Shown one piece after another: positions 1 through 52,713 of a stretch of DNA of 52,713 nt. The position numbers and the translations under genes were made by a program. Position 1 is the first letter of the stretch, and each line of letters begins with the position of its first letter. The notes beneath the pieces were generated by a model. The model was not told the DNA's origin. It saw nothing but the letters and a program-made list of their open reading frames with translations, and ran no database searches. Source of the DNA: a candidate division WWE3 bacterium RIFCSPHIGHO2_02_FULL_38_14. GTDB lineage: Bacteria; Patescibacteriota; WWE3; UBA101185; UBA10185. The DNA lies in the NCBI GenBank assembly GCA_001772865.1, contig MEVD01000021.1, positions 1 to 52,713 on the forward strand. Direction: 5' to 3'.

Positions 1-128
1 TCAATAACCTGGAGCTACTGGAAAAAACAAAAACGGCCGCTCAGAAAATATTCTCCGAACTTGACAACTATCCTAAATTAAAGGATAAGTTACATGAATT
101 CCAAATCAGCCAGGTGGAAAAGAATTAA
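1..128 (+). CDS. 3' end of upstream gene, probably ATP-dependent DNA helicase RecG (partial)
   Basis: Manual translation from nt 3: NNLELLEKTKTAAQKIFSELDNYPKLKDKLHEFQISQVEKN*; resembles RecG C-terminal tail, and recG-rsmD adjacency is common; only 41 codons visible. Confidence 0.45.
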   Translation, partial: NNLELLEKTKTAAQKIFSELDNYPKLKDKLHEFQISQVEKN

Positions 129-145
129 ATCAGAAAAAAGCATTT

Positions 146-709
146 ATGAAACCAATTAGAGTAACCAGCGGAACCGCAAAAAATACTAAACTGAACACCC
201 CTCAAACCGAAGGATTTAGAGCGGTTCAGGACATAGTTAAACAATCAGTATTTTCCATTTTGGGAGATAAAGTTAAAGATGCCGTCTGTCTGGATCTTTA
301 TGCCGGCAGTGGAAGCCTGGGTATTGAAGCATTAAGTAGAGGAGCCAAGTGGTGTGATTTTGTCGACAAGGATTACGATGCTAAAAGAGTTATCCTGGAA
401 AATCTGGCCAAGTGCAAGTTTGAAGGCAATTATGAAGTGTTTATGAAAAGCGCTGTAAAATTTGTAGAAAAAGCAGCCGGTACGGATCGGCTCGCAAAAT
501 ATGATCTGGTATTTCTGGATCCGTTTTACGAAAACACCTATCACAAACACCTTATTAAACTTTCGGAAAATATATTAAACCGCGGTGGGTTAATTATATT
601 TATGCACGGCGAAAACCTGGATATGAAAAAACTACTCGCGGACACAAAAATTAAAATTATTACCCAAAGAAAATTCGGAAAAAGCTATTTTGATATTCTC
701 TCACTATAA
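146..709 (+). CDS. rsmD: 16S rRNA m2G966 methyltransferase RsmD family
   Basis: LDLYAGSGSLGIEALSRGA SAM-binding motif and LDPFY (DPPY-like) motif. Confidence 0.9.
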   Translation: MKPIRVTSGTAKNTKLNTPQTEGFRAVQDIVKQSVFSILGDKVKDAVCLDLYAGSGSLGIEALSRGAKWCDFVDKDYDAKRVILENLAKCKFEGNYEVFMKSAVKFVEKAAGTDRLAKYDLVFLDPFYENTYHKHLIKLSENILNRGGLIIFMHGENLDMKKLLADTKIKIITQRKFGKSYFDILSL

Positions 710-711
710 TG

Positions 712-1368
712 CTAGCTATATCTTTCTTCCATCCACGGATCAGCATGATTATTATATCCTCTGACTTCCCAAAACCCCGGTTCGTCTTTAACAACAAATT
801 TAATTGCGTTTAAAAACTTCGCGGATTTCCAGCCGTAAAGCTGGGGAACTATCATCCTAACCGGCCCGCCGTGCATTAAATGTATTGGCTGACCTTCCAG
901 TTCATAAGCCACAATCACATCATCTTTTAGCGCTTCTTCCATTGTAATGTTCGTGGAATAGCCTTCCCTCGACTCAAAAATTACATGCATAACCCCTGCC
1001 TTCGGCTTTGCCAGAGATAATATTTCCTTAAAAGGCACCCCCTTCCAAGTTACATCGTATTTAGTCCACCTGGTAACGCAGTGAAAATCTCTCTTTATCT
1101 CCTGCGACGGCAACGATAAAAACTGCCGTGAATCAAGCACAGCAGGATTTTCAATTTCTCCGCTCAGTTTAAGATTAAAATCAGCCAGTTCCAAAGGCGG
1201 CCTAACACCTAAGTCCAGTATTGGAAACTGCTGGGTCAAATACTGCCCGGGCGGCAACCTGTCGTGAGAATCTGCGTCCTTTCTACCTGTTAAGCCGAAT
1301 TTCTTTGATGCCTGCTGAAGCTTTGCATTTAAATACCCTTGGTTGTAATTCTGACTTATAACATCCAT
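712..1368 (-). CDS. Sulfite oxidase-like molybdopterin-dependent oxidoreductase (YuiH/MsrP-like, no signal peptide)
   Basis: RLPPGQ, DFHCVTRW (Mo-ligating Cys), HGGPVRMIVPQLYGWKSAKFL, PGFWEVRGY motifs. Confidence 0.88.
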   Translation of the reverse strand: MDVISQNYNQGYLNAKLQQASKKFGLTGRKDADSHDRLPPGQYLTQQFPILDLGVRPPLELADFNLKLSGEIENPAVLDSRQFLSLPSQEIKRDFHCVTRWTKYDVTWKGVPFKEILSLAKPKAGVMHVIFESREGYSTNITMEEALKDDVIVAYELEGQPIHLMHGGPVRMIVPQLYGWKSAKFLNAIKFVVKDEPGFWEVRGYNNHADPWMEERYS

Positions 1369-1447
1369 ATAAAATATTTTAAATCAAAATTGCTGATTTA
1401 ACTAAAAATAACATCTATAATAAATACACTCAATCAAGGAGGGGACG

Positions 1448-1615
1448 ATGATCACAACAGTCTACATCATAACGCGGATTCTACCAACGCGTCGCCGGCT
1501 CGAGGCCGCAGGGGTGCAGCCAAACCCCTATTTGCTTCAGCAAGCAAAAATTGCTGCAGTGTTCGAATTACTTTTTGAAGTAGTTGGGGTCGCTTTTCTA
1601 TTTTTCGGATCTTAG
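1448..1615 (+). CDS. Small orphan protein, 55 aa, hydrophobic C-terminus (not in ORF track)
   Basis: AAGGAGGGG SD before ATG 1448; MITTVYIITRILPTRRRLEAAGVQPNPYLLQQAKIAAVFELLFEVVGVAFLFFGS*; TATAAT at 1416-1421; inverted repeat downstream. Confidence 0.5.
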   Translation: MITTVYIITRILPTRRRLEAAGVQPNPYLLQQAKIAAVFELLFEVVGVAFLFFGS

Positions 1616-1632
1616 CATCCTCGCCTACTACA

Positions 1633-1664
1633 GCTCACGGTGTATACTTTCTTTCACCGTGAGC
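1633..1664. terminator. 10-bp inverted repeat after small ORF
   Basis: GCTCACGGTG-N12-CACCGTGAGC; weak U tract. Confidence 0.5.
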
Positions 1665-1707
1665 ATTCTTTAATGGCTCTTGATATTACAACTGTAAAGT
1701 TTCAAAT

Positions 1708-1737
1708 TTGACAAAACACCGGATAAACCCCTATATT
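1708..1737 (+). promoter_or_regulatory. sigma70-type promoter for rpmF-nusB operon
   Basis: TTGACA-N18-TATATT. Confidence 0.5.
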
Positions 1738-1847
1738 ACCAAAGTGAAAAATCCGCTGTGCAAAGCATAGCGTCTTTTTCCTTTTAGACAAAATAGCCTA
1801 AAAGTCAAAACATTGCTTTTGACTAAATTTTAAGGATAATTATTTAT

Positions 1848-1994
1848 ATGGCAGTACCAAAAAGGCGTCACAGCAAAAGCAGAACCAGACAGAAAAGAAA
1901 TGCTCACTACAAAAAATCAGCCGTGATAGTAGTGAAAACAAAAGACGGTAAAGCATACAAAAGACCTCACGTTGACGAGAGGGTAGAACTTTAA
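1848..1994 (+). CDS. rpmF: 50S ribosomal protein L32 (48 aa, Cys-free; not in ORF track)
   Basis: MAVPKRRHSKSRTRQKRNAHYKKSAVIVVKTKDGKAYKRPHVDERVEL*; MAVPKR..SKSR and RPH signatures. Confidence 0.92.
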   Translation: MAVPKRRHSKSRTRQKRNAHYKKSAVIVVKTKDGKAYKRPHVDERVEL

Positions 1995-2042
1995 ATCTAA
2001 ATCTTGCACTTTAATATATGGAAAGGAGATTAATTGTAGAAG

Positions 2043-2510
2043 ATGAAAGCAAAAACTGACCCAAGGCACGTTGCAAGAAAATTGGCTTTATGTTCGGTTT
2101 TCTGCTGGCTTTTTTCCGACCCCGACCACGAAGAATGCATGAGATTGTCAAGCAATTTGCTGGATCTTGAACCCGGTGATGCGGATCTGGATTTAACAAA
2201 CAAAATTGTTGAAGGAGTAACCAACAATTTAAAGGCAATTGACAGCATAATTCAAAAAGCCGCTCCTGAGTGGCCAATTGACAAAATCTCGAAAATTGAC
2301 TTAGTGGTATTAAGAATAGCGATATTCGAAATAGTTTTCGGAAAAAGCGTTCCCGAAAAAGTAGCAATAGATGAGGCAGTGGAACTGGCAAAAGAATTCG
2401 GAAACGATACTTCCAGCAAATTTGTAAACGGTGTGCTGGGAAGTGTAGTATCCACTCTCAAAGAGAGAGAAAAAGGATCCGAAAGCATAACAATCAATTC
2501 ATTAATTTAG
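2043..2510 (+). CDS. nusB: Transcription antitermination factor NusB
   Basis: WPIDKISKIDLVVLRIA, VAIDEAVELAKEFG, FVNGVLG motifs. Confidence 0.95.
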   Translation: MKAKTDPRHVARKLALCSVFCWLFSDPDHEECMRLSSNLLDLEPGDADLDLTNKIVEGVTNNLKAIDSIIQKAAPEWPIDKISKIDLVVLRIAIFEIVFGKSVPEKVAIDEAVELAKEFGNDTSSKFVNGVLGSVVSTLKEREKGSESITINSLI

Positions 2511-2533
2511 GGCAGCCCACTAAAATATAAAAA

Positions 2534-2767
2534 ATGACAAATTTTTTGAACAAAGTTAAAAAAATAATAGAAGAAAAAACCGGAATAGATCCGTCGGAAA
2601 TAACTTTAGAATCTTATTTTGAGGATGATTTGAATATAAGCGAAATGGAGCTAATGGAAATTCTGGAGGAACTGGATGAGTTATTTAATTTGGATTTAAC
2701 TTCGGAAAAAGAAAATTTAGAAACAGTAGGCGATTTAATCGAACTCCTGGAAGAACATCTTGATTAA
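2534..2767 (+). CDS. acpP: Acyl carrier protein-like, atypical phosphopantetheine site
   Basis: 77 aa acidic; ITLESYFEDDL...ETVGDLI pattern; upstream of rnc; DSL motif degenerate. Confidence 0.75.
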   Translation: MTNFLNKVKKIIEEKTGIDPSEITLESYFEDDLNISEMELMEILEELDELFNLDLTSEKENLETVGDLIELLEEHLD

Positions 2768-2778
2768 ACGGGCGGCAT

Positions 2779-3474
2779 ATGGAATTTGATACCGATAAAT
2801 TAGAAAAAATTTTAAAAACAGCTATAAAAGACACTCTGCTTTTTATCACCGCTTTTACACACAGATCATATCTCAACGAACACCCGGACTACGAAAATAA
2901 TTCAAATGAAAGGCTGGAATTTTTGGGCGACGCTGTTTTGCAGCTACTTTCTTCCGAATTTTTATATAACAGATTTCCGGAATCACCTGAAGGCGATTTA
3001 ACAAACTACCGAGCTTCAATAGTATGCACACCGTCCCTCGCAGAAGAGTCCAAAAGACTAAAATACGGGGAATTCCTACTGTTATCCAATGGTGAAGAAG
3101 CTACGGGAGGAAGGAACAGGGAGTATATTCTGGCCAACACTTTTGAAGCAGTGCTTGGCGCGTTATATCTACAAAACGGGGTGGATTTTTGCAGAGAATT
3201 CGTAAACAGAGAGCTTTTGTACAAAGTCGATGATATAATCAAAAAAGAAGCATACAAAGATGCAAAATCCAAGTACCAGGAAATTGCTCAGGAAAAGTTC
3301 GGAATAACCCCCACGTATGAGGTAATTGATTCCTGGGGGCTGGATCATGATAAAACATTTAAAGTAGGGGTATATTTAGGAAAAGACCTGAAAGCTGTAG
3401 GAGAAGGGAGAAGCAAGCAGAAAGCGGAGCAAAATGCCGCAACCGCCGCATTGGACAACTTTAAAACCCTTTGA
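2779..3474 (+). CDS. rnc: Ribonuclease III
   Basis: AFTHRSY, NERLEFLGDAVL signature, C-terminal dsRBD. Confidence 0.97.
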   Translation: MEFDTDKLEKILKTAIKDTLLFITAFTHRSYLNEHPDYENNSNERLEFLGDAVLQLLSSEFLYNRFPESPEGDLTNYRASIVCTPSLAEESKRLKYGEFLLLSNGEEATGGRNREYILANTFEAVLGALYLQNGVDFCREFVNRELLYKVDDIIKKEAYKDAKSKYQEIAQEKFGITPTYEVIDSWGLDHDKTFKVGVYLGKDLKAVGEGRSKQKAEQNAATAALDNFKTL

Positions 3475-3503
3475 TACAATGCCTTGCGCAAAGGTTTAAA
3501 TTT

Positions 3504-3794
3504 ATGTCAGTATCAATTAGATTAGCAAAATTCGGAAAAAAGAACGCTCCCACATACAAAGTTGTAGTTGCAAATACAAAAGATAAAAGGAACGGAAGAT
3601 TTATTGAAGTTTTGGGGTTTTACAATCCCCATCAAAAAACCGATTCCTTTTCGGTGAATAAACAAAAATATGAGGAATGGCAGAAAAAAGGAGCCCTTAC
3701 AACCCCGGCAGTAGAAAAACTCGTTTCCGGCAAATATAACTATACTAAATACAATCCCAAGGCAAAAAAAGTTGAAGCCTCCACAGAGGTTTAA
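3504..3794 (+). CDS. rpsP: 30S ribosomal protein S16
   Basis: MSVSIRLAKFGKKNAPTYKVVVA...GRFIEVLGFYNP; start moved to ATG 3504. Confidence 0.95.
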   Translation: MSVSIRLAKFGKKNAPTYKVVVANTKDKRNGRFIEVLGFYNPHQKTDSFSVNKQKYEEWQKKGALTTPAVEKLVSGKYNYTKYNPKAKKVEASTEV

Positions 3795-3821
3795 ACAGAA
3801 GATAAAATAAAAGAAATTAAA

Positions 3822-4067
3822 ATGAAAGAATTTATAGAATATTTAGTAAAACAGTTAGTTAATAAACCCGATGAAGTTGAAGTTGATGAAACCGCAGATA
3901 ACGGATCTTTTGCATACAAAATAAAAGTAGCCAACGAGGATATGGGTATAGTAATAGGCAAAGAAGGCAAGAACATAAAAAGCATCAGAAACCTGGCTAA
4001 ATCAAAAGCGATTAAAGAGAACATAAGAATAAACATAGAGCTGCTGGAAACGTCCGAAGTTATGTAA
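3822..4067 (+). CDS. khpA: KH-domain RNA-binding protein KhpA
   Basis: DMGIVIGKEGKNIKSIR KH motif; position after rpsP. Confidence 0.9.
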   Translation: MKEFIEYLVKQLVNKPDEVEVDETADNGSFAYKIKVANEDMGIVIGKEGKNIKSIRNLAKSKAIKENIRINIELLETSEVM

Positions 4068-4091
4068 ATTTCCGCAGTGGCAGGCAAAAAA

Positions 4092-4781
4092 ATGCTCAAA
4101 TTCGAAATTATCACCCTTTTTCCCGAACTATTTAAAGAACATTTAAATAATATGCCTTTTAAAAGAGCGTTCAAAAAAAATCTGGCTGAAATTAAATTAC
4201 ATAACTTGCGCGATTATGCCATAGATAAAAGAGGTACAGTTGACGGAACCACATACGGTGGCGGAGTAGGTATGATTTTAATGGTCGAGCCTATTTATAA
4301 AGCTTTAAAAACAGTTATGAATTATACAGACGAGCAGATGAAAAACTTTAAGCAAAATGCTGGAGCGGAAAAAACACGTGTAATACTGCTTTCGCCGAAC
4401 GGTGTTAAATTCAACCAAAGCGTAGCCGAAAAATTAAGCGGATTATCTAAAATAGTTTTAATATGCGGCCGGTACGAAGGAGTAGACGCCCGGATTCAGG
4501 AATATTTCTGCACCGACACCGTATCAATAGGAGATTATGTACTTTCGGGCGGGGAAATTCCCGCACTGGCTATTATGGAGGCCGTTGTAAGGCTGATTCC
4601 CGGCACAATTTTAAAGGAAGAAGCCACAAAAATAGAATCATTTGCAGATGGAAAACTGGAATATCCTCAATATTCTAAACCCGAAAATTTTATGGGACTT
4701 AAAGTACCCGAAATATTGTTAACAGGCAACCATCGGAAAATAGAAGAGTGGAGAAGGGTGAATTCACGTAAAACCCAGTAA
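4092..4781 (+). CDS. trmD: tRNA (guanine37-N1)-methyltransferase
   Basis: ITLFPE, YGGGVGM, LICGRYEGVDARI, SIGDYVLSGGE, LEYPQY. Confidence 0.97.
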   Translation: MLKFEIITLFPELFKEHLNNMPFKRAFKKNLAEIKLHNLRDYAIDKRGTVDGTTYGGGVGMILMVEPIYKALKTVMNYTDEQMKNFKQNAGAEKTRVILLSPNGVKFNQSVAEKLSGLSKIVLICGRYEGVDARIQEYFCTDTVSIGDYVLSGGEIPALAIMEAVVRLIPGTILKEEATKIESFADGKLEYPQYSKPENFMGLKVPEILLTGNHRKIEEWRRVNSRKTQ

Positions 4782-4813
4782 CCTAAATATTTAAAAAATT
4801 TAATTGAGGGATA

Positions 4814-5602
4814 TTATTGAACCGGAGGGGTTTCTTCGGACGGGGTGCTTTCTTCTGCAACGGGCTTTGACAAGAATTTATTTATTTCTTCCAAAGTCGG
4901 TCTGTAAAATTTATATTTTTTAACTTCGCTCACAGTATTTAAAAACTCTTTATCGTTTATATCCAAATCCACCGGATCGTCCGTTACGGCGTTAGATTGA
5001 ACATACAAGTAAGGCGAGGTTATTACTATAGAAAATCCTAATGCTCCCAAGGTATCAGGATCCTGCGACTGTTCATACCTGAAGGTTTTGATCTGAACTA
5101 TTCTAGCGGCGTTTTCCAAGGACTTGAAAAAATTAATCAATTGGTCATGGCTTCCCAGAGCCGAAAGCACAACAGTAACATTTAACACCTTTTGAGTTTT
5201 GGCTGCCTCTTTGTTTTTCTCATCGCTTTCAGTTATTGAATAGCTGAGTTTATTTAATGTCAGGCCGTTCTCTCTGGCAATAATATCTATTTGTGTAAGC
5301 AGCTGTGGGACCTGAGGCTCCGAAACCAAAGTATCCGAAATCAGTTTTTCATCTTCATCTACCGCGCTTTTAAAATCCACCAGCTTCTTTAAATTTCTGA
5401 TTTTGGATTCAAGTTGAACGCTCAAGGTCTCTTTTCTCTGCAAATCATCTTTCAGCGTCGGTAATTCCGTATATGCGGGATAAATTATTGATACAAATAG
5501 AACTACAGTTATCCCCAAGCATATTATAGGCACTACAAAATTTACTAAAGCGTGCTTTAAGTTATTCAAATCACTTTTTATGTCTTTTTTATCGTCGCTC
5601 AT
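4814..5602 (-). CDS. pilO: Type IV pilus assembly protein PilO-like
   Basis: N-terminal TM, coiled coil, VPQLLTQI...G.HDQLINFFKSLENAARIV; follows pilM-pilN. Confidence 0.8.
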   Translation of the reverse strand: MSDDKKDIKSDLNNLKHALVNFVVPIICLGITVVLFVSIIYPAYTELPTLKDDLQRKETLSVQLESKIRNLKKLVDFKSAVDEDEKLISDTLVSEPQVPQLLTQIDIIARENGLTLNKLSYSITESDEKNKEAAKTQKVLNVTVVLSALGSHDQLINFFKSLENAARIVQIKTFRYEQSQDPDTLGALGFSIVITSPYLYVQSNAVTDDPVDLDINDKEFLNTVSEVKKYKFYRPTLEEINKFLSKPVAEESTPSEETPPVQ

Positions 5603-5604
5603 AT

Positions 5605-6189
5605 TTATTTAACAGCCAGCTTATCCAATCTAAATGACACGTTCATAAAATACGATGCCCTGTTGGTTTTGCTCTCTAAATTAACTGAATTTAGGACCAC
5701 ATCACTGAAGAGATTTTCCAGTCCTTCATGTCCACCTTCAAAATTTTCATCGGTCAAATCATTAATAAATTGTGCAACTGCAAGGTAATTATCTCCCGAA
5801 CCCGAAATTGTTATTGAGCTGGTGGCTGTAATAGTCAAATCGTCAATTTTAATTGTAGAGGGAGTTCTGGTTCGCAGCTCCTCCAGCAAAAGCGAATAAT
5901 TAAATTTTGTATCAAAAATCGTATTTAAAGCTTTATATTTCGCAAACAAGTTTCTGGCTACAATTTCTATGTCAGACATTCTTTTAATCTGAGCTCTGCT
6001 GTCTTCAATCTCGGCTTCTTTAGTCGCAATACTTTTTTGCACTTCGGATTTTGAATTAAAAAAATACGCAGCTACAGCACCCGCAACCAAAAGCAGAAGT
6101 ACTGATAAAATCGTGCTGACTTTTACAAGCTTTTCTTTTTCCTGTTCCTGTTTTTCTTCGTGCGGTATAAGGTTGATGCTTTGGGCCAT
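5605..6189 (-). CDS. pilN: Type IV pilus assembly protein PilN
   Basis: N-terminal INLIP motif, TM helix, coiled coil, ITISG..NYLAVAQFI. Confidence 0.85.
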   Translation of the reverse strand: MAQSINLIPHEEKQEQEKEKLVKVSTILSVLLLLVAGAVAAYFFNSKSEVQKSIATKEAEIEDSRAQIKRMSDIEIVARNLFAKYKALNTIFDTKFNYSLLLEELRTRTPSTIKIDDLTITATSSITISGSGDNYLAVAQFINDLTDENFEGGHEGLENLFSDVVLNSVNLESKTNRASYFMNVSFRLDKLAVK

Positions 6190-6190
6190 A

Positions 6191-7222
6191 CTATACCTCT
6201 TTCATTGCCAGACCCACAGAAGTGGAAAAGATGGGGCCGTGCTCATATAAATAATCTTTTTTAGCTTCATATTTACTTGAAATCAGGATATTTCTCCACG
6301 GGTTGGCTAACTCAACTTCGGAGTCTAAATTAGTTGCCATGTAAAACAAAATTCCGGGCATAAGGGCAGTTCCTCCGCATAATATTACTCTATTTATATT
6401 AACGTTGGGGTTATGTGTTGTAAAGAATATTTTTGACCTTTTCACTTCCATTACAACGTTATCAAAGATAGGCTTAAGAATATTAAATATTTTGCCCTCT
6501 GCGTGGTTGGGATCCAAACCATAAGCTTTTTTATACTCTTCTGCCTGGTTGTAATCTAAGCTTAATGCTTGTTGAATAGACCTGGTAAGTACATCCCCAC
6601 CGAATGGAATGCTCCTGGTAAATCTTACAAAACCTCTATATGTAATTATAATAAGAGAACTACTGACTCCTATATCTATAATAATGCTTGCAGACGGCCT
6701 TTCTTCGCTGTCTCCCAAAACCCTACCTACCGAAAGCGCTTCGGGTTCCATTCCTTTAGGCATTAAATGAGCCATTTTTAATATTTCAACGTATTTCTCC
6801 AGAATAGACTTTTTTGCTGCCACTATCAAAACATTTATTTTGTTTTTGTCATCAAGATCGGGATCTATTTTTTGGTGCGACAGATTAACTTCTTTGAGAG
6901 GCATTGGAATATATTGTTCTGCTTCAAATCTAATGGAATTATCCAAATCTTTATCGCTCATCATAGGCATTTTAATTACTCTCATAAATACCTGATGTTC
7001 GGGTAGGGCAACAACTACGTTTTGAGTTGTAAATCCTGTTTCACTAAAAAACTCCTTAACCGCATTAGCGTAATTTGCCAAATCCTCTTTATTATCACCT
7101 TCAATATTTATTTTTGGATTTTCATATATCCCGAACCGCAATAAAGTAATTTTCCCTTTATTGTTCTCTAATTCCACCGCTCTAAAATTGTTTTTTCCAA
7201 GATCCAACCCTATTATAGGCAT
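6191..7222 (-). CDS. pilM: Type IV pilus assembly protein PilM
   Basis: IGLDLG, EAEQYIP, IIDIG, LCGGTA, ANPW actin-like motifs. Confidence 0.93.
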   Translation of the reverse strand: MPIIGLDLGKNNFRAVELENNKGKITLLRFGIYENPKINIEGDNKEDLANYANAVKEFFSETGFTTQNVVVALPEHQVFMRVIKMPMMSDKDLDNSIRFEAEQYIPMPLKEVNLSHQKIDPDLDDKNKINVLIVAAKKSILEKYVEILKMAHLMPKGMEPEALSVGRVLGDSEERPSASIIIDIGVSSSLIIITYRGFVRFTRSIPFGGDVLTRSIQQALSLDYNQAEEYKKAYGLDPNHAEGKIFNILKPIFDNVVMEVKRSKIFFTTHNPNVNINRVILCGGTALMPGILFYMATNLDSEVELANPWRNILISSKYEAKKDYLYEHGPIFSTSVGLAMKEV

Positions 7223-7262
7223 GAATAAATGTTACCTTATTAATAAATTATTAACAACACGC

Positions 7263-8066
7263 TCAGTTAGATAACGCATCGGTGGCTGACTTTTGATAAA
7301 TAGCATAGTCAAACTGCGTGGGCATTTGGTATAAAGTTTTTAATACCTCGATTTTTCTTACCTGCTCTGAGACAGTACCTTCCGAAGATATTAATATACC
7401 CTGCGAAGGAATCGTCGCACCCAGATCCGGAACTATGCTTAAAGTAACATCGTTATAAATTGATTTCACTCTTAAAATATCCGGAGACACGTTGCCTGAC
7501 ACGTCAAAGCAGTTTTGATAACCCAGTTGTGCAGTCGCCTCGGAAAATCCGTTATCCGAATGTGAAGATCCTACGGAATTATAAGAATAAGCATCCCCGC
7601 TGTAGTTTCCGGAACTTCCGTAAACAAATAGTGCCGTCACTGAAGGCAGATCTCCTCCTAAACTATTCCAGCATACTGTGAGTGAAGTATTATCAGGATA
7701 TCCGCTCAAACTAACTTCACTGGTGTTATCTTTATTCAGGAACAAACTGTAATCGCTGCTGGAATTTCCAAGGTAGCTCAAAGTAACATTAGCCTCAGCA
7801 TTAACACCATCAGAACCGGTTATAAGCAGGTAACAATCTGAGCCGCAGTTTCCGGAATCTATATAATCTTCCAAAGTCTCGGTTGGGAGTAGTAGAATTC
7901 TTTCCACCGCTGCTTCAGCAACGGCAAGCGCTCTCGAAGAAGAGTCGGACTGAGTTATATTTCTCACATTCGTTACATATCTTAATGAAATTGTAACCCC
8001 AAAAATTAAAGCAGCAACAGCCAAAAACACCACTATCAGTAATGTCTGTCCTTTATCATTTAACAC
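7263..8066 (-). CDS. PilX-like minor pilin (copy 2)
   Basis: KG|QTLLIVV leader without Glu5; RALAVAEAAVER; last in FimT-PilV-PilW-PilX order. Confidence 0.75.
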   Translation of the reverse strand: MLNDKGQTLLIVVFLAVAALIFGVTISLRYVTNVRNITQSDSSSRALAVAEAAVERILLLPTETLEDYIDSGNCGSDCYLLITGSDGVNAEANVTLSYLGNSSSDYSLFLNKDNTSEVSLSGYPDNTSLTVCWNSLGGDLPSVTALFVYGSSGNYSGDAYSYNSVGSSHSDNGFSEATAQLGYQNCFDVSGNVSPDILRVKSIYNDVTLSIVPDLGATIPSQGILISSEGTVSEQVRKIEVLKTLYQMPTQFDYAIYQKSATDALSN

Positions 8067-8067
8067 G

Positions 8068-8682
8068 TTAATAAGACCCCCTCACAACCAATGTATTGTC
8101 TAAAACAACATTACCTGTTTGAGAAGCACCGCCTCCTCCTACCTGGGCAAATTCCAAATGAACTTTAACAACATCAGGACCACCTACTGCGCGGGTTATA
8201 GTAAAACAATAATTACCCGGAGCCAGCACATTGCACGTTACATTTACCCCTCCGATACTTGCTGAATTTGTTACCGCTGTATAATTTGAACAATCTAATG
8301 GAATTCCACCGCTAAGCGAAAACCAGCCTCTCTGAAGAACTCCCACTCCGCTAACGGTAACCAATCTATAACAAATTAATCTGGTAGAATCACTATTTAC
8401 AAACCGCAGAACAGTATTTCCTACTCCGTTAGCAACCGGAAATAAAGTATACGAAGCATTTCTAACTTCTTTTTCCAGCTTAAAAGTTACAAAATTAGCA
8501 TTTTGCTCAATTTCATTTTGAACCTGAGTTTTAGTGTAACTGCGAACTAGTGAAGCAATTACATCACCAGTAACCCCAACAGAAATAGCCAACAATGAAA
8601 CTACTAAAAGAAGCTCAATTAAAGTGAAACCATCGGCTTCTTTTTTATAAGGGCTCTTCTTTAAATATTTAAGTTTTATCAT
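8068..8682 (-). CDS. PilW/GspJ-like minor pilin
   Basis: G|FTLIELL prepilin motif; QNANFVTFKLEKEVRNA helix. Confidence 0.8.
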   Translation of the reverse strand: MIKLKYLKKSPYKKEADGFTLIELLLVVSLLAISVGVTGDVIASLVRSYTKTQVQNEIEQNANFVTFKLEKEVRNASYTLFPVANGVGNTVLRFVNSDSTRLICYRLVTVSGVGVLQRGWFSLSGGIPLDCSNYTAVTNSASIGGVNVTCNVLAPGNYCFTITRAVGGPDVVKVHLEFAQVGGGGASQTGNVVLDNTLVVRGSY

Positions 8683-8692
8683 GTCAAAAAAA

Positions 8693-9190
8693 CTACCTCC
8701 AATTAGATAAATCAGTGTAAACGTTAGTCCGTTTTATAACTCCGCCTATCTCCCATCTTGCGGTGACGGAAATTCTAATCACATTATCTGTTGTTGTAAC
8801 AACATCCAGATTAACAGGATCTGAAATTGTTATCGACCTATACAAATTCTCTGCGGGGCGGGTGGCAAAATTAGGATTTGTCTGTTCTTCGCCGCTTGCC
8901 GGAGTCAGTGCAGAGGTTAAATAACATGATGTAGTACAATTAGCGGTTAAAAGACCGCCAACAAATTGAGCCCAGGTGGGGGAGTTATCTCTGTAAGCTC
9001 TTACCCTTTCCAACTCCTCATTCGCCAGTTTCGACCCTCTCAATAATAGTTTGCTTTGAAGAGAGTTTCTTAAGGTAAAAACAGAAAGAGACACTAACGA
9101 TGTAATCACAACAATAGAAATTCCCAAAGCTAATATAACTTCAACTAAACCTATGCCTTTCTCGTAATTTATATTTTTCAATATCTTCAT
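8693..9190 (-). CDS. PilV/GspI-like minor pilin
   Basis: KG|[11 protein letters not shown]; [14 protein letters not shown]; start moved to ATG 9190. Confidence 0.78.
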
Positions 9191-9195
9191 GTATA

Positions 9196-9750
9196 TTAAT
9201 TGCCCGCAACTATCAGTCCGTTGGCATTCATGCCTACATATCTGCATGAAGTAGCTGAATCGCAAATATTTATACAGGTCATCCCGGTTAACTGACCCGC
9301 AGGACAAGCGGGGAGTCCTATAAAATTTGCATCCCCGTTTTCCATACTAAAAAAAAGACACCCCTGCGAACTATTTATTGTAATCGGACTGGTAAAGGGC
9401 TGGCTACTTCCCTGATTTGTATAAACTCCTCCGGGTGTGCAGCTTGTATTAAGTTCCGAAGAAAAATAAGTGTAAGAAGATGCGGGATTACTGGTAATAT
9501 TTATACCCCAGTAATTAGCTCCCGTACTGCTAGCTGTACCGGTTATTGCTTTATTCTGAACTCCTCTTAAATCGCTTAAAAGTATTTCCTGAGCCTGCCT
9601 TAAATTTTGATTTTTTATAAAACCGGAAAAACTTGGAATTAAAGCTCCCGTTAAAATAGAAACAATAACAACTACTATCAATAATTCTATAAGTGTAAAA
9701 CCATTAACTATATTTCTGTTATTTGCTGCAATTGGGGCAGAAATACTCAT
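9196..9750 (-). CDS. FimT/FimU (GspH)-like minor pilin
   Basis: G|FTLIELL; [14 protein letters not shown]; Cys-rich C-terminus. Confidence 0.8.
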
Positions 9751-9767
9751 GGATAAATTTTAGCATA

Positions 9768-10283
9768 CTAAATAATATTTAAATTATTACCTATTTCATA
9801 AACTTCCGTGTCGTTGCCACCGTCATCAGTAGAATATTCCGTTAAAATTTCCAGCCTTACATTTAACTCATAACCGTTGTCGTTGTGCATAAATGAGTAG
9901 AAATATGAGCTGTCATTCAGTGGATCGATAGGTAATTTTGTTATATTTGCAGACAAATCAGCGTCAATCCACCCCTGCTGCGGATTTTCCAAAGGACCGG
10001 AATTACCAGCCGGTAGTGTAGTACTGGTTCTTAAGGTGTTTGCAGCACCAGGATAAACTCCGTTATTAAGAAGATATTCATTTATTGCTCTGTCCAAATG
10101 TTCAGCTTCCGCCAACCTTTTATTATCCCTGGCTTTGGCGTTTTGACCTGAAGGATTAAAATGACCGAGGATAAAACCCGAAAGCAATATAGCTATAGTG
10201 GCTACAATAATTAATTCAATTAATGTGACTCCCTTAGAATTATAATTTTGTGGAAATTCAAACTTTAAAACCGAAGTTTTCAT
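9768..10283 (-). CDS. Type IV pilin-like protein, paralog of 20379-20879
   Basis: KG|VTLIELI; KARDNKR; LPIDP; DGGND..YEIG; ATG 10283 overlaps upstream TGA. Confidence 0.85.
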   Translation of the reverse strand: MKTSVLKFEFPQNYNSKGVTLIELIIVATIAILLSGFILGHFNPSGQNAKARDNKRLAEAEHLDRAINEYLLNNGVYPGAANTLRTSTTLPAGNSGPLENPQQGWIDADLSANITKLPIDPLNDSSYFYSFMHNDNGYELNVRLEILTEYSTDDGGNDTEVYEIGNNLNII

Positions 10284-10837
10284 GGATTTTGAACACCATA
10301 ACAATAAACAGTTGCAGGAATAGCTCCGCAGGTAACCGAACTCCAATTGCTCAACGTGCTGCACAAACTCTCATTATCCGAAGTATCTACCTGCATTCTA
10401 GCTGTTAAAACGTATCTCGAAGCCAGACAGGGAGTTCCCGAACAAGCCGTAGTTCTGTATGAGTAATAAGTATTAGTGTTGTTTACGCAAGGGTTAGTAC
10501 TAGTTACATCTCCCGAAGGATCCCTAGGCAATACACCAATATAGTTTGGTACTACCGCAGTTGATAAAACCGTACCAGTGGCGGTGGCATTTACCCATGT
10601 AGTTGTACCCGGATATCCCCGAAAATCTGTAAAATAATTTTCCAAAGCCAGTTGTATCTTTTTTAAATCTCCTTTTCTTGTACCATCGTTGGTTTTAGCT
10701 CTAATACCTTGAGGGTTTATAACCGTGATAGCAACACCTGCTAAAATTCCCATGATTACAATCACAATTAATAGTTCTACTAGAGTAAACCCTTTATTGT
10801 ATTGAATTAAAATGTATTTTTTATACAAATTTTGCAT
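10280..10837 (-). CDS. Type IV pilin / GspG-like protein
   Basis: KG|FTLVELL; RKGDLKKIQLALENY; LPRDP; start moved to ATG 10837. Confidence 0.88.
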   Translation of the reverse strand: MQNLYKKYILIQYNKGFTLVELLIVIVIMGILAGVAITVINPQGIRAKTNDGTRKGDLKKIQLALENYFTDFRGYPGTTTWVNATATGTVLSTAVVPNYIGVLPRDPSGDVTSTNPCVNNTNTYYSYRTTACSGTPCLASRYVLTARMQVDTSDNESLCSTLSNWSSVTCGAIPATVYCYGVQNP

Positions 10838-10841
10838 AACA

Positions 10842-11432
10842 CTACAGAATACAATCTGTTTCGTCAATTTGAACGCATTCCGTCAAATCATTTCCCCAAA
10901 ATGCAGGATCACACGGAAACATGCAATTCTTAACAACCTTACCCGTGCAAATCGGATCTCCGCCAACATAACCAGGGTGGTGCGGATTAATATATTTTAA
11001 ATATTTGCTGGAATTTGTAGCCATATTAATTGATACACAACTAACAGTCACTGTTCCCTCTGTAATTGGATAATATAAATACGTGCCGTAAAACTCGGTA
11101 TTCTGAACCGGCCAAACACCAACATAATTTAGTAACGTAGTTCTATTAGGTCCCGGGGATACTCCGGTTCCCAAAGGATTACCGGACGGATAAACCGATC
11201 CTGGATAAAAACCTTCGGCAACATAAAAAGCGTCTATAATCTGCCCCAATTTTGAGACAGTAGCTTGTCTGACGGAATCCTCCGCTCTGGCTTTCTGTTG
11301 ACGTGTATTCATAATACTCATAGTAAACGCCGCCAAAATACCAAGAATGCTTATAACAATCAATAGTTCAACTAATGTGAATCCCTTTTTAAAAGCTATT
11401 AAATTATTTCCAATTGAAAATTCCATATTCAC
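10842..11432 (-). CDS. Type IV pilin-like protein with Cys-rich C-terminus
   Basis: KKG|FTLVELL; KARAEDSVR. Confidence 0.87.
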   Translation of the reverse strand: MNMEFSIGNNLIAFKKGFTLVELLIVISILGILAAFTMSIMNTRQQKARAEDSVRQATVSKLGQIIDAFYVAEGFYPGSVYPSGNPLGTGVSPGPNRTTLLNYVGVWPVQNTEFYGTYLYYPITEGTVTVSCVSINMATNSSKYLKYINPHHPGYVGGDPICTGKVVKNCMFPCDPAFWGNDLTECVQIDETDCIL

Positions 11433-11483
11433 TATTTTAATTCAAACGAAGCAGTTTCACCTGGAATCAATATTATTTTAAAT

Positions 11484-11512
11484 GTGGCCTTTTCCCCTCA
11501 GAATAAGGCCAC
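11484..11512 (-). terminator. Stem-loop after candidate major pilin
   Basis: GTGGCCTT-N13-AAGGCCAC. Confidence 0.5.
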
Positions 11513-11532
11513 CTGATTATCAAGTAAGAACT

Positions 11533-12156
11533 TTAAACCCGATCACACGTAGGGGAGCTCGGACTCGTTGCAATAGCAAAGGTTGTTGGGCATGCCCAAA
11601 ATCCTTCAATTATTGCGCCTGTTGCTGACTCTTCAAAAGAATATACAAATAATCTTTCGGGAGTTGCAAATCCTCTGACTCCAATTCGGAATAGAGTGGG
11701 CGATTTGTAATAAACAAAACTACATTGAGCACCAGGTGCTGCTACTCCATTATAATTTGTTGCATCACAGTTTGTAGGAGTATCCAGCGCTGTAACTCTA
11801 AATAAACAAGATCCTGTTACTCCAGGTCCACCGACATTATCATCACAATCGCTATTTGCTACATCAAGGGTACCAACCGAACCCGCAAACTCCTGATATG
11901 TAGGAGCTCTTTGAGTATTTCTTGGGGATGACACAAAGAGTGATTTACCTGCTAAAGCTGCCTTGCTGATAGCAGACCTTAATGTACCATCTCTGGCTCT
12001 ATTTTGCTGCTGTACAGGATTTAATACACCAATAACTACACCAGCAAGAATACCTATAATAACTATAACGATTAAAAGTTCCACAAGTGTGAAACCACCG
12101 TCATTGGGACCCAAAAAAGTCCTCATTTTTCTCAATGATTTCATTGAATTAAACAT
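11533..12156 (-). CDS. Type IV pilin, candidate major pilin
   Basis: GG|FTLVELL; LNPVQQQNRARD; six Cys; strong SD AAAGGAGGTG before ATG 12156. Confidence 0.88.
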   Translation of the reverse strand: MFNSMKSLRKMRTFLGPNDGGFTLVELLIVIVIIGILAGVVIGVLNPVQQQNRARDGTLRSAISKAALAGKSLFVSSPRNTQRAPTYQEFAGSVGTLDVANSDCDDNVGGPGVTGSCLFRVTALDTPTNCDATNYNGVAAPGAQCSFVYYKSPTLFRIGVRGFATPERLFVYSFEESATGAIIEGFWACPTTFAIATSPSSPTCDRV

Positions 12157-12308
12157 AGTCTGCACCTCCTTTCTAGTTATATTTTTTAATTTACTTTTAT
12201 GATTTTCTACCATGATACTATGGGCAGATACTGATATGTATCATGCAAAACTTCCTTTATTAAGTATGAGTTTATCTAAACTTTGTGTCAAGATTGTAAA
12301 ATAGTTTA

Positions 12309-14669
12309 TTAATTCAGCCACTCCCAATTTATATCAACAATTGATATGCCCGTATAATTTGGCACATCCATACTTGACCTCTCCTGCCTGGTAAGTCTGT
12401 ATATGTATTGGCTGTTATATACATGTACGTTTGTAGGATAAATTTCACTATTGACGTTTCCTATATTTCTTTGCATATCTACCCTTTTGGTAATTACCGG
12501 TCCTTCAACCACAACAGAAATATCAGTTGAGCCGTTAGTTAAATACTTAATTACATTATTTGCTCCAGGCGCAGTGGTTATTAATCCCGCTTGTATATGG
12601 GGTAGGGTACCGGTAGTCGGAGCTCCGATCCCTATAGATGGTGATATTTCAATAGGAGCGGCCGTACTTACAATATAAATCCTTTCATCTGCCGCCGAAG
12701 ATGTTATCCTTCCGTTAATTTTTAATGGAGTTGTTTCTGTGTAATACAAAACTGCAGTACCTGGACCTGATAAATTATATGTGGTTCCAGCCGAATCAAA
12801 TAAGTCGGACTTCATTATTCTATAAACCCTAACCGAACCCGGATTTATTGAGTTCAAGGAACTTTTATCATTTATTTGCGTAACCAACCCATGCGAGGGT
12901 AATCTTAAACTTAAATATTCCGAAGGCCACATTTTATCGGCTGCAAAAGGCATTCTCATTGCAAATCCTCCTTTGGTTTCCGAAGGCAGTCCGCTCATTT
13001 GTTTGTATATTCTGCCTGATCTTCCTACCGCATTTATATTTAACGATCCGTTCATCGCTGTAAACGCATAACTCATTTCACCGTTAGCCGATACAGCCGC
13101 CCAATCACCTAAATATCCGGCAAAAGTGCTGGGGGAAAGCGGGGGAGCGGGAACTGACTGTATTATTCCGTTTCCGCCATAAACATCGCTGTACAATGAA
13201 GTAAACCAGGGATTCTGAGCTACCAGGCGTAGGCCGACATGTGAAGTTTTATTCGAGGTCATGTTTAATGAATTTGATAACTGATAGCATCCTACCCAAG
13301 GGTAGGCATTTTCGCCGTTCACACATGATAATCTATATTCACCTGTGGGTGGGGGATTAATTGAAACACACATGTCTAATATAATAGTGCCATAAGGAAT
13401 TCCTTTTATAGCGAAATTTCCGTCAGCTTGAACACTGCCATAATAAAATGCACCGCTGTTAGATCTGGCGCTTACTGTAGCGTTGCTGTTTAAAATTGCA
13501 GGAGAATTTGCAGAACAGACACCAACATTAGGTGCGTTATATAGTACTCCGCTGATAGAAAGTGTGGGTCTGACGTAGACTATAATTGTTGCTGACCCTC
13601 CCGTTGCACCCGCCTGATCAACTGCTTCAGAACTAAAATATAAATTCCGTCCTGTTCCTCCGCTAAGTCCGTTTGTATTAAAATCGATATTAGAAAGACT
13701 TAATGAGGAACACAATCCGGAGCAAGTTGTGCTTCTAATAGTCGTAATCGGAATAGACGGACTTCCATCCCCAAAATACCGCAAATGCAGAGAACTCAAA
13801 TTGCTATTAGCGTCTGACGCCGTCGAGTTAAATCTTAATAAGTCACCGTCATTTATGTAATTCATACCAGGGGTTACTAATACAACATTTGGAGGAGGAG
13901 AGACCTTTTGTCCATTTATTGTAGCTGTAGGAGCCACATTGGGGTTTGTGCAATTAATTATTTTAGAAGTAGAACCGCAGTTCCCTCCACTGCCGCAAAG
14001 TTCAGCATTGCCGCTTCCTACAACCGCACCTGTCGAATTTATATTAATGCCATAGGCTCTGATTTCATGGTTATTACCGTCCTTCAAACTTAATGGAGTG
14101 GGAAACCCGTTAAATCTATGAAAACATTGGGGGTAAGTGGATTGATCAAGAGGTGTTGATCCATCACCGCAAACCGAACAACTGGCGCTTGAACCACAAA
14201 CTCCCGCTTCACTCCTTGTATTCGCATTTGTCCCGCCAACAAAAACCCCATCGGCGTAGAAGTGTACATCAATAGGAACATTTATATTATCATCATCTCT
14301 CGCCCAGCCATAAAAAGCATTACAATCAACAGGGTCCAGCCAGCCTACAGGAGAGCTCCCCGAAGGAACTGGGTCTCCGCACGGCTGACAGCTACCCCAG
14401 GCATGACTGCCGCCGCAGTCGTCATCACTATCACATGCTGTGCCTCCGCAATTACAATAACCGCGCCCTGTATCACAATAATTGTCATAATTGTTATTGC
14501 ATAAGAAGCAGTATCCTTCCTGTGCACAAGTACGACTGGGACATTCATTGTTGCAGAACTGTTCTGCATAAACATAATTGCCTTCAAAAACGTTATATAC
14601 AAAATAAAAAGACAACGAAAAAACAATTACCAGTAATGATTTATAAATAAATTTCCCGCTCATTTTCAT
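12309..14669 (-). CDS. Large secreted Cys-rich protein (candidate pilus adhesin, copy B)
   Basis: Signal peptide (VYA|EQ), 12-Cys N-terminal domain, PVGWLD..C..F.GWA.D Ig-like module, PWFTSLYSD C-terminal domain; paralog of 16459-18729. Confidence 0.8.
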   Translation of the reverse strand: MKMSGKFIYKSLLVIVFSLSFYFVYNVFEGNYVYAEQFCNNECPSRTCAQEGYCFLCNNNYDNYCDTGRGYCNCGGTACDSDDDCGGSHAWGSCQPCGDPVPSGSSPVGWLDPVDCNAFYGWARDDDNINVPIDVHFYADGVFVGGTNANTRSEAGVCGSSASCSVCGDGSTPLDQSTYPQCFHRFNGFPTPLSLKDGNNHEIRAYGININSTGAVVGSGNAELCGSGGNCGSTSKIINCTNPNVAPTATINGQKVSPPPNVVLVTPGMNYINDGDLLRFNSTASDANSNLSSLHLRYFGDGSPSIPITTIRSTTCSGLCSSLSLSNIDFNTNGLSGGTGRNLYFSSEAVDQAGATGGSATIIVYVRPTLSISGVLYNAPNVGVCSANSPAILNSNATVSARSNSGAFYYGSVQADGNFAIKGIPYGTIILDMCVSINPPPTGEYRLSCVNGENAYPWVGCYQLSNSLNMTSNKTSHVGLRLVAQNPWFTSLYSDVYGGNGIIQSVPAPPLSPSTFAGYLGDWAAVSANGEMSYAFTAMNGSLNINAVGRSGRIYKQMSGLPSETKGGFAMRMPFAADKMWPSEYLSLRLPSHGLVTQINDKSSLNSINPGSVRVYRIMKSDLFDSAGTTYNLSGPGTAVLYYTETTPLKINGRITSSAADERIYIVSTAAPIEISPSIGIGAPTTGTLPHIQAGLITTAPGANNVIKYLTNGSTDISVVVEGPVITKRVDMQRNIGNVNSEIYPTNVHVYNSQYIYRLTRQERSSMDVPNYTGISIVDINWEWLN

Positions 14670-14682
14670 ATTAATTATATAT

Positions 14683-15450
14683 TTAATTCCCGTTCACAAC
14701 CAAAATAAACTTAATATCCAATGGATTATGATAAGAAGGGACAGATTCTCCTTTAAAATTTATCGGATTTTTTTTGGCAGATCTGTCAATTACATAATTT
14801 ACAGAGTCTCCGATATTTACATCTTTTAGATATATCGGAGTTAATAATTTGTTCTGATCATATTTAAATAATGAGATTTTTCTCGGATAATACAATATTC
14901 CAAATTCCTCACCAGTATCATCCGACAAAAGCAAAAAATCTGTTTCTTCATTAATCGGACCTAAATCCATCACTATGGCTTTTTCAAATTCCAATACTCC
15001 GGAAAAAAGCGCTGAACCTTTGCATTCTTCGAAACCGGCATAATATGTTTTACTTATTTCAAATCTACCAGAAAGAGGCTTGAAATTGAAAAAATCCGGT
15101 ATAAACGCTGTTTCGCCATTAACAGTAATTTTCCAAAGATTATTTTCTTTTGTTGGTGAACCGGTAATTTTAAATAAATAATCCGAATATTTGCAATTAT
15201 CATTATCTACTTTTCTTAGGGCAATCTTTTGGTCTTCAAACTTCCCCCTAAATTCCTGGGTAGAATTTAAAATTTCTCCGGTTGTCAAATCTTCAAAAAC
15301 ACTGCCTTCTGCATCTTCAACGCTTTTATCATTAAATTTATTTTCAAGACCGTACTTTCCGGGATTTAAATACAGATACAAAACACCAAATAATATTAGA
15401 GGAACAAACAAAACAATTAAAATTATTGAAATTGGGCGGAATTTAACCAT
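14683..15450 (-). CDS. Single-TM exported hypothetical protein
   Basis: N-terminal hydrophobic anchor; C-terminus resembles 18736-19239. Confidence 0.7.
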   Translation of the reverse strand: MVKFRPISIILIVLFVPLILFGVLYLYLNPGKYGLENKFNDKSVEDAEGSVFEDLTTGEILNSTQEFRGKFEDQKIALRKVDNDNCKYSDYLFKITGSPTKENNLWKITVNGETAFIPDFFNFKPLSGRFEISKTYYAGFEECKGSALFSGVLEFEKAIVMDLGPINEETDFLLLSDDTGEEFGILYYPRKISLFKYDQNKLLTPIYLKDVNIGDSVNYVIDRSAKKNPINFKGESVPSYHNPLDIKFILVVNGN

Positions 15451-15501
15451 AGTAACTTACCATTTGATCAATCAATTCCTTTAATAACTCTTAATTAACA
15501 T

Positions 15502-16443
15502 TTATAACGCTGCTTCGGAATACAAACCAAAATCAAACACAACCGGTAAATAGGGGAGTGATCTGTATGCCAGAACTTGCGCAGTAGCTGTAACAGAAAC
15601 ATCACTTATGGATGACAACATACCGGTAGAATCTATTTTGTAACCTTGGATCGGAAACAAGGATACATTTGTTGTCGGCATAACTCTCATTTTTACATTT
15701 GTATTTAAAGATCTAATTCTTAAACCGTAAGGAGTTCTACCCAGGCTGGTATCAAGTGTAACAGTTCTTGTAAAACGATATCCCAACGCTGAACAGTTTG
15801 CTGGGGCACTGCTGGCATCCACAAAAGTCAGTGATTCCACATATGTCCCACTTCGAGTGCCTGCTCTCACACCTTGTTTAACATAAACACCTTGTGCGCC
15901 GTAATCTATATAATACAAGTCAACCGGAGTATTCCCGCCGTTATCTGGATCGGCTCTCCAGCATAATTGAAGAGACATAGCTCCCGCACCCTCAGTATTT
16001 ATTTCTCTTACTTCACCTGAGGGAATTACTGTTTCAAAAGCAAGATTATCGGCACTGTTATATTTAAATGTGGAAACTCTCACAATTGCTTCAGCTCTGA
16101 TATTATCTCCGGTGGTCGGGTTAAAAGCTACTTTGCAACCGTCCTTTCCGCCGGCTTGAGTGTCATCATAAAACGTTGTATTCGGCGGGCAGTCGGTATT
16201 TGAAAGAGGAGCGCTTGCTCTTTCCAATTGGGCTCTGGATAAAGTCAGAAATCTTTCAGCCCCTCCTTCGGCAGCGCCTAAAACTCTGGAAGAAGTATCG
16301 GTTCGGGATACCCTTGAAGAAGATGTTAATTCTCTCAGCGAAACTCCTACACCTAAAGCCAGTGCTATGGTCAAAGCAACCACCACAAAAAGAAGCGCCT
16401 GACCTTTTTGATTTAAATTATGAAGCAACTCTATTTTCAACAT
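15502..16443 (-). CDS. PilX-like minor pilin (copy 1)
   Basis: KG|QALLFVV; SSRVLGAAEGGAERFL; C-terminal LP..FD; paralog of 7263-8066. Confidence 0.75.
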   Translation of the reverse strand: MLKIELLHNLNQKGQALLFVVVALTIALALGVGVSLRELTSSSRVSRTDTSSRVLGAAEGGAERFLTLSRAQLERASAPLSNTDCPPNTTFYDDTQAGGKDGCKVAFNPTTGDNIRAEAIVRVSTFKYNSADNLAFETVIPSGEVREINTEGAGAMSLQLCWRADPDNGGNTPVDLYYIDYGAQGVYVKQGVRAGTRSGTYVESLTFVDASSAPANCSALGYRFTRTVTLDTSLGRTPYGLRIRSLNTNVKMRVMPTTNVSLFPIQGYKIDSTGMLSSISDVSVTATAQVLAYRSLPYLPVVFDFGLYSEAAL

Positions 16444-16458
16444 TTTAATTATCTATAT

Positions 16459-18729
16459 TTATTGTACGACACCGTAACTAACATCTACAACACTTAATCC
16501 GGTATAATTCGGTACATCTCCGCTGTTCCTCTCCATTTGGGTCAGCCTGTACAAATAATTATAGTTATATAAATGTACATTTACGGGATATTGCTGATTT
16601 CTCAAAGTTCCTAAATTTCTTCTCATTTCAACTGTTTTTGATACAACCGGTCCTTCAGCTATTATTGATAAATCATTAGAGGCGTTAGTTGATAAGTATG
16701 AAATTCTATTATTTCCCCCCGAGGCAGTTGTTATCATTCCTGCCTGAATGTAAGCTGCCAGACCATTTGATGGAGAAATAGTGCCTACGGAGGATGCTAT
16801 CTCAATTGGTGCAGAAGTGCTGACTATAAACAACCTTTCGTTTGTAGCACCAGTAGTGTGTCTTACTAATCCGTTAATAGTTAAAGTTGATGACCCAGTA
16901 TAATATAAAACCGCCACTCCGGTACCGGTTAAGTCATATGATGTCCCCGCTGCGTCAAAAAAATTGGAATTTGAAAACCTGTAAACCCTCACAGTACCGG
17001 GATTAATTGAATTCAATTCAGACTTACTAGTTAACGTAGTAACCAAACCGTGGGTAGGTACAGCTAAACCTACATATGTAGACGGCCACATCTTATCAAC
17101 AGCGATCGGCATTCTCATCGCAAATCCACCTCGGGTCTCTAAAGCTGTTCCGCTCATTAGTCTGTATACCCTTCCTGATCTTCCCACCGCATTTATATTC
17201 AATGTTCCATTCAACGAAGTGAATGCGTAACTCCTTTCGCCATTTGCTGATGCTGCTGCCCAGTCTCCCAAATACCCCGTAAATGTAGTGGGTTGTACAG
17301 GGGGATTGGGAACTGTCTCGCTTATTCCGTTCCCTCCGTATATATCCGAATAAAGAGAGGTGAACCATGGCTCTTGAGTTTCGATCTTCAATCCTACATT
17401 TAACGTCCTGTTCGATGTCATGTTGGTAATTTGAGTGTTTAACGTATGGCACGACGGACTGGGATAAGCATTCTCCGTACCTCCATTGACTACACAATTC
17501 AACCTATAGACACCCGTCGGAGGGGCTGGAGGATTTACACAGATTGTTTTAACATTGCTCCCATACCTTAAACTAAAAGAATAATTTCCACCGCCGTCAG
17601 TATTTGTAGAAGGATATGCTTGATTCAACTCGTTATATATAGTAACTGTTGCATTTCCAATAAGTGAAGTAGCAGAACACGAACCTATCAGCGGGGCTTC
17701 ATATATTACTCCGCTTAAAATTACTTTCGGTCTTACATAAACTTGTATAACGCCGCTGGCAGCTGTTAAACCGGCCTGATCGGTAGCATATGAATAAAAA
17801 TAAAGATTTTTACCCCCATAAGAATTAGTATTAAAGTCGTAAGAACCGTTCAATGAACCGCACACTCCTGTACAGCTTCGCGCAGGAACTATTAGATCTC
17901 TCGCGGCTACCCCGTCACCCCAGTTAATTAAACGCAAATTAGATAAATTGTTATTTGAATCGGTTGCCCCGACTCCAAATCTTAACATGTCGCCTTCGTA
18001 TACAGTAGTTAATGTATTTTGCGGAAGATTTAGAGCAGGAGAACTTGAAATGTCAGTTCCGGTTATGTAAGCGACAGGCGGATTATTTACTGGAGCACAA
18101 GTTATTGTTTTTGGTGTTCCGTTTAATTGCTGATTCCTACCAGTTCGACCAGAGTCTGTTTCCGTATTGTTATTTCTTATATTATAAGCCCATACAGTTA
18201 TTGAGTGAGACGCACCATTTTTGAGATACTCCGGTACAGAAAAATAAAATCCGTGCAAACACCCCGCGGCAGAACTTGGACATGTGTAACAATTGTTACC
18301 AGCTACAGCGTCACACACAGCTTGCTCCCTTGGACGATTTGCAAGTATTTTACTTCCTGGTATTAAAACATTATCGGCATAAAATTCTACATTAATTTGC
18401 GAATCACCAGTATCTTGATCACCAGCCCAACCTTGGAAGGCCGTACAGTTAGCTACATCTAACCATCCGGTCGGAAGCCAATTATCTTTTGCTCCTCCAC
18501 CACAGAAATTATAACTCAAGCACCTATAAGTACCCGAAGGCCCGTCGCACCCGATTTTCCCAGGCTGTTGATCGCAGTAACAGCAGTTAACACCATTAGC
18601 ACAGCACTGCCCATCCGGAGTATAACAACCTGTTGGATCACCTCCGCATTGCGCATACAAATTTTTAGCACCACTCAAAATTATAAGTGAAAAAAACAAT
18701 ACATAAATGTAGACAGTTATTTTACGCAT
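16459..18729 (-). CDS. Large secreted Cys-rich protein (candidate pilus adhesin, copy A)
   Basis: Signal peptide (LYA|QC), 10-Cys N-terminal domain, PTGWLD..C..F.GWA.D module, PWFTSLYSD domain. Confidence 0.8.
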   Translation of the reverse strand: MRKITVYIYVLFFSLIILSGAKNLYAQCGGDPTGCYTPDGQCCANGVNCCYCDQQPGKIGCDGPSGTYRCLSYNFCGGGAKDNWLPTGWLDVANCTAFQGWAGDQDTGDSQINVEFYADNVLIPGSKILANRPREQAVCDAVAGNNCYTCPSSAAGCLHGFYFSVPEYLKNGASHSITVWAYNIRNNNTETDSGRTGRNQQLNGTPKTITCAPVNNPPVAYITGTDISSSPALNLPQNTLTTVYEGDMLRFGVGATDSNNNLSNLRLINWGDGVAARDLIVPARSCTGVCGSLNGSYDFNTNSYGGKNLYFYSYATDQAGLTAASGVIQVYVRPKVILSGVIYEAPLIGSCSATSLIGNATVTIYNELNQAYPSTNTDGGGNYSFSLRYGSNVKTICVNPPAPPTGVYRLNCVVNGGTENAYPSPSCHTLNTQITNMTSNRTLNVGLKIETQEPWFTSLYSDIYGGNGISETVPNPPVQPTTFTGYLGDWAAASANGERSYAFTSLNGTLNINAVGRSGRVYRLMSGTALETRGGFAMRMPIAVDKMWPSTYVGLAVPTHGLVTTLTSKSELNSINPGTVRVYRFSNSNFFDAAGTSYDLTGTGVAVLYYTGSSTLTINGLVRHTTGATNERLFIVSTSAPIEIASSVGTISPSNGLAAYIQAGMITTASGGNNRISYLSTNASNDLSIIAEGPVVSKTVEMRRNLGTLRNQQYPVNVHLYNYNYLYRLTQMERNSGDVPNYTGLSVVDVSYGVVQ

Positions 18730-18735
18730 TACAAA

Positions 18736-19239
18736 TTATTCTAAAATCCTGAAAACCACTTTATTATCATTACTATTATAATCAAAAAAAACTGTAACCG
18801 TCATGTCTTTTTTAATTTCTGAAAAATCTGCTATTTCCAACGGATCGTTCAAATCCTTTTTATACTTATAAAAACTGAAATTTATAGAAGTATCAACAAT
18901 CAAAGGTGATTCATTTTTCATTTTCAGTGAAATCGATTTTCCCTGAATATCCAAAACCGTAGAAGTAATAGCCGATAATACCTGGTTTCCATCCTTGTCC
19001 TTAGTGTATGAAGTAAAATATTTATAATCTACTATTTCCGGACTTTTTTCTTTTACATTTCCAAAAACCGAATCATCTTTTTCATTCTTTTCCGGGGTTT
19101 GCTTGGTAACTACTTTATTGGTATTTTGCAAATATAAAAGCAATGCAAATAGAACTACAGATATAGGAATAAGAAGAAGAAAAAACTTTAATTTCCTTCT
19201 TCCGTTGGAAAGGTTGAGGCTAGTTATACTTTCATCCAT
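18736..19239 (-). CDS. Single-TM exported hypothetical protein
   Basis: RRKLK + hydrophobic helix; beta-rich C-terminus DFSEIKKDMTVTV. Confidence 0.7.
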   Translation of the reverse strand: MDESITSLNLSNGRRKLKFFLLLIPISVVLFALLLYLQNTNKVVTKQTPEKNEKDDSVFGNVKEKSPEIVDYKYFTSYTKDKDGNQVLSAITSTVLDIQGKSISLKMKNESPLIVDTSINFSFYKYKKDLNDPLEIADFSEIKKDMTVTVFFDYNSNDNKVVFRILE

Positions 19240-19326
19240 ACAGTTTTCTCTTCGAGATCAATTCTAAACTTTATGCTTTTCAAGTCAATAGAACACATTA
19301 TTTAAAAATGGTGTCAATATTGCCGG

Positions 19327-20211
19327 TTATTTAATAACTGCGAAATACCAGTCCAAAACAGCTGTTCCGTAAACATATGCCACAATACTTCCTAAAATCA
19401 AAAAAGGCCCGAACGGTATGGTATCTTTTATAGTTTTTATTTTAATTAACACCAACACAACGCTCACTACCGCGCCTATAATAAAACCCAAAAAAATTGC
19501 CAGTATATTATTAGGAAAACCGTTTACCATTCCTATCAAAAATCCCAGGGTTACATCTCCGCCTCCCATACCTCTGCCTTTTGTAATAAAAATCAGAAAC
19601 AGAAAGAACAAGCTAATAGCAAAGGAGCTGACAATATTAAAACCAAAATCTCGGAGCAAATATAAAACCTGGTTGTCAAAGTATCCAGCTTTATATAAAT
19701 ACACTCCGAAAGTATCACTTAATAAACCCGATCTTAATACCATTAAATTAAAAACCGACACTGCAAGTTGGAATAAAATTACAAAAACAATTCCTGTATA
19801 AACGATTTTGTTAGGCACAAGCCTGAACTTCAGATCCGTCAGAAACAAAGTTACATAAAAACAATAAATAGCCGATAAATATAAAAAATTCAAAATATTT
19901 TCAATCGAAAAATTATCAAATAATTTTGTCCAGTACGCTATGCCGATAAATCCCAAACCTGTAAACAATTCACTTATAAAATAAATATGGGACAATTTGG
20001 TTTTACAACTCAAACATTTTCCTTTTATAAAAATATAGCTTAATAGGGGAACCAGTTCTTTGGGAGAAAGCAGCTTGGAACATGACTCGCACTTAGACCT
20101 ACCTTTTAAAAAAGGTTTTTCAAACGGAAGTCTGTCGGATACCAAATTTAAAAATGATCCGAAAATCGCGCCTACAAAAAAAATTAAAATATAATAAACA
20201 GCGTAAAGCAT
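19327..20211 (-). CDS. pilD: Prepilin peptidase
   Basis: GSFLN, RSKCESC...GKCLSC, TDLK and GMGGGD catalytic Asp motifs, IPFGPFL. Confidence 0.95.
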   Translation of the reverse strand: MLYAVYYILIFFVGAIFGSFLNLVSDRLPFEKPFLKGRSKCESCSKLLSPKELVPLLSYIFIKGKCLSCKTKLSHIYFISELFTGLGFIGIAYWTKLFDNFSIENILNFLYLSAIYCFYVTLFLTDLKFRLVPNKIVYTGIVFVILFQLAVSVFNLMVLRSGLLSDTFGVYLYKAGYFDNQVLYLLRDFGFNIVSSFAISLFFLFLIFITKGRGMGGGDVTLGFLIGMVNGFPNNILAIFLGFIIGAVVSVVLVLIKIKTIKDTIPFGPFLILGSIVAYVYGTAVLDWYFAVIK

Positions 20212-20344
20212 GCCCTAAAGTGTATCAGTGGGATGGGAACACTACAACATTTTTATTAATAGGCTTGCGTAAATACCAAACTAATAAACTGAGTACCGTC
20301 CAAAATATAATATCAAACACAGTAAAAACAGCAAAAACTGAAGA

Positions 20345-20366
20345 AGACCCCAGAATTCTGGGGTCT
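20345..20366 (-). terminator. Intrinsic terminator after pilin 20379-20879
   Basis: Perfect 22-bp palindrome AGACCCCAGAATTCTGGGGTCT followed by T-rich run on minus strand. Confidence 0.65.
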
Positions 20367-20378
20367 CCACAAAGCAAA

Positions 20379-20879
20379 TCAGATTATAGTTAATGATGTT
20401 CCGACTTCATAGGCAGCTGCGTCATTTCCTCCGTCTGTAGTCATTTTTGTAGCGTTGTCGGTAGATTCCATTACTGCATTGATTTCGTATCCTGTTATAG
20501 TTGACGCGAAAGTATACACATAAATTGTGGTGTTAGTTGGGTCAACTGGTACAGCAGGTAGGTACTTAGCTAAACCTGTTTTAGTTGCAGGAATCGTAAA
20601 TTTAATCCATCCATTTGTGCCGTCAACGGCTTGTGTGCCGGAGGCACTGGTACATGTAGTACAACCGCTGGTATCCGTTAAAACTATTTCCTGTTCGGTT
20701 AATGCAACTGTTAAAGCACTTTGCAATGTGTCCATTTCTCTCAGTCTCTTTGAATCTCTACCTTTAGCTAACATTTGAGCCGGGTTAATAACCAAAGCTA
20801 AAACACCAGCGAGCAATGCGATGATTGCGATAACAACAATAAGTTCAACCAGTGTGAAACCTTTTTCTTTTCTTATCAT
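20379..20879 (-). CDS. Type IV pilin, candidate major pilin
   Basis: KG|FTLVELI; INPAQMLAKGRDSKR; SD AGAAGGAGGTG; directly after pilC; own terminator. Confidence 0.9.
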   Translation of the reverse strand: MIRKEKGFTLVELIVVIAIIALLAGVLALVINPAQMLAKGRDSKRLREMDTLQSALTVALTEQEIVLTDTSGCTTCTSASGTQAVDGTNGWIKFTIPATKTGLAKYLPAVPVDPTNTTIYVYTFASTITGYEINAVMESTDNATKMTTDGGNDAAAYEVGTSLTII

Positions 20880-20963
20880 ATGATTATAAATTTCACCTCC
20901 TTCTATTTATTATATATAATTTGCAGTTTTACAACACTTCCTCAAAGCAAAATAATACTTTCT

Positions 20964-22166
20964 CTAAAGCGAAGCTGTTATCTTGTATATCGGAGTAATT
21001 ATAGAAATAATTAAAACACCTACCATACTTCCTAGCAAGATTAAAATTATAGGTTCAAGGGCTGCTGACATTCCTTTTACAGCATGATCAACCTCTCCGG
21101 CAAAATAATCCGCAACTTTTTCAAGAGACTGATCAAGCTGACCTGTTTCTTCTCCAACGGATGCCATTTGACCTAACAAAGGCGGAAGGTTTTTATTAGC
21201 TTTAAAATATTCCGAAAGGGGGCTTCCTTTCTCAACTCGTCTCGCTGCTTCAAGGCATATTTCTTTATATACTCTGTTTTTCACCACATCCGAAACTATT
21301 TTCAGTGACTCAACTATAGGAACCGCAGAAGCTATGAGAAGACTAAGAGTGCTCGTCATTTGTGTAATATCAGTTTGTCTGTTTATATTCCCGAATACGG
21401 GAAGTTTAAAGGATATATACGACATAAAACTTTTACCTGTATCTGATTTTGAAAACCTCGACCACCCGAAAATTCCTCCTGCTGCCAAACCGAAAATTAT
21501 ATAAACCTTTTCGGTAAACAGCTTGGAAAACGCAATCATTATCTTCGTCATGAGCGGAAGCTCTATATTTAAGCTCTCATACATAGTTGCCAGTTTAGGT
21601 ATTACAAAAACCATCATTATCACAAAAACGCCGATCATAGCCAAAAATACAATTGCAGGATAAATCATGGCCGCTTTAAATTTTGCATTTAATTCCCGGT
21701 TAGCCTCCATGGTGGCAGCAAGTTTGTTAAGAATTTCATCCAACTTTCCTGATGATTCTCCTGCCCTTATCAATGCCTGGTAGGTATTTTTAAAAACTTT
21801 TGGATATCTGGACATAGCCATGGATAATGAAGAACCTCCTTCAACGTCTCTTAATATATCTCCCAGGATTTTTCTCATTTTTCTATTAGTTGTTTGTTCG
21901 GCTAATATTTCCAAAGCTCTGGATATAGGCAGCCCGGCAGATATCATAGTTGAAAACTGCCTCGTAAAATTGACCACCTCATTTTCGGGAACACCGCGGA
22001 GTTCTATCAGAAATTCGAATAAATTAGCTTTCTTTTCCGTAAGGCTTAGAACAAACATTCCCTGATTTTTTAGCAGGGAAATTGCAAGTTCTTCAGTGCG
22101 CGCGTCGACCGTACCTACGCGTCTGACACCTAAGTTGTCAGTTGCTACATAATTATAAATAGCCAT
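20964..22166 (-). CDS. pilC: Type IV pilus platform protein PilC (GspF family)
   Basis: FTRQFSTMISAGLP, AGESSGKLD, GEETGQLD, LEP motifs. Confidence 0.95.
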   Translation of the reverse strand: MAIYNYVATDNLGVRRVGTVDARTEELAISLLKNQGMFVLSLTEKKANLFEFLIELRGVPENEVVNFTRQFSTMISAGLPISRALEILAEQTTNRKMRKILGDILRDVEGGSSLSMAMSRYPKVFKNTYQALIRAGESSGKLDEILNKLAATMEANRELNAKFKAAMIYPAIVFLAMIGVFVIMMVFVIPKLATMYESLNIELPLMTKIMIAFSKLFTEKVYIIFGLAAGGIFGWSRFSKSDTGKSFMSYISFKLPVFGNINRQTDITQMTSTLSLLIASAVPIVESLKIVSDVVKNRVYKEICLEAARRVEKGSPLSEYFKANKNLPPLLGQMASVGEETGQLDQSLEKVADYFAGEVDHAVKGMSAALEPIILILLGSMVGVLIISIITPIYKITASL

Positions 22167-22181
22167 GTATTATTTCGTTCT

Positions 22182-23276
22182 TTATTTAGACGCTACCTTA
22201 GTTTCTTTAATAATTCTTCTTAATTCATCAGGGCGCGGGCTGAATTTTAAGGCTTCGTTTACATCTACTTCTCCATCATTCACTAAAGTTGCCAAACTCC
22301 TATCCAGTGGGCACATTCCCATACTTATACTGTTGCCGATCATGTTATCTATCAAATGTGTTTTTCCCTCTCGAATAAGGTTTCTAATTGCGTCACTCGC
22401 CAGCATCAGCTCAACTGCAGGAACCATTCCTTTAGAGTCAGACGGTAGAAGTCTTATTGAAACTATTACCTCAAGAACCTGTGAAAACTGAAGTCTTACT
22501 TCGGCCCTTTTTTCCTCAGGATAGGAACTGATAATCCTGTCCACCGACTGAGCGGCCGAATTAGTGTGAAGAGTTGTAAAAACTAAATGACCGGTTTCTG
22601 CTATTTGAAGGGCGGTACTTATTGTTTCTGTGTCTCTCATTTCTCCGATCATTACCACGTTAGGATCCTGCCTTAAAACAGATTTCAGAGAAATTTCCCA
22701 CGAATGCGTATCCAAAAACATTTCTCTTTGTTCAATCAGCGACAGTTTATTAGTGAAAATATATTCAATAGGGTCTTCAACAGTAATAACGTGTTCGGAT
22801 CTGGTTTCATTTATCCTTTGAATCATTGCTGCAATAGTTGTGGACTTTCCGTGTCCGGTAGGTCCTACTACCATTACCAGCCCCTGTCTTAACTCGCACA
22901 AATTGCTAATTGACTTTGGAAGATTAAGTGATTCTAAAGAAGGGGGATGGGGCGGAATAAGCCTTAACGCCACTGAAGGATAACCCTTCTGATAAAATGC
23001 ATTCACCCTAAATCTCGCTTTATTTCCAAGCGACACTGAAAAATCCAATTCTCTGTTTACTTCAAATAAATCTTTCTGCTCTTTTTCCATCAATTGGGAT
23101 AGAAAGTATTCAATATCTCCGACCATCAAAAGAGCCCCTTCTTCAAGAGGAGACAGTCTCCTGTTTACCCTGACCATCGGATTAGCCCCTACGGACAAAT
23201 GTAAATCCGATGCATTAAGTGAAAGTACTTTTTCCAACATCTGCGACGCTGTAAGTTTCATAATTTTATTTGGCAA
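22182..23276 (-). CDS. pilT: Retraction ATPase PilT
   Basis: GPTGHGKSTT, TVEDPIE, LRQDPNV, ETGHLVFTTLHT, AIRNLIRE. Confidence 0.95.
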   Translation of the reverse strand: MPNKIMKLTASQMLEKVLSLNASDLHLSVGANPMVRVNRRLSPLEEGALLMVGDIEYFLSQLMEKEQKDLFEVNRELDFSVSLGNKARFRVNAFYQKGYPSVALRLIPPHPPSLESLNLPKSISNLCELRQGLVMVVGPTGHGKSTTIAAMIQRINETRSEHVITVEDPIEYIFTNKLSLIEQREMFLDTHSWEISLKSVLRQDPNVVMIGEMRDTETISTALQIAETGHLVFTTLHTNSAAQSVDRIISSYPEEKRAEVRLQFSQVLEVIVSIRLLPSDSKGMVPAVELMLASDAIRNLIREGKTHLIDNMIGNSISMGMCPLDRSLATLVNDGEVDVNEALKFSPRPDELRRIIKETKVASK

Positions 23277-25026
23277 CTCTCATAACTTCTGATAGAGTAG
23301 TTACTCCTTCTACAACCCGTAAATAACCATCCTGCATTAAATTTAACATTCCTTCTTCCATAGCAACATCCTGAATTTGCTGGGCTGTGCTGCTTTCAAG
23401 GGTTAATCGGCCGATTCTGTCCGACATTTCCAGAACTTCAAATATTCCGATTCGTCCTTTGTATCCGGTATTTGCGCATTTATCGCAACCTTTACCTTTA
23501 TACAATTTAATAGGACCTTCACTTGATTTTTTAATTATCTTCACAACTTCCGGATCTTTAAGCATAATAGTTTTATTTCTTTCTATGGAAGACAATATAG
23601 TTTTCATTTCCTGTAAAACCTCCGCGGGTGTATCATGTTCTTCCTTGCAGTTGGTGCAGATTTTTCTTACAAGCCTTTGCGCTAAAATAACATTTACTGT
23701 TGACGCAAGTAGGAAATTTTCGATCCCCATATCTAAAAGTCTGGGCAAGGCGCCGGAGGCAGAATTAGTGTGCAAAGTAGACAGTACCAAGTGACCGGTT
23801 AAAGCGGCGTGTACTCCCAGCTCAGCGGTCTCGCCGTCCCTTATTTCACCTACCATAATAATGTTCGGATCCTGCCTTAAAAACGCTCTTAATCCGTTGG
23901 CAAATGTCAGTCCTGCCTGAGGATTTATCTGAACCTGATTTACTCCGGGAACTCTTATTTCAACAGGATCTTCAATAGTAACTATATTCACTCTCACAGT
24001 ATTTAACTTTGCAAGCGCAGACGCCAAAGTTACGGTTTTTCCCGAGCCGGTAGGACCTGTAACCAATACCATTCCGACTGGCTTTAATATCTGCTCCTCG
24101 AACCTTTTTAAAGACAACCCGCGCAGTCCCAAATCTTTGAATGTAAATACCGCACCTTCTTCTTTAAGCAACCTGATAACTACTTTTTCTCCATAAATTG
24201 TAGGAAGAGTTGAGACTCTCAAGTCGGTTTGAGTGTTACCTACCTGAACCTTAAATCTTCCGTCAAGAGGAATTCTTTTTTCGTCAATTTTCATTTTGGC
24301 CAATATTTTAATACGGGCAATTATAGAATCGTGCATTTCTTTAGGTATGATTCTTTTTTCTTCTAAAACTCCGTCTATTCTATATCTCAGCCTGGATCCC
24401 TTTTCACCCGGCTCCAAATGAATATCTGAAGCCAGAGTTTTAACTGCGGTCTCCAAAATCATTCCCACTATTCTCGCTATAGGAGCATCCCTTATAGTGG
24501 CATCTGTTAATTCGCCGCCTGTTTCATCGATTTTTAAAGTAGTCTGGCTGATTTCTTCAAGAGCTGCACTTATTTCCTCTCCGATGGCTTTGCCTTTTTG
24601 CTCGTCTAAAATACGGTCTACATCTTTTTGAGAAGTAATAAATGGAATAACTGTATAACTGGTTTTTCTTTCTATAAATTCAATGGTTTGTAGATCCAGG
24701 GGATCGACCATAGCAACCGAAAGCTTGTCACCATCAAGTAAATAGGGTACTATATTGTATTTTTTTGCCACTGAAAGGGGGACTAATTCAACTAATTCAG
24801 CAGGTATTTGCTTTCCTGTAAGATTTACATATTCAATACCGTACACTTCGCCAAATGCCTTAACAAAATCCTCATCACTCACAAAACCTCGTTCTTTAAC
24901 AATTTGAGTTAAATCTTTGCCGGTATTTACGTGTTCAAATTTAATTGCAGAAAGCTGGTCCGAGTTAATGAGCTTTCTATCGTAAAGCAAATCTTCTATT
25001 GACTTAGTAGTATCAAACTTCAACAT
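23266..25026 (-). CDS. pilB: Extension ATPase PilB (GspE family)
   Basis: SDIHLEP, GPTGSGKT, LRQDPNII, LTGHLVLSTLHTN, tetracysteine motif. Confidence 0.96.
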   Translation of the reverse strand: MLKFDTTKSIEDLLYDRKLINSDQLSAIKFEHVNTGKDLTQIVKERGFVSDEDFVKAFGEVYGIEYVNLTGKQIPAELVELVPLSVAKKYNIVPYLLDGDKLSVAMVDPLDLQTIEFIERKTSYTVIPFITSQKDVDRILDEQKGKAIGEEISAALEEISQTTLKIDETGGELTDATIRDAPIARIVGMILETAVKTLASDIHLEPGEKGSRLRYRIDGVLEEKRIIPKEMHDSIIARIKILAKMKIDEKRIPLDGRFKVQVGNTQTDLRVSTLPTIYGEKVVIRLLKEEGAVFTFKDLGLRGLSLKRFEEQILKPVGMVLVTGPTGSGKTVTLASALAKLNTVRVNIVTIEDPVEIRVPGVNQVQINPQAGLTFANGLRAFLRQDPNIIMVGEIRDGETAELGVHAALTGHLVLSTLHTNSASGALPRLLDMGIENFLLASTVNVILAQRLVRKICTNCKEEHDTPAEVLQEMKTILSSIERNKTIMLKDPEVVKIIKKSSEGPIKLYKGKGCDKCANTGYKGRIGIFEVLEMSDRIGRLTLESSTAQQIQDVAMEEGMLNLMQDGYLRVVEGVTTLSEVMRVAK

Positions 25027-25188
25027 AGGCAGTTTTCAGGTTTTGTAGTCCGCGTGCATTGCATTAAGTACCGCACGGCACTTAATAAAATGATAGCAAT
25101 TAATATGTATATTGGAAAGATAAAAGTATTTTTCTTTTTACCGCAATGTAAAACTATAATCCACAAATAATGATATATAATAAAAACC

Positions 25189-25896
25189 ATGAACGGTTCA
25201 ATTATAATTTTCGGATCCAGCCAGGATTCCCGCGAGAAAAAATGTTTTGAAATTGCCCAAAGTCTGGAACTTGCGAACAGCGAAAACAATCCCGACCTGA
25301 AAATTTTAAAAACTATTGATGACAAAAAAAGCATAGGAATAGACGATATAAGGGAAGCTGTTAAATTTCTTTCGAATAAGCCTTTCTCGCATAAGTATAA
25401 GTTACTGGTTATTTCCGAATCCCACTACATGACTAGAGAAGCTCAAAATGCCCTTTTGAAAACTTTAGAAGAGCCTCCCGCGTACGCAACCTTGATCTTG
25501 CTAGCTAAAACTGAAGAATCGGTACTGCCGACTGTTTTATCAAGATGTCGAAAAATTTCTTTAAACAAAAGCATGAAAAGCGACTCCACAAGTGAAACTG
25601 AAAATGTTTTTTTTACAGAACTACTTAATCAAAGCACAGGTGACAGATTAGAATGGGCGGCCGAAACTTCAAAGAAAGACAAAAAAGAGATAATTGATAA
25701 TCTGGAAATACTAATGTTGGAAGGAAGATCATACTTAAAAGAGCAGACTGGAGGCGGTGCTGTAACTTTGCTCAACAATTTAAATAAAGTGAAATCTGAC
25801 TTAGAAAATACCAACTTAAGTGCAAAGATAGCCTTGGAATTTATAGCTACAAATACCCGAAATCCGTCACATACTAATTTAAAGCATTCCAATTAA
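25189..25896 (+). CDS. holB: DNA polymerase III delta' subunit-like (short)
   Basis: SIGIDDIRE, AQNALLKTLEEPP, LPTVLSRC. Confidence 0.85.
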   Translation: MNGSIIIFGSSQDSREKKCFEIAQSLELANSENNPDLKILKTIDDKKSIGIDDIREAVKFLSNKPFSHKYKLLVISESHYMTREAQNALLKTLEEPPAYATLILLAKTEESVLPTVLSRCRKISLNKSMKSDSTSETENVFFTELLNQSTGDRLEWAAETSKKDKKEIIDNLEILMLEGRSYLKEQTGGGAVTLLNNLNKVKSDLENTNLSAKIALEFIATNTRNPSHTNLKHSN

Positions 25897-25923
25897 TGCT
25901 TTAGAAACAACCAAAACTGCAGG

Positions 25924-25952
25924 TTGAAACCACATCCAACTTCGGCTAAAAT
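25924..25952 (+). promoter_or_regulatory. gyrB promoter (leaderless or very short leader)
   Basis: TTGAAA-N17-TAAAAT, 9 nt before ATG. Confidence 0.6.
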
Positions 25953-25958
25953 CATTAA

Positions 25959-27947
<1,989 letters not shown>

Positions 27948-28019
27948 AAGTTTCAATGCTTCATTATAGGATTTAAAACCACTTCATTCTATACAAAGTC
28001 TTATGATAAACTATCAGTT

Positions 28020-28964
28020 ATGAAAATATACGTAATAGGACACAAGCCTTCGGATCTGGATTCAGTTGCCTCCGCCGTGGAATATACTGAATTCCTTCAA
28101 AGATCAAATAAATACAAAGATTCCGAATTAGTGGCGGCAGTGGCCGGCCCTCCGAATAAAGAAACTCAATTTGTCTTCCAAAAATTTAATGTAGACCTTC
28201 CGGTAAATATTGATGATGTAACCATTGGTCCGGACGACCACTTTATTTTGGTAGACCACAATGAATTTGACCAGAGATCCGAAAAAGTAGATAACGAAAA
28301 AATCCTGGGGATTGTTGACCACCACAAAATGAAAGTGGATTTTAAAAGAGCAATAAAAATTGATTTAAGACCTTTGGGATCAACCAGCACCATAATCTAT
28401 GAAGAGTTTGAATCTGCCGGAATTAAACCGACCAATAAAACCCTGGCTCTAATTTTATCCTCAATACTTTCCGACTGCGTAGGTCTTAAATCAAGCTTAA
28501 CAACAGGTTTGGATTCGGAAATAGCCAACAAAATAGCCAAAGAACTATATATAGATCTTGAAAAGCTAACTTTTGAAATATTCAAAGCCAAGTCGGATAT
28601 CGAAGGTCTTTCCCCCGAACAAATCGTAAAAAAAGATTTTAAAATATTCGATTTCGGAGGTAAAAAAGTATTTATAGGACAGGCAGAAACAGTTGAATCA
28701 GAAGCACTTCTGAACCAAAAAGATGTACTCATTAACGCTCTTAAAGAAGTAAAATCAAAAGAAGATGTTCAGTATGGGTTTTTATTTATCACCGATATCC
28801 TGAAAATAAATTCCCAGGCACTTTATACCAACGAAGATGAAAAAAAGGTTCTTGAGCAGGCTTTTACTACTCAAGGACACGACAGAATTGCCGATGTGGG
28901 TCCTAGAATGAGCAGAAAAAAGGATTTAGCCCCGGAAATTGAGAAGATTATAACTTCTAAATAA
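28020..28964 (+). CDS. ppaC: Mn-dependent family II inorganic pyrophosphatase
   Basis: GHKPSDLDS, LVDHNE, VDHH, SRKK. Confidence 0.92.
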   Translation: MKIYVIGHKPSDLDSVASAVEYTEFLQRSNKYKDSELVAAVAGPPNKETQFVFQKFNVDLPVNIDDVTIGPDDHFILVDHNEFDQRSEKVDNEKILGIVDHHKMKVDFKRAIKIDLRPLGSTSTIIYEEFESAGIKPTNKTLALILSSILSDCVGLKSSLTTGLDSEIANKIAKELYIDLEKLTFEIFKAKSDIEGLSPEQIVKKDFKIFDFGGKKVFIGQAETVESEALLNQKDVLINALKEVKSKEDVQYGFLFITDILKINSQALYTNEDEKKVLEQAFTTQGHDRIADVGPRMSRKKDLAPEIEKIITSK

Positions 28965-29115
28965 TCAAATCATTTTTTCATATTATTTTTAATTTCAAAA
29001 GACTTGTCCTATGTTGTTAATTTGCTAATTAAAGTTCTTTTATACAAACTTTACAACACAAACCCTGTAGTATATAACTACTGTACAAATAAAGAGACGA
29101 AAGGAGATTTGCAAA

Positions 29116-29322
29116 ATGGGAAATGACCCTCAAATCCCACTTTCTGCGCTTGCGTTAATATTTCTCGCCTTTTTGACAGTCATTTTGGTAATTACTTTTG
29201 CTATGACAAGGTCAGGAGCTGTACTAATTGTCCTGATCGTAGTTGTAGTTCTCCTGATATTGGCACTTCAGGAGTTCCAAAATGACTTCAATGAATGGCT
29301 GAAAGGACTCCTTCCACCATAA
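29116..29322 (+). CDS. Small orphan membrane protein (68 aa, two hydrophobic helices)
   Basis: AAGGAG SD; two TM segments; downstream inverted repeat. Confidence 0.6.
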   Translation: MGNDPQIPLSALALIFLAFLTVILVITFAMTRSGAVLIVLIVVVVLLILALQEFQNDFNEWLKGLLPP

Positions 29323-29352
29323 AAACGTCATACGCACAGCCAGCGCCTATTT

Positions 29353-29389
29353 GAACCGGCACCAAACCACCCCTACAAGGTGCCGGTTC
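29353..29389. terminator. 11-bp inverted repeat after small ORF
   Basis: GAACCGGCACC-N15-GGTGCCGGTTC; no U tract on + strand. Confidence 0.5.
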
Positions 29390-29416
29390 GTCCACAACAA
29401 ATCCCCGTTGTCAAGA

Positions 29417-29445
29417 TTGAAACCCCCTTTCAAAACTGATACACT
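29417..29445 (+). promoter_or_regulatory. gyrA promoter
   Basis: TTGAAA-N17-TACACT with extended TG, 9 nt before ATG. Confidence 0.6.
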
Positions 29446-29454
29446 TATTCAGTT

Positions 29455-32085
29455 ATGCCCTCTAAGAAAACAAATAGTCCAAAAACCGATAATTATGATT
29501 TGGAAAAAATAAAAGAAAAGCAGTCCGCCAACAATCCAAGTTCAAGTGATTCAAGTATTATTAAATCCGATATTACAGACGAAGTCCAAAGAGCTTATCT
29601 TGACTACGCCATGAGCGTAATAGTTTCGCGAGCTCTTCCGGATGTAAGAGACGGTTTAAAACCAGTTCACAGAAGAATAATTTACGCAATGTATGACCAG
29701 AAAATAACTTTCAGCGGTAAATACCACAAATCGGCGGCAGTAGTAGGAGAAGTTTTAAAAAATTACCACCCTCACGGTGACGTAGCGGTCTACGATTCAA
29801 TGGTAAGAATGGGGCAGGGTTTTTCTCTCAGATATCCTCTTATTGCCCCCCAGGGAAACTTCGGAAACATTGACGGAGATCCTCCGGCTGCAATGAGGTA
29901 CACCGAAGCAAAACTCTCACAAATCGCAGAATTTTTATACACGGACATCGACAAAAACACCGTCGATTTCAACCTAAATGATTTACAGAATATGGAACCG
30001 GCATATCTTCCTTCATTGCTTCCAAATCTGCTTATTAACGGTGCTGCCGGCATTGCCGTAGGAATGGCTACAAACATCCCTCCGCATAATTTGGGCGAAG
30101 TACTCGACGGAATCCAATTTTTAATTGAAAAGGCTGACAATATAGGAATTCCTCCTAAAAAAGATGATAAAGAGCAGGTTGCCTTGGTAGATTTTTCCTC
30201 AGACGCAAATGTTGAAGACTTGGTCCAGTTTATTAAAGGACCAGATTTTCCGACAGGCGGCACTATTTACGATCAAAAAGAAATTATTCAAATGTATGCA
30301 ACCGGAAAGGGTAGGGTAGTGACACGCGCGAAGTTAAACATAGAGGAAAAAGCCGGCAGAACAAGAATTATTGTCACCGAAATACCGTACCAAGTGAACA
30401 AATCAACGCTTGTTGCCAAAATTGCGGATCTGGTAAAAGACAAAAGGATTGAGGGGATTTCGGATTTAAGGGATGAATCCAACTACCGGGAGGGTCTACG
30501 AATAGTTATAGAGCTTAAAAAAGAGGCTGTCCCAAAAAAACTTGAAAATCAGCTTTACAAATATACTCAGCTTCAAAGCACATTCAACGCCAATATACTT
30601 GCGCTTTTAGAAAATGAGCCCAAACTTATGACTTTAAAAATGATCCTGGAAGAGTTTGTGAAGCATCGACAGAAAGTGGTAGTGCGAAGAACCATATATT
30701 TGCTCGGCAAATACAAAGAAAGAGAACACATTTTACTCGGGCTTAAAATAGCTCTGGACAATTTAGACGCGGTCATAAAGCTTATTAGATCTTCAAAAGA
30801 CGTGGACACAGCTAAAAAAGGATTAATGGAAAAGTTTGGCTTGTCCGAGATTCAGGCGCAGGCAATTTTGGATATGCAGCTTAGAAGGCTGGCGGCGCTT
30901 GAAAGGCTTAAAATTGAGGAAGAACTCAAAGAAATCCAGGCGGCTATAAAGGATTTTGAGGCAATTTTAGCTTCGCCGAAAAAGATAATAGAGATAGTTA
31001 AAAAAGAGTTGCTAGAAATCAGGGAAAAGTTCGGCGATGAAAGAAAAACCAAAGTCATAAAAGGAAAAGTTGGGGAGTTAACCGACGAAGACCTTGTGAT
31101 CCAGGAAAACTGTATAATCACTATTTCGGAAAATGGCTATATAAAACGATTGAAAGAAGATGCATACAGAAAACAAGCCAGAGGAGGTAAGGGAGTAACC
31201 GGACAATCATTAAAAGAAGAAGACCAGGTTTCGACCATAAGGATATGCAATACACATGATTATGCGTTTTTCTTTACCAACAAAGGACGCGTCTACAAAA
31301 TGAGAATCTGGGATATTCCTGAATCCAGCAGAGTTGCCAAAGGAACTGCGCTGGTCAACTTTTTAAATATAGGACAGGAAGAGAATATGCATACGTTTCT
31401 TGCATTGTCTTCTGAGGCATTAGAGAGCGGTAAAGGGTACTTGGTATTCTGTACTGAACAAGGATCTGTTAAAAAGACCTCATTGGAAGAATTTGCCAAC
31501 ATTAGATCGTCCGGAATTCTTGCCATAAATTTGCCTGATGGGGATTATTTAACCAGAGTTTCGCTCTCAAACGGAGATGACGACATTTTGCTTACCACTT
31601 CACAAGGTCAGTCAATAAGATTCAGCGAAAAAGATGTCAGATCTATGGGCAGGGCAGCTAGTGGCGTGACCGGTATTAAATTGACCAAGAAACAAGACGA
31701 TTACGTTGTAGGAATGGTAGTAATATCCAAAGAGAGTAAAAAAGATAATCTGATTGTTGTTACTGAAGGCGGTTACGGTAAAAGAACCCCGCTAGACGAA
31801 TATAAAGTACAAGGCAGGGGAGGCACCGGAATACTAACCTATAAGATTACAGAAAAAACCGGAAAATTAATTGCCGCACAAGCCATGCCTAAAAAAGCGG
31901 AAACGGATATACTTATAGCCACATTGAGTGGAAAGGTTATTAGGCTTTCCACTGACCAAATTCCTACCTTGGGAAGAGCTACACAAGGTGTAAGGCTGAT
32001 TAGACTTGAAACAGGTGATAAAGTAACCTCGGTGGCGTTTTTGGATGATGAGCCTGAAGTGGAAGAAAACAGGGCAGGAGAATAA
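29455..32085 (+). CDS. gyrA: DNA gyrase subunit A
   Basis: RALPDVRDGLKPVHRR, YHPHGD, AAMRYTE catalytic Tyr, GyrA box QARGGKG. Confidence 0.97.
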   Translation: MPSKKTNSPKTDNYDLEKIKEKQSANNPSSSDSSIIKSDITDEVQRAYLDYAMSVIVSRALPDVRDGLKPVHRRIIYAMYDQKITFSGKYHKSAAVVGEVLKNYHPHGDVAVYDSMVRMGQGFSLRYPLIAPQGNFGNIDGDPPAAMRYTEAKLSQIAEFLYTDIDKNTVDFNLNDLQNMEPAYLPSLLPNLLINGAAGIAVGMATNIPPHNLGEVLDGIQFLIEKADNIGIPPKKDDKEQVALVDFSSDANVEDLVQFIKGPDFPTGGTIYDQKEIIQMYATGKGRVVTRAKLNIEEKAGRTRIIVTEIPYQVNKSTLVAKIADLVKDKRIEGISDLRDESNYREGLRIVIELKKEAVPKKLENQLYKYTQLQSTFNANILALLENEPKLMTLKMILEEFVKHRQKVVVRRTIYLLGKYKEREHILLGLKIALDNLDAVIKLIRSSKDVDTAKKGLMEKFGLSEIQAQAILDMQLRRLAALERLKIEEELKEIQAAIKDFEAILASPKKIIEIVKKELLEIREKFGDERKTKVIKGKVGELTDEDLVIQENCIITISENGYIKRLKEDAYRKQARGGKGVTGQSLKEEDQVSTIRICNTHDYAFFFTNKGRVYKMRIWDIPESSRVAKGTALVNFLNIGQEENMHTFLALSSEALESGKGYLVFCTEQGSVKKTSLEEFANIRSSGILAINLPDGDYLTRVSLSNGDDDILLTTSQGQSIRFSEKDVRSMGRAASGVTGIKLTKKQDDYVVGMVVISKESKKDNLIVVTEGGYGKRTPLDEYKVQGRGGTGILTYKITEKTGKLIAAQAMPKKAETDILIATLSGKVIRLSTDQIPTLGRATQGVRLIRLETGDKVTSVAFLDDEPEVEENRAGE

Positions 32086-32182
32086 TTTTACAGCTGTAAT
32101 CATATTTATAAAGATACCTTATAATTGGTATTTTTCCTTGCGTTAATATGATAAAAGTAATAAACTTGCCTAGTTATTCAAA

Positions 32183-33202
32183 ATGGAAGCACAAAAGATT
32201 AATAACACGGCACAAGAAATAATTGAAGCTATAAAAAACAGCAAACGGGTGGTAACTTGTATGGATGCACGTTTTGACTACGATTCGTACTGCGCAATCG
32301 CAGTTATGCGAACAGCACTTAAAAGCTTTGGATTAGAATATGAAGCATATTTTGATGGTATTATTCCAAATGTCGCTAAAGAACTCGTAAAAGAGTATGA
32401 AATTAAAGAAAACTTTAACCCATCATCAGTGGACTTTTCACAGTATGACCTCATGATCTTTCTTGACACAAGCACATCCAACCATATTAATAAAGAGTTC
32501 ACTTTTGTCCTGCCGGAAAACATTAAAAAAATCAATATTGATCATCATTTTTCAAATTCTTACTATGGTAATTTAAATTATGTATATAGCGATGAATCCA
32601 GTACTTGTACTGTCCTTGTTAAGCTATTTAAAGAAGCCGGAATAATAATAAACGGAGAACAAGAATACAACATTTTAATCGCCATGCTTTTAGATACTAA
32701 CTTTTTTCAGCACAACACAACAACACCGCAGGATTTGCGTTTAACAGCCGATATGTGGGATAGGGGATTAAACTATATTGATTTGATTAGAACACTAACA
32801 TTCAATGACACACTAAAAAATATGAAAATGAGGGCAATTGTATTTAATAACTTAAGAGTAGACTATGACAATAAATTTGCCTATTCCTTTATTACTCAGG
32901 GGGAATTATTTAAACATGATTTAAAATGGGAAGATATAACTGCACCACCAGCCGACGAACTGAAAAGATTAAGCGGAGTAAACTTTGTTTTTGTCGTTAC
33001 TGAGCTCAAAACACCGGGTATATATAATTTAAGCATGCGTTCGCACGAATACTCTTACAGTGTGTCGCCTATTGCAGAAAAATTTGGAGGTGGAGGCCAC
33101 AGAATCGCCGCTGGAGCTAATATAAAGGCAAACAATATAGAAGAAGCAATTAACACAGTTATATCTATGGCCAGGCAGGTGGAAAATGAAACAAAAAAAT
33201 AA
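32183..33202 (+). CDS. DHH/DHHA1 phosphoesterase (NrnA-like)
   Basis: DYDS, IDHH, DTNFF, GGGGHRIAAG. Confidence 0.88.
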   Translation: MEAQKINNTAQEIIEAIKNSKRVVTCMDARFDYDSYCAIAVMRTALKSFGLEYEAYFDGIIPNVAKELVKEYEIKENFNPSSVDFSQYDLMIFLDTSTSNHINKEFTFVLPENIKKINIDHHFSNSYYGNLNYVYSDESSTCTVLVKLFKEAGIIINGEQEYNILIAMLLDTNFFQHNTTTPQDLRLTADMWDRGLNYIDLIRTLTFNDTLKNMKMRAIVFNNLRVDYDNKFAYSFITQGELFKHDLKWEDITAPPADELKRLSGVNFVFVVTELKTPGIYNLSMRSHEYSYSVSPIAEKFGGGGHRIAAGANIKANNIEEAINTVISMARQVENETKK

Positions 33203-33276
33203 TTACATTTATAGATGGCAGGTTCGACTTTGACGCCCTTTGCGCCGCCGTTTCTATGCAGCAAGTTGAAAAATAA
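33199..33276 (+). pseudogene. Remnant of a second DHH phosphoesterase N-terminus
   Basis: IITFIDGRFDFDALCAAVSMQQVEK* aligns with VVTCMDARFDYDSYCAIAVMRTALK of the upstream gene; no in-frame start. Confidence 0.65.
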
Positions 33277-33363
33277 GTACCACCATTCCCAAAAATAAAG
33301 TAGTAAAATGTAATTATGAGAAATACCCCTGCCTGGATTATAAATCCTTCTAAAAGTCATCTT

Positions 33364-34071
33364 ATGATTTATGAGTCTAATCTACTAAAAAAGGGAATTG
33401 AGTACATTGCCGGAGTTGATGAAGTGGGTAGGGGAGCATTAGCCGGTCCAATGGTAGTAGCTTCAGTAATTTTAAATCCAATTCATTTAAAATTATTGGC
33501 TGACATATTCGTGGGCAGAGAAATACACACAAATAACGACATTGTGTCTGGAATTCTTGAAAAATACAACCAGATACGCGACTCTAAGCTTTTATTATCA
33601 GCAAAAAGAGAAGAACTAAGCATATTTATTAAAAACAACGCTGTCGCATATTCAATAGAAATAGTTGATAATACAACAATAGATGATATAGGGGTATCAA
33701 AGTGTACTCAAATTGGCTTTTTTAACGCGATTTCAAAATTATCGGTAAAAGCAGAACACATATTAACCGATTTATTTCCCATAAAAGTAATAAAAAAGAT
33801 GATACAGACAAACATAGTTAAAGGCGATAACAAAAGCATTTCCATCGCATCTGCTTCTATCATTGCCAAGGTATTCAGAGATGATTTAATTACAAAAATG
33901 TATGAAAGCAGAGAAGAGTACAAACCTTACTTATTTAATAAGAATAAGGCGTACGGAACACAAGAACACTTAAAGGCACTTTATAAATTCGGACCTTGCG
34001 ATATTCACAGAAAAAGTTTTGAACCGGTAAAATCTATGGTAGGAATTAAGCGGGATAAAAAATCAATGTGA
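33364..34071 (+). CDS. rnhB: Ribonuclease HII
   Basis: AGVDEVGRGALAGP, RDSK, KGD..S.SIASASIIAKVFRD, HRKSF; start uncertain (33316 or 33364). Confidence 0.95.
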   Translation: MIYESNLLKKGIEYIAGVDEVGRGALAGPMVVASVILNPIHLKLLADIFVGREIHTNNDIVSGILEKYNQIRDSKLLLSAKREELSIFIKNNAVAYSIEIVDNTTIDDIGVSKCTQIGFFNAISKLSVKAEHILTDLFPIKVIKKMIQTNIVKGDNKSISIASASIIAKVFRDDLITKMYESREEYKPYLFNKNKAYGTQEHLKALYKFGPCDIHRKSFEPVKSMVGIKRDKKSM

Positions 34072-35526
34072 TCTTGCAAAATTGACATCGTGAAAGCTGC
34101 TTTCCTTAACTCCTGTAGGTGTAACCATTATAAATCGGGCATTTTTATGCAGATCCTGAATGGTATGGGCTCCGCAATAGCTAAAACCTGAAGTTATACC
34201 ACCAAGCGTTCTATAAATCATTTTGTCTACAAAACCTTTGTAGGGGACTAATGCTTCTGCACCTTCAACGTAATTTAATTGATGTTTGGCTAATTTACTA
34301 AAATCTCCATTCTTATTTCTGTTTTTTGCAGTCTCCGATGTAGACGAGCCGTGGTAAACTTTGTAAGTTTTACTCTCTATAACAATTTTTTGTCCTGGTG
34401 CCTCTTCTGTTCCGGCAAACATATTTCCGGACATTACCACATCGGCGCCTGCTGCCAAAGCTTTAACTATATCACCGGGGGTTTTTGCTCCGCCGTCTGC
34501 GACAACAGGAATTCCAACTTTTGAACATTCCACTGAAACTTCATGCACTGCGGAAAGTTGGGGAACCCCGACACCGGACATAGTTCTGGTTGTACATACC
34601 GAACCAGGACCGATTCCTACCTTAACCGAATCAACTCCGGCTTTTATCATATCTTTAGCAGCTGCAGCGGTAGCAATATTCCCGCCCATCAACTGAACAT
34701 TAGGAAACTTCTTCTTTAAAACTTTAATCGCGTCAATAGTATGATCCGCATGACCATGGGCTACATCCACCAAAAGTAGATCAACTTCAGCTTTAACCAG
34801 TTCTGAAGCCCTTTCCATATAATCGCCGACAACACCTACAGAAGCTCCTACCATCAGCCTGCCTTCTTTATCTCTTAGAGCATTCGGCTTGGACTCAAAA
34901 TAAATAATATCTTTCGCAGTATACAAACCTGCCAAAGTTCCGTCCTTATAAACCAAAGGAAGCTTTTCCAGTCTTTTTTCGCTCAGTATTTTTTTTGCCT
35001 GCTCCAAAGTCGTGTTATATGTTGCTGTAATCAACCTTTCCACAGGTGTCATCATTTTGCTTACTTTTGTACTCAGGTTCTTTTCAAACTGATAATCTCT
35101 GCTGGTCAATATTCCTAATAGTTTATTTTTCTCGTCTACAACAAGAAAAGATCTTGTATCGTACCTGTCAATTTGAAATAGCACATCTGCGAGTGTATGG
35201 TTTGGAAACAAGGTGACGGGATGATACAAAACTAAATCTTCTACTCGTTTTACTTTTTTAACTTCTTCCACTTCACGCTCTATGCTGTGGAAACGGTGGA
35301 TTATCCCAAGACTGCCCTCATGTGCAACCGCAATTGCCATGGAACTCTCGGTTACGGTATCCATATTGGCCGGTATAAACGGGATTTTTAATTTTATTTT
35401 TTTAGTGAGATTTGTTTTTACATCAACATCCGACCTCGATTTAACAGGGGAGCGGACCGGAACAAGCAATACATCGTCAAAAGTTACGCCCAAAGGCAGG
35501 GTTTTGAATATGGTCCTTTCGTTCAT
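34063..35526 (-). CDS. guaB: IMP dehydrogenase/GMP reductase family with CBS domains
   Basis: TFDDVLLVP, ANMDTVTE, VDVAHGH, GIGPGSVCTTR, ADGG; flap atypical for IMPDH. Confidence 0.85.
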   Translation of the reverse strand: MNERTIFKTLPLGVTFDDVLLVPVRSPVKSRSDVDVKTNLTKKIKLKIPFIPANMDTVTESSMAIAVAHEGSLGIIHRFHSIEREVEEVKKVKRVEDLVLYHPVTLFPNHTLADVLFQIDRYDTRSFLVVDEKNKLLGILTSRDYQFEKNLSTKVSKMMTPVERLITATYNTTLEQAKKILSEKRLEKLPLVYKDGTLAGLYTAKDIIYFESKPNALRDKEGRLMVGASVGVVGDYMERASELVKAEVDLLLVDVAHGHADHTIDAIKVLKKKFPNVQLMGGNIATAAAAKDMIKAGVDSVKVGIGPGSVCTTRTMSGVGVPQLSAVHEVSVECSKVGIPVVADGGAKTPGDIVKALAAGADVVMSGNMFAGTEEAPGQKIVIESKTYKVYHGSSTSETAKNRNKNGDFSKLAKHQLNYVEGAEALVPYKGFVDKMIYRTLGGITSGFSYCGAHTIQDLHKNARFIMVTPTGVKESSFHDVNFARSH

Positions 35527-36113
35527 AAAATAACTTGTGTATAACCCTCAACAATTTTATATTTTAAAAGTGATAAAGGTTTAACACCTATAAAATTTTC
35601 TATTTTTTGGAAACCGTCATAATTAATATTTTCAGCGGCACTGACAATGGTTTTTATTTCCGCACCGGCTTTAATTACCGCATGGGCTAAAGCAATAGTA
35701 CTTCCTCCGGTAGAGATTAGATCATAAATAATTCCAACCTTTGAATCATTATTTATATCATTAATACATATAAATCCTGGGCCGGACGCACTGCCCGCAT
35801 TTTCTACCACAAGATGCCCCCGGCTTTCCCGCGGATACCAGTTGGCAAGAGAGAACGGCAAACCAAGTCTTTTAGCTACTGCAAATGTCAGAGGACCGCC
35901 GCCTCGGTCGGCCTGGCTGACCAAAATATTTACTTTTTTGAAGTCAACTTTTTCTACAATTAAATCGGCAATATCCTCAATTAAATCAGGTAAAACCGGG
36001 GGATTGTAGTCGGTAAGGGAAAATAAAACGTACGGGTATTTATCCTTGTCTCCAATAGATTGTAGTCCGTCAAAATATTTGGCTACCTTATTTAATTTAT
36101 TTTCCAGGTTCAT
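35523..36113 (-). CDS. Purine phosphoribosyltransferase (archaeal Hpt/Apt-like)
   Basis: YPY...LTD..PP..P N-terminus, IIYDLISTGGS PRPP-loop variant; coupled to guaB. Confidence 0.75.
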   Translation of the reverse strand: MNLENKLNKVAKYFDGLQSIGDKDKYPYVLFSLTDYNPPVLPDLIEDIADLIVEKVDFKKVNILVSQADRGGGPLTFAVAKRLGLPFSLANWYPRESRGHLVVENAGSASGPGFICINDINNDSKVGIIYDLISTGGSTIALAHAVIKAGAEIKTIVSAAENINYDGFQKIENFIGVKPLSLLKYKIVEGYTQVIL

Positions 36114-36120
36114 GCAATAG

Positions 36121-36153
36121 AAACAAAAAAAACTTCCTATTGGAGGAAGTCCC
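36121..36153 (-). terminator. Intrinsic terminator between xer and the purine operon
   Basis: Minus strand GGGACTTCCT-CCAAT-AGGAAGTTTTTTTTGTTT. Confidence 0.6.
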
Positions 36154-36190
36154 TTGAGTAATATTTACATTAATAGGTTATATTGTCAAA

Positions 36191-37177
36191 TTATTGCTGA
36201 TCCGGTAAGGGCGTTTCCACATCTTTATGAAATTTTTTATGTACTTCCTTTAGCTGTCTATTTGTGACATGTGTATAAATTTGGGTAGTTGACACGTTAG
36301 AATGCCCAAGAAGTTCTTGTACTGACCTTAAATCTGCTCCTTCTTTAAGCAGCCCTGTAGCAAAAGTGTGTCGAAGTGTGTGGGGAGTGGCATCAATTGC
36401 AATACCCGCCCTGGTGGCATATTTTTTCACCAGCCTCTGGACACTTCTAACAGTTAAACGTAAAGATTCACCTTCAAAGTCATCCGGTATCATTCTTTTT
36501 CCGCTGTAGCGCAGGAAAAGGGGACTAAAAGAATCATGTCTTGTCGCTAAATATCTTTTCAACCATTCTCTGGCAGAAGGGCTTAAATAAACTATACGAA
36601 CTTTCCTGCCTTTTCCTAACACACTGAATTCTCCGGTATTTAAATTAATATCGCCGATATCAAGCATTACAAGTTCGCTTACCCGCAAACCCGTGCTAAA
36701 CAGCGTTTCTAATATTGCGCGGTCCCGCATTCCCGACCTTTTATTTAAATCCTGAACTTCAAAAAGCTTCTTCAGTTGATCGTCATTTAAAACTTTAGGT
36801 ATGCGTTCTTCAGCTTTTCCAAGAATAATCTGGTCGGGAGACATAAGCTCTAAGTCTTCTTCCACAACCAGAAACTTTAAAAATGACCTTAAAGCCACCA
36901 AAAAAGTCTTCTGAGTGGATCTTTTAAATTCCTGGTTTGATTTATAACTTATTCGTCTGTTCAATTCCAGCCGGTACTTTTTAATTAAATCGTAATCTAT
37001 TGCAGACAGTAAAATTTCTTCCTTTTTTAAAAATGATTTTGTCCAGTCAAGAAAATCCATAAGATAAAAATGGTACATTTTAATAGTGTTTTGAGAAAGA
37101 TTTCTTTCAATTTCACAATATTCCAAATATTTAAGTATTGCTTCTTCTAAATTTGAATTCAAAGTAAGTTTATTCAT
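36191..37177 (-). CDS. Tyrosine recombinase XerC/XerD family
   Basis: RDRAILETLFSTGLRVSEL, GKGRKVR, TPHTLRHTFAT, VQELLGH, TTQIYTHV. Confidence 0.93.
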   Translation of the reverse strand: MNKLTLNSNLEEAILKYLEYCEIERNLSQNTIKMYHFYLMDFLDWTKSFLKKEEILLSAIDYDLIKKYRLELNRRISYKSNQEFKRSTQKTFLVALRSFLKFLVVEEDLELMSPDQIILGKAEERIPKVLNDDQLKKLFEVQDLNKRSGMRDRAILETLFSTGLRVSELVMLDIGDINLNTGEFSVLGKGRKVRIVYLSPSAREWLKRYLATRHDSFSPLFLRYSGKRMIPDDFEGESLRLTVRSVQRLVKKYATRAGIAIDATPHTLRHTFATGLLKEGADLRSVQELLGHSNVSTTQIYTHVTNRQLKEVHKKFHKDVETPLPDQQ

Positions 37178-37291
37178 CCAAGCACATTCTACATCATGTT
37201 GAGCAAGTTATCCAAAGCGGCTCGGGGTTTATTCTAAAACAGTCTTTACATTCAACCATACAAAATACCTGATTCTAAATAAAAATCGATT

Positions 37292-37546
37292 CTAGGGCAA
37301 TTTAGGGGCATGGCTTCTTTTTTTCTTTTTACTGCGGGGTATTTTAGGACCCAGTTCTTCGATTTCTTTTAAAATGTTATATATTTTAGCCGTAACTACA
37401 AACTCACGCTCCACCCAATAGTCATATGCAAAGTTTTCCCTTAAATCAGTATTATCACGGGCGGCTAAACCTTTCTCCAAAGTTACTTTTTCTCTTTCTT
37501 TTTGCAGTTTTATCAGTTTATTTCTTAATAAATCTATTACAGACAT
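37292..37546 (-). CDS. Stand-alone GreA-like N-terminal coiled-coil protein
   Basis: ARDNTDLRENFAY matches GreA AR..GDLSENAEY; no C-terminal globular domain. Confidence 0.65.
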   Translation of the reverse strand: MSVIDLLRNKLIKLQKEREKVTLEKGLAARDNTDLRENFAYDYWVEREFVVTAKIYNILKEIEELGPKIPRSKKKKRSHAPKLP

Positions 37547-37753
37547 AGGGGATTATTGGCACTATAACACAAAATAACCGAAGATCTAAGCGGAAGTCTA
37601 AAATGAGATATATATGTAAAATAAAAGGGGATTAAAAAAGAAAATAATATTTTTATTATCTTTTATTTTTAATCTATTTAAAATATTTTATTTAAATCTC
37701 AAAATAACAAACGTTATCAATGAAAGGGAAGAAGGCATTTTCGGTCACATGAG

Positions 37754-37781
37754 ACGACGTATAATGTATGTTTAACGACTT
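37754..37781. other. Candidate dif (Xer recombination) site
   Basis: ACGACGTATAA-TGTATG-TTTAACGACTT, 11-6-11 with 7/11 arm symmetry; resembles GGTGCGCATAA-TGTATA-TTATGTTAAAT. Confidence 0.5.
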
Positions 37782-37993
37782 CTTATGAGTACAAATCTTG
37801 TAGAGCCAGAAAATGACATATTTAATCTAAAATAGGGAGCCGGATAATTATAAAACTAAAAAAATAAAATAAAAAACTTTTATTTAAATAAATAATTAAG
37901 TATGAATTACTAATTAATTATAAATATAAAAATTAATTACATGAGCCACCAATCTAATGGAAGAAATATTAAATTATTTATTGCAGGGCTTAC

Positions 37994-38002
37994 TTATCCA
38001 CA
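37994..38002 (+). promoter_or_regulatory. Single consensus DnaA box
   Basis: TTATCCACA in AT-rich intergenic region. Confidence 0.3.
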
Positions 38003-38335
38003 CATATACCCCCCACCCCACTAAATGTATGACAATCTTCCTGAAAATTAACATATGATAATGTTACATTATCCCCTTGTGACAATAATATAACGGCTTA
38101 TTATACCTAGTGTTTATAATTTTATTTTCAAAATAAATCAACATCGGTTGGTATATTATAACGTACATTGTAATAATAAACCCTATAGCTCAAACATACC
38201 AGTCCTATGCCATTATCACCTATAACCCTATAGTGCGAATCCCCGCTTTACAATCCTAAAACTAATTGTATTTAGGATTTCTTCATCCCCCGTTCCCCTA
38301 CGTTACTAACAAGAAAAATTCTCAAATAGACTTAT

Positions 38336-39136
38336 TTAAGGTTTATATATTAATATTATTAAAAAGAAAATAACTGAAAGTATAAAGTATTCTGCTATTA
38401 GTTTAAAAGTTAGGGTGTTTTTTAAGTGCCCCTGTAGGTAATTTACTCCGAAAATAAGAAAAGTAGACACAAATAATGCCCTTAAAAATGACTCCGTAGG
38501 TATAAATGAGACCGTTATACTGTATATAAAGCCCAAAAATGTCATAAATATAATCAACATCCACTTCTCCCCTATACGCAACTGCTTCACTTCCCTATCC
38601 AACTGAAGAGCCCAAAGGTGGTGCGAAAATAAAAAGAAAATAGAAAGAGTAACAACCAATCCTTGAATAAAAGCATTGAGAGGCATTTTAAATACTCCCG
38701 CCAAATAAGGTATTGCTACTACAACCAGAAGGATCTGGTTCCACGTAACCGCCGCCCTGTATAAGGGAATAATTTCCTTTTTCTCCTCCACAACCATAAA
38801 TACATTATTAATAAGAAGCACAACGTAGAATACAAACGAAAATACCAGCGCCGCCGTTATTTTCAAAAGATCCCCTAAATTCGGAAAATAAATTATAGAC
38901 AACATCATCCCTACCATTAGATGCATTGGAATTAAAAGGTTGTAATAAACATTTCTGATCTCAATATTGGGATATTGTGAAATTAAGGTTCCTACCGAAA
39001 CTACCACTAAAGAGATCATAAAAATACTAATTTTGTTATCGTCCGAAGAAAAAGAAAACCAAAAAAATACAGCTCCCACCAGTAAAGAGTGAATAAGATA
39101 TTTGTGTTTTTTTTCTAATTTAAAAGGCAAAGTCAT
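38336..39136 (-). CDS. Polytopic membrane protein, function unknown
   Basis: ~9 hydrophobic segments; overlaps ruvC stop. Confidence 0.75.
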   Translation of the reverse strand: MTLPFKLEKKHKYLIHSLLVGAVFFWFSFSSDDNKISIFMISLVVVSVGTLISQYPNIEIRNVYYNLLIPMHLMVGMMLSIIYFPNLGDLLKITAALVFSFVFYVVLLINNVFMVVEEKKEIIPLYRAAVTWNQILLVVVAIPYLAGVFKMPLNAFIQGLVVTLSIFFLFSHHLWALQLDREVKQLRIGEKWMLIIFMTFLGFIYSITVSFIPTESFLRALFVSTFLIFGVNYLQGHLKNTLTFKLIAEYFILSVIFFLIILIYKP

Positions 39137-39606
39137 TTAAATTTTAAGATATGGCATAATGAAATTGCTACGGCGTCATTCGCATCGTCGGATTTAATTA
39201 TTTCCTTAAGCTTTAAATATTTTCTTACAGCCTCCTGAACTTCTTTTTTATCTGATCTTCCGTACCCAGTTAAAACAAATTTAGCCTCCAAAGCTGTATA
39301 CTCAAATACACGCATTTTTCTGTTAGCGGCGATTAATAAAGACACACCTCTCGCCTGCCCCACGTTTATAGCTGTTTTCGCGTTAGTGTTAAAAAACAGC
39401 TTTTCTATTACCATAATGCTAGGTGAATGCTTTTTAGCTATAGAATCGAGCTCACTAAATAACATTTTCAGTCTTTTGTGCATTTCAGTTTCGGGAGGGG
39501 TTTGGATAACTGCGTGATCTATCAAGTTTGGACTCTTATTTTCATTTAAATCTATTATTGAATACCCTGTTCTCGCCGTTCCCGGATCTATACCTAAAAT
39601 AATCAT
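39133..39606 (-). CDS. ruvC: Holliday junction resolvase RuvC
   Basis: ILGIDPG, IEKLFF, GQARG, GYGRSDK, DDANDAVA. Confidence 0.96.
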   Translation of the reverse strand: MIILGIDPGTARTGYSIIDLNENKSPNLIDHAVIQTPPETEMHKRLKMLFSELDSIAKKHSPSIMVIEKLFFNTNAKTAINVGQARGVSLLIAANRKMRVFEYTALEAKFVLTGYGRSDKKEVQEAVRKYLKLKEIIKSDDANDAVAISLCHILKFK

Positions 39607-39623
39607 AATTCATTTTAACATGG

Positions 39624-40169
39624 CTAATTATTAACCGGTTTAAAGTTATAAAATACCTCTTGTACATCATCGCTCTCGTTGAATTCCGAAATCATCTGCT
39701 CCAGTTTATCTTTAGCTGCCGGATTTAAAATTTCAATATAAAAGCTCGGATTCTTGGGATCAGGAGAAAATATGTAAGAAGTTGAACCGACCCCGCCCAA
39801 TGACCCTCCGTACCTAGTAAATATATTTCTCATTTCGCTCGCTGTCCTGTTCCTGTTATCCGTAAGCACTTTAACCATAAAGGCCACTCCTTCCGGACCG
39901 AATCCTTCATAAGTAATTTCCTCATAACTTCCCGATTCCAGCTTCCCCAGTCCTTTGTCTATGGCTTTCTGAATATTTTCTTTGGGCATCCTGGCTTCTC
40001 TGGCTTTCTCTATTGCCAGACGTAATGAAGGATTGGAATCCGGATCTCCACCGCCCTGTTTAGCCGCAACCGATAATAATCTGCTGACTTTGGTAAAAGC
40101 AGCGCTTTTTTTAGCATCTTCTGACGCTTTATCTCTTTTTGTAGTCGCCCAATGGGAATGTCCGCTCAT
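39624..40169 (-). CDS. yebC: YebC/PmpR family protein (short form)
   Basis: MSGHSHW, GGGDPDSNPSLR, YEGFGP, TDNRNRT, DDVQEVFYN; start moved to 40169. Confidence 0.93.
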   Translation of the reverse strand: MSGHSHWATTKRDKASEDAKKSAAFTKVSRLLSVAAKQGGGDPDSNPSLRLAIEKAREARMPKENIQKAIDKGLGKLESGSYEEITYEGFGPEGVAFMVKVLTDNRNRTASEMRNIFTRYGGSLGGVGSTSYIFSPDPKNPSFYIEILNPAAKDKLEQMISEFNESDDVQEVFYNFKPVNN

Positions 40170-40298
40170 ACGCTGACTATCATAACAGTTTGATTGTCGG
40201 GGTTCAACATGACCGTTTTTTGTTCCTTTAACCACGTCATTTTGCCGAAAATAATTATAAATATTGACATTCACTCTAAAACTGATATCCTCACCATC

Positions 40299-40982
40299 AT
40301 GCAAAATGGTTTGCCCTTCTTAACAAAGAAGGCTATAGACGCCGCCCTGAACTCAAAGTGGAAAGAAGCTGTAAGCTTAAATCTTCAAATTTTAACTAGA
40401 GACCCCTCAAGTACAGACGCAAAAATACGCTTGGGAAGAGCGTACATTCAAACAGGCGAATTTAACAAGGCCAAGAGAATATTTAAAGAAGTATTAGAAA
40501 GCGATCCCATAAATCCTGTGGCTTTAAAGAACTATTCATTGGCTTCACAAAAAAAAAGCGAAAAAAACCACATTACTTTGGCAGATCCTAAATCTCTTTT
40601 AAAAGAACCCGGCACAACAGCAGAAACAACCGTAGAAATTACAGCCAAAAGAATTACCGCCTCTGATTTTTCACCCGGCGAACCTCTCCTTCTAAAAATC
40701 GACAAAAAAACAATAAGTATAATAAAAACGAAGAGAGAGGAAAAAATAGCAATCGGTACCTTGAATAAAGATTTTGTAATTAAATTAAACGGGGCAAAGC
40801 AAAAAGGTGCTGAAGCAAACGCAAATTTTGTCAACGGCACGGGCAAAAACATAAAAATACTTATAAAGTGCAGCCTCCCTATTTTTAAAGCAGAAAGACA
40901 AGATGTCAGGCCATATATTAAAAAAGGATCTATAGATGAACCTGAATTGGAAATGGCCGAAACCACAGAAGAAATTGTTTAA
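40299..40982 (+). CDS. TPR-repeat protein
   Basis: W.EA...N...L..DP...DA..RLGRAY...G....A TPR pattern; TTGACA-N16-TATCCT 7 nt before ATG 40299. Confidence 0.8.
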   Translation: MQNGLPFLTKKAIDAALNSKWKEAVSLNLQILTRDPSSTDAKIRLGRAYIQTGEFNKAKRIFKEVLESDPINPVALKNYSLASQKKSEKNHITLADPKSLLKEPGTTAETTVEITAKRITASDFSPGEPLLLKIDKKTISIIKTKREEKIAIGTLNKDFVIKLNGAKQKGAEANANFVNGTGKNIKILIKCSLPIFKAERQDVRPYIKKGSIDEPELEMAETTEEIV

Positions 40983-40990
40983 TAATTGAC

Positions 40991-41752
40991 TTATCTCAAA
41001 TCCTCATCGTCGCTAAGGTTGTATGTTGGGCTTTCGGCATTTGGCTGAAGTTTCTGTTCCTGAACGGGTTTAGATTCTTTTGGTTTTAAAGCCTGCTGGT
41101 TTACCTGCACTTCCTGCCGTCCCGCTGAATCTTTAAGTACTTGTGAAACTTGAGATTTACCTCCGCTTTTTTGTTTCCTGCTTTTGCCGCGCCCAGGTTT
41201 TTCTTCTCTTTTTTCTTCAGGCCTTTTCTCTGTAAAACGATCGACTTGAAGAGCTGACTTTTGAGTAAGTATTTTATCCAGGGCAGCAAAAGGAACTTCT
41301 ATGACGCCCTCCGGAATAAAGGCGACTACTTCGTCATTTACCTCTGCCCTGTTAAATTCAGCTGCATTGTCCGAAATTCTGTACGAGCCAGAATCAGTTA
41401 ATATATACCAGCTACCTTCTTTTTTATTCAAAATTCCTTCGATCTTTTTTCTCGGAGCTTTCTCTATCTGCTTAAACATTGTTTTCCCGTCTTCTTCCAC
41501 CATTTTTAAAAGATCACCGTATACCAGGCGTGATTTTGCCGCATAATTAGAAGGAACTTCATACCTTTGCCCTTCCTGAGTAACCAAAAATTCTCCGTCA
41601 AAAACGCCTTCTATTCCGGGAAGCTGCTTATAAGATTCTGATTTAATTTCTTCAATCTGTCTTATAATTCTTCTGGCATCACGTAATTCCCTATCGGCGT
41701 TGTCTAAACGGTCGAGCAGCTGTGCAATTATTTGCTGACTAATATCTGCCAT
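40991..41752 (-). CDS. Conserved hypothetical protein with disordered charged tail
   Basis: EGVFDGE...YEVPSNYAAKSRLVYGD.LK core; SD AGGAGG. Confidence 0.7.
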   Translation of the reverse strand: MADISQQIIAQLLDRLDNADRELRDARRIIRQIEEIKSESYKQLPGIEGVFDGEFLVTQEGQRYEVPSNYAAKSRLVYGDLLKMVEEDGKTMFKQIEKAPRKKIEGILNKKEGSWYILTDSGSYRISDNAAEFNRAEVNDEVVAFIPEGVIEVPFAALDKILTQKSALQVDRFTEKRPEEKREEKPGRGKSRKQKSGGKSQVSQVLKDSAGRQEVQVNQQALKPKESKPVQEQKLQPNAESPTYNLSDDEDLR

Positions 41753-41773
41753 ATATCCTCCTTTTTCTGCATT

Positions 41774-44314
41774 TTAACTTAATGGAGCCTGATAAATCTG
41801 ATCGGGAATACCGGCTCCTGCCTTTTTGTCTTTTATCTCCTGAGCTATCGCCAAACCCTTATCAAACTTGGTTTCCACCCATTTATTTATTTTTGACTCT
41901 ACCACTTCCCTATCCACTCCATACGTTTGACGGCTATATTCTATCACCCTTTGTTTATTTTCAGAAAATTTCGGCGAAACTCCGGATTCAGGATCCCACG
42001 GCAACAATATTTTAGCCGAAAACGGAAGCGAAGTCATACCGTCAACCATAAGTTTAATATAAATATGAAATCTCTCAAGCGAGATTATATCTTCTTCGTC
42101 AAAATACGGAGCAAACTCGCTGGCCAGCATCCTTGCGTCCGGAGCACCCAATGAAAATGTAGCTATTGTTCCTACATTCCCGTAAACTGCTTTCAAAAGC
42201 TCTTCCGGCAGCTGAGCCGTAAACTGATGAGTTAAATACAGGCCAAGTTTGTATTTTCTTGATTCGGACAAAATCTCTTCAAAGCTTCCTGTAGCAAAAT
42301 TCTGAAACTCATCCACATACAAATAAAACGGTCTTCTTTGCTCGTAAGGTATTTTCGCTCTTTGTAATGCCATAAATTGTATTCTGGAAACCATTAAAGC
42401 TCCCAGCAGATTGGCATTATCCGCGCCTATTTTTCCTTTAGACAAGTTCATAAGCAGAATTTTCCCGTTATTCATTGCGTCGGAAATGTTTAAAGTGGAT
42501 TTGCGCTGACCTAATATATTTCTAATTGTAGTAGAAGCTAAAAATCTATTTACTTTATTTTGAATCGGCGCAATAGCCTCGGTAACAAGTTTTTGATTTC
42601 CCTTCATATCCTTATATTCGCTTTCCCAAAACCTTACCGTTACCGGATCCTTTACCGAATGAAGAATGTATTTTCTGTAGTTATCATCTTCTAAAAGTCT
42701 GGTTATACCAAGCATGGAAGTCCCCGGAACTTCCAGAAGAGTCAAAATACAATAATTCAGTAAATACTCTAATCTCGGACCCCACGAATAATCAAAGTGC
42801 TGCCTGATGGCTGAAACCAAAGCTGAAGCCATAAGGTTTTTCTGCGACATATCTTCCATTTCAAGTAAATTCAGCCCAACAGGTCTTTCTACATCCGACG
42901 GATCAAAATAAATCACATCTTTAATTCTATGCTCCGGAATATACTCCAGAACCCTGTCTATTGTTTCCCCGTGCGGATCCAATACCCCTACTCCGTATCC
43001 TTTAGCTATATCCTGCGAAATCATAGTTTCAAATAAGGTTGACTTGCCGGTCCCGGATTTTCCTATCAGGTACATATGTCTCAGCCTGTCGTCTCCGTTT
43101 TTTACTCCAAACCGCATTTTGTAACTCCTGAAAATAGTTTCCCCTATAAAGTTGCAGTCTTTAGTGGGAAGGTTAGGCGGAGGTTCGGATTTTTTAGAAT
43201 AAATCCAGGAAATATTCGGTGTTTCCATGCTTGAAGAGGGAAAATGCATAACAGTCGCCAGCTCTTCGATATTGCATACAAAGCTTTTAGACTCATCCAG
43301 CGCCCTTTCCTTGAACGCAATTAACGATTCTTCTTTGTTCGGTTCGCTATGAGAGGTAAAACTATTAGAATTGGCTGTAGCGTATTGTTTTACCGAGGCA
43401 GCCATTGACCGCATGTTTACTAACACTCTATCTCTTGTAGACGCAATGCATACTGTACGGATCTGAGTCAAATAACCCATTTTTGATAATTTATTTTCTA
43501 TAGATTTCAGTTCAAGTTCCTGTACCGGTGAAAGTTTAGGAAGCGCCGGTTTTAAAGCAGTGGTACTTGCGGGAGCTTTTGCAGCTGTAGGGCTCCTAAA
43601 TATCTGCTCCAGCATGGTGTACCCGATTAGCATTAGTTCGTTCCCAATAGCATGTAAAATCGAACCTAACCCAAGACTGGGGCGTTTAACTAAAGTTCCC
43701 TCCCTTAAAGCATTTACGTAATCGTATCCTTCTTTCTGCCACACATCAGGCAGCGGCTTAAACAAAACCTGAAACCATATTTCCTCACCTTTCTGTATTT
43801 CCGACATAGTTGAAGTTATCACCGACAGAGTCTCGGTTTCGTAATCTCTGAATGTACGGATCGGAAAAAACTGTTCTTTTGTGAAAGCCAGAGTACTTAC
43901 TTCATATTCCATGCCATCCGGCTGGAATGTAGCATAATCTTCAGCGCGGGAAATGCTCGCCAACGGATACTGGGCATAAATCTGGCTCTCGACAAATTTT
44001 AAAATTGTTTTAGGAATAACCGCGAAAAATCTTAATCCCTTCGGCCCGGAATATATTTCAAAAGACAAATGCTCCTGAAGATCAGGATCTTCGTGCAGCA
44101 ATCCGTGCAGTGATGCATACATACTTTCTGCAGCCAGCGACGCCTGCTGTACACTGGTAACTTCCAGATTTTTAGGCACTTGAATTTCTAAAACTTCAAT
44201 ATTTTCGTTTTTTCTAATGGCATATCTTTTTTTTAAAAGTTTAAACCTTAAGAAAACAATAAACAGTACTATAAAAAGTACAATTAGAGGTAGAAAAAGA
44301 TAAATTTCGCTCAT
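41774..44314 (-). CDS. VirD4/TraG/HerA-like membrane-anchored ATPase
   Basis: N-terminal TM; RLRHMYLIGKSGTGKST Walker A; LYVDEFQNF Walker B; LSESRKY. Confidence 0.85.
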   Translation of the reverse strand: MSEIYLFLPLIVLFIVLFIVFLRFKLLKKRYAIRKNENIEVLEIQVPKNLEVTSVQQASLAAESMYASLHGLLHEDPDLQEHLSFEIYSGPKGLRFFAVIPKTILKFVESQIYAQYPLASISRAEDYATFQPDGMEYEVSTLAFTKEQFFPIRTFRDYETETLSVITSTMSEIQKGEEIWFQVLFKPLPDVWQKEGYDYVNALREGTLVKRPSLGLGSILHAIGNELMLIGYTMLEQIFRSPTAAKAPASTTALKPALPKLSPVQELELKSIENKLSKMGYLTQIRTVCIASTRDRVLVNMRSMAASVKQYATANSNSFTSHSEPNKEESLIAFKERALDESKSFVCNIEELATVMHFPSSSMETPNISWIYSKKSEPPPNLPTKDCNFIGETIFRSYKMRFGVKNGDDRLRHMYLIGKSGTGKSTLFETMISQDIAKGYGVGVLDPHGETIDRVLEYIPEHRIKDVIYFDPSDVERPVGLNLLEMEDMSQKNLMASALVSAIRQHFDYSWGPRLEYLLNYCILTLLEVPGTSMLGITRLLEDDNYRKYILHSVKDPVTVRFWESEYKDMKGNQKLVTEAIAPIQNKVNRFLASTTIRNILGQRKSTLNISDAMNNGKILLMNLSKGKIGADNANLLGALMVSRIQFMALQRAKIPYEQRRPFYLYVDEFQNFATGSFEEILSESRKYKLGLYLTHQFTAQLPEELLKAVYGNVGTIATFSLGAPDARMLASEFAPYFDEEDIISLERFHIYIKLMVDGMTSLPFSAKILLPWDPESGVSPKFSENKQRVIEYSRQTYGVDREVVESKINKWVETKFDKGLAIAQEIKDKKAGAGIPDQIYQAPLS

Positions 44315-44385
44315 AAAAACATCAAAACCCCCGCCCTAATTTGGGGCGAGGGTGAAGAAAGGAGAGAGACAATGAATTTATATTA

Positions 44386-45429
44386 TTACAGTGTATCGGC
44401 AATGTCAAATCCTAAAATTAAAGTTATATCAGAACGGGCTATTTCATTTTCCAAAATATCCAGTGCCTGGTTCTTCATAACCACATTTTTAAACCCGAAA
44501 TATTCTGAAATATACTTGGCAGTCTCCGATGACAAATCATCAACTATCAACATACTTTCCTCATACTGGCGCTGTGCATTAGAAGTGGATAAAACATGAC
44601 CGCTGACGTTTTCGATTATTCTGGAGCCGTAAGTGGCTATTCCCACAACAGATGATCCGTTTAAAATGGAAACACCTTTCTTTTCTCCTGCAATAGAAGA
44701 GTCAAAAGTTAATTCTCTGGTCATTTTATCCAGGTTTTCAATATTCATATCATCCGACAAGTCAACTGAAATTCTTGAAACTTCCGATTTTGATTCTGCA
44801 GATGTATTAAATATTTCATACATATCCGGCAAAGACACATTAGTAGAATACGAATTTATCCCCGATGACTTTGATAATTTTATTACTGAAGGATACGGAT
44901 CATTTTCGATCAGATTTTTAAAATTTAGATAGTCGTTTGGCTCCATGATCATATAACGGTCAATGTTTATTCCCAATACCTTATTTATACTTTTAATTAG
45001 TAATTTTTCTCCTTCATTCTCACCGTTTTCTGACAAATCTCCCAAAGCAAATACTTTCGAAAGTGTTTCTACTCCGTATTTACCGGGAATGTCCAATAAA
45101 TTATCGGTGGAAATTTCATATATAAGAGTCTTTTTACCTGTACTGTTAAATAAAAATACCTGTATGTTTTTAATATAAACCGGACTGTCTTCAGATACTG
45201 TTGCTTCCGAAATAAGTAAGCTTGTCAGGTTTTTGTCCTGCAGAGGATATGATGAAGCGGAATCGGCTGATGCCCACTTTTGGCTGATACTTCTGTAAAA
45301 ACCTACTCCGGACAAAAATAGAATTGAGACTAAAAACAAAAGTATTAGGGACATCGCTTTGCGGTAGTTTTTTTTCGGTACAACAGCTTTTCTTCTAAGC
45401 TTTTTTCTTTGGGCAGGATATATTTTCAT
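44386..45429 (-). CDS. LCP-like protein with LytR C-terminal domain
   Basis: TM anchor; LGINIDRY; ILNGSSVVGIA; DITLILGFD. Confidence 0.7.
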   Translation of the reverse strand: MKIYPAQRKKLRRKAVVPKKNYRKAMSLILLFLVSILFLSGVGFYRSISQKWASADSASSYPLQDKNLTSLLISEATVSEDSPVYIKNIQVFLFNSTGKKTLIYEISTDNLLDIPGKYGVETLSKVFALGDLSENGENEGEKLLIKSINKVLGINIDRYMIMEPNDYLNFKNLIENDPYPSVIKLSKSSGINSYSTNVSLPDMYEIFNTSAESKSEVSRISVDLSDDMNIENLDKMTRELTFDSSIAGEKKGVSILNGSSVVGIATYGSRIIENVSGHVLSTSNAQRQYEESMLIVDDLSSETAKYISEYFGFKNVVMKNQALDILENEIARSDITLILGFDIADTL

Positions 45430-45495
45430 AAAACTTATATTTCCAGAATATTACAACTTATTTAGGTATTATAAAAGGCTTTAGATTTTTAATTA

Positions 45496-46227
45496 CTAAA
45501 TATGGCAAATTTGAAATGTATCGGGTAAATTGGCAGTAAATTCCATTATTTTGTACTCTTTAGGGTGCAATATAGATATTTTATGAGCATGTAGCATCAT
45601 TCTGTTGAAATCAGTTGCAGATAACTCTAAATGCTTTTTAGGAGCATACAAAACGTCTCCTACTACTGCGTGGTGAATAGCACTTAAATGGACTCTAATT
45701 TGATGAGTTCTGCCGGTTTTAGGCTCGATTTTTAGGCAGGTATACATATTATTACCTTTATTTACATTTTTTATGGTGTAAAATGTCGTAATTGCATCTT
45801 TACCGCTATCCGACACGGAATACTTCATCCTGTTTTTTATATCTCTTTTTATAGGGGCGTTAATTTCAAAAACTTTTTCATCGATCTTCCCATAAACAAC
45901 TGCCCTATATTCTTTATAAACTTCTCTGCTTTTAAATTGTTTTTGAAGAAAATTAAAGGAATCTTCATCTTTAGCTATTAAAATAACTCCCGAAGTTTCT
46001 TTATCAAGCCTGTGCACTATTCCCTTCCTTAAATAATATTCTGAGTCAGAATCAGAATTCGTAAAATCTATTAATTGTTCAATAGATTCCTGAAGGGTTG
46101 TGCCCTTAACTGTAAGGGATTTATTGACCACAACTCCCTCGGGTTTATCCACTATCAGAAGGCACTCATCTTCATATATTACTTTTAGTCTGGAATTATG
46201 CACTTTAATTAACCTTTTATATACCAT
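45496..46227 (-). CDS. RluA/RluD family pseudouridine synthase
   Basis: VDKPEG, GIVHRLDKETSG, TGRTHQIRVH, GDVLY, MLHA. Confidence 0.93.
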   Translation of the reverse strand: MVYKRLIKVHNSRLKVIYEDECLLIVDKPEGVVVNKSLTVKGTTLQESIEQLIDFTNSDSDSEYYLRKGIVHRLDKETSGVILIAKDEDSFNFLQKQFKSREVYKEYRAVVYGKIDEKVFEINAPIKRDIKNRMKYSVSDSGKDAITTFYTIKNVNKGNNMYTCLKIEPKTGRTHQIRVHLSAIHHAVVGDVLYAPKKHLELSATDFNRMMLHAHKISILHPKEYKIMEFTANLPDTFQICHI

Positions 46228-46541
46228 TCATACTTAATAAACACTAGCAACAAACCCGATACAACCAGTAAATCCCAAATATTATATTTAAATAAACCAA
46301 AAAATGATAGATCGTCGTAAACGCAGCCATAAAAAAACCTCTGAAAAAGGTTTACGGATCCCCCTAATGCGATCAAAACCAGAGGCACGATATAAATTCT
46401 TTTTTTCTTCAGATTTTTAAAGTTTATCTTATTACGCAAAAAAACCAGCACTAATGCTAAAAATAAAAGAATCAATATTACTTGTCCCTGGGGGCTTATA
46501 TTAGCGGATAAAAAGGAGCAGTTATAAAATGGATCATTCAT
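46209..46541 (-). CDS. lspA: Lipoprotein signal peptidase II (short)
   Basis: GGSVNLFQRFFYGCVYD...YNIWD retains both catalytic Asp; ATG 46541 overlaps upstream TAA. Confidence 0.75.
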   Translation of the reverse strand: MNDPFYNCSFLSANISPQGQVILILLFLALVLVFLRNKINFKNLKKKRIYIVPLVLIALGGSVNLFQRFFYGCVYDDLSFFGLFKYNIWDLLVVSGLLLVFIKYEWYIKG

Positions 46542-47536
46542 TATTCCTTGTCCATATGTTCTGTACAAGTTGTTGCTTCAGGATAAATTCTAAGTCTGGC
46601 TTCTTCGATTGGATTGCCGCATACTTCGCAGATTCCATATCTGCCGATTTTCATTCTGGCTAATGCTTTTCTTACCAATTGTTGCATGTTATCTGCGCTG
46701 GTTCTTCTTAAGTCTACTATTTCCTTGCTTGTATCTTCAAGTACTGCCTCATCTATAGGATCGGCGTTATCTATATCTCTGTCGGTATCATTTGCGGGGT
46801 CGATCTGATCCAAAATTCTCTGTTCTTTCCTAAGCTGTTTTCCTTTGGATAAAAGTACGTTTTTCAATGAATTCAATAGATTTTGAGGTAAAGGCGATTT
46901 TTCAGTCATATCTTTCCGCTCTCTGAAAATTAAATTGACTAAACTCATTGTAATCAATAACAAGATAAATATCAAACTCCTAAATTCCCCGTACAATAGA
47001 GATAAAATGAAGACAGTAATAACTAGCATATATGAAAATGTATAACCCGATTTAAGTTTATAATTTCTGAATCTTGATAAAATTAAATACTGAACTAAAA
47101 ACAAAATCGAGGCATATAAACCGTTTATATTTTTATAAATTAAATAGCTTGAAAGTATACTAAAAGATATAAAAGCTGAAACCGAGAGGGAAAACACATC
47201 CAGAAGCCTGTAAACAGACCATTTCCAGGTTCTTGCCAGAATCAATAAACAAATAACGAGTCCCAGCACCGCACCCGGTACACTTACACTGCCTATTACT
47301 AAATCAATGGCTTTCAAAATATTTGAATCCAGGCTAAATTTAAAAAGTAATTTTGAAAAAATGTAGGCGGATAAAGCTCCTAAAAAAGCGGCGTCAAACA
47401 GCTTTTCAATGTCAAAACCGTCTTTTCTGCCTTCAAACCACACCACAAACAAATATAAAATAAATGAAGCAAATACAAAGACTGTCCAAAACGGGAGTTG
47501 AAATTGATTTATATTAATAAATTCAGGAATATACAT
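46541..47536 (-). CDS. Degenerate Lgt-like membrane domain fused to DksA/TraR-like zinc-finger protein
   Basis: N-terminal ~205 aa Lgt-like hydrophobic pattern; C-terminal DPIDEA coiled-coil tip and YGICEVCGNPIEEARL...CTEH. Confidence 0.75.
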   Translation of the reverse strand: MYIPEFININQFQLPFWTVFVFASFILYLFVVWFEGRKDGFDIEKLFDAAFLGALSAYIFSKLLFKFSLDSNILKAIDLVIGSVSVPGAVLGLVICLLILARTWKWSVYRLLDVFSLSVSAFISFSILSSYLIYKNINGLYASILFLVQYLILSRFRNYKLKSGYTFSYMLVITVFILSLLYGEFRSLIFILLLITMSLVNLIFRERKDMTEKSPLPQNLLNSLKNVLLSKGKQLRKEQRILDQIDPANDTDRDIDNADPIDEAVLEDTSKEIVDLRRTSADNMQQLVRKALARMKIGRYGICEVCGNPIEEARLRIYPEATTCTEHMDKE

Positions 47537-47577
47537 ATGAGCACTAAATCAATAAAAATAAGTGTGTAACAACAAAA

Positions 47578-48129
47578 TTACGCTTTTGCCAGGTATCCGC
47601 CTGTTCTTGAATCTATTTTAACTTTATCTCCGATTTTTATAAAGGTAGGTACTTTGATCACAGTACCGTTATCTAAAGTGGCTTCCTTTAATACATTAGA
47701 CACTGTATTTCCTTTAAACCCAGGCTCAGTATATGTAACTTCAAAAATTAAAGATATTGGCAGATCAACCGAAATCGGATTACCCTCAAAATACTGGACG
47801 ATAACTTTTTCCCCTTCTTTCAAAAACTTTACGCTCTCCCCCATAAGATCGGCATTAATGCTAAATTGTTCAAAAGTTTCGGGATCCATGAACACATAAC
47901 CGCTGTCTTTATACAAATACTGGGCGTTTTTTCTCATCACATCCGCATCTTCTACCCTTTCATTAGAACCCCAGCTCTTTTCCAATACCTGCGATGTTAT
48001 AAGGTTACGAGCTTTTACCCTTACTGTTGCCCCTCCCCTTGCAGTCTTTACGTGCTCATATTTGACTACTGTAAATGGAAAGTCGTTTTCTTTAAATATT
48101 GTTCCGTTTTTTAAATCAGTTACCAGCAT
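47578..48129 (-). CDS. efp: Elongation factor P
   Basis: QYLY, FMDPETFEQ, TEPGFKGNT, VPTFIKIGDKVKIDSRTG; loop KTARGGA. Confidence 0.95.
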   Translation of the reverse strand: MLVTDLKNGTIFKENDFPFTVVKYEHVKTARGGATVRVKARNLITSQVLEKSWGSNERVEDADVMRKNAQYLYKDSGYVFMDPETFEQFSINADLMGESVKFLKEGEKVIVQYFEGNPISVDLPISLIFEVTYTEPGFKGNTVSNVLKEATLDNGTVIKVPTFIKIGDKVKIDSRTGGYLAKA

Positions 48130-48217
48130 AGCTAGGGAATTTTAGAGGTTTCGTCGCATTTATGCAAGAAAACAAAACAGAAGAATGGTTGTTAATTTCC
48201 AATTCCTTGCCTTTATT

Positions 48218-48304
48218 TGGTGCCGTGGGTGAGAGTCGAACTCACACGGGCTTGAGGCCCAGTAGTTTTTGAGACTACCGCGTATACCATTCCGCCACCA
48301 CGGC
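48218..48304 (-). tRNA. tRNA-Leu (anticodon CAA)
   Basis: GCCGTGG acceptor stem, GTAGT-CTCAAAA-ACTAC anticodon arm, long variable arm, GTTCGA T-loop, encoded CCA. Confidence 0.96.
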
Positions 48305-48347
48305 ATGTTTTATCAAACTTTTGTGATTATAACACTGGATAAGGAAA

Positions 48348-49688
48348 TTATTCGCCCCGCTGCGCTTCTACCTCAAAAAACTTAGTGCGGTCGGCTTTAA
48401 AGAACAACGAAATCTCGCCTGTAGGTCCGTTTCTGTGTTTTGCCAGGAGCAATTTATAATTTTCCCTGTCCTCATCATTCGGCCTGTATAAAAACATCAC
48501 AACATCGGCATCCTGCTCTATTGAACCCGAATCTCTCAAATCGGAAAGCTGCGGCCTTTTTTCACCGCCTCTTTGTTCCACTGCTCTTGACAATTGCGAA
48601 ACCGCTAAAACCGGAATTTTCAACTCTCTCGCCAGATTTTTTAATGCCTGGGATATTTCGGACACTTCCTGTACCCTGCTTTCCAGATTACGCCCCCGTA
48701 TCAACTGCAAATAATCTACTATAATCAGACCTAAATCGTGTTCAAGTTGGAGTCTTCGGGCTTTAGTTCTCATTTCCATTACCCCTATTCCCGGCGTATC
48801 GTCTATAAATATAGGTGCTTCCGAAAGTTCGCCGGCTGCAATGCCGTATTTTTCAAAATCTTCTTGTTCCAGATTACCTGTGGTAATTCTCCAGTTATCA
48901 ATATCGCCTTGAACAGAAATCATTCTATCTACAATAGACTCCCTTCCCATTTCGAGAGAAAAAATCCCGACACTAACTTTATGCGATACGGCTGCAAATT
49001 GAGCTATATTAATAGCAAAAGACGACTTCCCAACAGATGGTCGTGCAGCTAATATAACCAGGTTTTCTCTTTGCAGGCCGGAGAGCATTTTGTCCAGACC
49101 GGCCAAACCCGTGGGTACTCCTCTCAACGCTCCGCGTGTTTTACTCAGCTCGTCAAGTCTCTCAAAAGTAATACCCAATGTTTCTTTTACCGGTACAAAG
49201 TCCTGATGTACTCTTTGCTGGGAAACTGAGAACAATAATTGCTCGGATTGATCCAAAAGCTCATCAACATTAGATTCTTTATAAACCAATTCGGATATTT
49301 CCGACGCCGCTTTCATAACAGAACGCTTCACATAGTCTTCAGAAACCATTCGGGCATAAAATTCGACATTCGCGGCAGTGGGAACCGAGTTTACTAGCTC
49401 AGTTAAATAAGTTACCCCGCCCGAGCTCTCTAACTCCCCCATTCTTTTCAGCTCAGCTGGAACTGTAATTAAGTCAATCGGCTCGCGTTTTTCATATAAA
49501 GTCAACATGGCATCATAAATTTTTTCATGTGATGATTTATAAAAATGTGAAGACCTCAAAGTTTCCACTACTTTGACTATGGCATCTTTATCCAAAAGCA
49601 ATGCTCCGAGAATCGATTTCTCGGCTTCAAGATCGTGCGGCGGTATTCCCACACTTGGTGTGCGGTCTTTAGCAGTGTATGCAGGCAT
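48348..49688 (-). CDS. dnaB: Replicative DNA helicase
   Basis: PPHDLEAE, LAARPSVGKS, FSLEM, IVDYLQL, QLSRAVE, DLRDSGSIEQDAD, KHRNGPTG. Confidence 0.97.
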   Translation of the reverse strand: MPAYTAKDRTPSVGIPPHDLEAEKSILGALLLDKDAIVKVVETLRSSHFYKSSHEKIYDAMLTLYEKREPIDLITVPAELKRMGELESSGGVTYLTELVNSVPTAANVEFYARMVSEDYVKRSVMKAASEISELVYKESNVDELLDQSEQLLFSVSQQRVHQDFVPVKETLGITFERLDELSKTRGALRGVPTGLAGLDKMLSGLQRENLVILAARPSVGKSSFAINIAQFAAVSHKVSVGIFSLEMGRESIVDRMISVQGDIDNWRITTGNLEQEDFEKYGIAAGELSEAPIFIDDTPGIGVMEMRTKARRLQLEHDLGLIIVDYLQLIRGRNLESRVQEVSEISQALKNLARELKIPVLAVSQLSRAVEQRGGEKRPQLSDLRDSGSIEQDADVVMFLYRPNDEDRENYKLLLAKHRNGPTGEISLFFKADRTKFFEVEAQRGE

Positions 49689-49763
49689 TATTACGTTAGT
49701 AATCACTTTACGTAAGCTAAATAATTTTATTAAAAATTACTTCGCGTCGGCAAAATAATCAAA

Positions 49764-50417
49764 TTAATGTTGTGGAGTGAGAATAACTATCTCTGTATCC
49801 TCAGGCAGGTCGCTTTTACCGGAAATCTTCAGCTTTTCCTCTTTTTTAATATTATTCTCGACTCCCATCTCGTCCAAAAATTTATCGAGTTTCTGCAGTT
49901 CTTCCTTAAAACTTAAATCCTGAGTCGAATAATGCATCGGTATAACTACCGAAGGCTCTATTGAAGAAATAACTTCCACCGCTGTTTCAGCGTCAATAGT
50001 ATACTTGCCTCCTACCGGTATTAAGAGCACATCCACATCGGGAATTTTCTCCAGAGTTTCTTTAGAAAGCTCATGACCCAAATCCCCCAAATGCAATACG
50101 CTTACACCATCCATTTCAACTAGATATATTGTGTTTTTACCCCTTTCGGCGCCTTCTTTATTATCATGAAATGTGGGAATGCCGTGAATAAAAACCTCGT
50201 GGGTTTCATATTCGCCAGGTCCGTCTACCAGCAGTTTATACCCGGTAACACCCTGAACATAATCATGGTCAAAATGGTGATGGGACAACAAAAGCGCATC
50301 AGCTTCCAACTTAGGAAGTTTATACCCTACTTTTGCGGGATCATAGGGATCAATAACCACAGTTAAGTTTTTCCCTTTCAGTTTAAAACATGAGTGTCCT
50401 ATGTATGTAATTTCCAT
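49764..50417 (-). CDS. MBL-fold metallo-hydrolase
   Basis: GHSCF, SHHHFDHD, HLGDLGH, IPVGG, IPMHY. Confidence 0.9.
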   Translation of the reverse strand: MEITYIGHSCFKLKGKNLTVVIDPYDPAKVGYKLPKLEADALLLSHHHFDHDYVQGVTGYKLLVDGPGEYETHEVFIHGIPTFHDNKEGAERGKNTIYLVEMDGVSVLHLGDLGHELSKETLEKIPDVDVLLIPVGGKYTIDAETAVEVISSIEPSVVIPMHYSTQDLSFKEELQKLDKFLDEMGVENNIKKEEKLKISGKSDLPEDTEIVILTPQH

Positions 50418-50560
50418 ATTCATTTCTCCGTGAAGATATATTACCACATGTTTTTAGGTGTGGAAGGAAAAAAATAAAATTTTAAGCAAACTATTAGCGT
50501 TGACAGATATGAATAAAAAATAGATTATGAAAATAGCTTATGTGAAAGGAGAAGTTTAAC

Positions 50561-50725
50561 ATGACCCGATTCGCCAAAATCCCGGACAATGTAACCCACC
50601 GGTCTGGGTCCGCCTGCGAGGCGGGAACAAAGTGGGCGGACAGACGGGTTAAATCTATCTCTTTACCAACTCGTCTGTCCGTTTCCTCAATAAATTATCT
50701 CTCTTTCGTGGTTTCTAAAAAATAA
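50561..50725 (+). CDS. Possible small ORF / leader (54 aa) overlapping GC-rich hairpins
   Basis: TTGACA at 50500, AAGGAG SD, MTRFAKIPDNVTHRSGSACEAGTKWADRRVK... Confidence 0.35.
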   Translation: MTRFAKIPDNVTHRSGSACEAGTKWADRRVKSISLPTRLSVSSINYLSFVVSKK

Positions 50726-50862
50726 TTAAATGACATTAGGAAGTTCAGGAAGATAGGTTTCCATATCAGTTTTCAAGTAAAAAGAACCAATTAATACCCT
50801 GCCTGAAATTTCAACCAAACTTGAATCATTGTGAACTTGAAACGAAGTTACATCCCCGAAAA

Positions 50863-50890
50863 TTGACAATTCTATGATTGTTATTATAAT
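50863..50890 (+). promoter_or_regulatory. Consensus sigma70 promoter
   Basis: TTGACA-N16-TATAAT. Confidence 0.7.
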
Positions 50891-50926
50891 CCACATATGT
50901 CAACTAAATCTGAGAAGGAAAATGTC

Positions 50927-51019
50927 ATGTTCAGCTATAATTCCATTGGTTACACCGGCCCTGACGACGATGACGACCAAGATAACGGCGACGACAAAGT
51001 TACAAGCAAGGTAGCCTGA
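50927..51019 (+). CDS. Asp-rich micro-peptide 1 (30 aa; 40 aa if started at 50897)
   Basis: AAGGA SD; MFSYNSIGYTGPDDDDDQDNGDDKVTSKVA*; paralog at 51553. Confidence 0.6.
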   Translation: MFSYNSIGYTGPDDDDDQDNGDDKVTSKVA

Positions 51020-51198
51020 GTAGATTTACTCCTAAACAGCAACATTTGATGAATTCAGTCATTACCGTAATCTCTCACATCTTTCAATAAATAGCTTAAA
51101 CCTTTGAAATTGTTAATATCATAATTAATATGGAATTATATGTTTGAAAATATAAAGAGTTTTGTCTGATTGACAATATCTGATACAATATCTCCATC

Positions 51199-51264
51199 AT
51201 GTACAAAGGGACAAGCAGAAATCATCATAGATGGAGCACAAACCACCTAACGGCGGTTATCTAG
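51199..51264 (+). CDS. Putative His-containing leader peptide (21 aa)
   Basis: MYKGTSRNHHRWSTNHLTAVI*; TGATACAAT extended -10 just upstream; overlaps alternative hairpins. Confidence 0.45.
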   Translation: MYKGTSRNHHRWSTNHLTAVI

Positions 51265-51312
51265 TCTGTTGCATGAGTCCCTTATAAAATATTTTTGATT
51301 TTTCACAGACTG

Positions 51313-51338
51313 AGCCGCCGAAAGGCGGTTTTTTTGTT
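51313..51338 (+). terminator. Intrinsic terminator with upstream antiterminator strand
   Basis: AGCCGCC-GAAA-GGCGGTT followed by T run. Confidence 0.85.
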
Positions 51339-51552
51339 GGTTGAAATCGTAAGTCTACGGGGAGAGTTTTAAAGTAGATTGAAAACTAAAAAATAATGAG
51401 AAGAATCCAAATAAACACTTTTTATCTAAAAAGTACTTCTTTGGGCTTTTCTCTATAGGTCAATAGTATTTCAAGAGAAAGCAACCAGCCAAGCTGCAAA
51501 CCACTCTGCCGGTTTGACAAATGGCCACCTCAAAATGAAGGAGGTGACAAAC

Positions 51553-51627
51553 GTGTCCTTCAACACCAAGGGTTATCGCGACCCCGATGATGACGAGGAA
51601 GAGAATGACCGCGAGTGGCGCCACTAA
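51553..51627 (+). CDS. Asp/Glu-rich micro-peptide 2 (24 aa, GTG start)
   Basis: AAGGAGGTGA SD; MSFNTKGYRDPDDDEEENDREWRH*. Confidence 0.62.
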   Translation: MSFNTKGYRDPDDDEEENDREWRH

Positions 51628-51680
51628 AAGCTGACCGGTTTGAGACTGGAGAGCTAAGGTGAGCCAGTAAAGGCAGAGCA

Positions 51681-51735
51681 TAGAAGGGGAAGATTGCAAA
51701 ATCAGCTTGGAGCGATCGAGCATCTTCCCCTTCTA
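51681..51735. repeat. Perfect 14-bp inverted repeat
   Basis: TAGAAGGGGAAGAT-N27-ATCTTCCCCTTCTA. Confidence 0.75.
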
Positions 51736-51817
51736 GGACGATTGTAGCATACAAATTGTATGCTCAATTTTAAAGAATTGGAGCATTATTTATTTAATTA
51801 AGTGGTAATATTTTTAT

Positions 51818-52713
51818 ATGGAGCAAAAAAACAAAAAACTAAGTACACAATCATATAAAGGCGCGAGGGATTTTTATCCTGAAGACATGCGTGCCAGAAA
51901 TTATATTTTTGAAACCTGGAAGAAGGTCTGCAGAAAGTACGGTTTTGACGAATACGACTTCCCCATTTTAGAACCTTACGAAATATTTGCCGCCAAAACC
52001 GGAGAAGAAATTGTGAAAGACCAGCTATACTCTTTTGAAGACAAAGGCGGCAGAAAGCTGGCAATAAGACCAGAGTTAACTCCCGGAACCGTAAGAATGA
52101 TCGCGCAGAAATACAAAGAGCTGGTTCAGCCGATTAAGTGGTTCATGATCGGAAATAACTGGCGGTTCGAGAAACCCCAGCTGGGAAGAGGCAGGGAGTT
52201 TTATCAGCTGGAAGTAAATATCTTCGGAGAAAAAAGTGTTGCCGCGGACTTTGAGATCTTCTCGATTATTATTGATGTAATGACTGCTTTCGGCGCCAAA
52301 AAAGAGCAGTTCGCTCTTTTATTAAGCGACAGAAGATTAATCAGCGCATTACTTAGCAACGCGCTTAAATTAAGTGAGGAAATGCAGGCAAAAGTCAGAA
52401 GGCTGATGGACAAAAGAAGCAAAATGGAAAAAGAAGAATTTTTAGCTTCGTTAAAAGAGCTTGGTATAAACCCGGAACAATGCAGAAAAGTAGAAGCCTT
52501 TATGAATTGCAGTTTAGAATCCATAAGCAGTATAATTCCCCCCGAAATTTTAAATGAAAATGACGGCTATAAATCAATCAAGGAGCTTTTTGAAATGCTA
52601 AATGCTTCGGGCTTAGGAGATTACTGCCGATTTGATCCTTCTATTATAAGAGGATTTGACTACAGCGACGGTTTAGTTTATGAAGTATTCGACAAAAATC
52701 CCAAAAACAGCCG
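51818..52713 (+). CDS. hisS: Histidyl-tRNA synthetase (partial, runs off window; not in ORF track)
   Basis: YKGARDFYP, FEDKGGRKLAIRPELT, RFEKPQLGRGREFYQ, IIRGFDYSDG. Confidence 0.95.
   Translation, partial: MEQKNKKLSTQSYKGARDFYPEDMRARNYIFETWKKVCRKYGFDEYDFPILEPYEIFAAKTGEEIVKDQLYSFEDKGGRKLAIRPELTPGTVRMIAQKYKELVQPIKWFMIGNNWRFEKPQLGRGREFYQLEVNIFGEKSVAADFEIFSIIIDVMTAFGAKKEQFALLLSDRRLISALLSNALKLSEEMQAKVRRLMDKRSKMEKEEFLASLKELGINPEQCRKVEAFMNCSLESISSIIPPEILNENDGYKSIKELFEMLNASGLGDYCRFDPSIIRGFDYSDGLVYEVFDKNPKNS

Follow-up and report, generated by a model that had tools for sequence, protein, structure and literature searches.

The ultrasmall bacteria of the CPR/Patescibacteria live attached to other microbes. 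To our knowledge, type IV pili are the only CPR host-binding devices studied so far. What are the two large secreted proteins that are encoded inside a pilus operon of such a bacterium, and how could they be joined to the pilus? We addressed this question in a stretch of 52,713 nucleotides (the window) from a source genome of 0.94 Mb. A first-pass annotation, made from the letters of the window, had proposed a duplicated module of membrane anchor and Cys-rich adhesin within a pilus operon.

A cassette inside a type IV pilus operon

The genes of the region are as follows.

4814..7222, minus strand, PilM, PilN and PilO (Pfam/NCBIfam)
7263..8066, minus strand, PilXb, 267 aa, second PilX-like protein, paralogue of PilXa
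8068..12213, minus strand, seven pilin-like genes (N_methyl matches in six)
12309..14669, minus strand, BIG786, paralogue of BIG756, 786 aa, same domain order (ORF)
14683..15450, minus strand, small protein, 255 aa, one N-terminal TM segment (ORF)
15502..16443, minus strand, PilXa, PilX-like tip minor pilin, 313 aa (ORF)
16459..18729, minus strand, BIG756, large secreted protein, 756 aa (ORF)
18736..19239, minus strand, small protein, 167 aa, one N-terminal TM segment (ORF)
19327..25026, minus strand, PilD, major-pilin candidate (166 aa), PilC, PilT and PilB (Pfam/NCBIfam)

On the minus strand the operon runs PilB-PilT-PilC-pilin-PilD...PilM-PilN-PilO. Inside it, between pilD and the minor pilins, lies the cassette of the 167-aa TM protein, the 756-aa protein, the PilX-like protein of 313 aa, the 255-aa TM protein and the 786-aa protein, so that the ORFs reproduce the order TM-large-PilX-like-TM-large given in the first-pass annotation. 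The pilus operon recognized there is also confirmed, as a T4aP operon: PilB, PilT, PilC, PilD, PilM, PilN, PilO and N_methyl prepilins match Pfam or NCBIfam models above cut-off, PilN being a weak match (24.1 bits vs a cut-off of 22.8). Unlike the six others of the seven pilin-like ORFs, the one at 8693-9307 has no N_methyl match; a Glu at position +5 can be read from the sequence in all seven and in the 166-aa pilin. PilXb is found just before pilM in all related operons, and the gene of BIG786 is followed by a pilin gene, not by a PilX-like gene. Promoter-like sites are not enriched in the region (30 vs 29.4 in shuffles), and no strong terminator was found inside the cassette.

Domain architecture of the large proteins

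Each large protein is predicted to begin with a Sec-type signal, followed by a Cys-rich stretch and then three beta-sandwich domains, and to end in a beta-solenoid of about 300 aa. The parts of BIG756, with the C-terminal part of BIG786, are listed below.

18652..18729, minus strand, BIG756 residues 1-26, predicted Sec-type signal peptide, read from the sequence (MRK, hydrophobic core, ...LYA/Q)
18484..18651, minus strand, BIG756 residues 27-82, Cys-rich stretch with 10 Cys (modelled, pLDDT < 50)
18094..18483, minus strand, BIG756 residues 83-212, 'GWLD' beta-sandwich domain
17728..18093, minus strand, BIG756 residues 213-334, PKD/fn3-like Ig domain (structural matches)
17374..17727, minus strand, BIG756 residues 335-452, CnaB/transthyretin-like beta-sandwich (structural matches)
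16462..17373, minus strand, BIG756 residues 453-756, putative beta-solenoid docking domain and conserved C-terminal tail (NYTGLSVVD...)
12312..13214, minus strand, BIG786 residues ~486-786, putative solenoid domain and C-terminal tail

The prepilin motif G-F-T-L-E is absent from the N-terminus of BIG756, and neither N_methyl nor PilX_N (Pfam) matches the large proteins; a prepilin identity was rejected because there is no class III signal. Neither the large nor the small proteins match a Pfam or NCBIfam family, the searches giving sub-threshold noise only, and a profile of the large family found nothing among PDB sequences at E <= 10. An identity as S-layer protein or enzyme was also rejected, with no supporting match in Pfam, NCBIfam or the PDB sequences. 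The lack of PilY1 and vWA motifs noticed earlier is borne out, as T4P_PilY1 (PF05567) and vWA have no Pfam match at E <= 1 in either large protein.

In structural comparisons with the PDB, residues 213-334 of BIG756 match 9kvu_A (Z 10.7, 94 aligned, rmsd 2.1) and 4xed_A (Z 10.1), and residues 335-452 match 10ps_A (Z 9.8, 109 aligned) and the CnaB2 domain of 8bdw; the GWLD domain is an unnamed repeat that is widespread among surface proteins. The AF2 model of the C-terminal part (pLDDT 76.8) predicts that residues 453-756 form a beta-solenoid beside a helix, not a seven-bladed propeller. The best structural matches of this solenoid are ice-binding proteins of the DUF3494 type (3wp9_A, Z 10.4, rmsd 4.0, 182 aligned; 7bwx_A, Z 9.9; 6bg8_B, Z 9.8). 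ComZ matches as well (6qvi_A, Z 9.4, rmsd 4.3, 203 aligned, model 131-427), in an alignment that reaches the C-terminal end of both; a Z of about 10 exceeds the typical best Z of 7-8, yet may reflect only a common repeat arrangement. A Foldseek search of the PDB with the C-terminal model gave CnaB-like matches for the first domain only and no match at E <= 1e-3 for the solenoid.

Divergence between BIG756 and BIG786

BIG756 and BIG786 are 48% identical over 731 aligned columns (BLASTP, E = 0), in accordance with the collinear paralogy proposed in the first-pass annotation. Of nine shared motifs quoted there, seven match both proteins as written, and two (P.GWLD... and GGFAMRMP...KMWPS) need one more gap residue. 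The number of Cys ahead of the GWLD motif, 10 vs 12 with different spacing, is also as claimed. The mature N-termini had been called unalignable, but the BLASTP alignment begins within the Cys-rich stretch (residue 64 of BIG786, residue 51 of BIG756); what holds is their strong divergence, with an identity of only 31% in this alignable part vs 57-74% in the C-terminal domain. Conservation between the two paralogues is highest in the solenoid, as one would expect of proteins that share a docking partner.

It had further been proposed that the N-terminal cysteine domain is swappable. Between orthologues, however, the Cys-rich stretch is conserved like the rest of the protein (77% and 75%), and no hypervariability was found there, which weakens the idea of a recognition tip engaged in an arms race. 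One clear swap is seen in the homologue P0005; it takes the GWLD domain along, the Cys-rich stretch and this domain having been replaced together, and so does not represent an exchange of the Cys-rich part alone.

Distribution and gene neighborhood of the solenoid family

An exhaustive profile search with the large-protein family returned 1144 proteins at E <= 1e-3. The C-terminal module was found in 34 of 153 proteins examined, always at the C-terminus, and a Pfam scan of 34 such proteins detected various modules N-terminal to it: CBM60 in five, fn3 in three, Big_7 in two, and SpaA_2/Cna_B, Hint and TSP1 in one protein each. Extra extracellular modules account for 300-1400 aa in most homologues, and a minimal homologue (locus L042) has 308 aa, with signal and solenoid only, and is encoded directly before a PilX-like gene. 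Within the same family, 68 of 85 genomes have the solenoid, as do all three genomes of the sister family; in a phylum-wide sample it was found in 22 of 401 genomes. Two or three alternative copies of the large protein per genome are common.

Gene order was compared for 68 solenoid ORFs of at least 250 aa at 54 loci in other genomes, all selected solely by their solenoid match, and a gene was taken as directly downstream if it was on the same strand and at a distance of -120 to +300 nt. The next gene is PilX-like in 56 cases, another cassette in 4 and something else in 8; at one of the latter (L036) a second large gene comes next and is followed by the PilX-like gene. At most loci examined, pilD and minor pilins adjoin the solenoid genes. 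The homologues show tight synteny with a PilX-like gene and with pil operons; linkage to pil genes had been named as a check in the first-pass annotation.

Predicted pairing of the solenoid with a PilX-like pilin

The N-terminus of PilXa reads G-Q-A-L-L-F and thus has no Glu at +5; the F at this position is found in 12 of 12 homologues. In T4P and T2SS, the absence of Glu5 is described as marking the terminal tip subunit. PilXa has no Pfam match, N_methyl included, and its family profile found nothing among PDB sequences at E <= 10. PilX_N (PF14341) matches 7 of 12 PilXa homologues at E <= 1 (best 5.9e-4) but not PilXa itself, and the Atlas clusters nearest to PilXa include some that bear PilX_N, which is a lead only.

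Co-folding of the BIG756 solenoid (residues 453-756) with PilXa (residues 36-313) gave a score of 0.89 (runs 0.89, 0.87 and 0.89), and the best of three controls scored 0.01. That mark was attained by 58 of 80 solved complexes and by 2 of 110 mismatched pairs, a calibration that holds only roughly because the co-fold was built on custom unpaired alignments. The runs share at least 82% of contacts, and the partner pLDDT is at least 83. The solenoid and the PilX-like protein are thus predicted to form an extensive heterodimer. Among the parts of the predicted interface are the motifs PWFTSLYSD.YGGNGI and FAMRMP..KMWP; the large protein also contributes its C-terminal tail, and PilXa its final 25 residues. 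The tail (NY.GL...D) is the most conserved 10-residue block of the family alignment (0.67); it has no secondary structure in the monomer model, with pLDDT down to 41 over the last seven residues, and in the contact list of the two-protein co-fold its residues (model 416-426) are among the predicted PilXa contacts. The interface as a whole shows no excess of conservation, either between the paralogues (49 of 76 vs 139 of 228 in the rest of the solenoid, Fisher p 0.68) or in the PilXa family (0.46 vs 0.42).

Four independent lines, namely the recurrence of the module, the synteny, the ComZ-like fold and the co-fold, support the earlier proposal of a pilus-linked family other than PilY1 whose C-terminal docking domain is constant and whose N-terminal parts vary. 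It is probable that the large proteins represent an unnamed family of non-pilin, Sec-exported, PilY1-like tip caps or adhesins on a tip pilin without Glu5. By analogy with PilY1/PilC they would act in adhesion, and a role in host recognition, with a chaperone role of the small partners, may be supposed. Two other roles have to be weighed against this evidence. One is that the large proteins are secreted substrates, or S-layer or wall components, exported by the pilus machine as in type II secretion. Their Sec signal, their many Cys and their large, extracellular, beta-rich structure would suit such a role. However, no enzyme or S-layer match was found in Pfam, NCBIfam or PDB sequences, and the large proteins are specifically paired, in a conserved way, with a tip-type pilin that they are predicted to bind, which makes this role very improbable. 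The other is that the solenoid-PilX pair serves only to prime or cap the pilus, as in the licensing role of PilY1, with the N-terminal domains as a ligand-free spacer. The 308-aa protein of signal and solenoid before a PilX-like gene and the conservation of the solenoid are in line with it, as are the capping role proposed for cyanobacterial PilX solenoids and the finding that PilC's C-terminal strand can by itself support assembly in part (PMC12918778). A pure cap is nevertheless hard to reconcile with the extra modules of most homologues, including the carbohydrate-binding CBM60 as well as TSP1, fn3 and Cna_B, and with the multiple alternative copies per genome, and we regard it as unlikely.

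The small membrane proteins

The 167-aa protein has a TM segment at about residues 16-37, followed by an outside beta-rich part, and its gene lies 6 nt upstream of the 756-aa gene; the gene of the 255-aa protein lies 13 nt upstream of the 786-aa gene. At L051/L054, the orthologue of the 167-aa protein is in the same position and 89% identical, and that of the 255-aa protein is only 49% identical. No family was found for the 167-aa protein at curated cut-offs. The description of the two as a duplicated anchor with a weak shared C-terminal pattern could not be upheld: the pattern is not above chance (BLASTP E 0.63), the profile-profile probability is 3% with the TM segment alone aligned, and an all-against-all BLASTP of 15 positional counterparts did not relate the 167-aa protein to the 255-aa protein. 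Three profile-profile comparisons (3%, 29% and 2%) detected no homology of the small proteins to each other or to a Cys-motif subfamily of relatives. The sole conserved trait of the small partners is the position of the ORF just upstream of the large gene; by a crude test, an N-terminal TM segment is present in the upstream small ORF in 44 of 64 cases with enough sequence. We regard the small upstream membrane protein as an accessory factor; our guess is that, as a membrane tether or a holdase, it retains the exported protein at the cell before loading.

These membrane proteins bear on a further explanation, namely that the large protein is an adhesin anchored in the membrane off the pilus, held by the hydrophobic N-terminal helix of the PilX-like protein and/or by the small TM protein, and that the shared operon means co-regulation only. 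A small TM protein is encoded ahead of most large genes, orphan TM-large pairs occur outside pil loci (L034, L038), and PilXa has neither Glu5 nor an N_methyl match. Moreover, PilX1 and PilX2 of Nanosynbacter lyticus TM7x, which published work describes as pilus adhesins binding the host cell wall, have no predicted PilD signals. The same TM7x proteins, however, work on the pilus, lack of Glu5 is the described mark of a terminal tip subunit, and at most loci the pair has pilD on one side and the minor pilins on the other. An anchor off the pilus is thus quite unlikely.

Relation to known tip proteins

The preferred reading, a tip cap or adhesin docked on a PilX-like pilin, invites comparison with several systems. 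Like PilY1/PilC, the proteins are large non-pilins with a Sec signal, encoded beside a PilX/PilK-type tip pilin within the minor-pilin operon, and they combine a variable N-terminal part (adhesive in PilY1/PilC) with a constant C-terminal docking part and a conserved extreme C-terminal peptide. A C-terminal beta-strand is described as fixing PilC/PilY1, and MshQ of the MSHA pilus, to PilK/PilX (PMC12918778; PMC13711793), and the paralogous copies PilC1 and PilC2 of Kingella can share one pilus (PMC13711793); a heterodimer with a PilX-type pilin is likewise predicted here by the co-fold. Unlike PilY1, they have no sequence match to that family and no vWA, their docking domain is modelled as a beta-solenoid instead of a seven-bladed propeller, the large gene precedes the PilX-like gene, a small TM protein gene lies upstream, and the bacterium is ultrasmall with a small genome.

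Solenoids are also described as capping the tip pilins ComZ of Thermus thermophilus (PDB 6qvi) and PilX of cyanobacteria, with lineage-specific domains attached at the solenoid pilin's distal end. The common feature is an ice-binding-protein-like beta-solenoid at a GspK/PilX-like tip pilin. In those accounts the solenoid is inserted in the pilin polypeptide, whereas in the window it forms the C-terminal part of a Sec-exported protein that has a gene of its own beside that of the pilin, and no sequence similarity to ComZ was found (no PDB sequence at E <= 10). The likeness to DUF3494 proteins may be only a shared repeat arrangement, as 34 members of the family have no match at E <= 1 to Pfam solenoid families, DUF3494 included, and the context and extra domains differ. 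TadG/CpaL-type Tad subunits, whose extreme C-terminus is described as completing a pilin-like sheet (PMC12918778), are also large tip-complex subunits, the tip place of the solenoid proteins being predicted. CpaL has its own pilin-like N-terminal domain, and no sequence kinship is established; an Atlas cluster of Bacillota TadG-like proteins aligns with the solenoid model at TM 0.56 over 227 residues, as a lead only. PilX1 and PilX2, the tip adhesins of TM7x, resemble the present system as PilX-like proteins of pili in ultrasmall episymbionts (Saccharibacteria for TM7x), but they are described as single polypeptides of a pilin helix with a jelly-roll or propeller, whereas the candidate adhesin here is separate. 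As the published work describes them, the TM7x T4P loci list no large non-pilin gene.

For the tip cap or adhesin, we propose that the solenoid and tail would dock on the PilX-like tip pilin during formation of the priming complex, and that the large protein would then be carried outward at the pilus tip as a cap. Its beta-sandwich stalk and Cys-rich end would face away from the fiber and bind a surface, probably the host cell's, the bacterium being presumably an episymbiont. BIG756 and BIG786 would be two alternative large proteins with one dedicated PilX-like partner in the window. A bolder and more doubtful extension is a 'split ComZ', in which a tip pilin has given up its capping solenoid and its terminal tail to another, exchangeable, Sec-exported protein, the cassettes have been duplicated, orphaned and reshuffled in the lineage, and the small TM proteins are cognate tethers. 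The cassette would then consist of a small TM protein, a solenoid protein with its own N-terminal binding modules and a PilX-like pilin. As the cell has no outer membrane, the unrelated small TM proteins would each keep their exported tip protein bound to the membrane until its transfer to PilX.

Implications for host attachment

In TM7x, the one studied model, the adhesins are described as PilX pilins to which a binding domain is fused. Our results suggest a second tip design, common in another lineage, in which a modular protein is clipped to a PilX-like pilin via its solenoid. This design would extend the proposed rule that the C-terminus of the partner completes the tip pilin to a new class of proteins other than PilY1, and would connect the solenoids that ComZ and cyanobacterial PilX carry in cis with a form supplied in trans. 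Among the N-terminal modules, which are candidate host-range determinants, are CBM60, TSP1 and the unnamed GWLD domain. If the solenoid has indeed been split from the pilin, with cassettes that are exchangeable and reshuffled, a single pilus machine could display one tip or another, and which host cells the episymbiont can seize would depend on its set of cassettes.

Gene organization of the pilus operon

From ORFs and family matches, the minus strand of the window carries a single long pilus operon, in a genome of 0.94 Mb (23 contigs, 96% complete), a size in line with CPR/Patescibacteria; the only close public relative found was a contig labelled as uncultured Candidatus Saccharibacteria (L051).

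Genes of the pilus operon, in operon order
23266-25026, minus strand, PilB, first gene
between PilB and PilD, minus strand, PilT, PilC and a 166-aa pilin, in that order
19327-20211, minus strand, PilD
18736-19239, minus strand, 167-aa small membrane protein
16459-18729, minus strand, 756-aa large secreted protein (BIG756)
15502-16443, minus strand, 313-aa PilX-like protein (PilXa)
14683-15450, minus strand, 255-aa small membrane protein
12309-14669, minus strand, 786-aa large secreted protein (BIG786)
8068-12213, minus strand, seven pilin-like genes
7263-8066, minus strand, 267-aa PilX-like protein, followed by PilM, PilN and PilO at the 3' end

The intergenic gaps from the 167-aa to the 786-aa gene are 6, 15, 51 and 13 nt. 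A strong terminator-like hairpin on the minus strand (20338-20368; 11-bp stem with 7 G-C pairs, followed by a T run) lies just 3' of the 166-aa pilin gene and 5' of pilD, and may attenuate transcription past the major pilin gene. Some longest-ORF calls of minor pilins overlap their neighbours by 26-112 nt (8693-9307 with 9196-9750; 10280-10867 with 9768-10364 and 10842-11432); their real starts are probably later codons, just 5' of the G-F-T-L-(I/V)-E motif.

A constant C-terminal solenoid under exchangeable N-terminal domains

BIG756 and BIG786 show 48% identity over 731 columns and are the only strong copies of the large protein in this genome. The motifs that the first-pass annotation listed as shared are found in both, two of them with a gap one residue longer than written, and 10 and 12 cysteines precede the GWLD motif, as it had counted. 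Neither protein matches a Pfam or NCBIfam family, and their family has no PDB sequence match at E ≤ 10. Read by eye, the N-terminus looks like a Sec signal peptide (MRK, then a hydrophobic core and LYA|Q) and lacks a prepilin motif.

Two AlphaFold2 models of BIG756 were built with the relatives' alignments. In the model of residues 28-340 (pLDDT 78.5), the Cys-rich stretch is poorly modelled (pLDDT < 50), and is accompanied by the GWLD domain, a beta-sandwich at residues 83-212, and a PKD/fn3-like domain (9kvu_A, Z 10.7, rmsd 2.1, 94 aligned residues). The model of residues 330-756 (pLDDT 76.8) contains a CnaB/transthyretin-like sandwich (10ps_A, Z 9.8; Foldseek match to CnaB2, E 6e-4) and a beta-solenoid with a flanking helix; the solenoid scored highest against DUF3494-type ice-binding proteins and ComZ, the competence tip pilin of Thermus.

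Structural matches of the solenoid model
3wp9_A, ice-binding: Z 10.4, rmsd 4.0, 182 aligned
7bwx_A, ice-binding: Z 9.9, rmsd 4.2, 174 aligned
6bg8_B, ice-binding: Z 9.8, rmsd 3.6, 167 aligned
6qvi_A, ComZ: Z 9.4, rmsd 4.3, 203 aligned (model 131-427 to chain 134-519)

Because Z values of this size for repeat folds may reflect a common arrangement alone, and because Foldseek returned no match for the solenoid, we take this likeness as a good lead and not as homology.

A word-index search with the large proteins picked up only 5 clusters, and an exhaustive profile search retrieved 1144 proteins at E ≤ 1e-3. Domain mapping of 153 of these separates two modules, GWLD and the C-terminal solenoid. 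The majority of matches cover the GWLD domain alone, often in 2-9 tandem copies, in surface proteins whose other domains include CBM60, M23 or CHAP peptidase, CARDB, Big_7 or FG-GAP. The solenoid is present in 34 of the 153 proteins, always at the extreme C-terminus, and none of the 34 hits a Pfam solenoid family at E ≤ 1. Their N-terminal parts are unrelated (CBM60 in 5, fn3 in 3, Big_7 in 2, and SpaA_2/Cna_B, Hint and TSP1 in 1 each). Identity between the two paralogs is 31% in the Cys-rich stretch and 38-43% in the three sandwiches, but climbs to 74% in one half of the solenoid (the first) and 57% in the other. The homologs P0005 and P0003 are 72-93% identical from the PKD domain onward, and P0005 bears a different Cys-rich piece of about 45 aa in place of the Cys-rich stretch and GWLD domain together. 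The first-pass annotation had proposed a constant docking domain with an exchangeable N-terminus that forms a variable, disulfide-rich tip. These module and orthologue comparisons bear out a constant C-terminus with an exchangeable N-terminus, but not a hypervariable cysteine tip: the Cys-rich stretch is 77% identical in one orthologue pair (whole proteins, 73%) and 75% in another (other domains, 74-85%).

The GWLD domains of the window (18094-18483 and 14010-14405) belong to a widespread beta-sandwich repeat without a Pfam model, which makes up the bulk of the 1144 profile matches and in which H132 and H148 are invariant in an alignment of 27; the domain deserves a family description of its own. 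An 897-aa member of the solenoid family (P0081) has a module of the Hint/intein type (PF01079, E 1.9e-10) close to the N-terminus. A minimal form of 308 aa, consisting of a signal peptide and the solenoid only, is encoded directly 5' of a PilX-like gene within a complete pil operon (L042:9473-10399, genome G164).

Distribution and linkage to pilus genes

At E ≤ 1e-5, the solenoid profile is found in 95 of the 134 genomes of the class, including 68/85 in the family of the window and 3/3 in its sister family, and in 22 of 401 genomes in an even sample of the phylum. Sets of 18 and 40 loci were picked by solenoid match alone and annotated with the operon proteins of the window and with profiles of the solenoid and the 313-aa family. 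Solenoid ORFs below 250 aa and four loci with a weak or distant match or a cut-off contig (L047-L050) were left out before counting; L054 is the same contig as L051. Of the 68 solenoid ORFs at 54 loci, 56 have a homologue of the 313-aa protein directly downstream on the same strand (-120 to +300 nt), 4 have a second cassette there and 8 something else; as the genomes are related, these are not independent counts. The last group includes the BIG786 orthologue and L036, where a second large gene comes directly downstream and the PilX-like gene after it. Most solenoid-PilX-like pairs lie between pilD and the minor pilins; pairs stand alone elsewhere in L041, L043, L046, L060, L068, L079 and L081, and six orphans have no PilX-like neighbour (L034, L038, L061, L070, L075 and L085). 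The first-pass annotation had named homologs unlinked to pilus loci as grounds for refutation; these counts clearly run against that.

Tandem cassettes like those of the window occur in L059, L064, L069, L072, L073, L076, L077, L079, L087 and L090, with a PilX-like gene for each member in some and one shared in others. This variety suggests repeated duplication and loss of cassettes.

A third, distant solenoid-and-tail member is encoded outside the window in the same genome (L094:3475-5469, contig C16). This 664-aa protein has a signal peptide and a weak DUF7305 match (E 0.0024, below the cut-off), and its gene lies between those of NDK and cysteinyl-tRNA synthetase, away from pil genes; similar ORFs of about 660 aa match weakly (E 1e-6 to 1e-9) in many of the class's genomes. 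In two relatives (L044:12802-14641 and L045:12655-14494), pilD and the cassette are separated by a 127-aa ORF and a divergent ORF of 464 aa, which by eye resemble a response-regulator receiver and a sensor kinase.

Small membrane proteins

Of the 64 cases with sufficient flanking sequence, 56 have a small ORF of 100-330 aa no more than 200 nt 5' of the large gene, and a crude test scored an N-terminal transmembrane segment in 44 of the 64. The first-pass annotation read the 167-aa and 255-aa proteins as a duplicated anchor; apart from the N-terminal transmembrane segment they have nothing detectable in common (BLASTP E 0.63; hhalign probability 3%), and this relationship was not borne out. One subgroup of small proteins has a common C-terminal motif, C..G..C.I(V/I), and neither of the two proteins matches this subgroup in profile comparison. 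Between orthologues, identity is 49% for the 255-aa protein, 89% for the 167-aa protein, 88% for PilXa and 73-76% for the large proteins. The small proteins are conserved in position, not in sequence. As far as is known, these bacteria have no outer membrane, and since a Sec-exported soluble protein could otherwise leave such a cell, our guess is that the small protein serves as a tether or holdase.

A predicted complex of the solenoid with the PilX-like protein

The 313-aa and 267-aa proteins are paralogs (27% identity, E 9e-20). The 313-aa family begins with G-Q-A-L-L-F and has F at +5 in 12 of 12 members, whereas the other pilin-like proteins of the operon have Glu there; absence of Glu5 marks the terminal tip subunit (PMC13759059). 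A weak PilX_N match was found in 7/12 members (best E 5.9e-4), and Atlas neighbours of the family bear PilX_N, which we treat as a lead.

Co-folding of solenoid residues 453-756 with residues 36-313 of the 313-aa protein scored 0.89 (runs 0.89, 0.87 and 0.89), compared with 0.01 at best for three controls. At least 82% of contacts recur between runs, with a partner pLDDT of at least 83. The mark applied is reached by 58/80 solved complexes and 2/110 mismatched pairs, a calibration that is only rough for custom alignments. A complex memorised by the model seems unlikely to explain this result, because we know of none similar in sequence. On the solenoid side, the predicted interface comprises the motif block FTSLYSDIYGGNGISE, the block FAMRMPIAVDKMWPSTY (in a stretch with pLDDT < 50 in the monomer model), AEGPVVSKTVEM and the C-terminal tail LSVVDVSYGVV; the 313-aa protein contributes chiefly its final 25 residues. 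In the alignment of the whole family, no 10-residue block is more conserved than the tail block (0.67). Between the paralogs, interface residues are not more conserved than the remaining solenoid (49/76 vs. 139/228, P = 0.68), which weakens any special status of the interface.

Comparison with known tip proteins and proposed mechanism

In type IVa pili, PilC/PilY1, an adhesin that is not itself a pilin, is anchored to the tip pilin PilK/PilX through a strand at its extreme C-terminus, and this licenses assembly; the same mode is predicted for MshQ, and GspK of the T2SS and CpaL of Tad supply the strand themselves (PMC12918778; PMC13711793). In ComZ and cyanobacterial PilX, an ice-binding-like solenoid is inserted ahead of the final strand of the pilin fold; it bears additional domains at its distal end and is proposed to cap the tip. 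The large-protein family combines both designs, with solenoid and tail on a separate exported protein beside a Glu5-less pilin, and we therefore propose a tip-loading mechanism. The large proteins would work like PilY1/PilC, but in sequence and modelled fold they do not match that family; they look like ComZ and cyanobacterial PilX, but are not pilins. PilX1 and PilX2 of TM7x are described as fused pilin-adhesins, and the published description of its T4P loci lists no large non-pilin gene. Searches of a limited literature collection turned up no account of a solenoid-type non-pilin tip protein in Patescibacteria.

This analysis shows a conserved three-part cassette, its domain architecture and its distribution, together with a predicted complex that stands up to its controls; from sequence, models and synteny, the following mechanism is proposed as the most likely. 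After Sec export, the solenoid and tail would lock onto the PilX-like pilin, and the pair would nucleate or join the minor-pilin priming complex, after which the pilus would present the large protein at the tip, its sandwich stalk and Cys-rich end turned outward. BIG756 and BIG786 would use the same dock and offer two different distal ends; a common dock would account for how strongly the solenoid is conserved and for there being only one PilXa gene. These distal ends may bind the host, as suggested by their build (CnaB and PKD domains; in relatives also modules of the CBM60 and TSP1 type) and by what pili do in Saccharibacteria.
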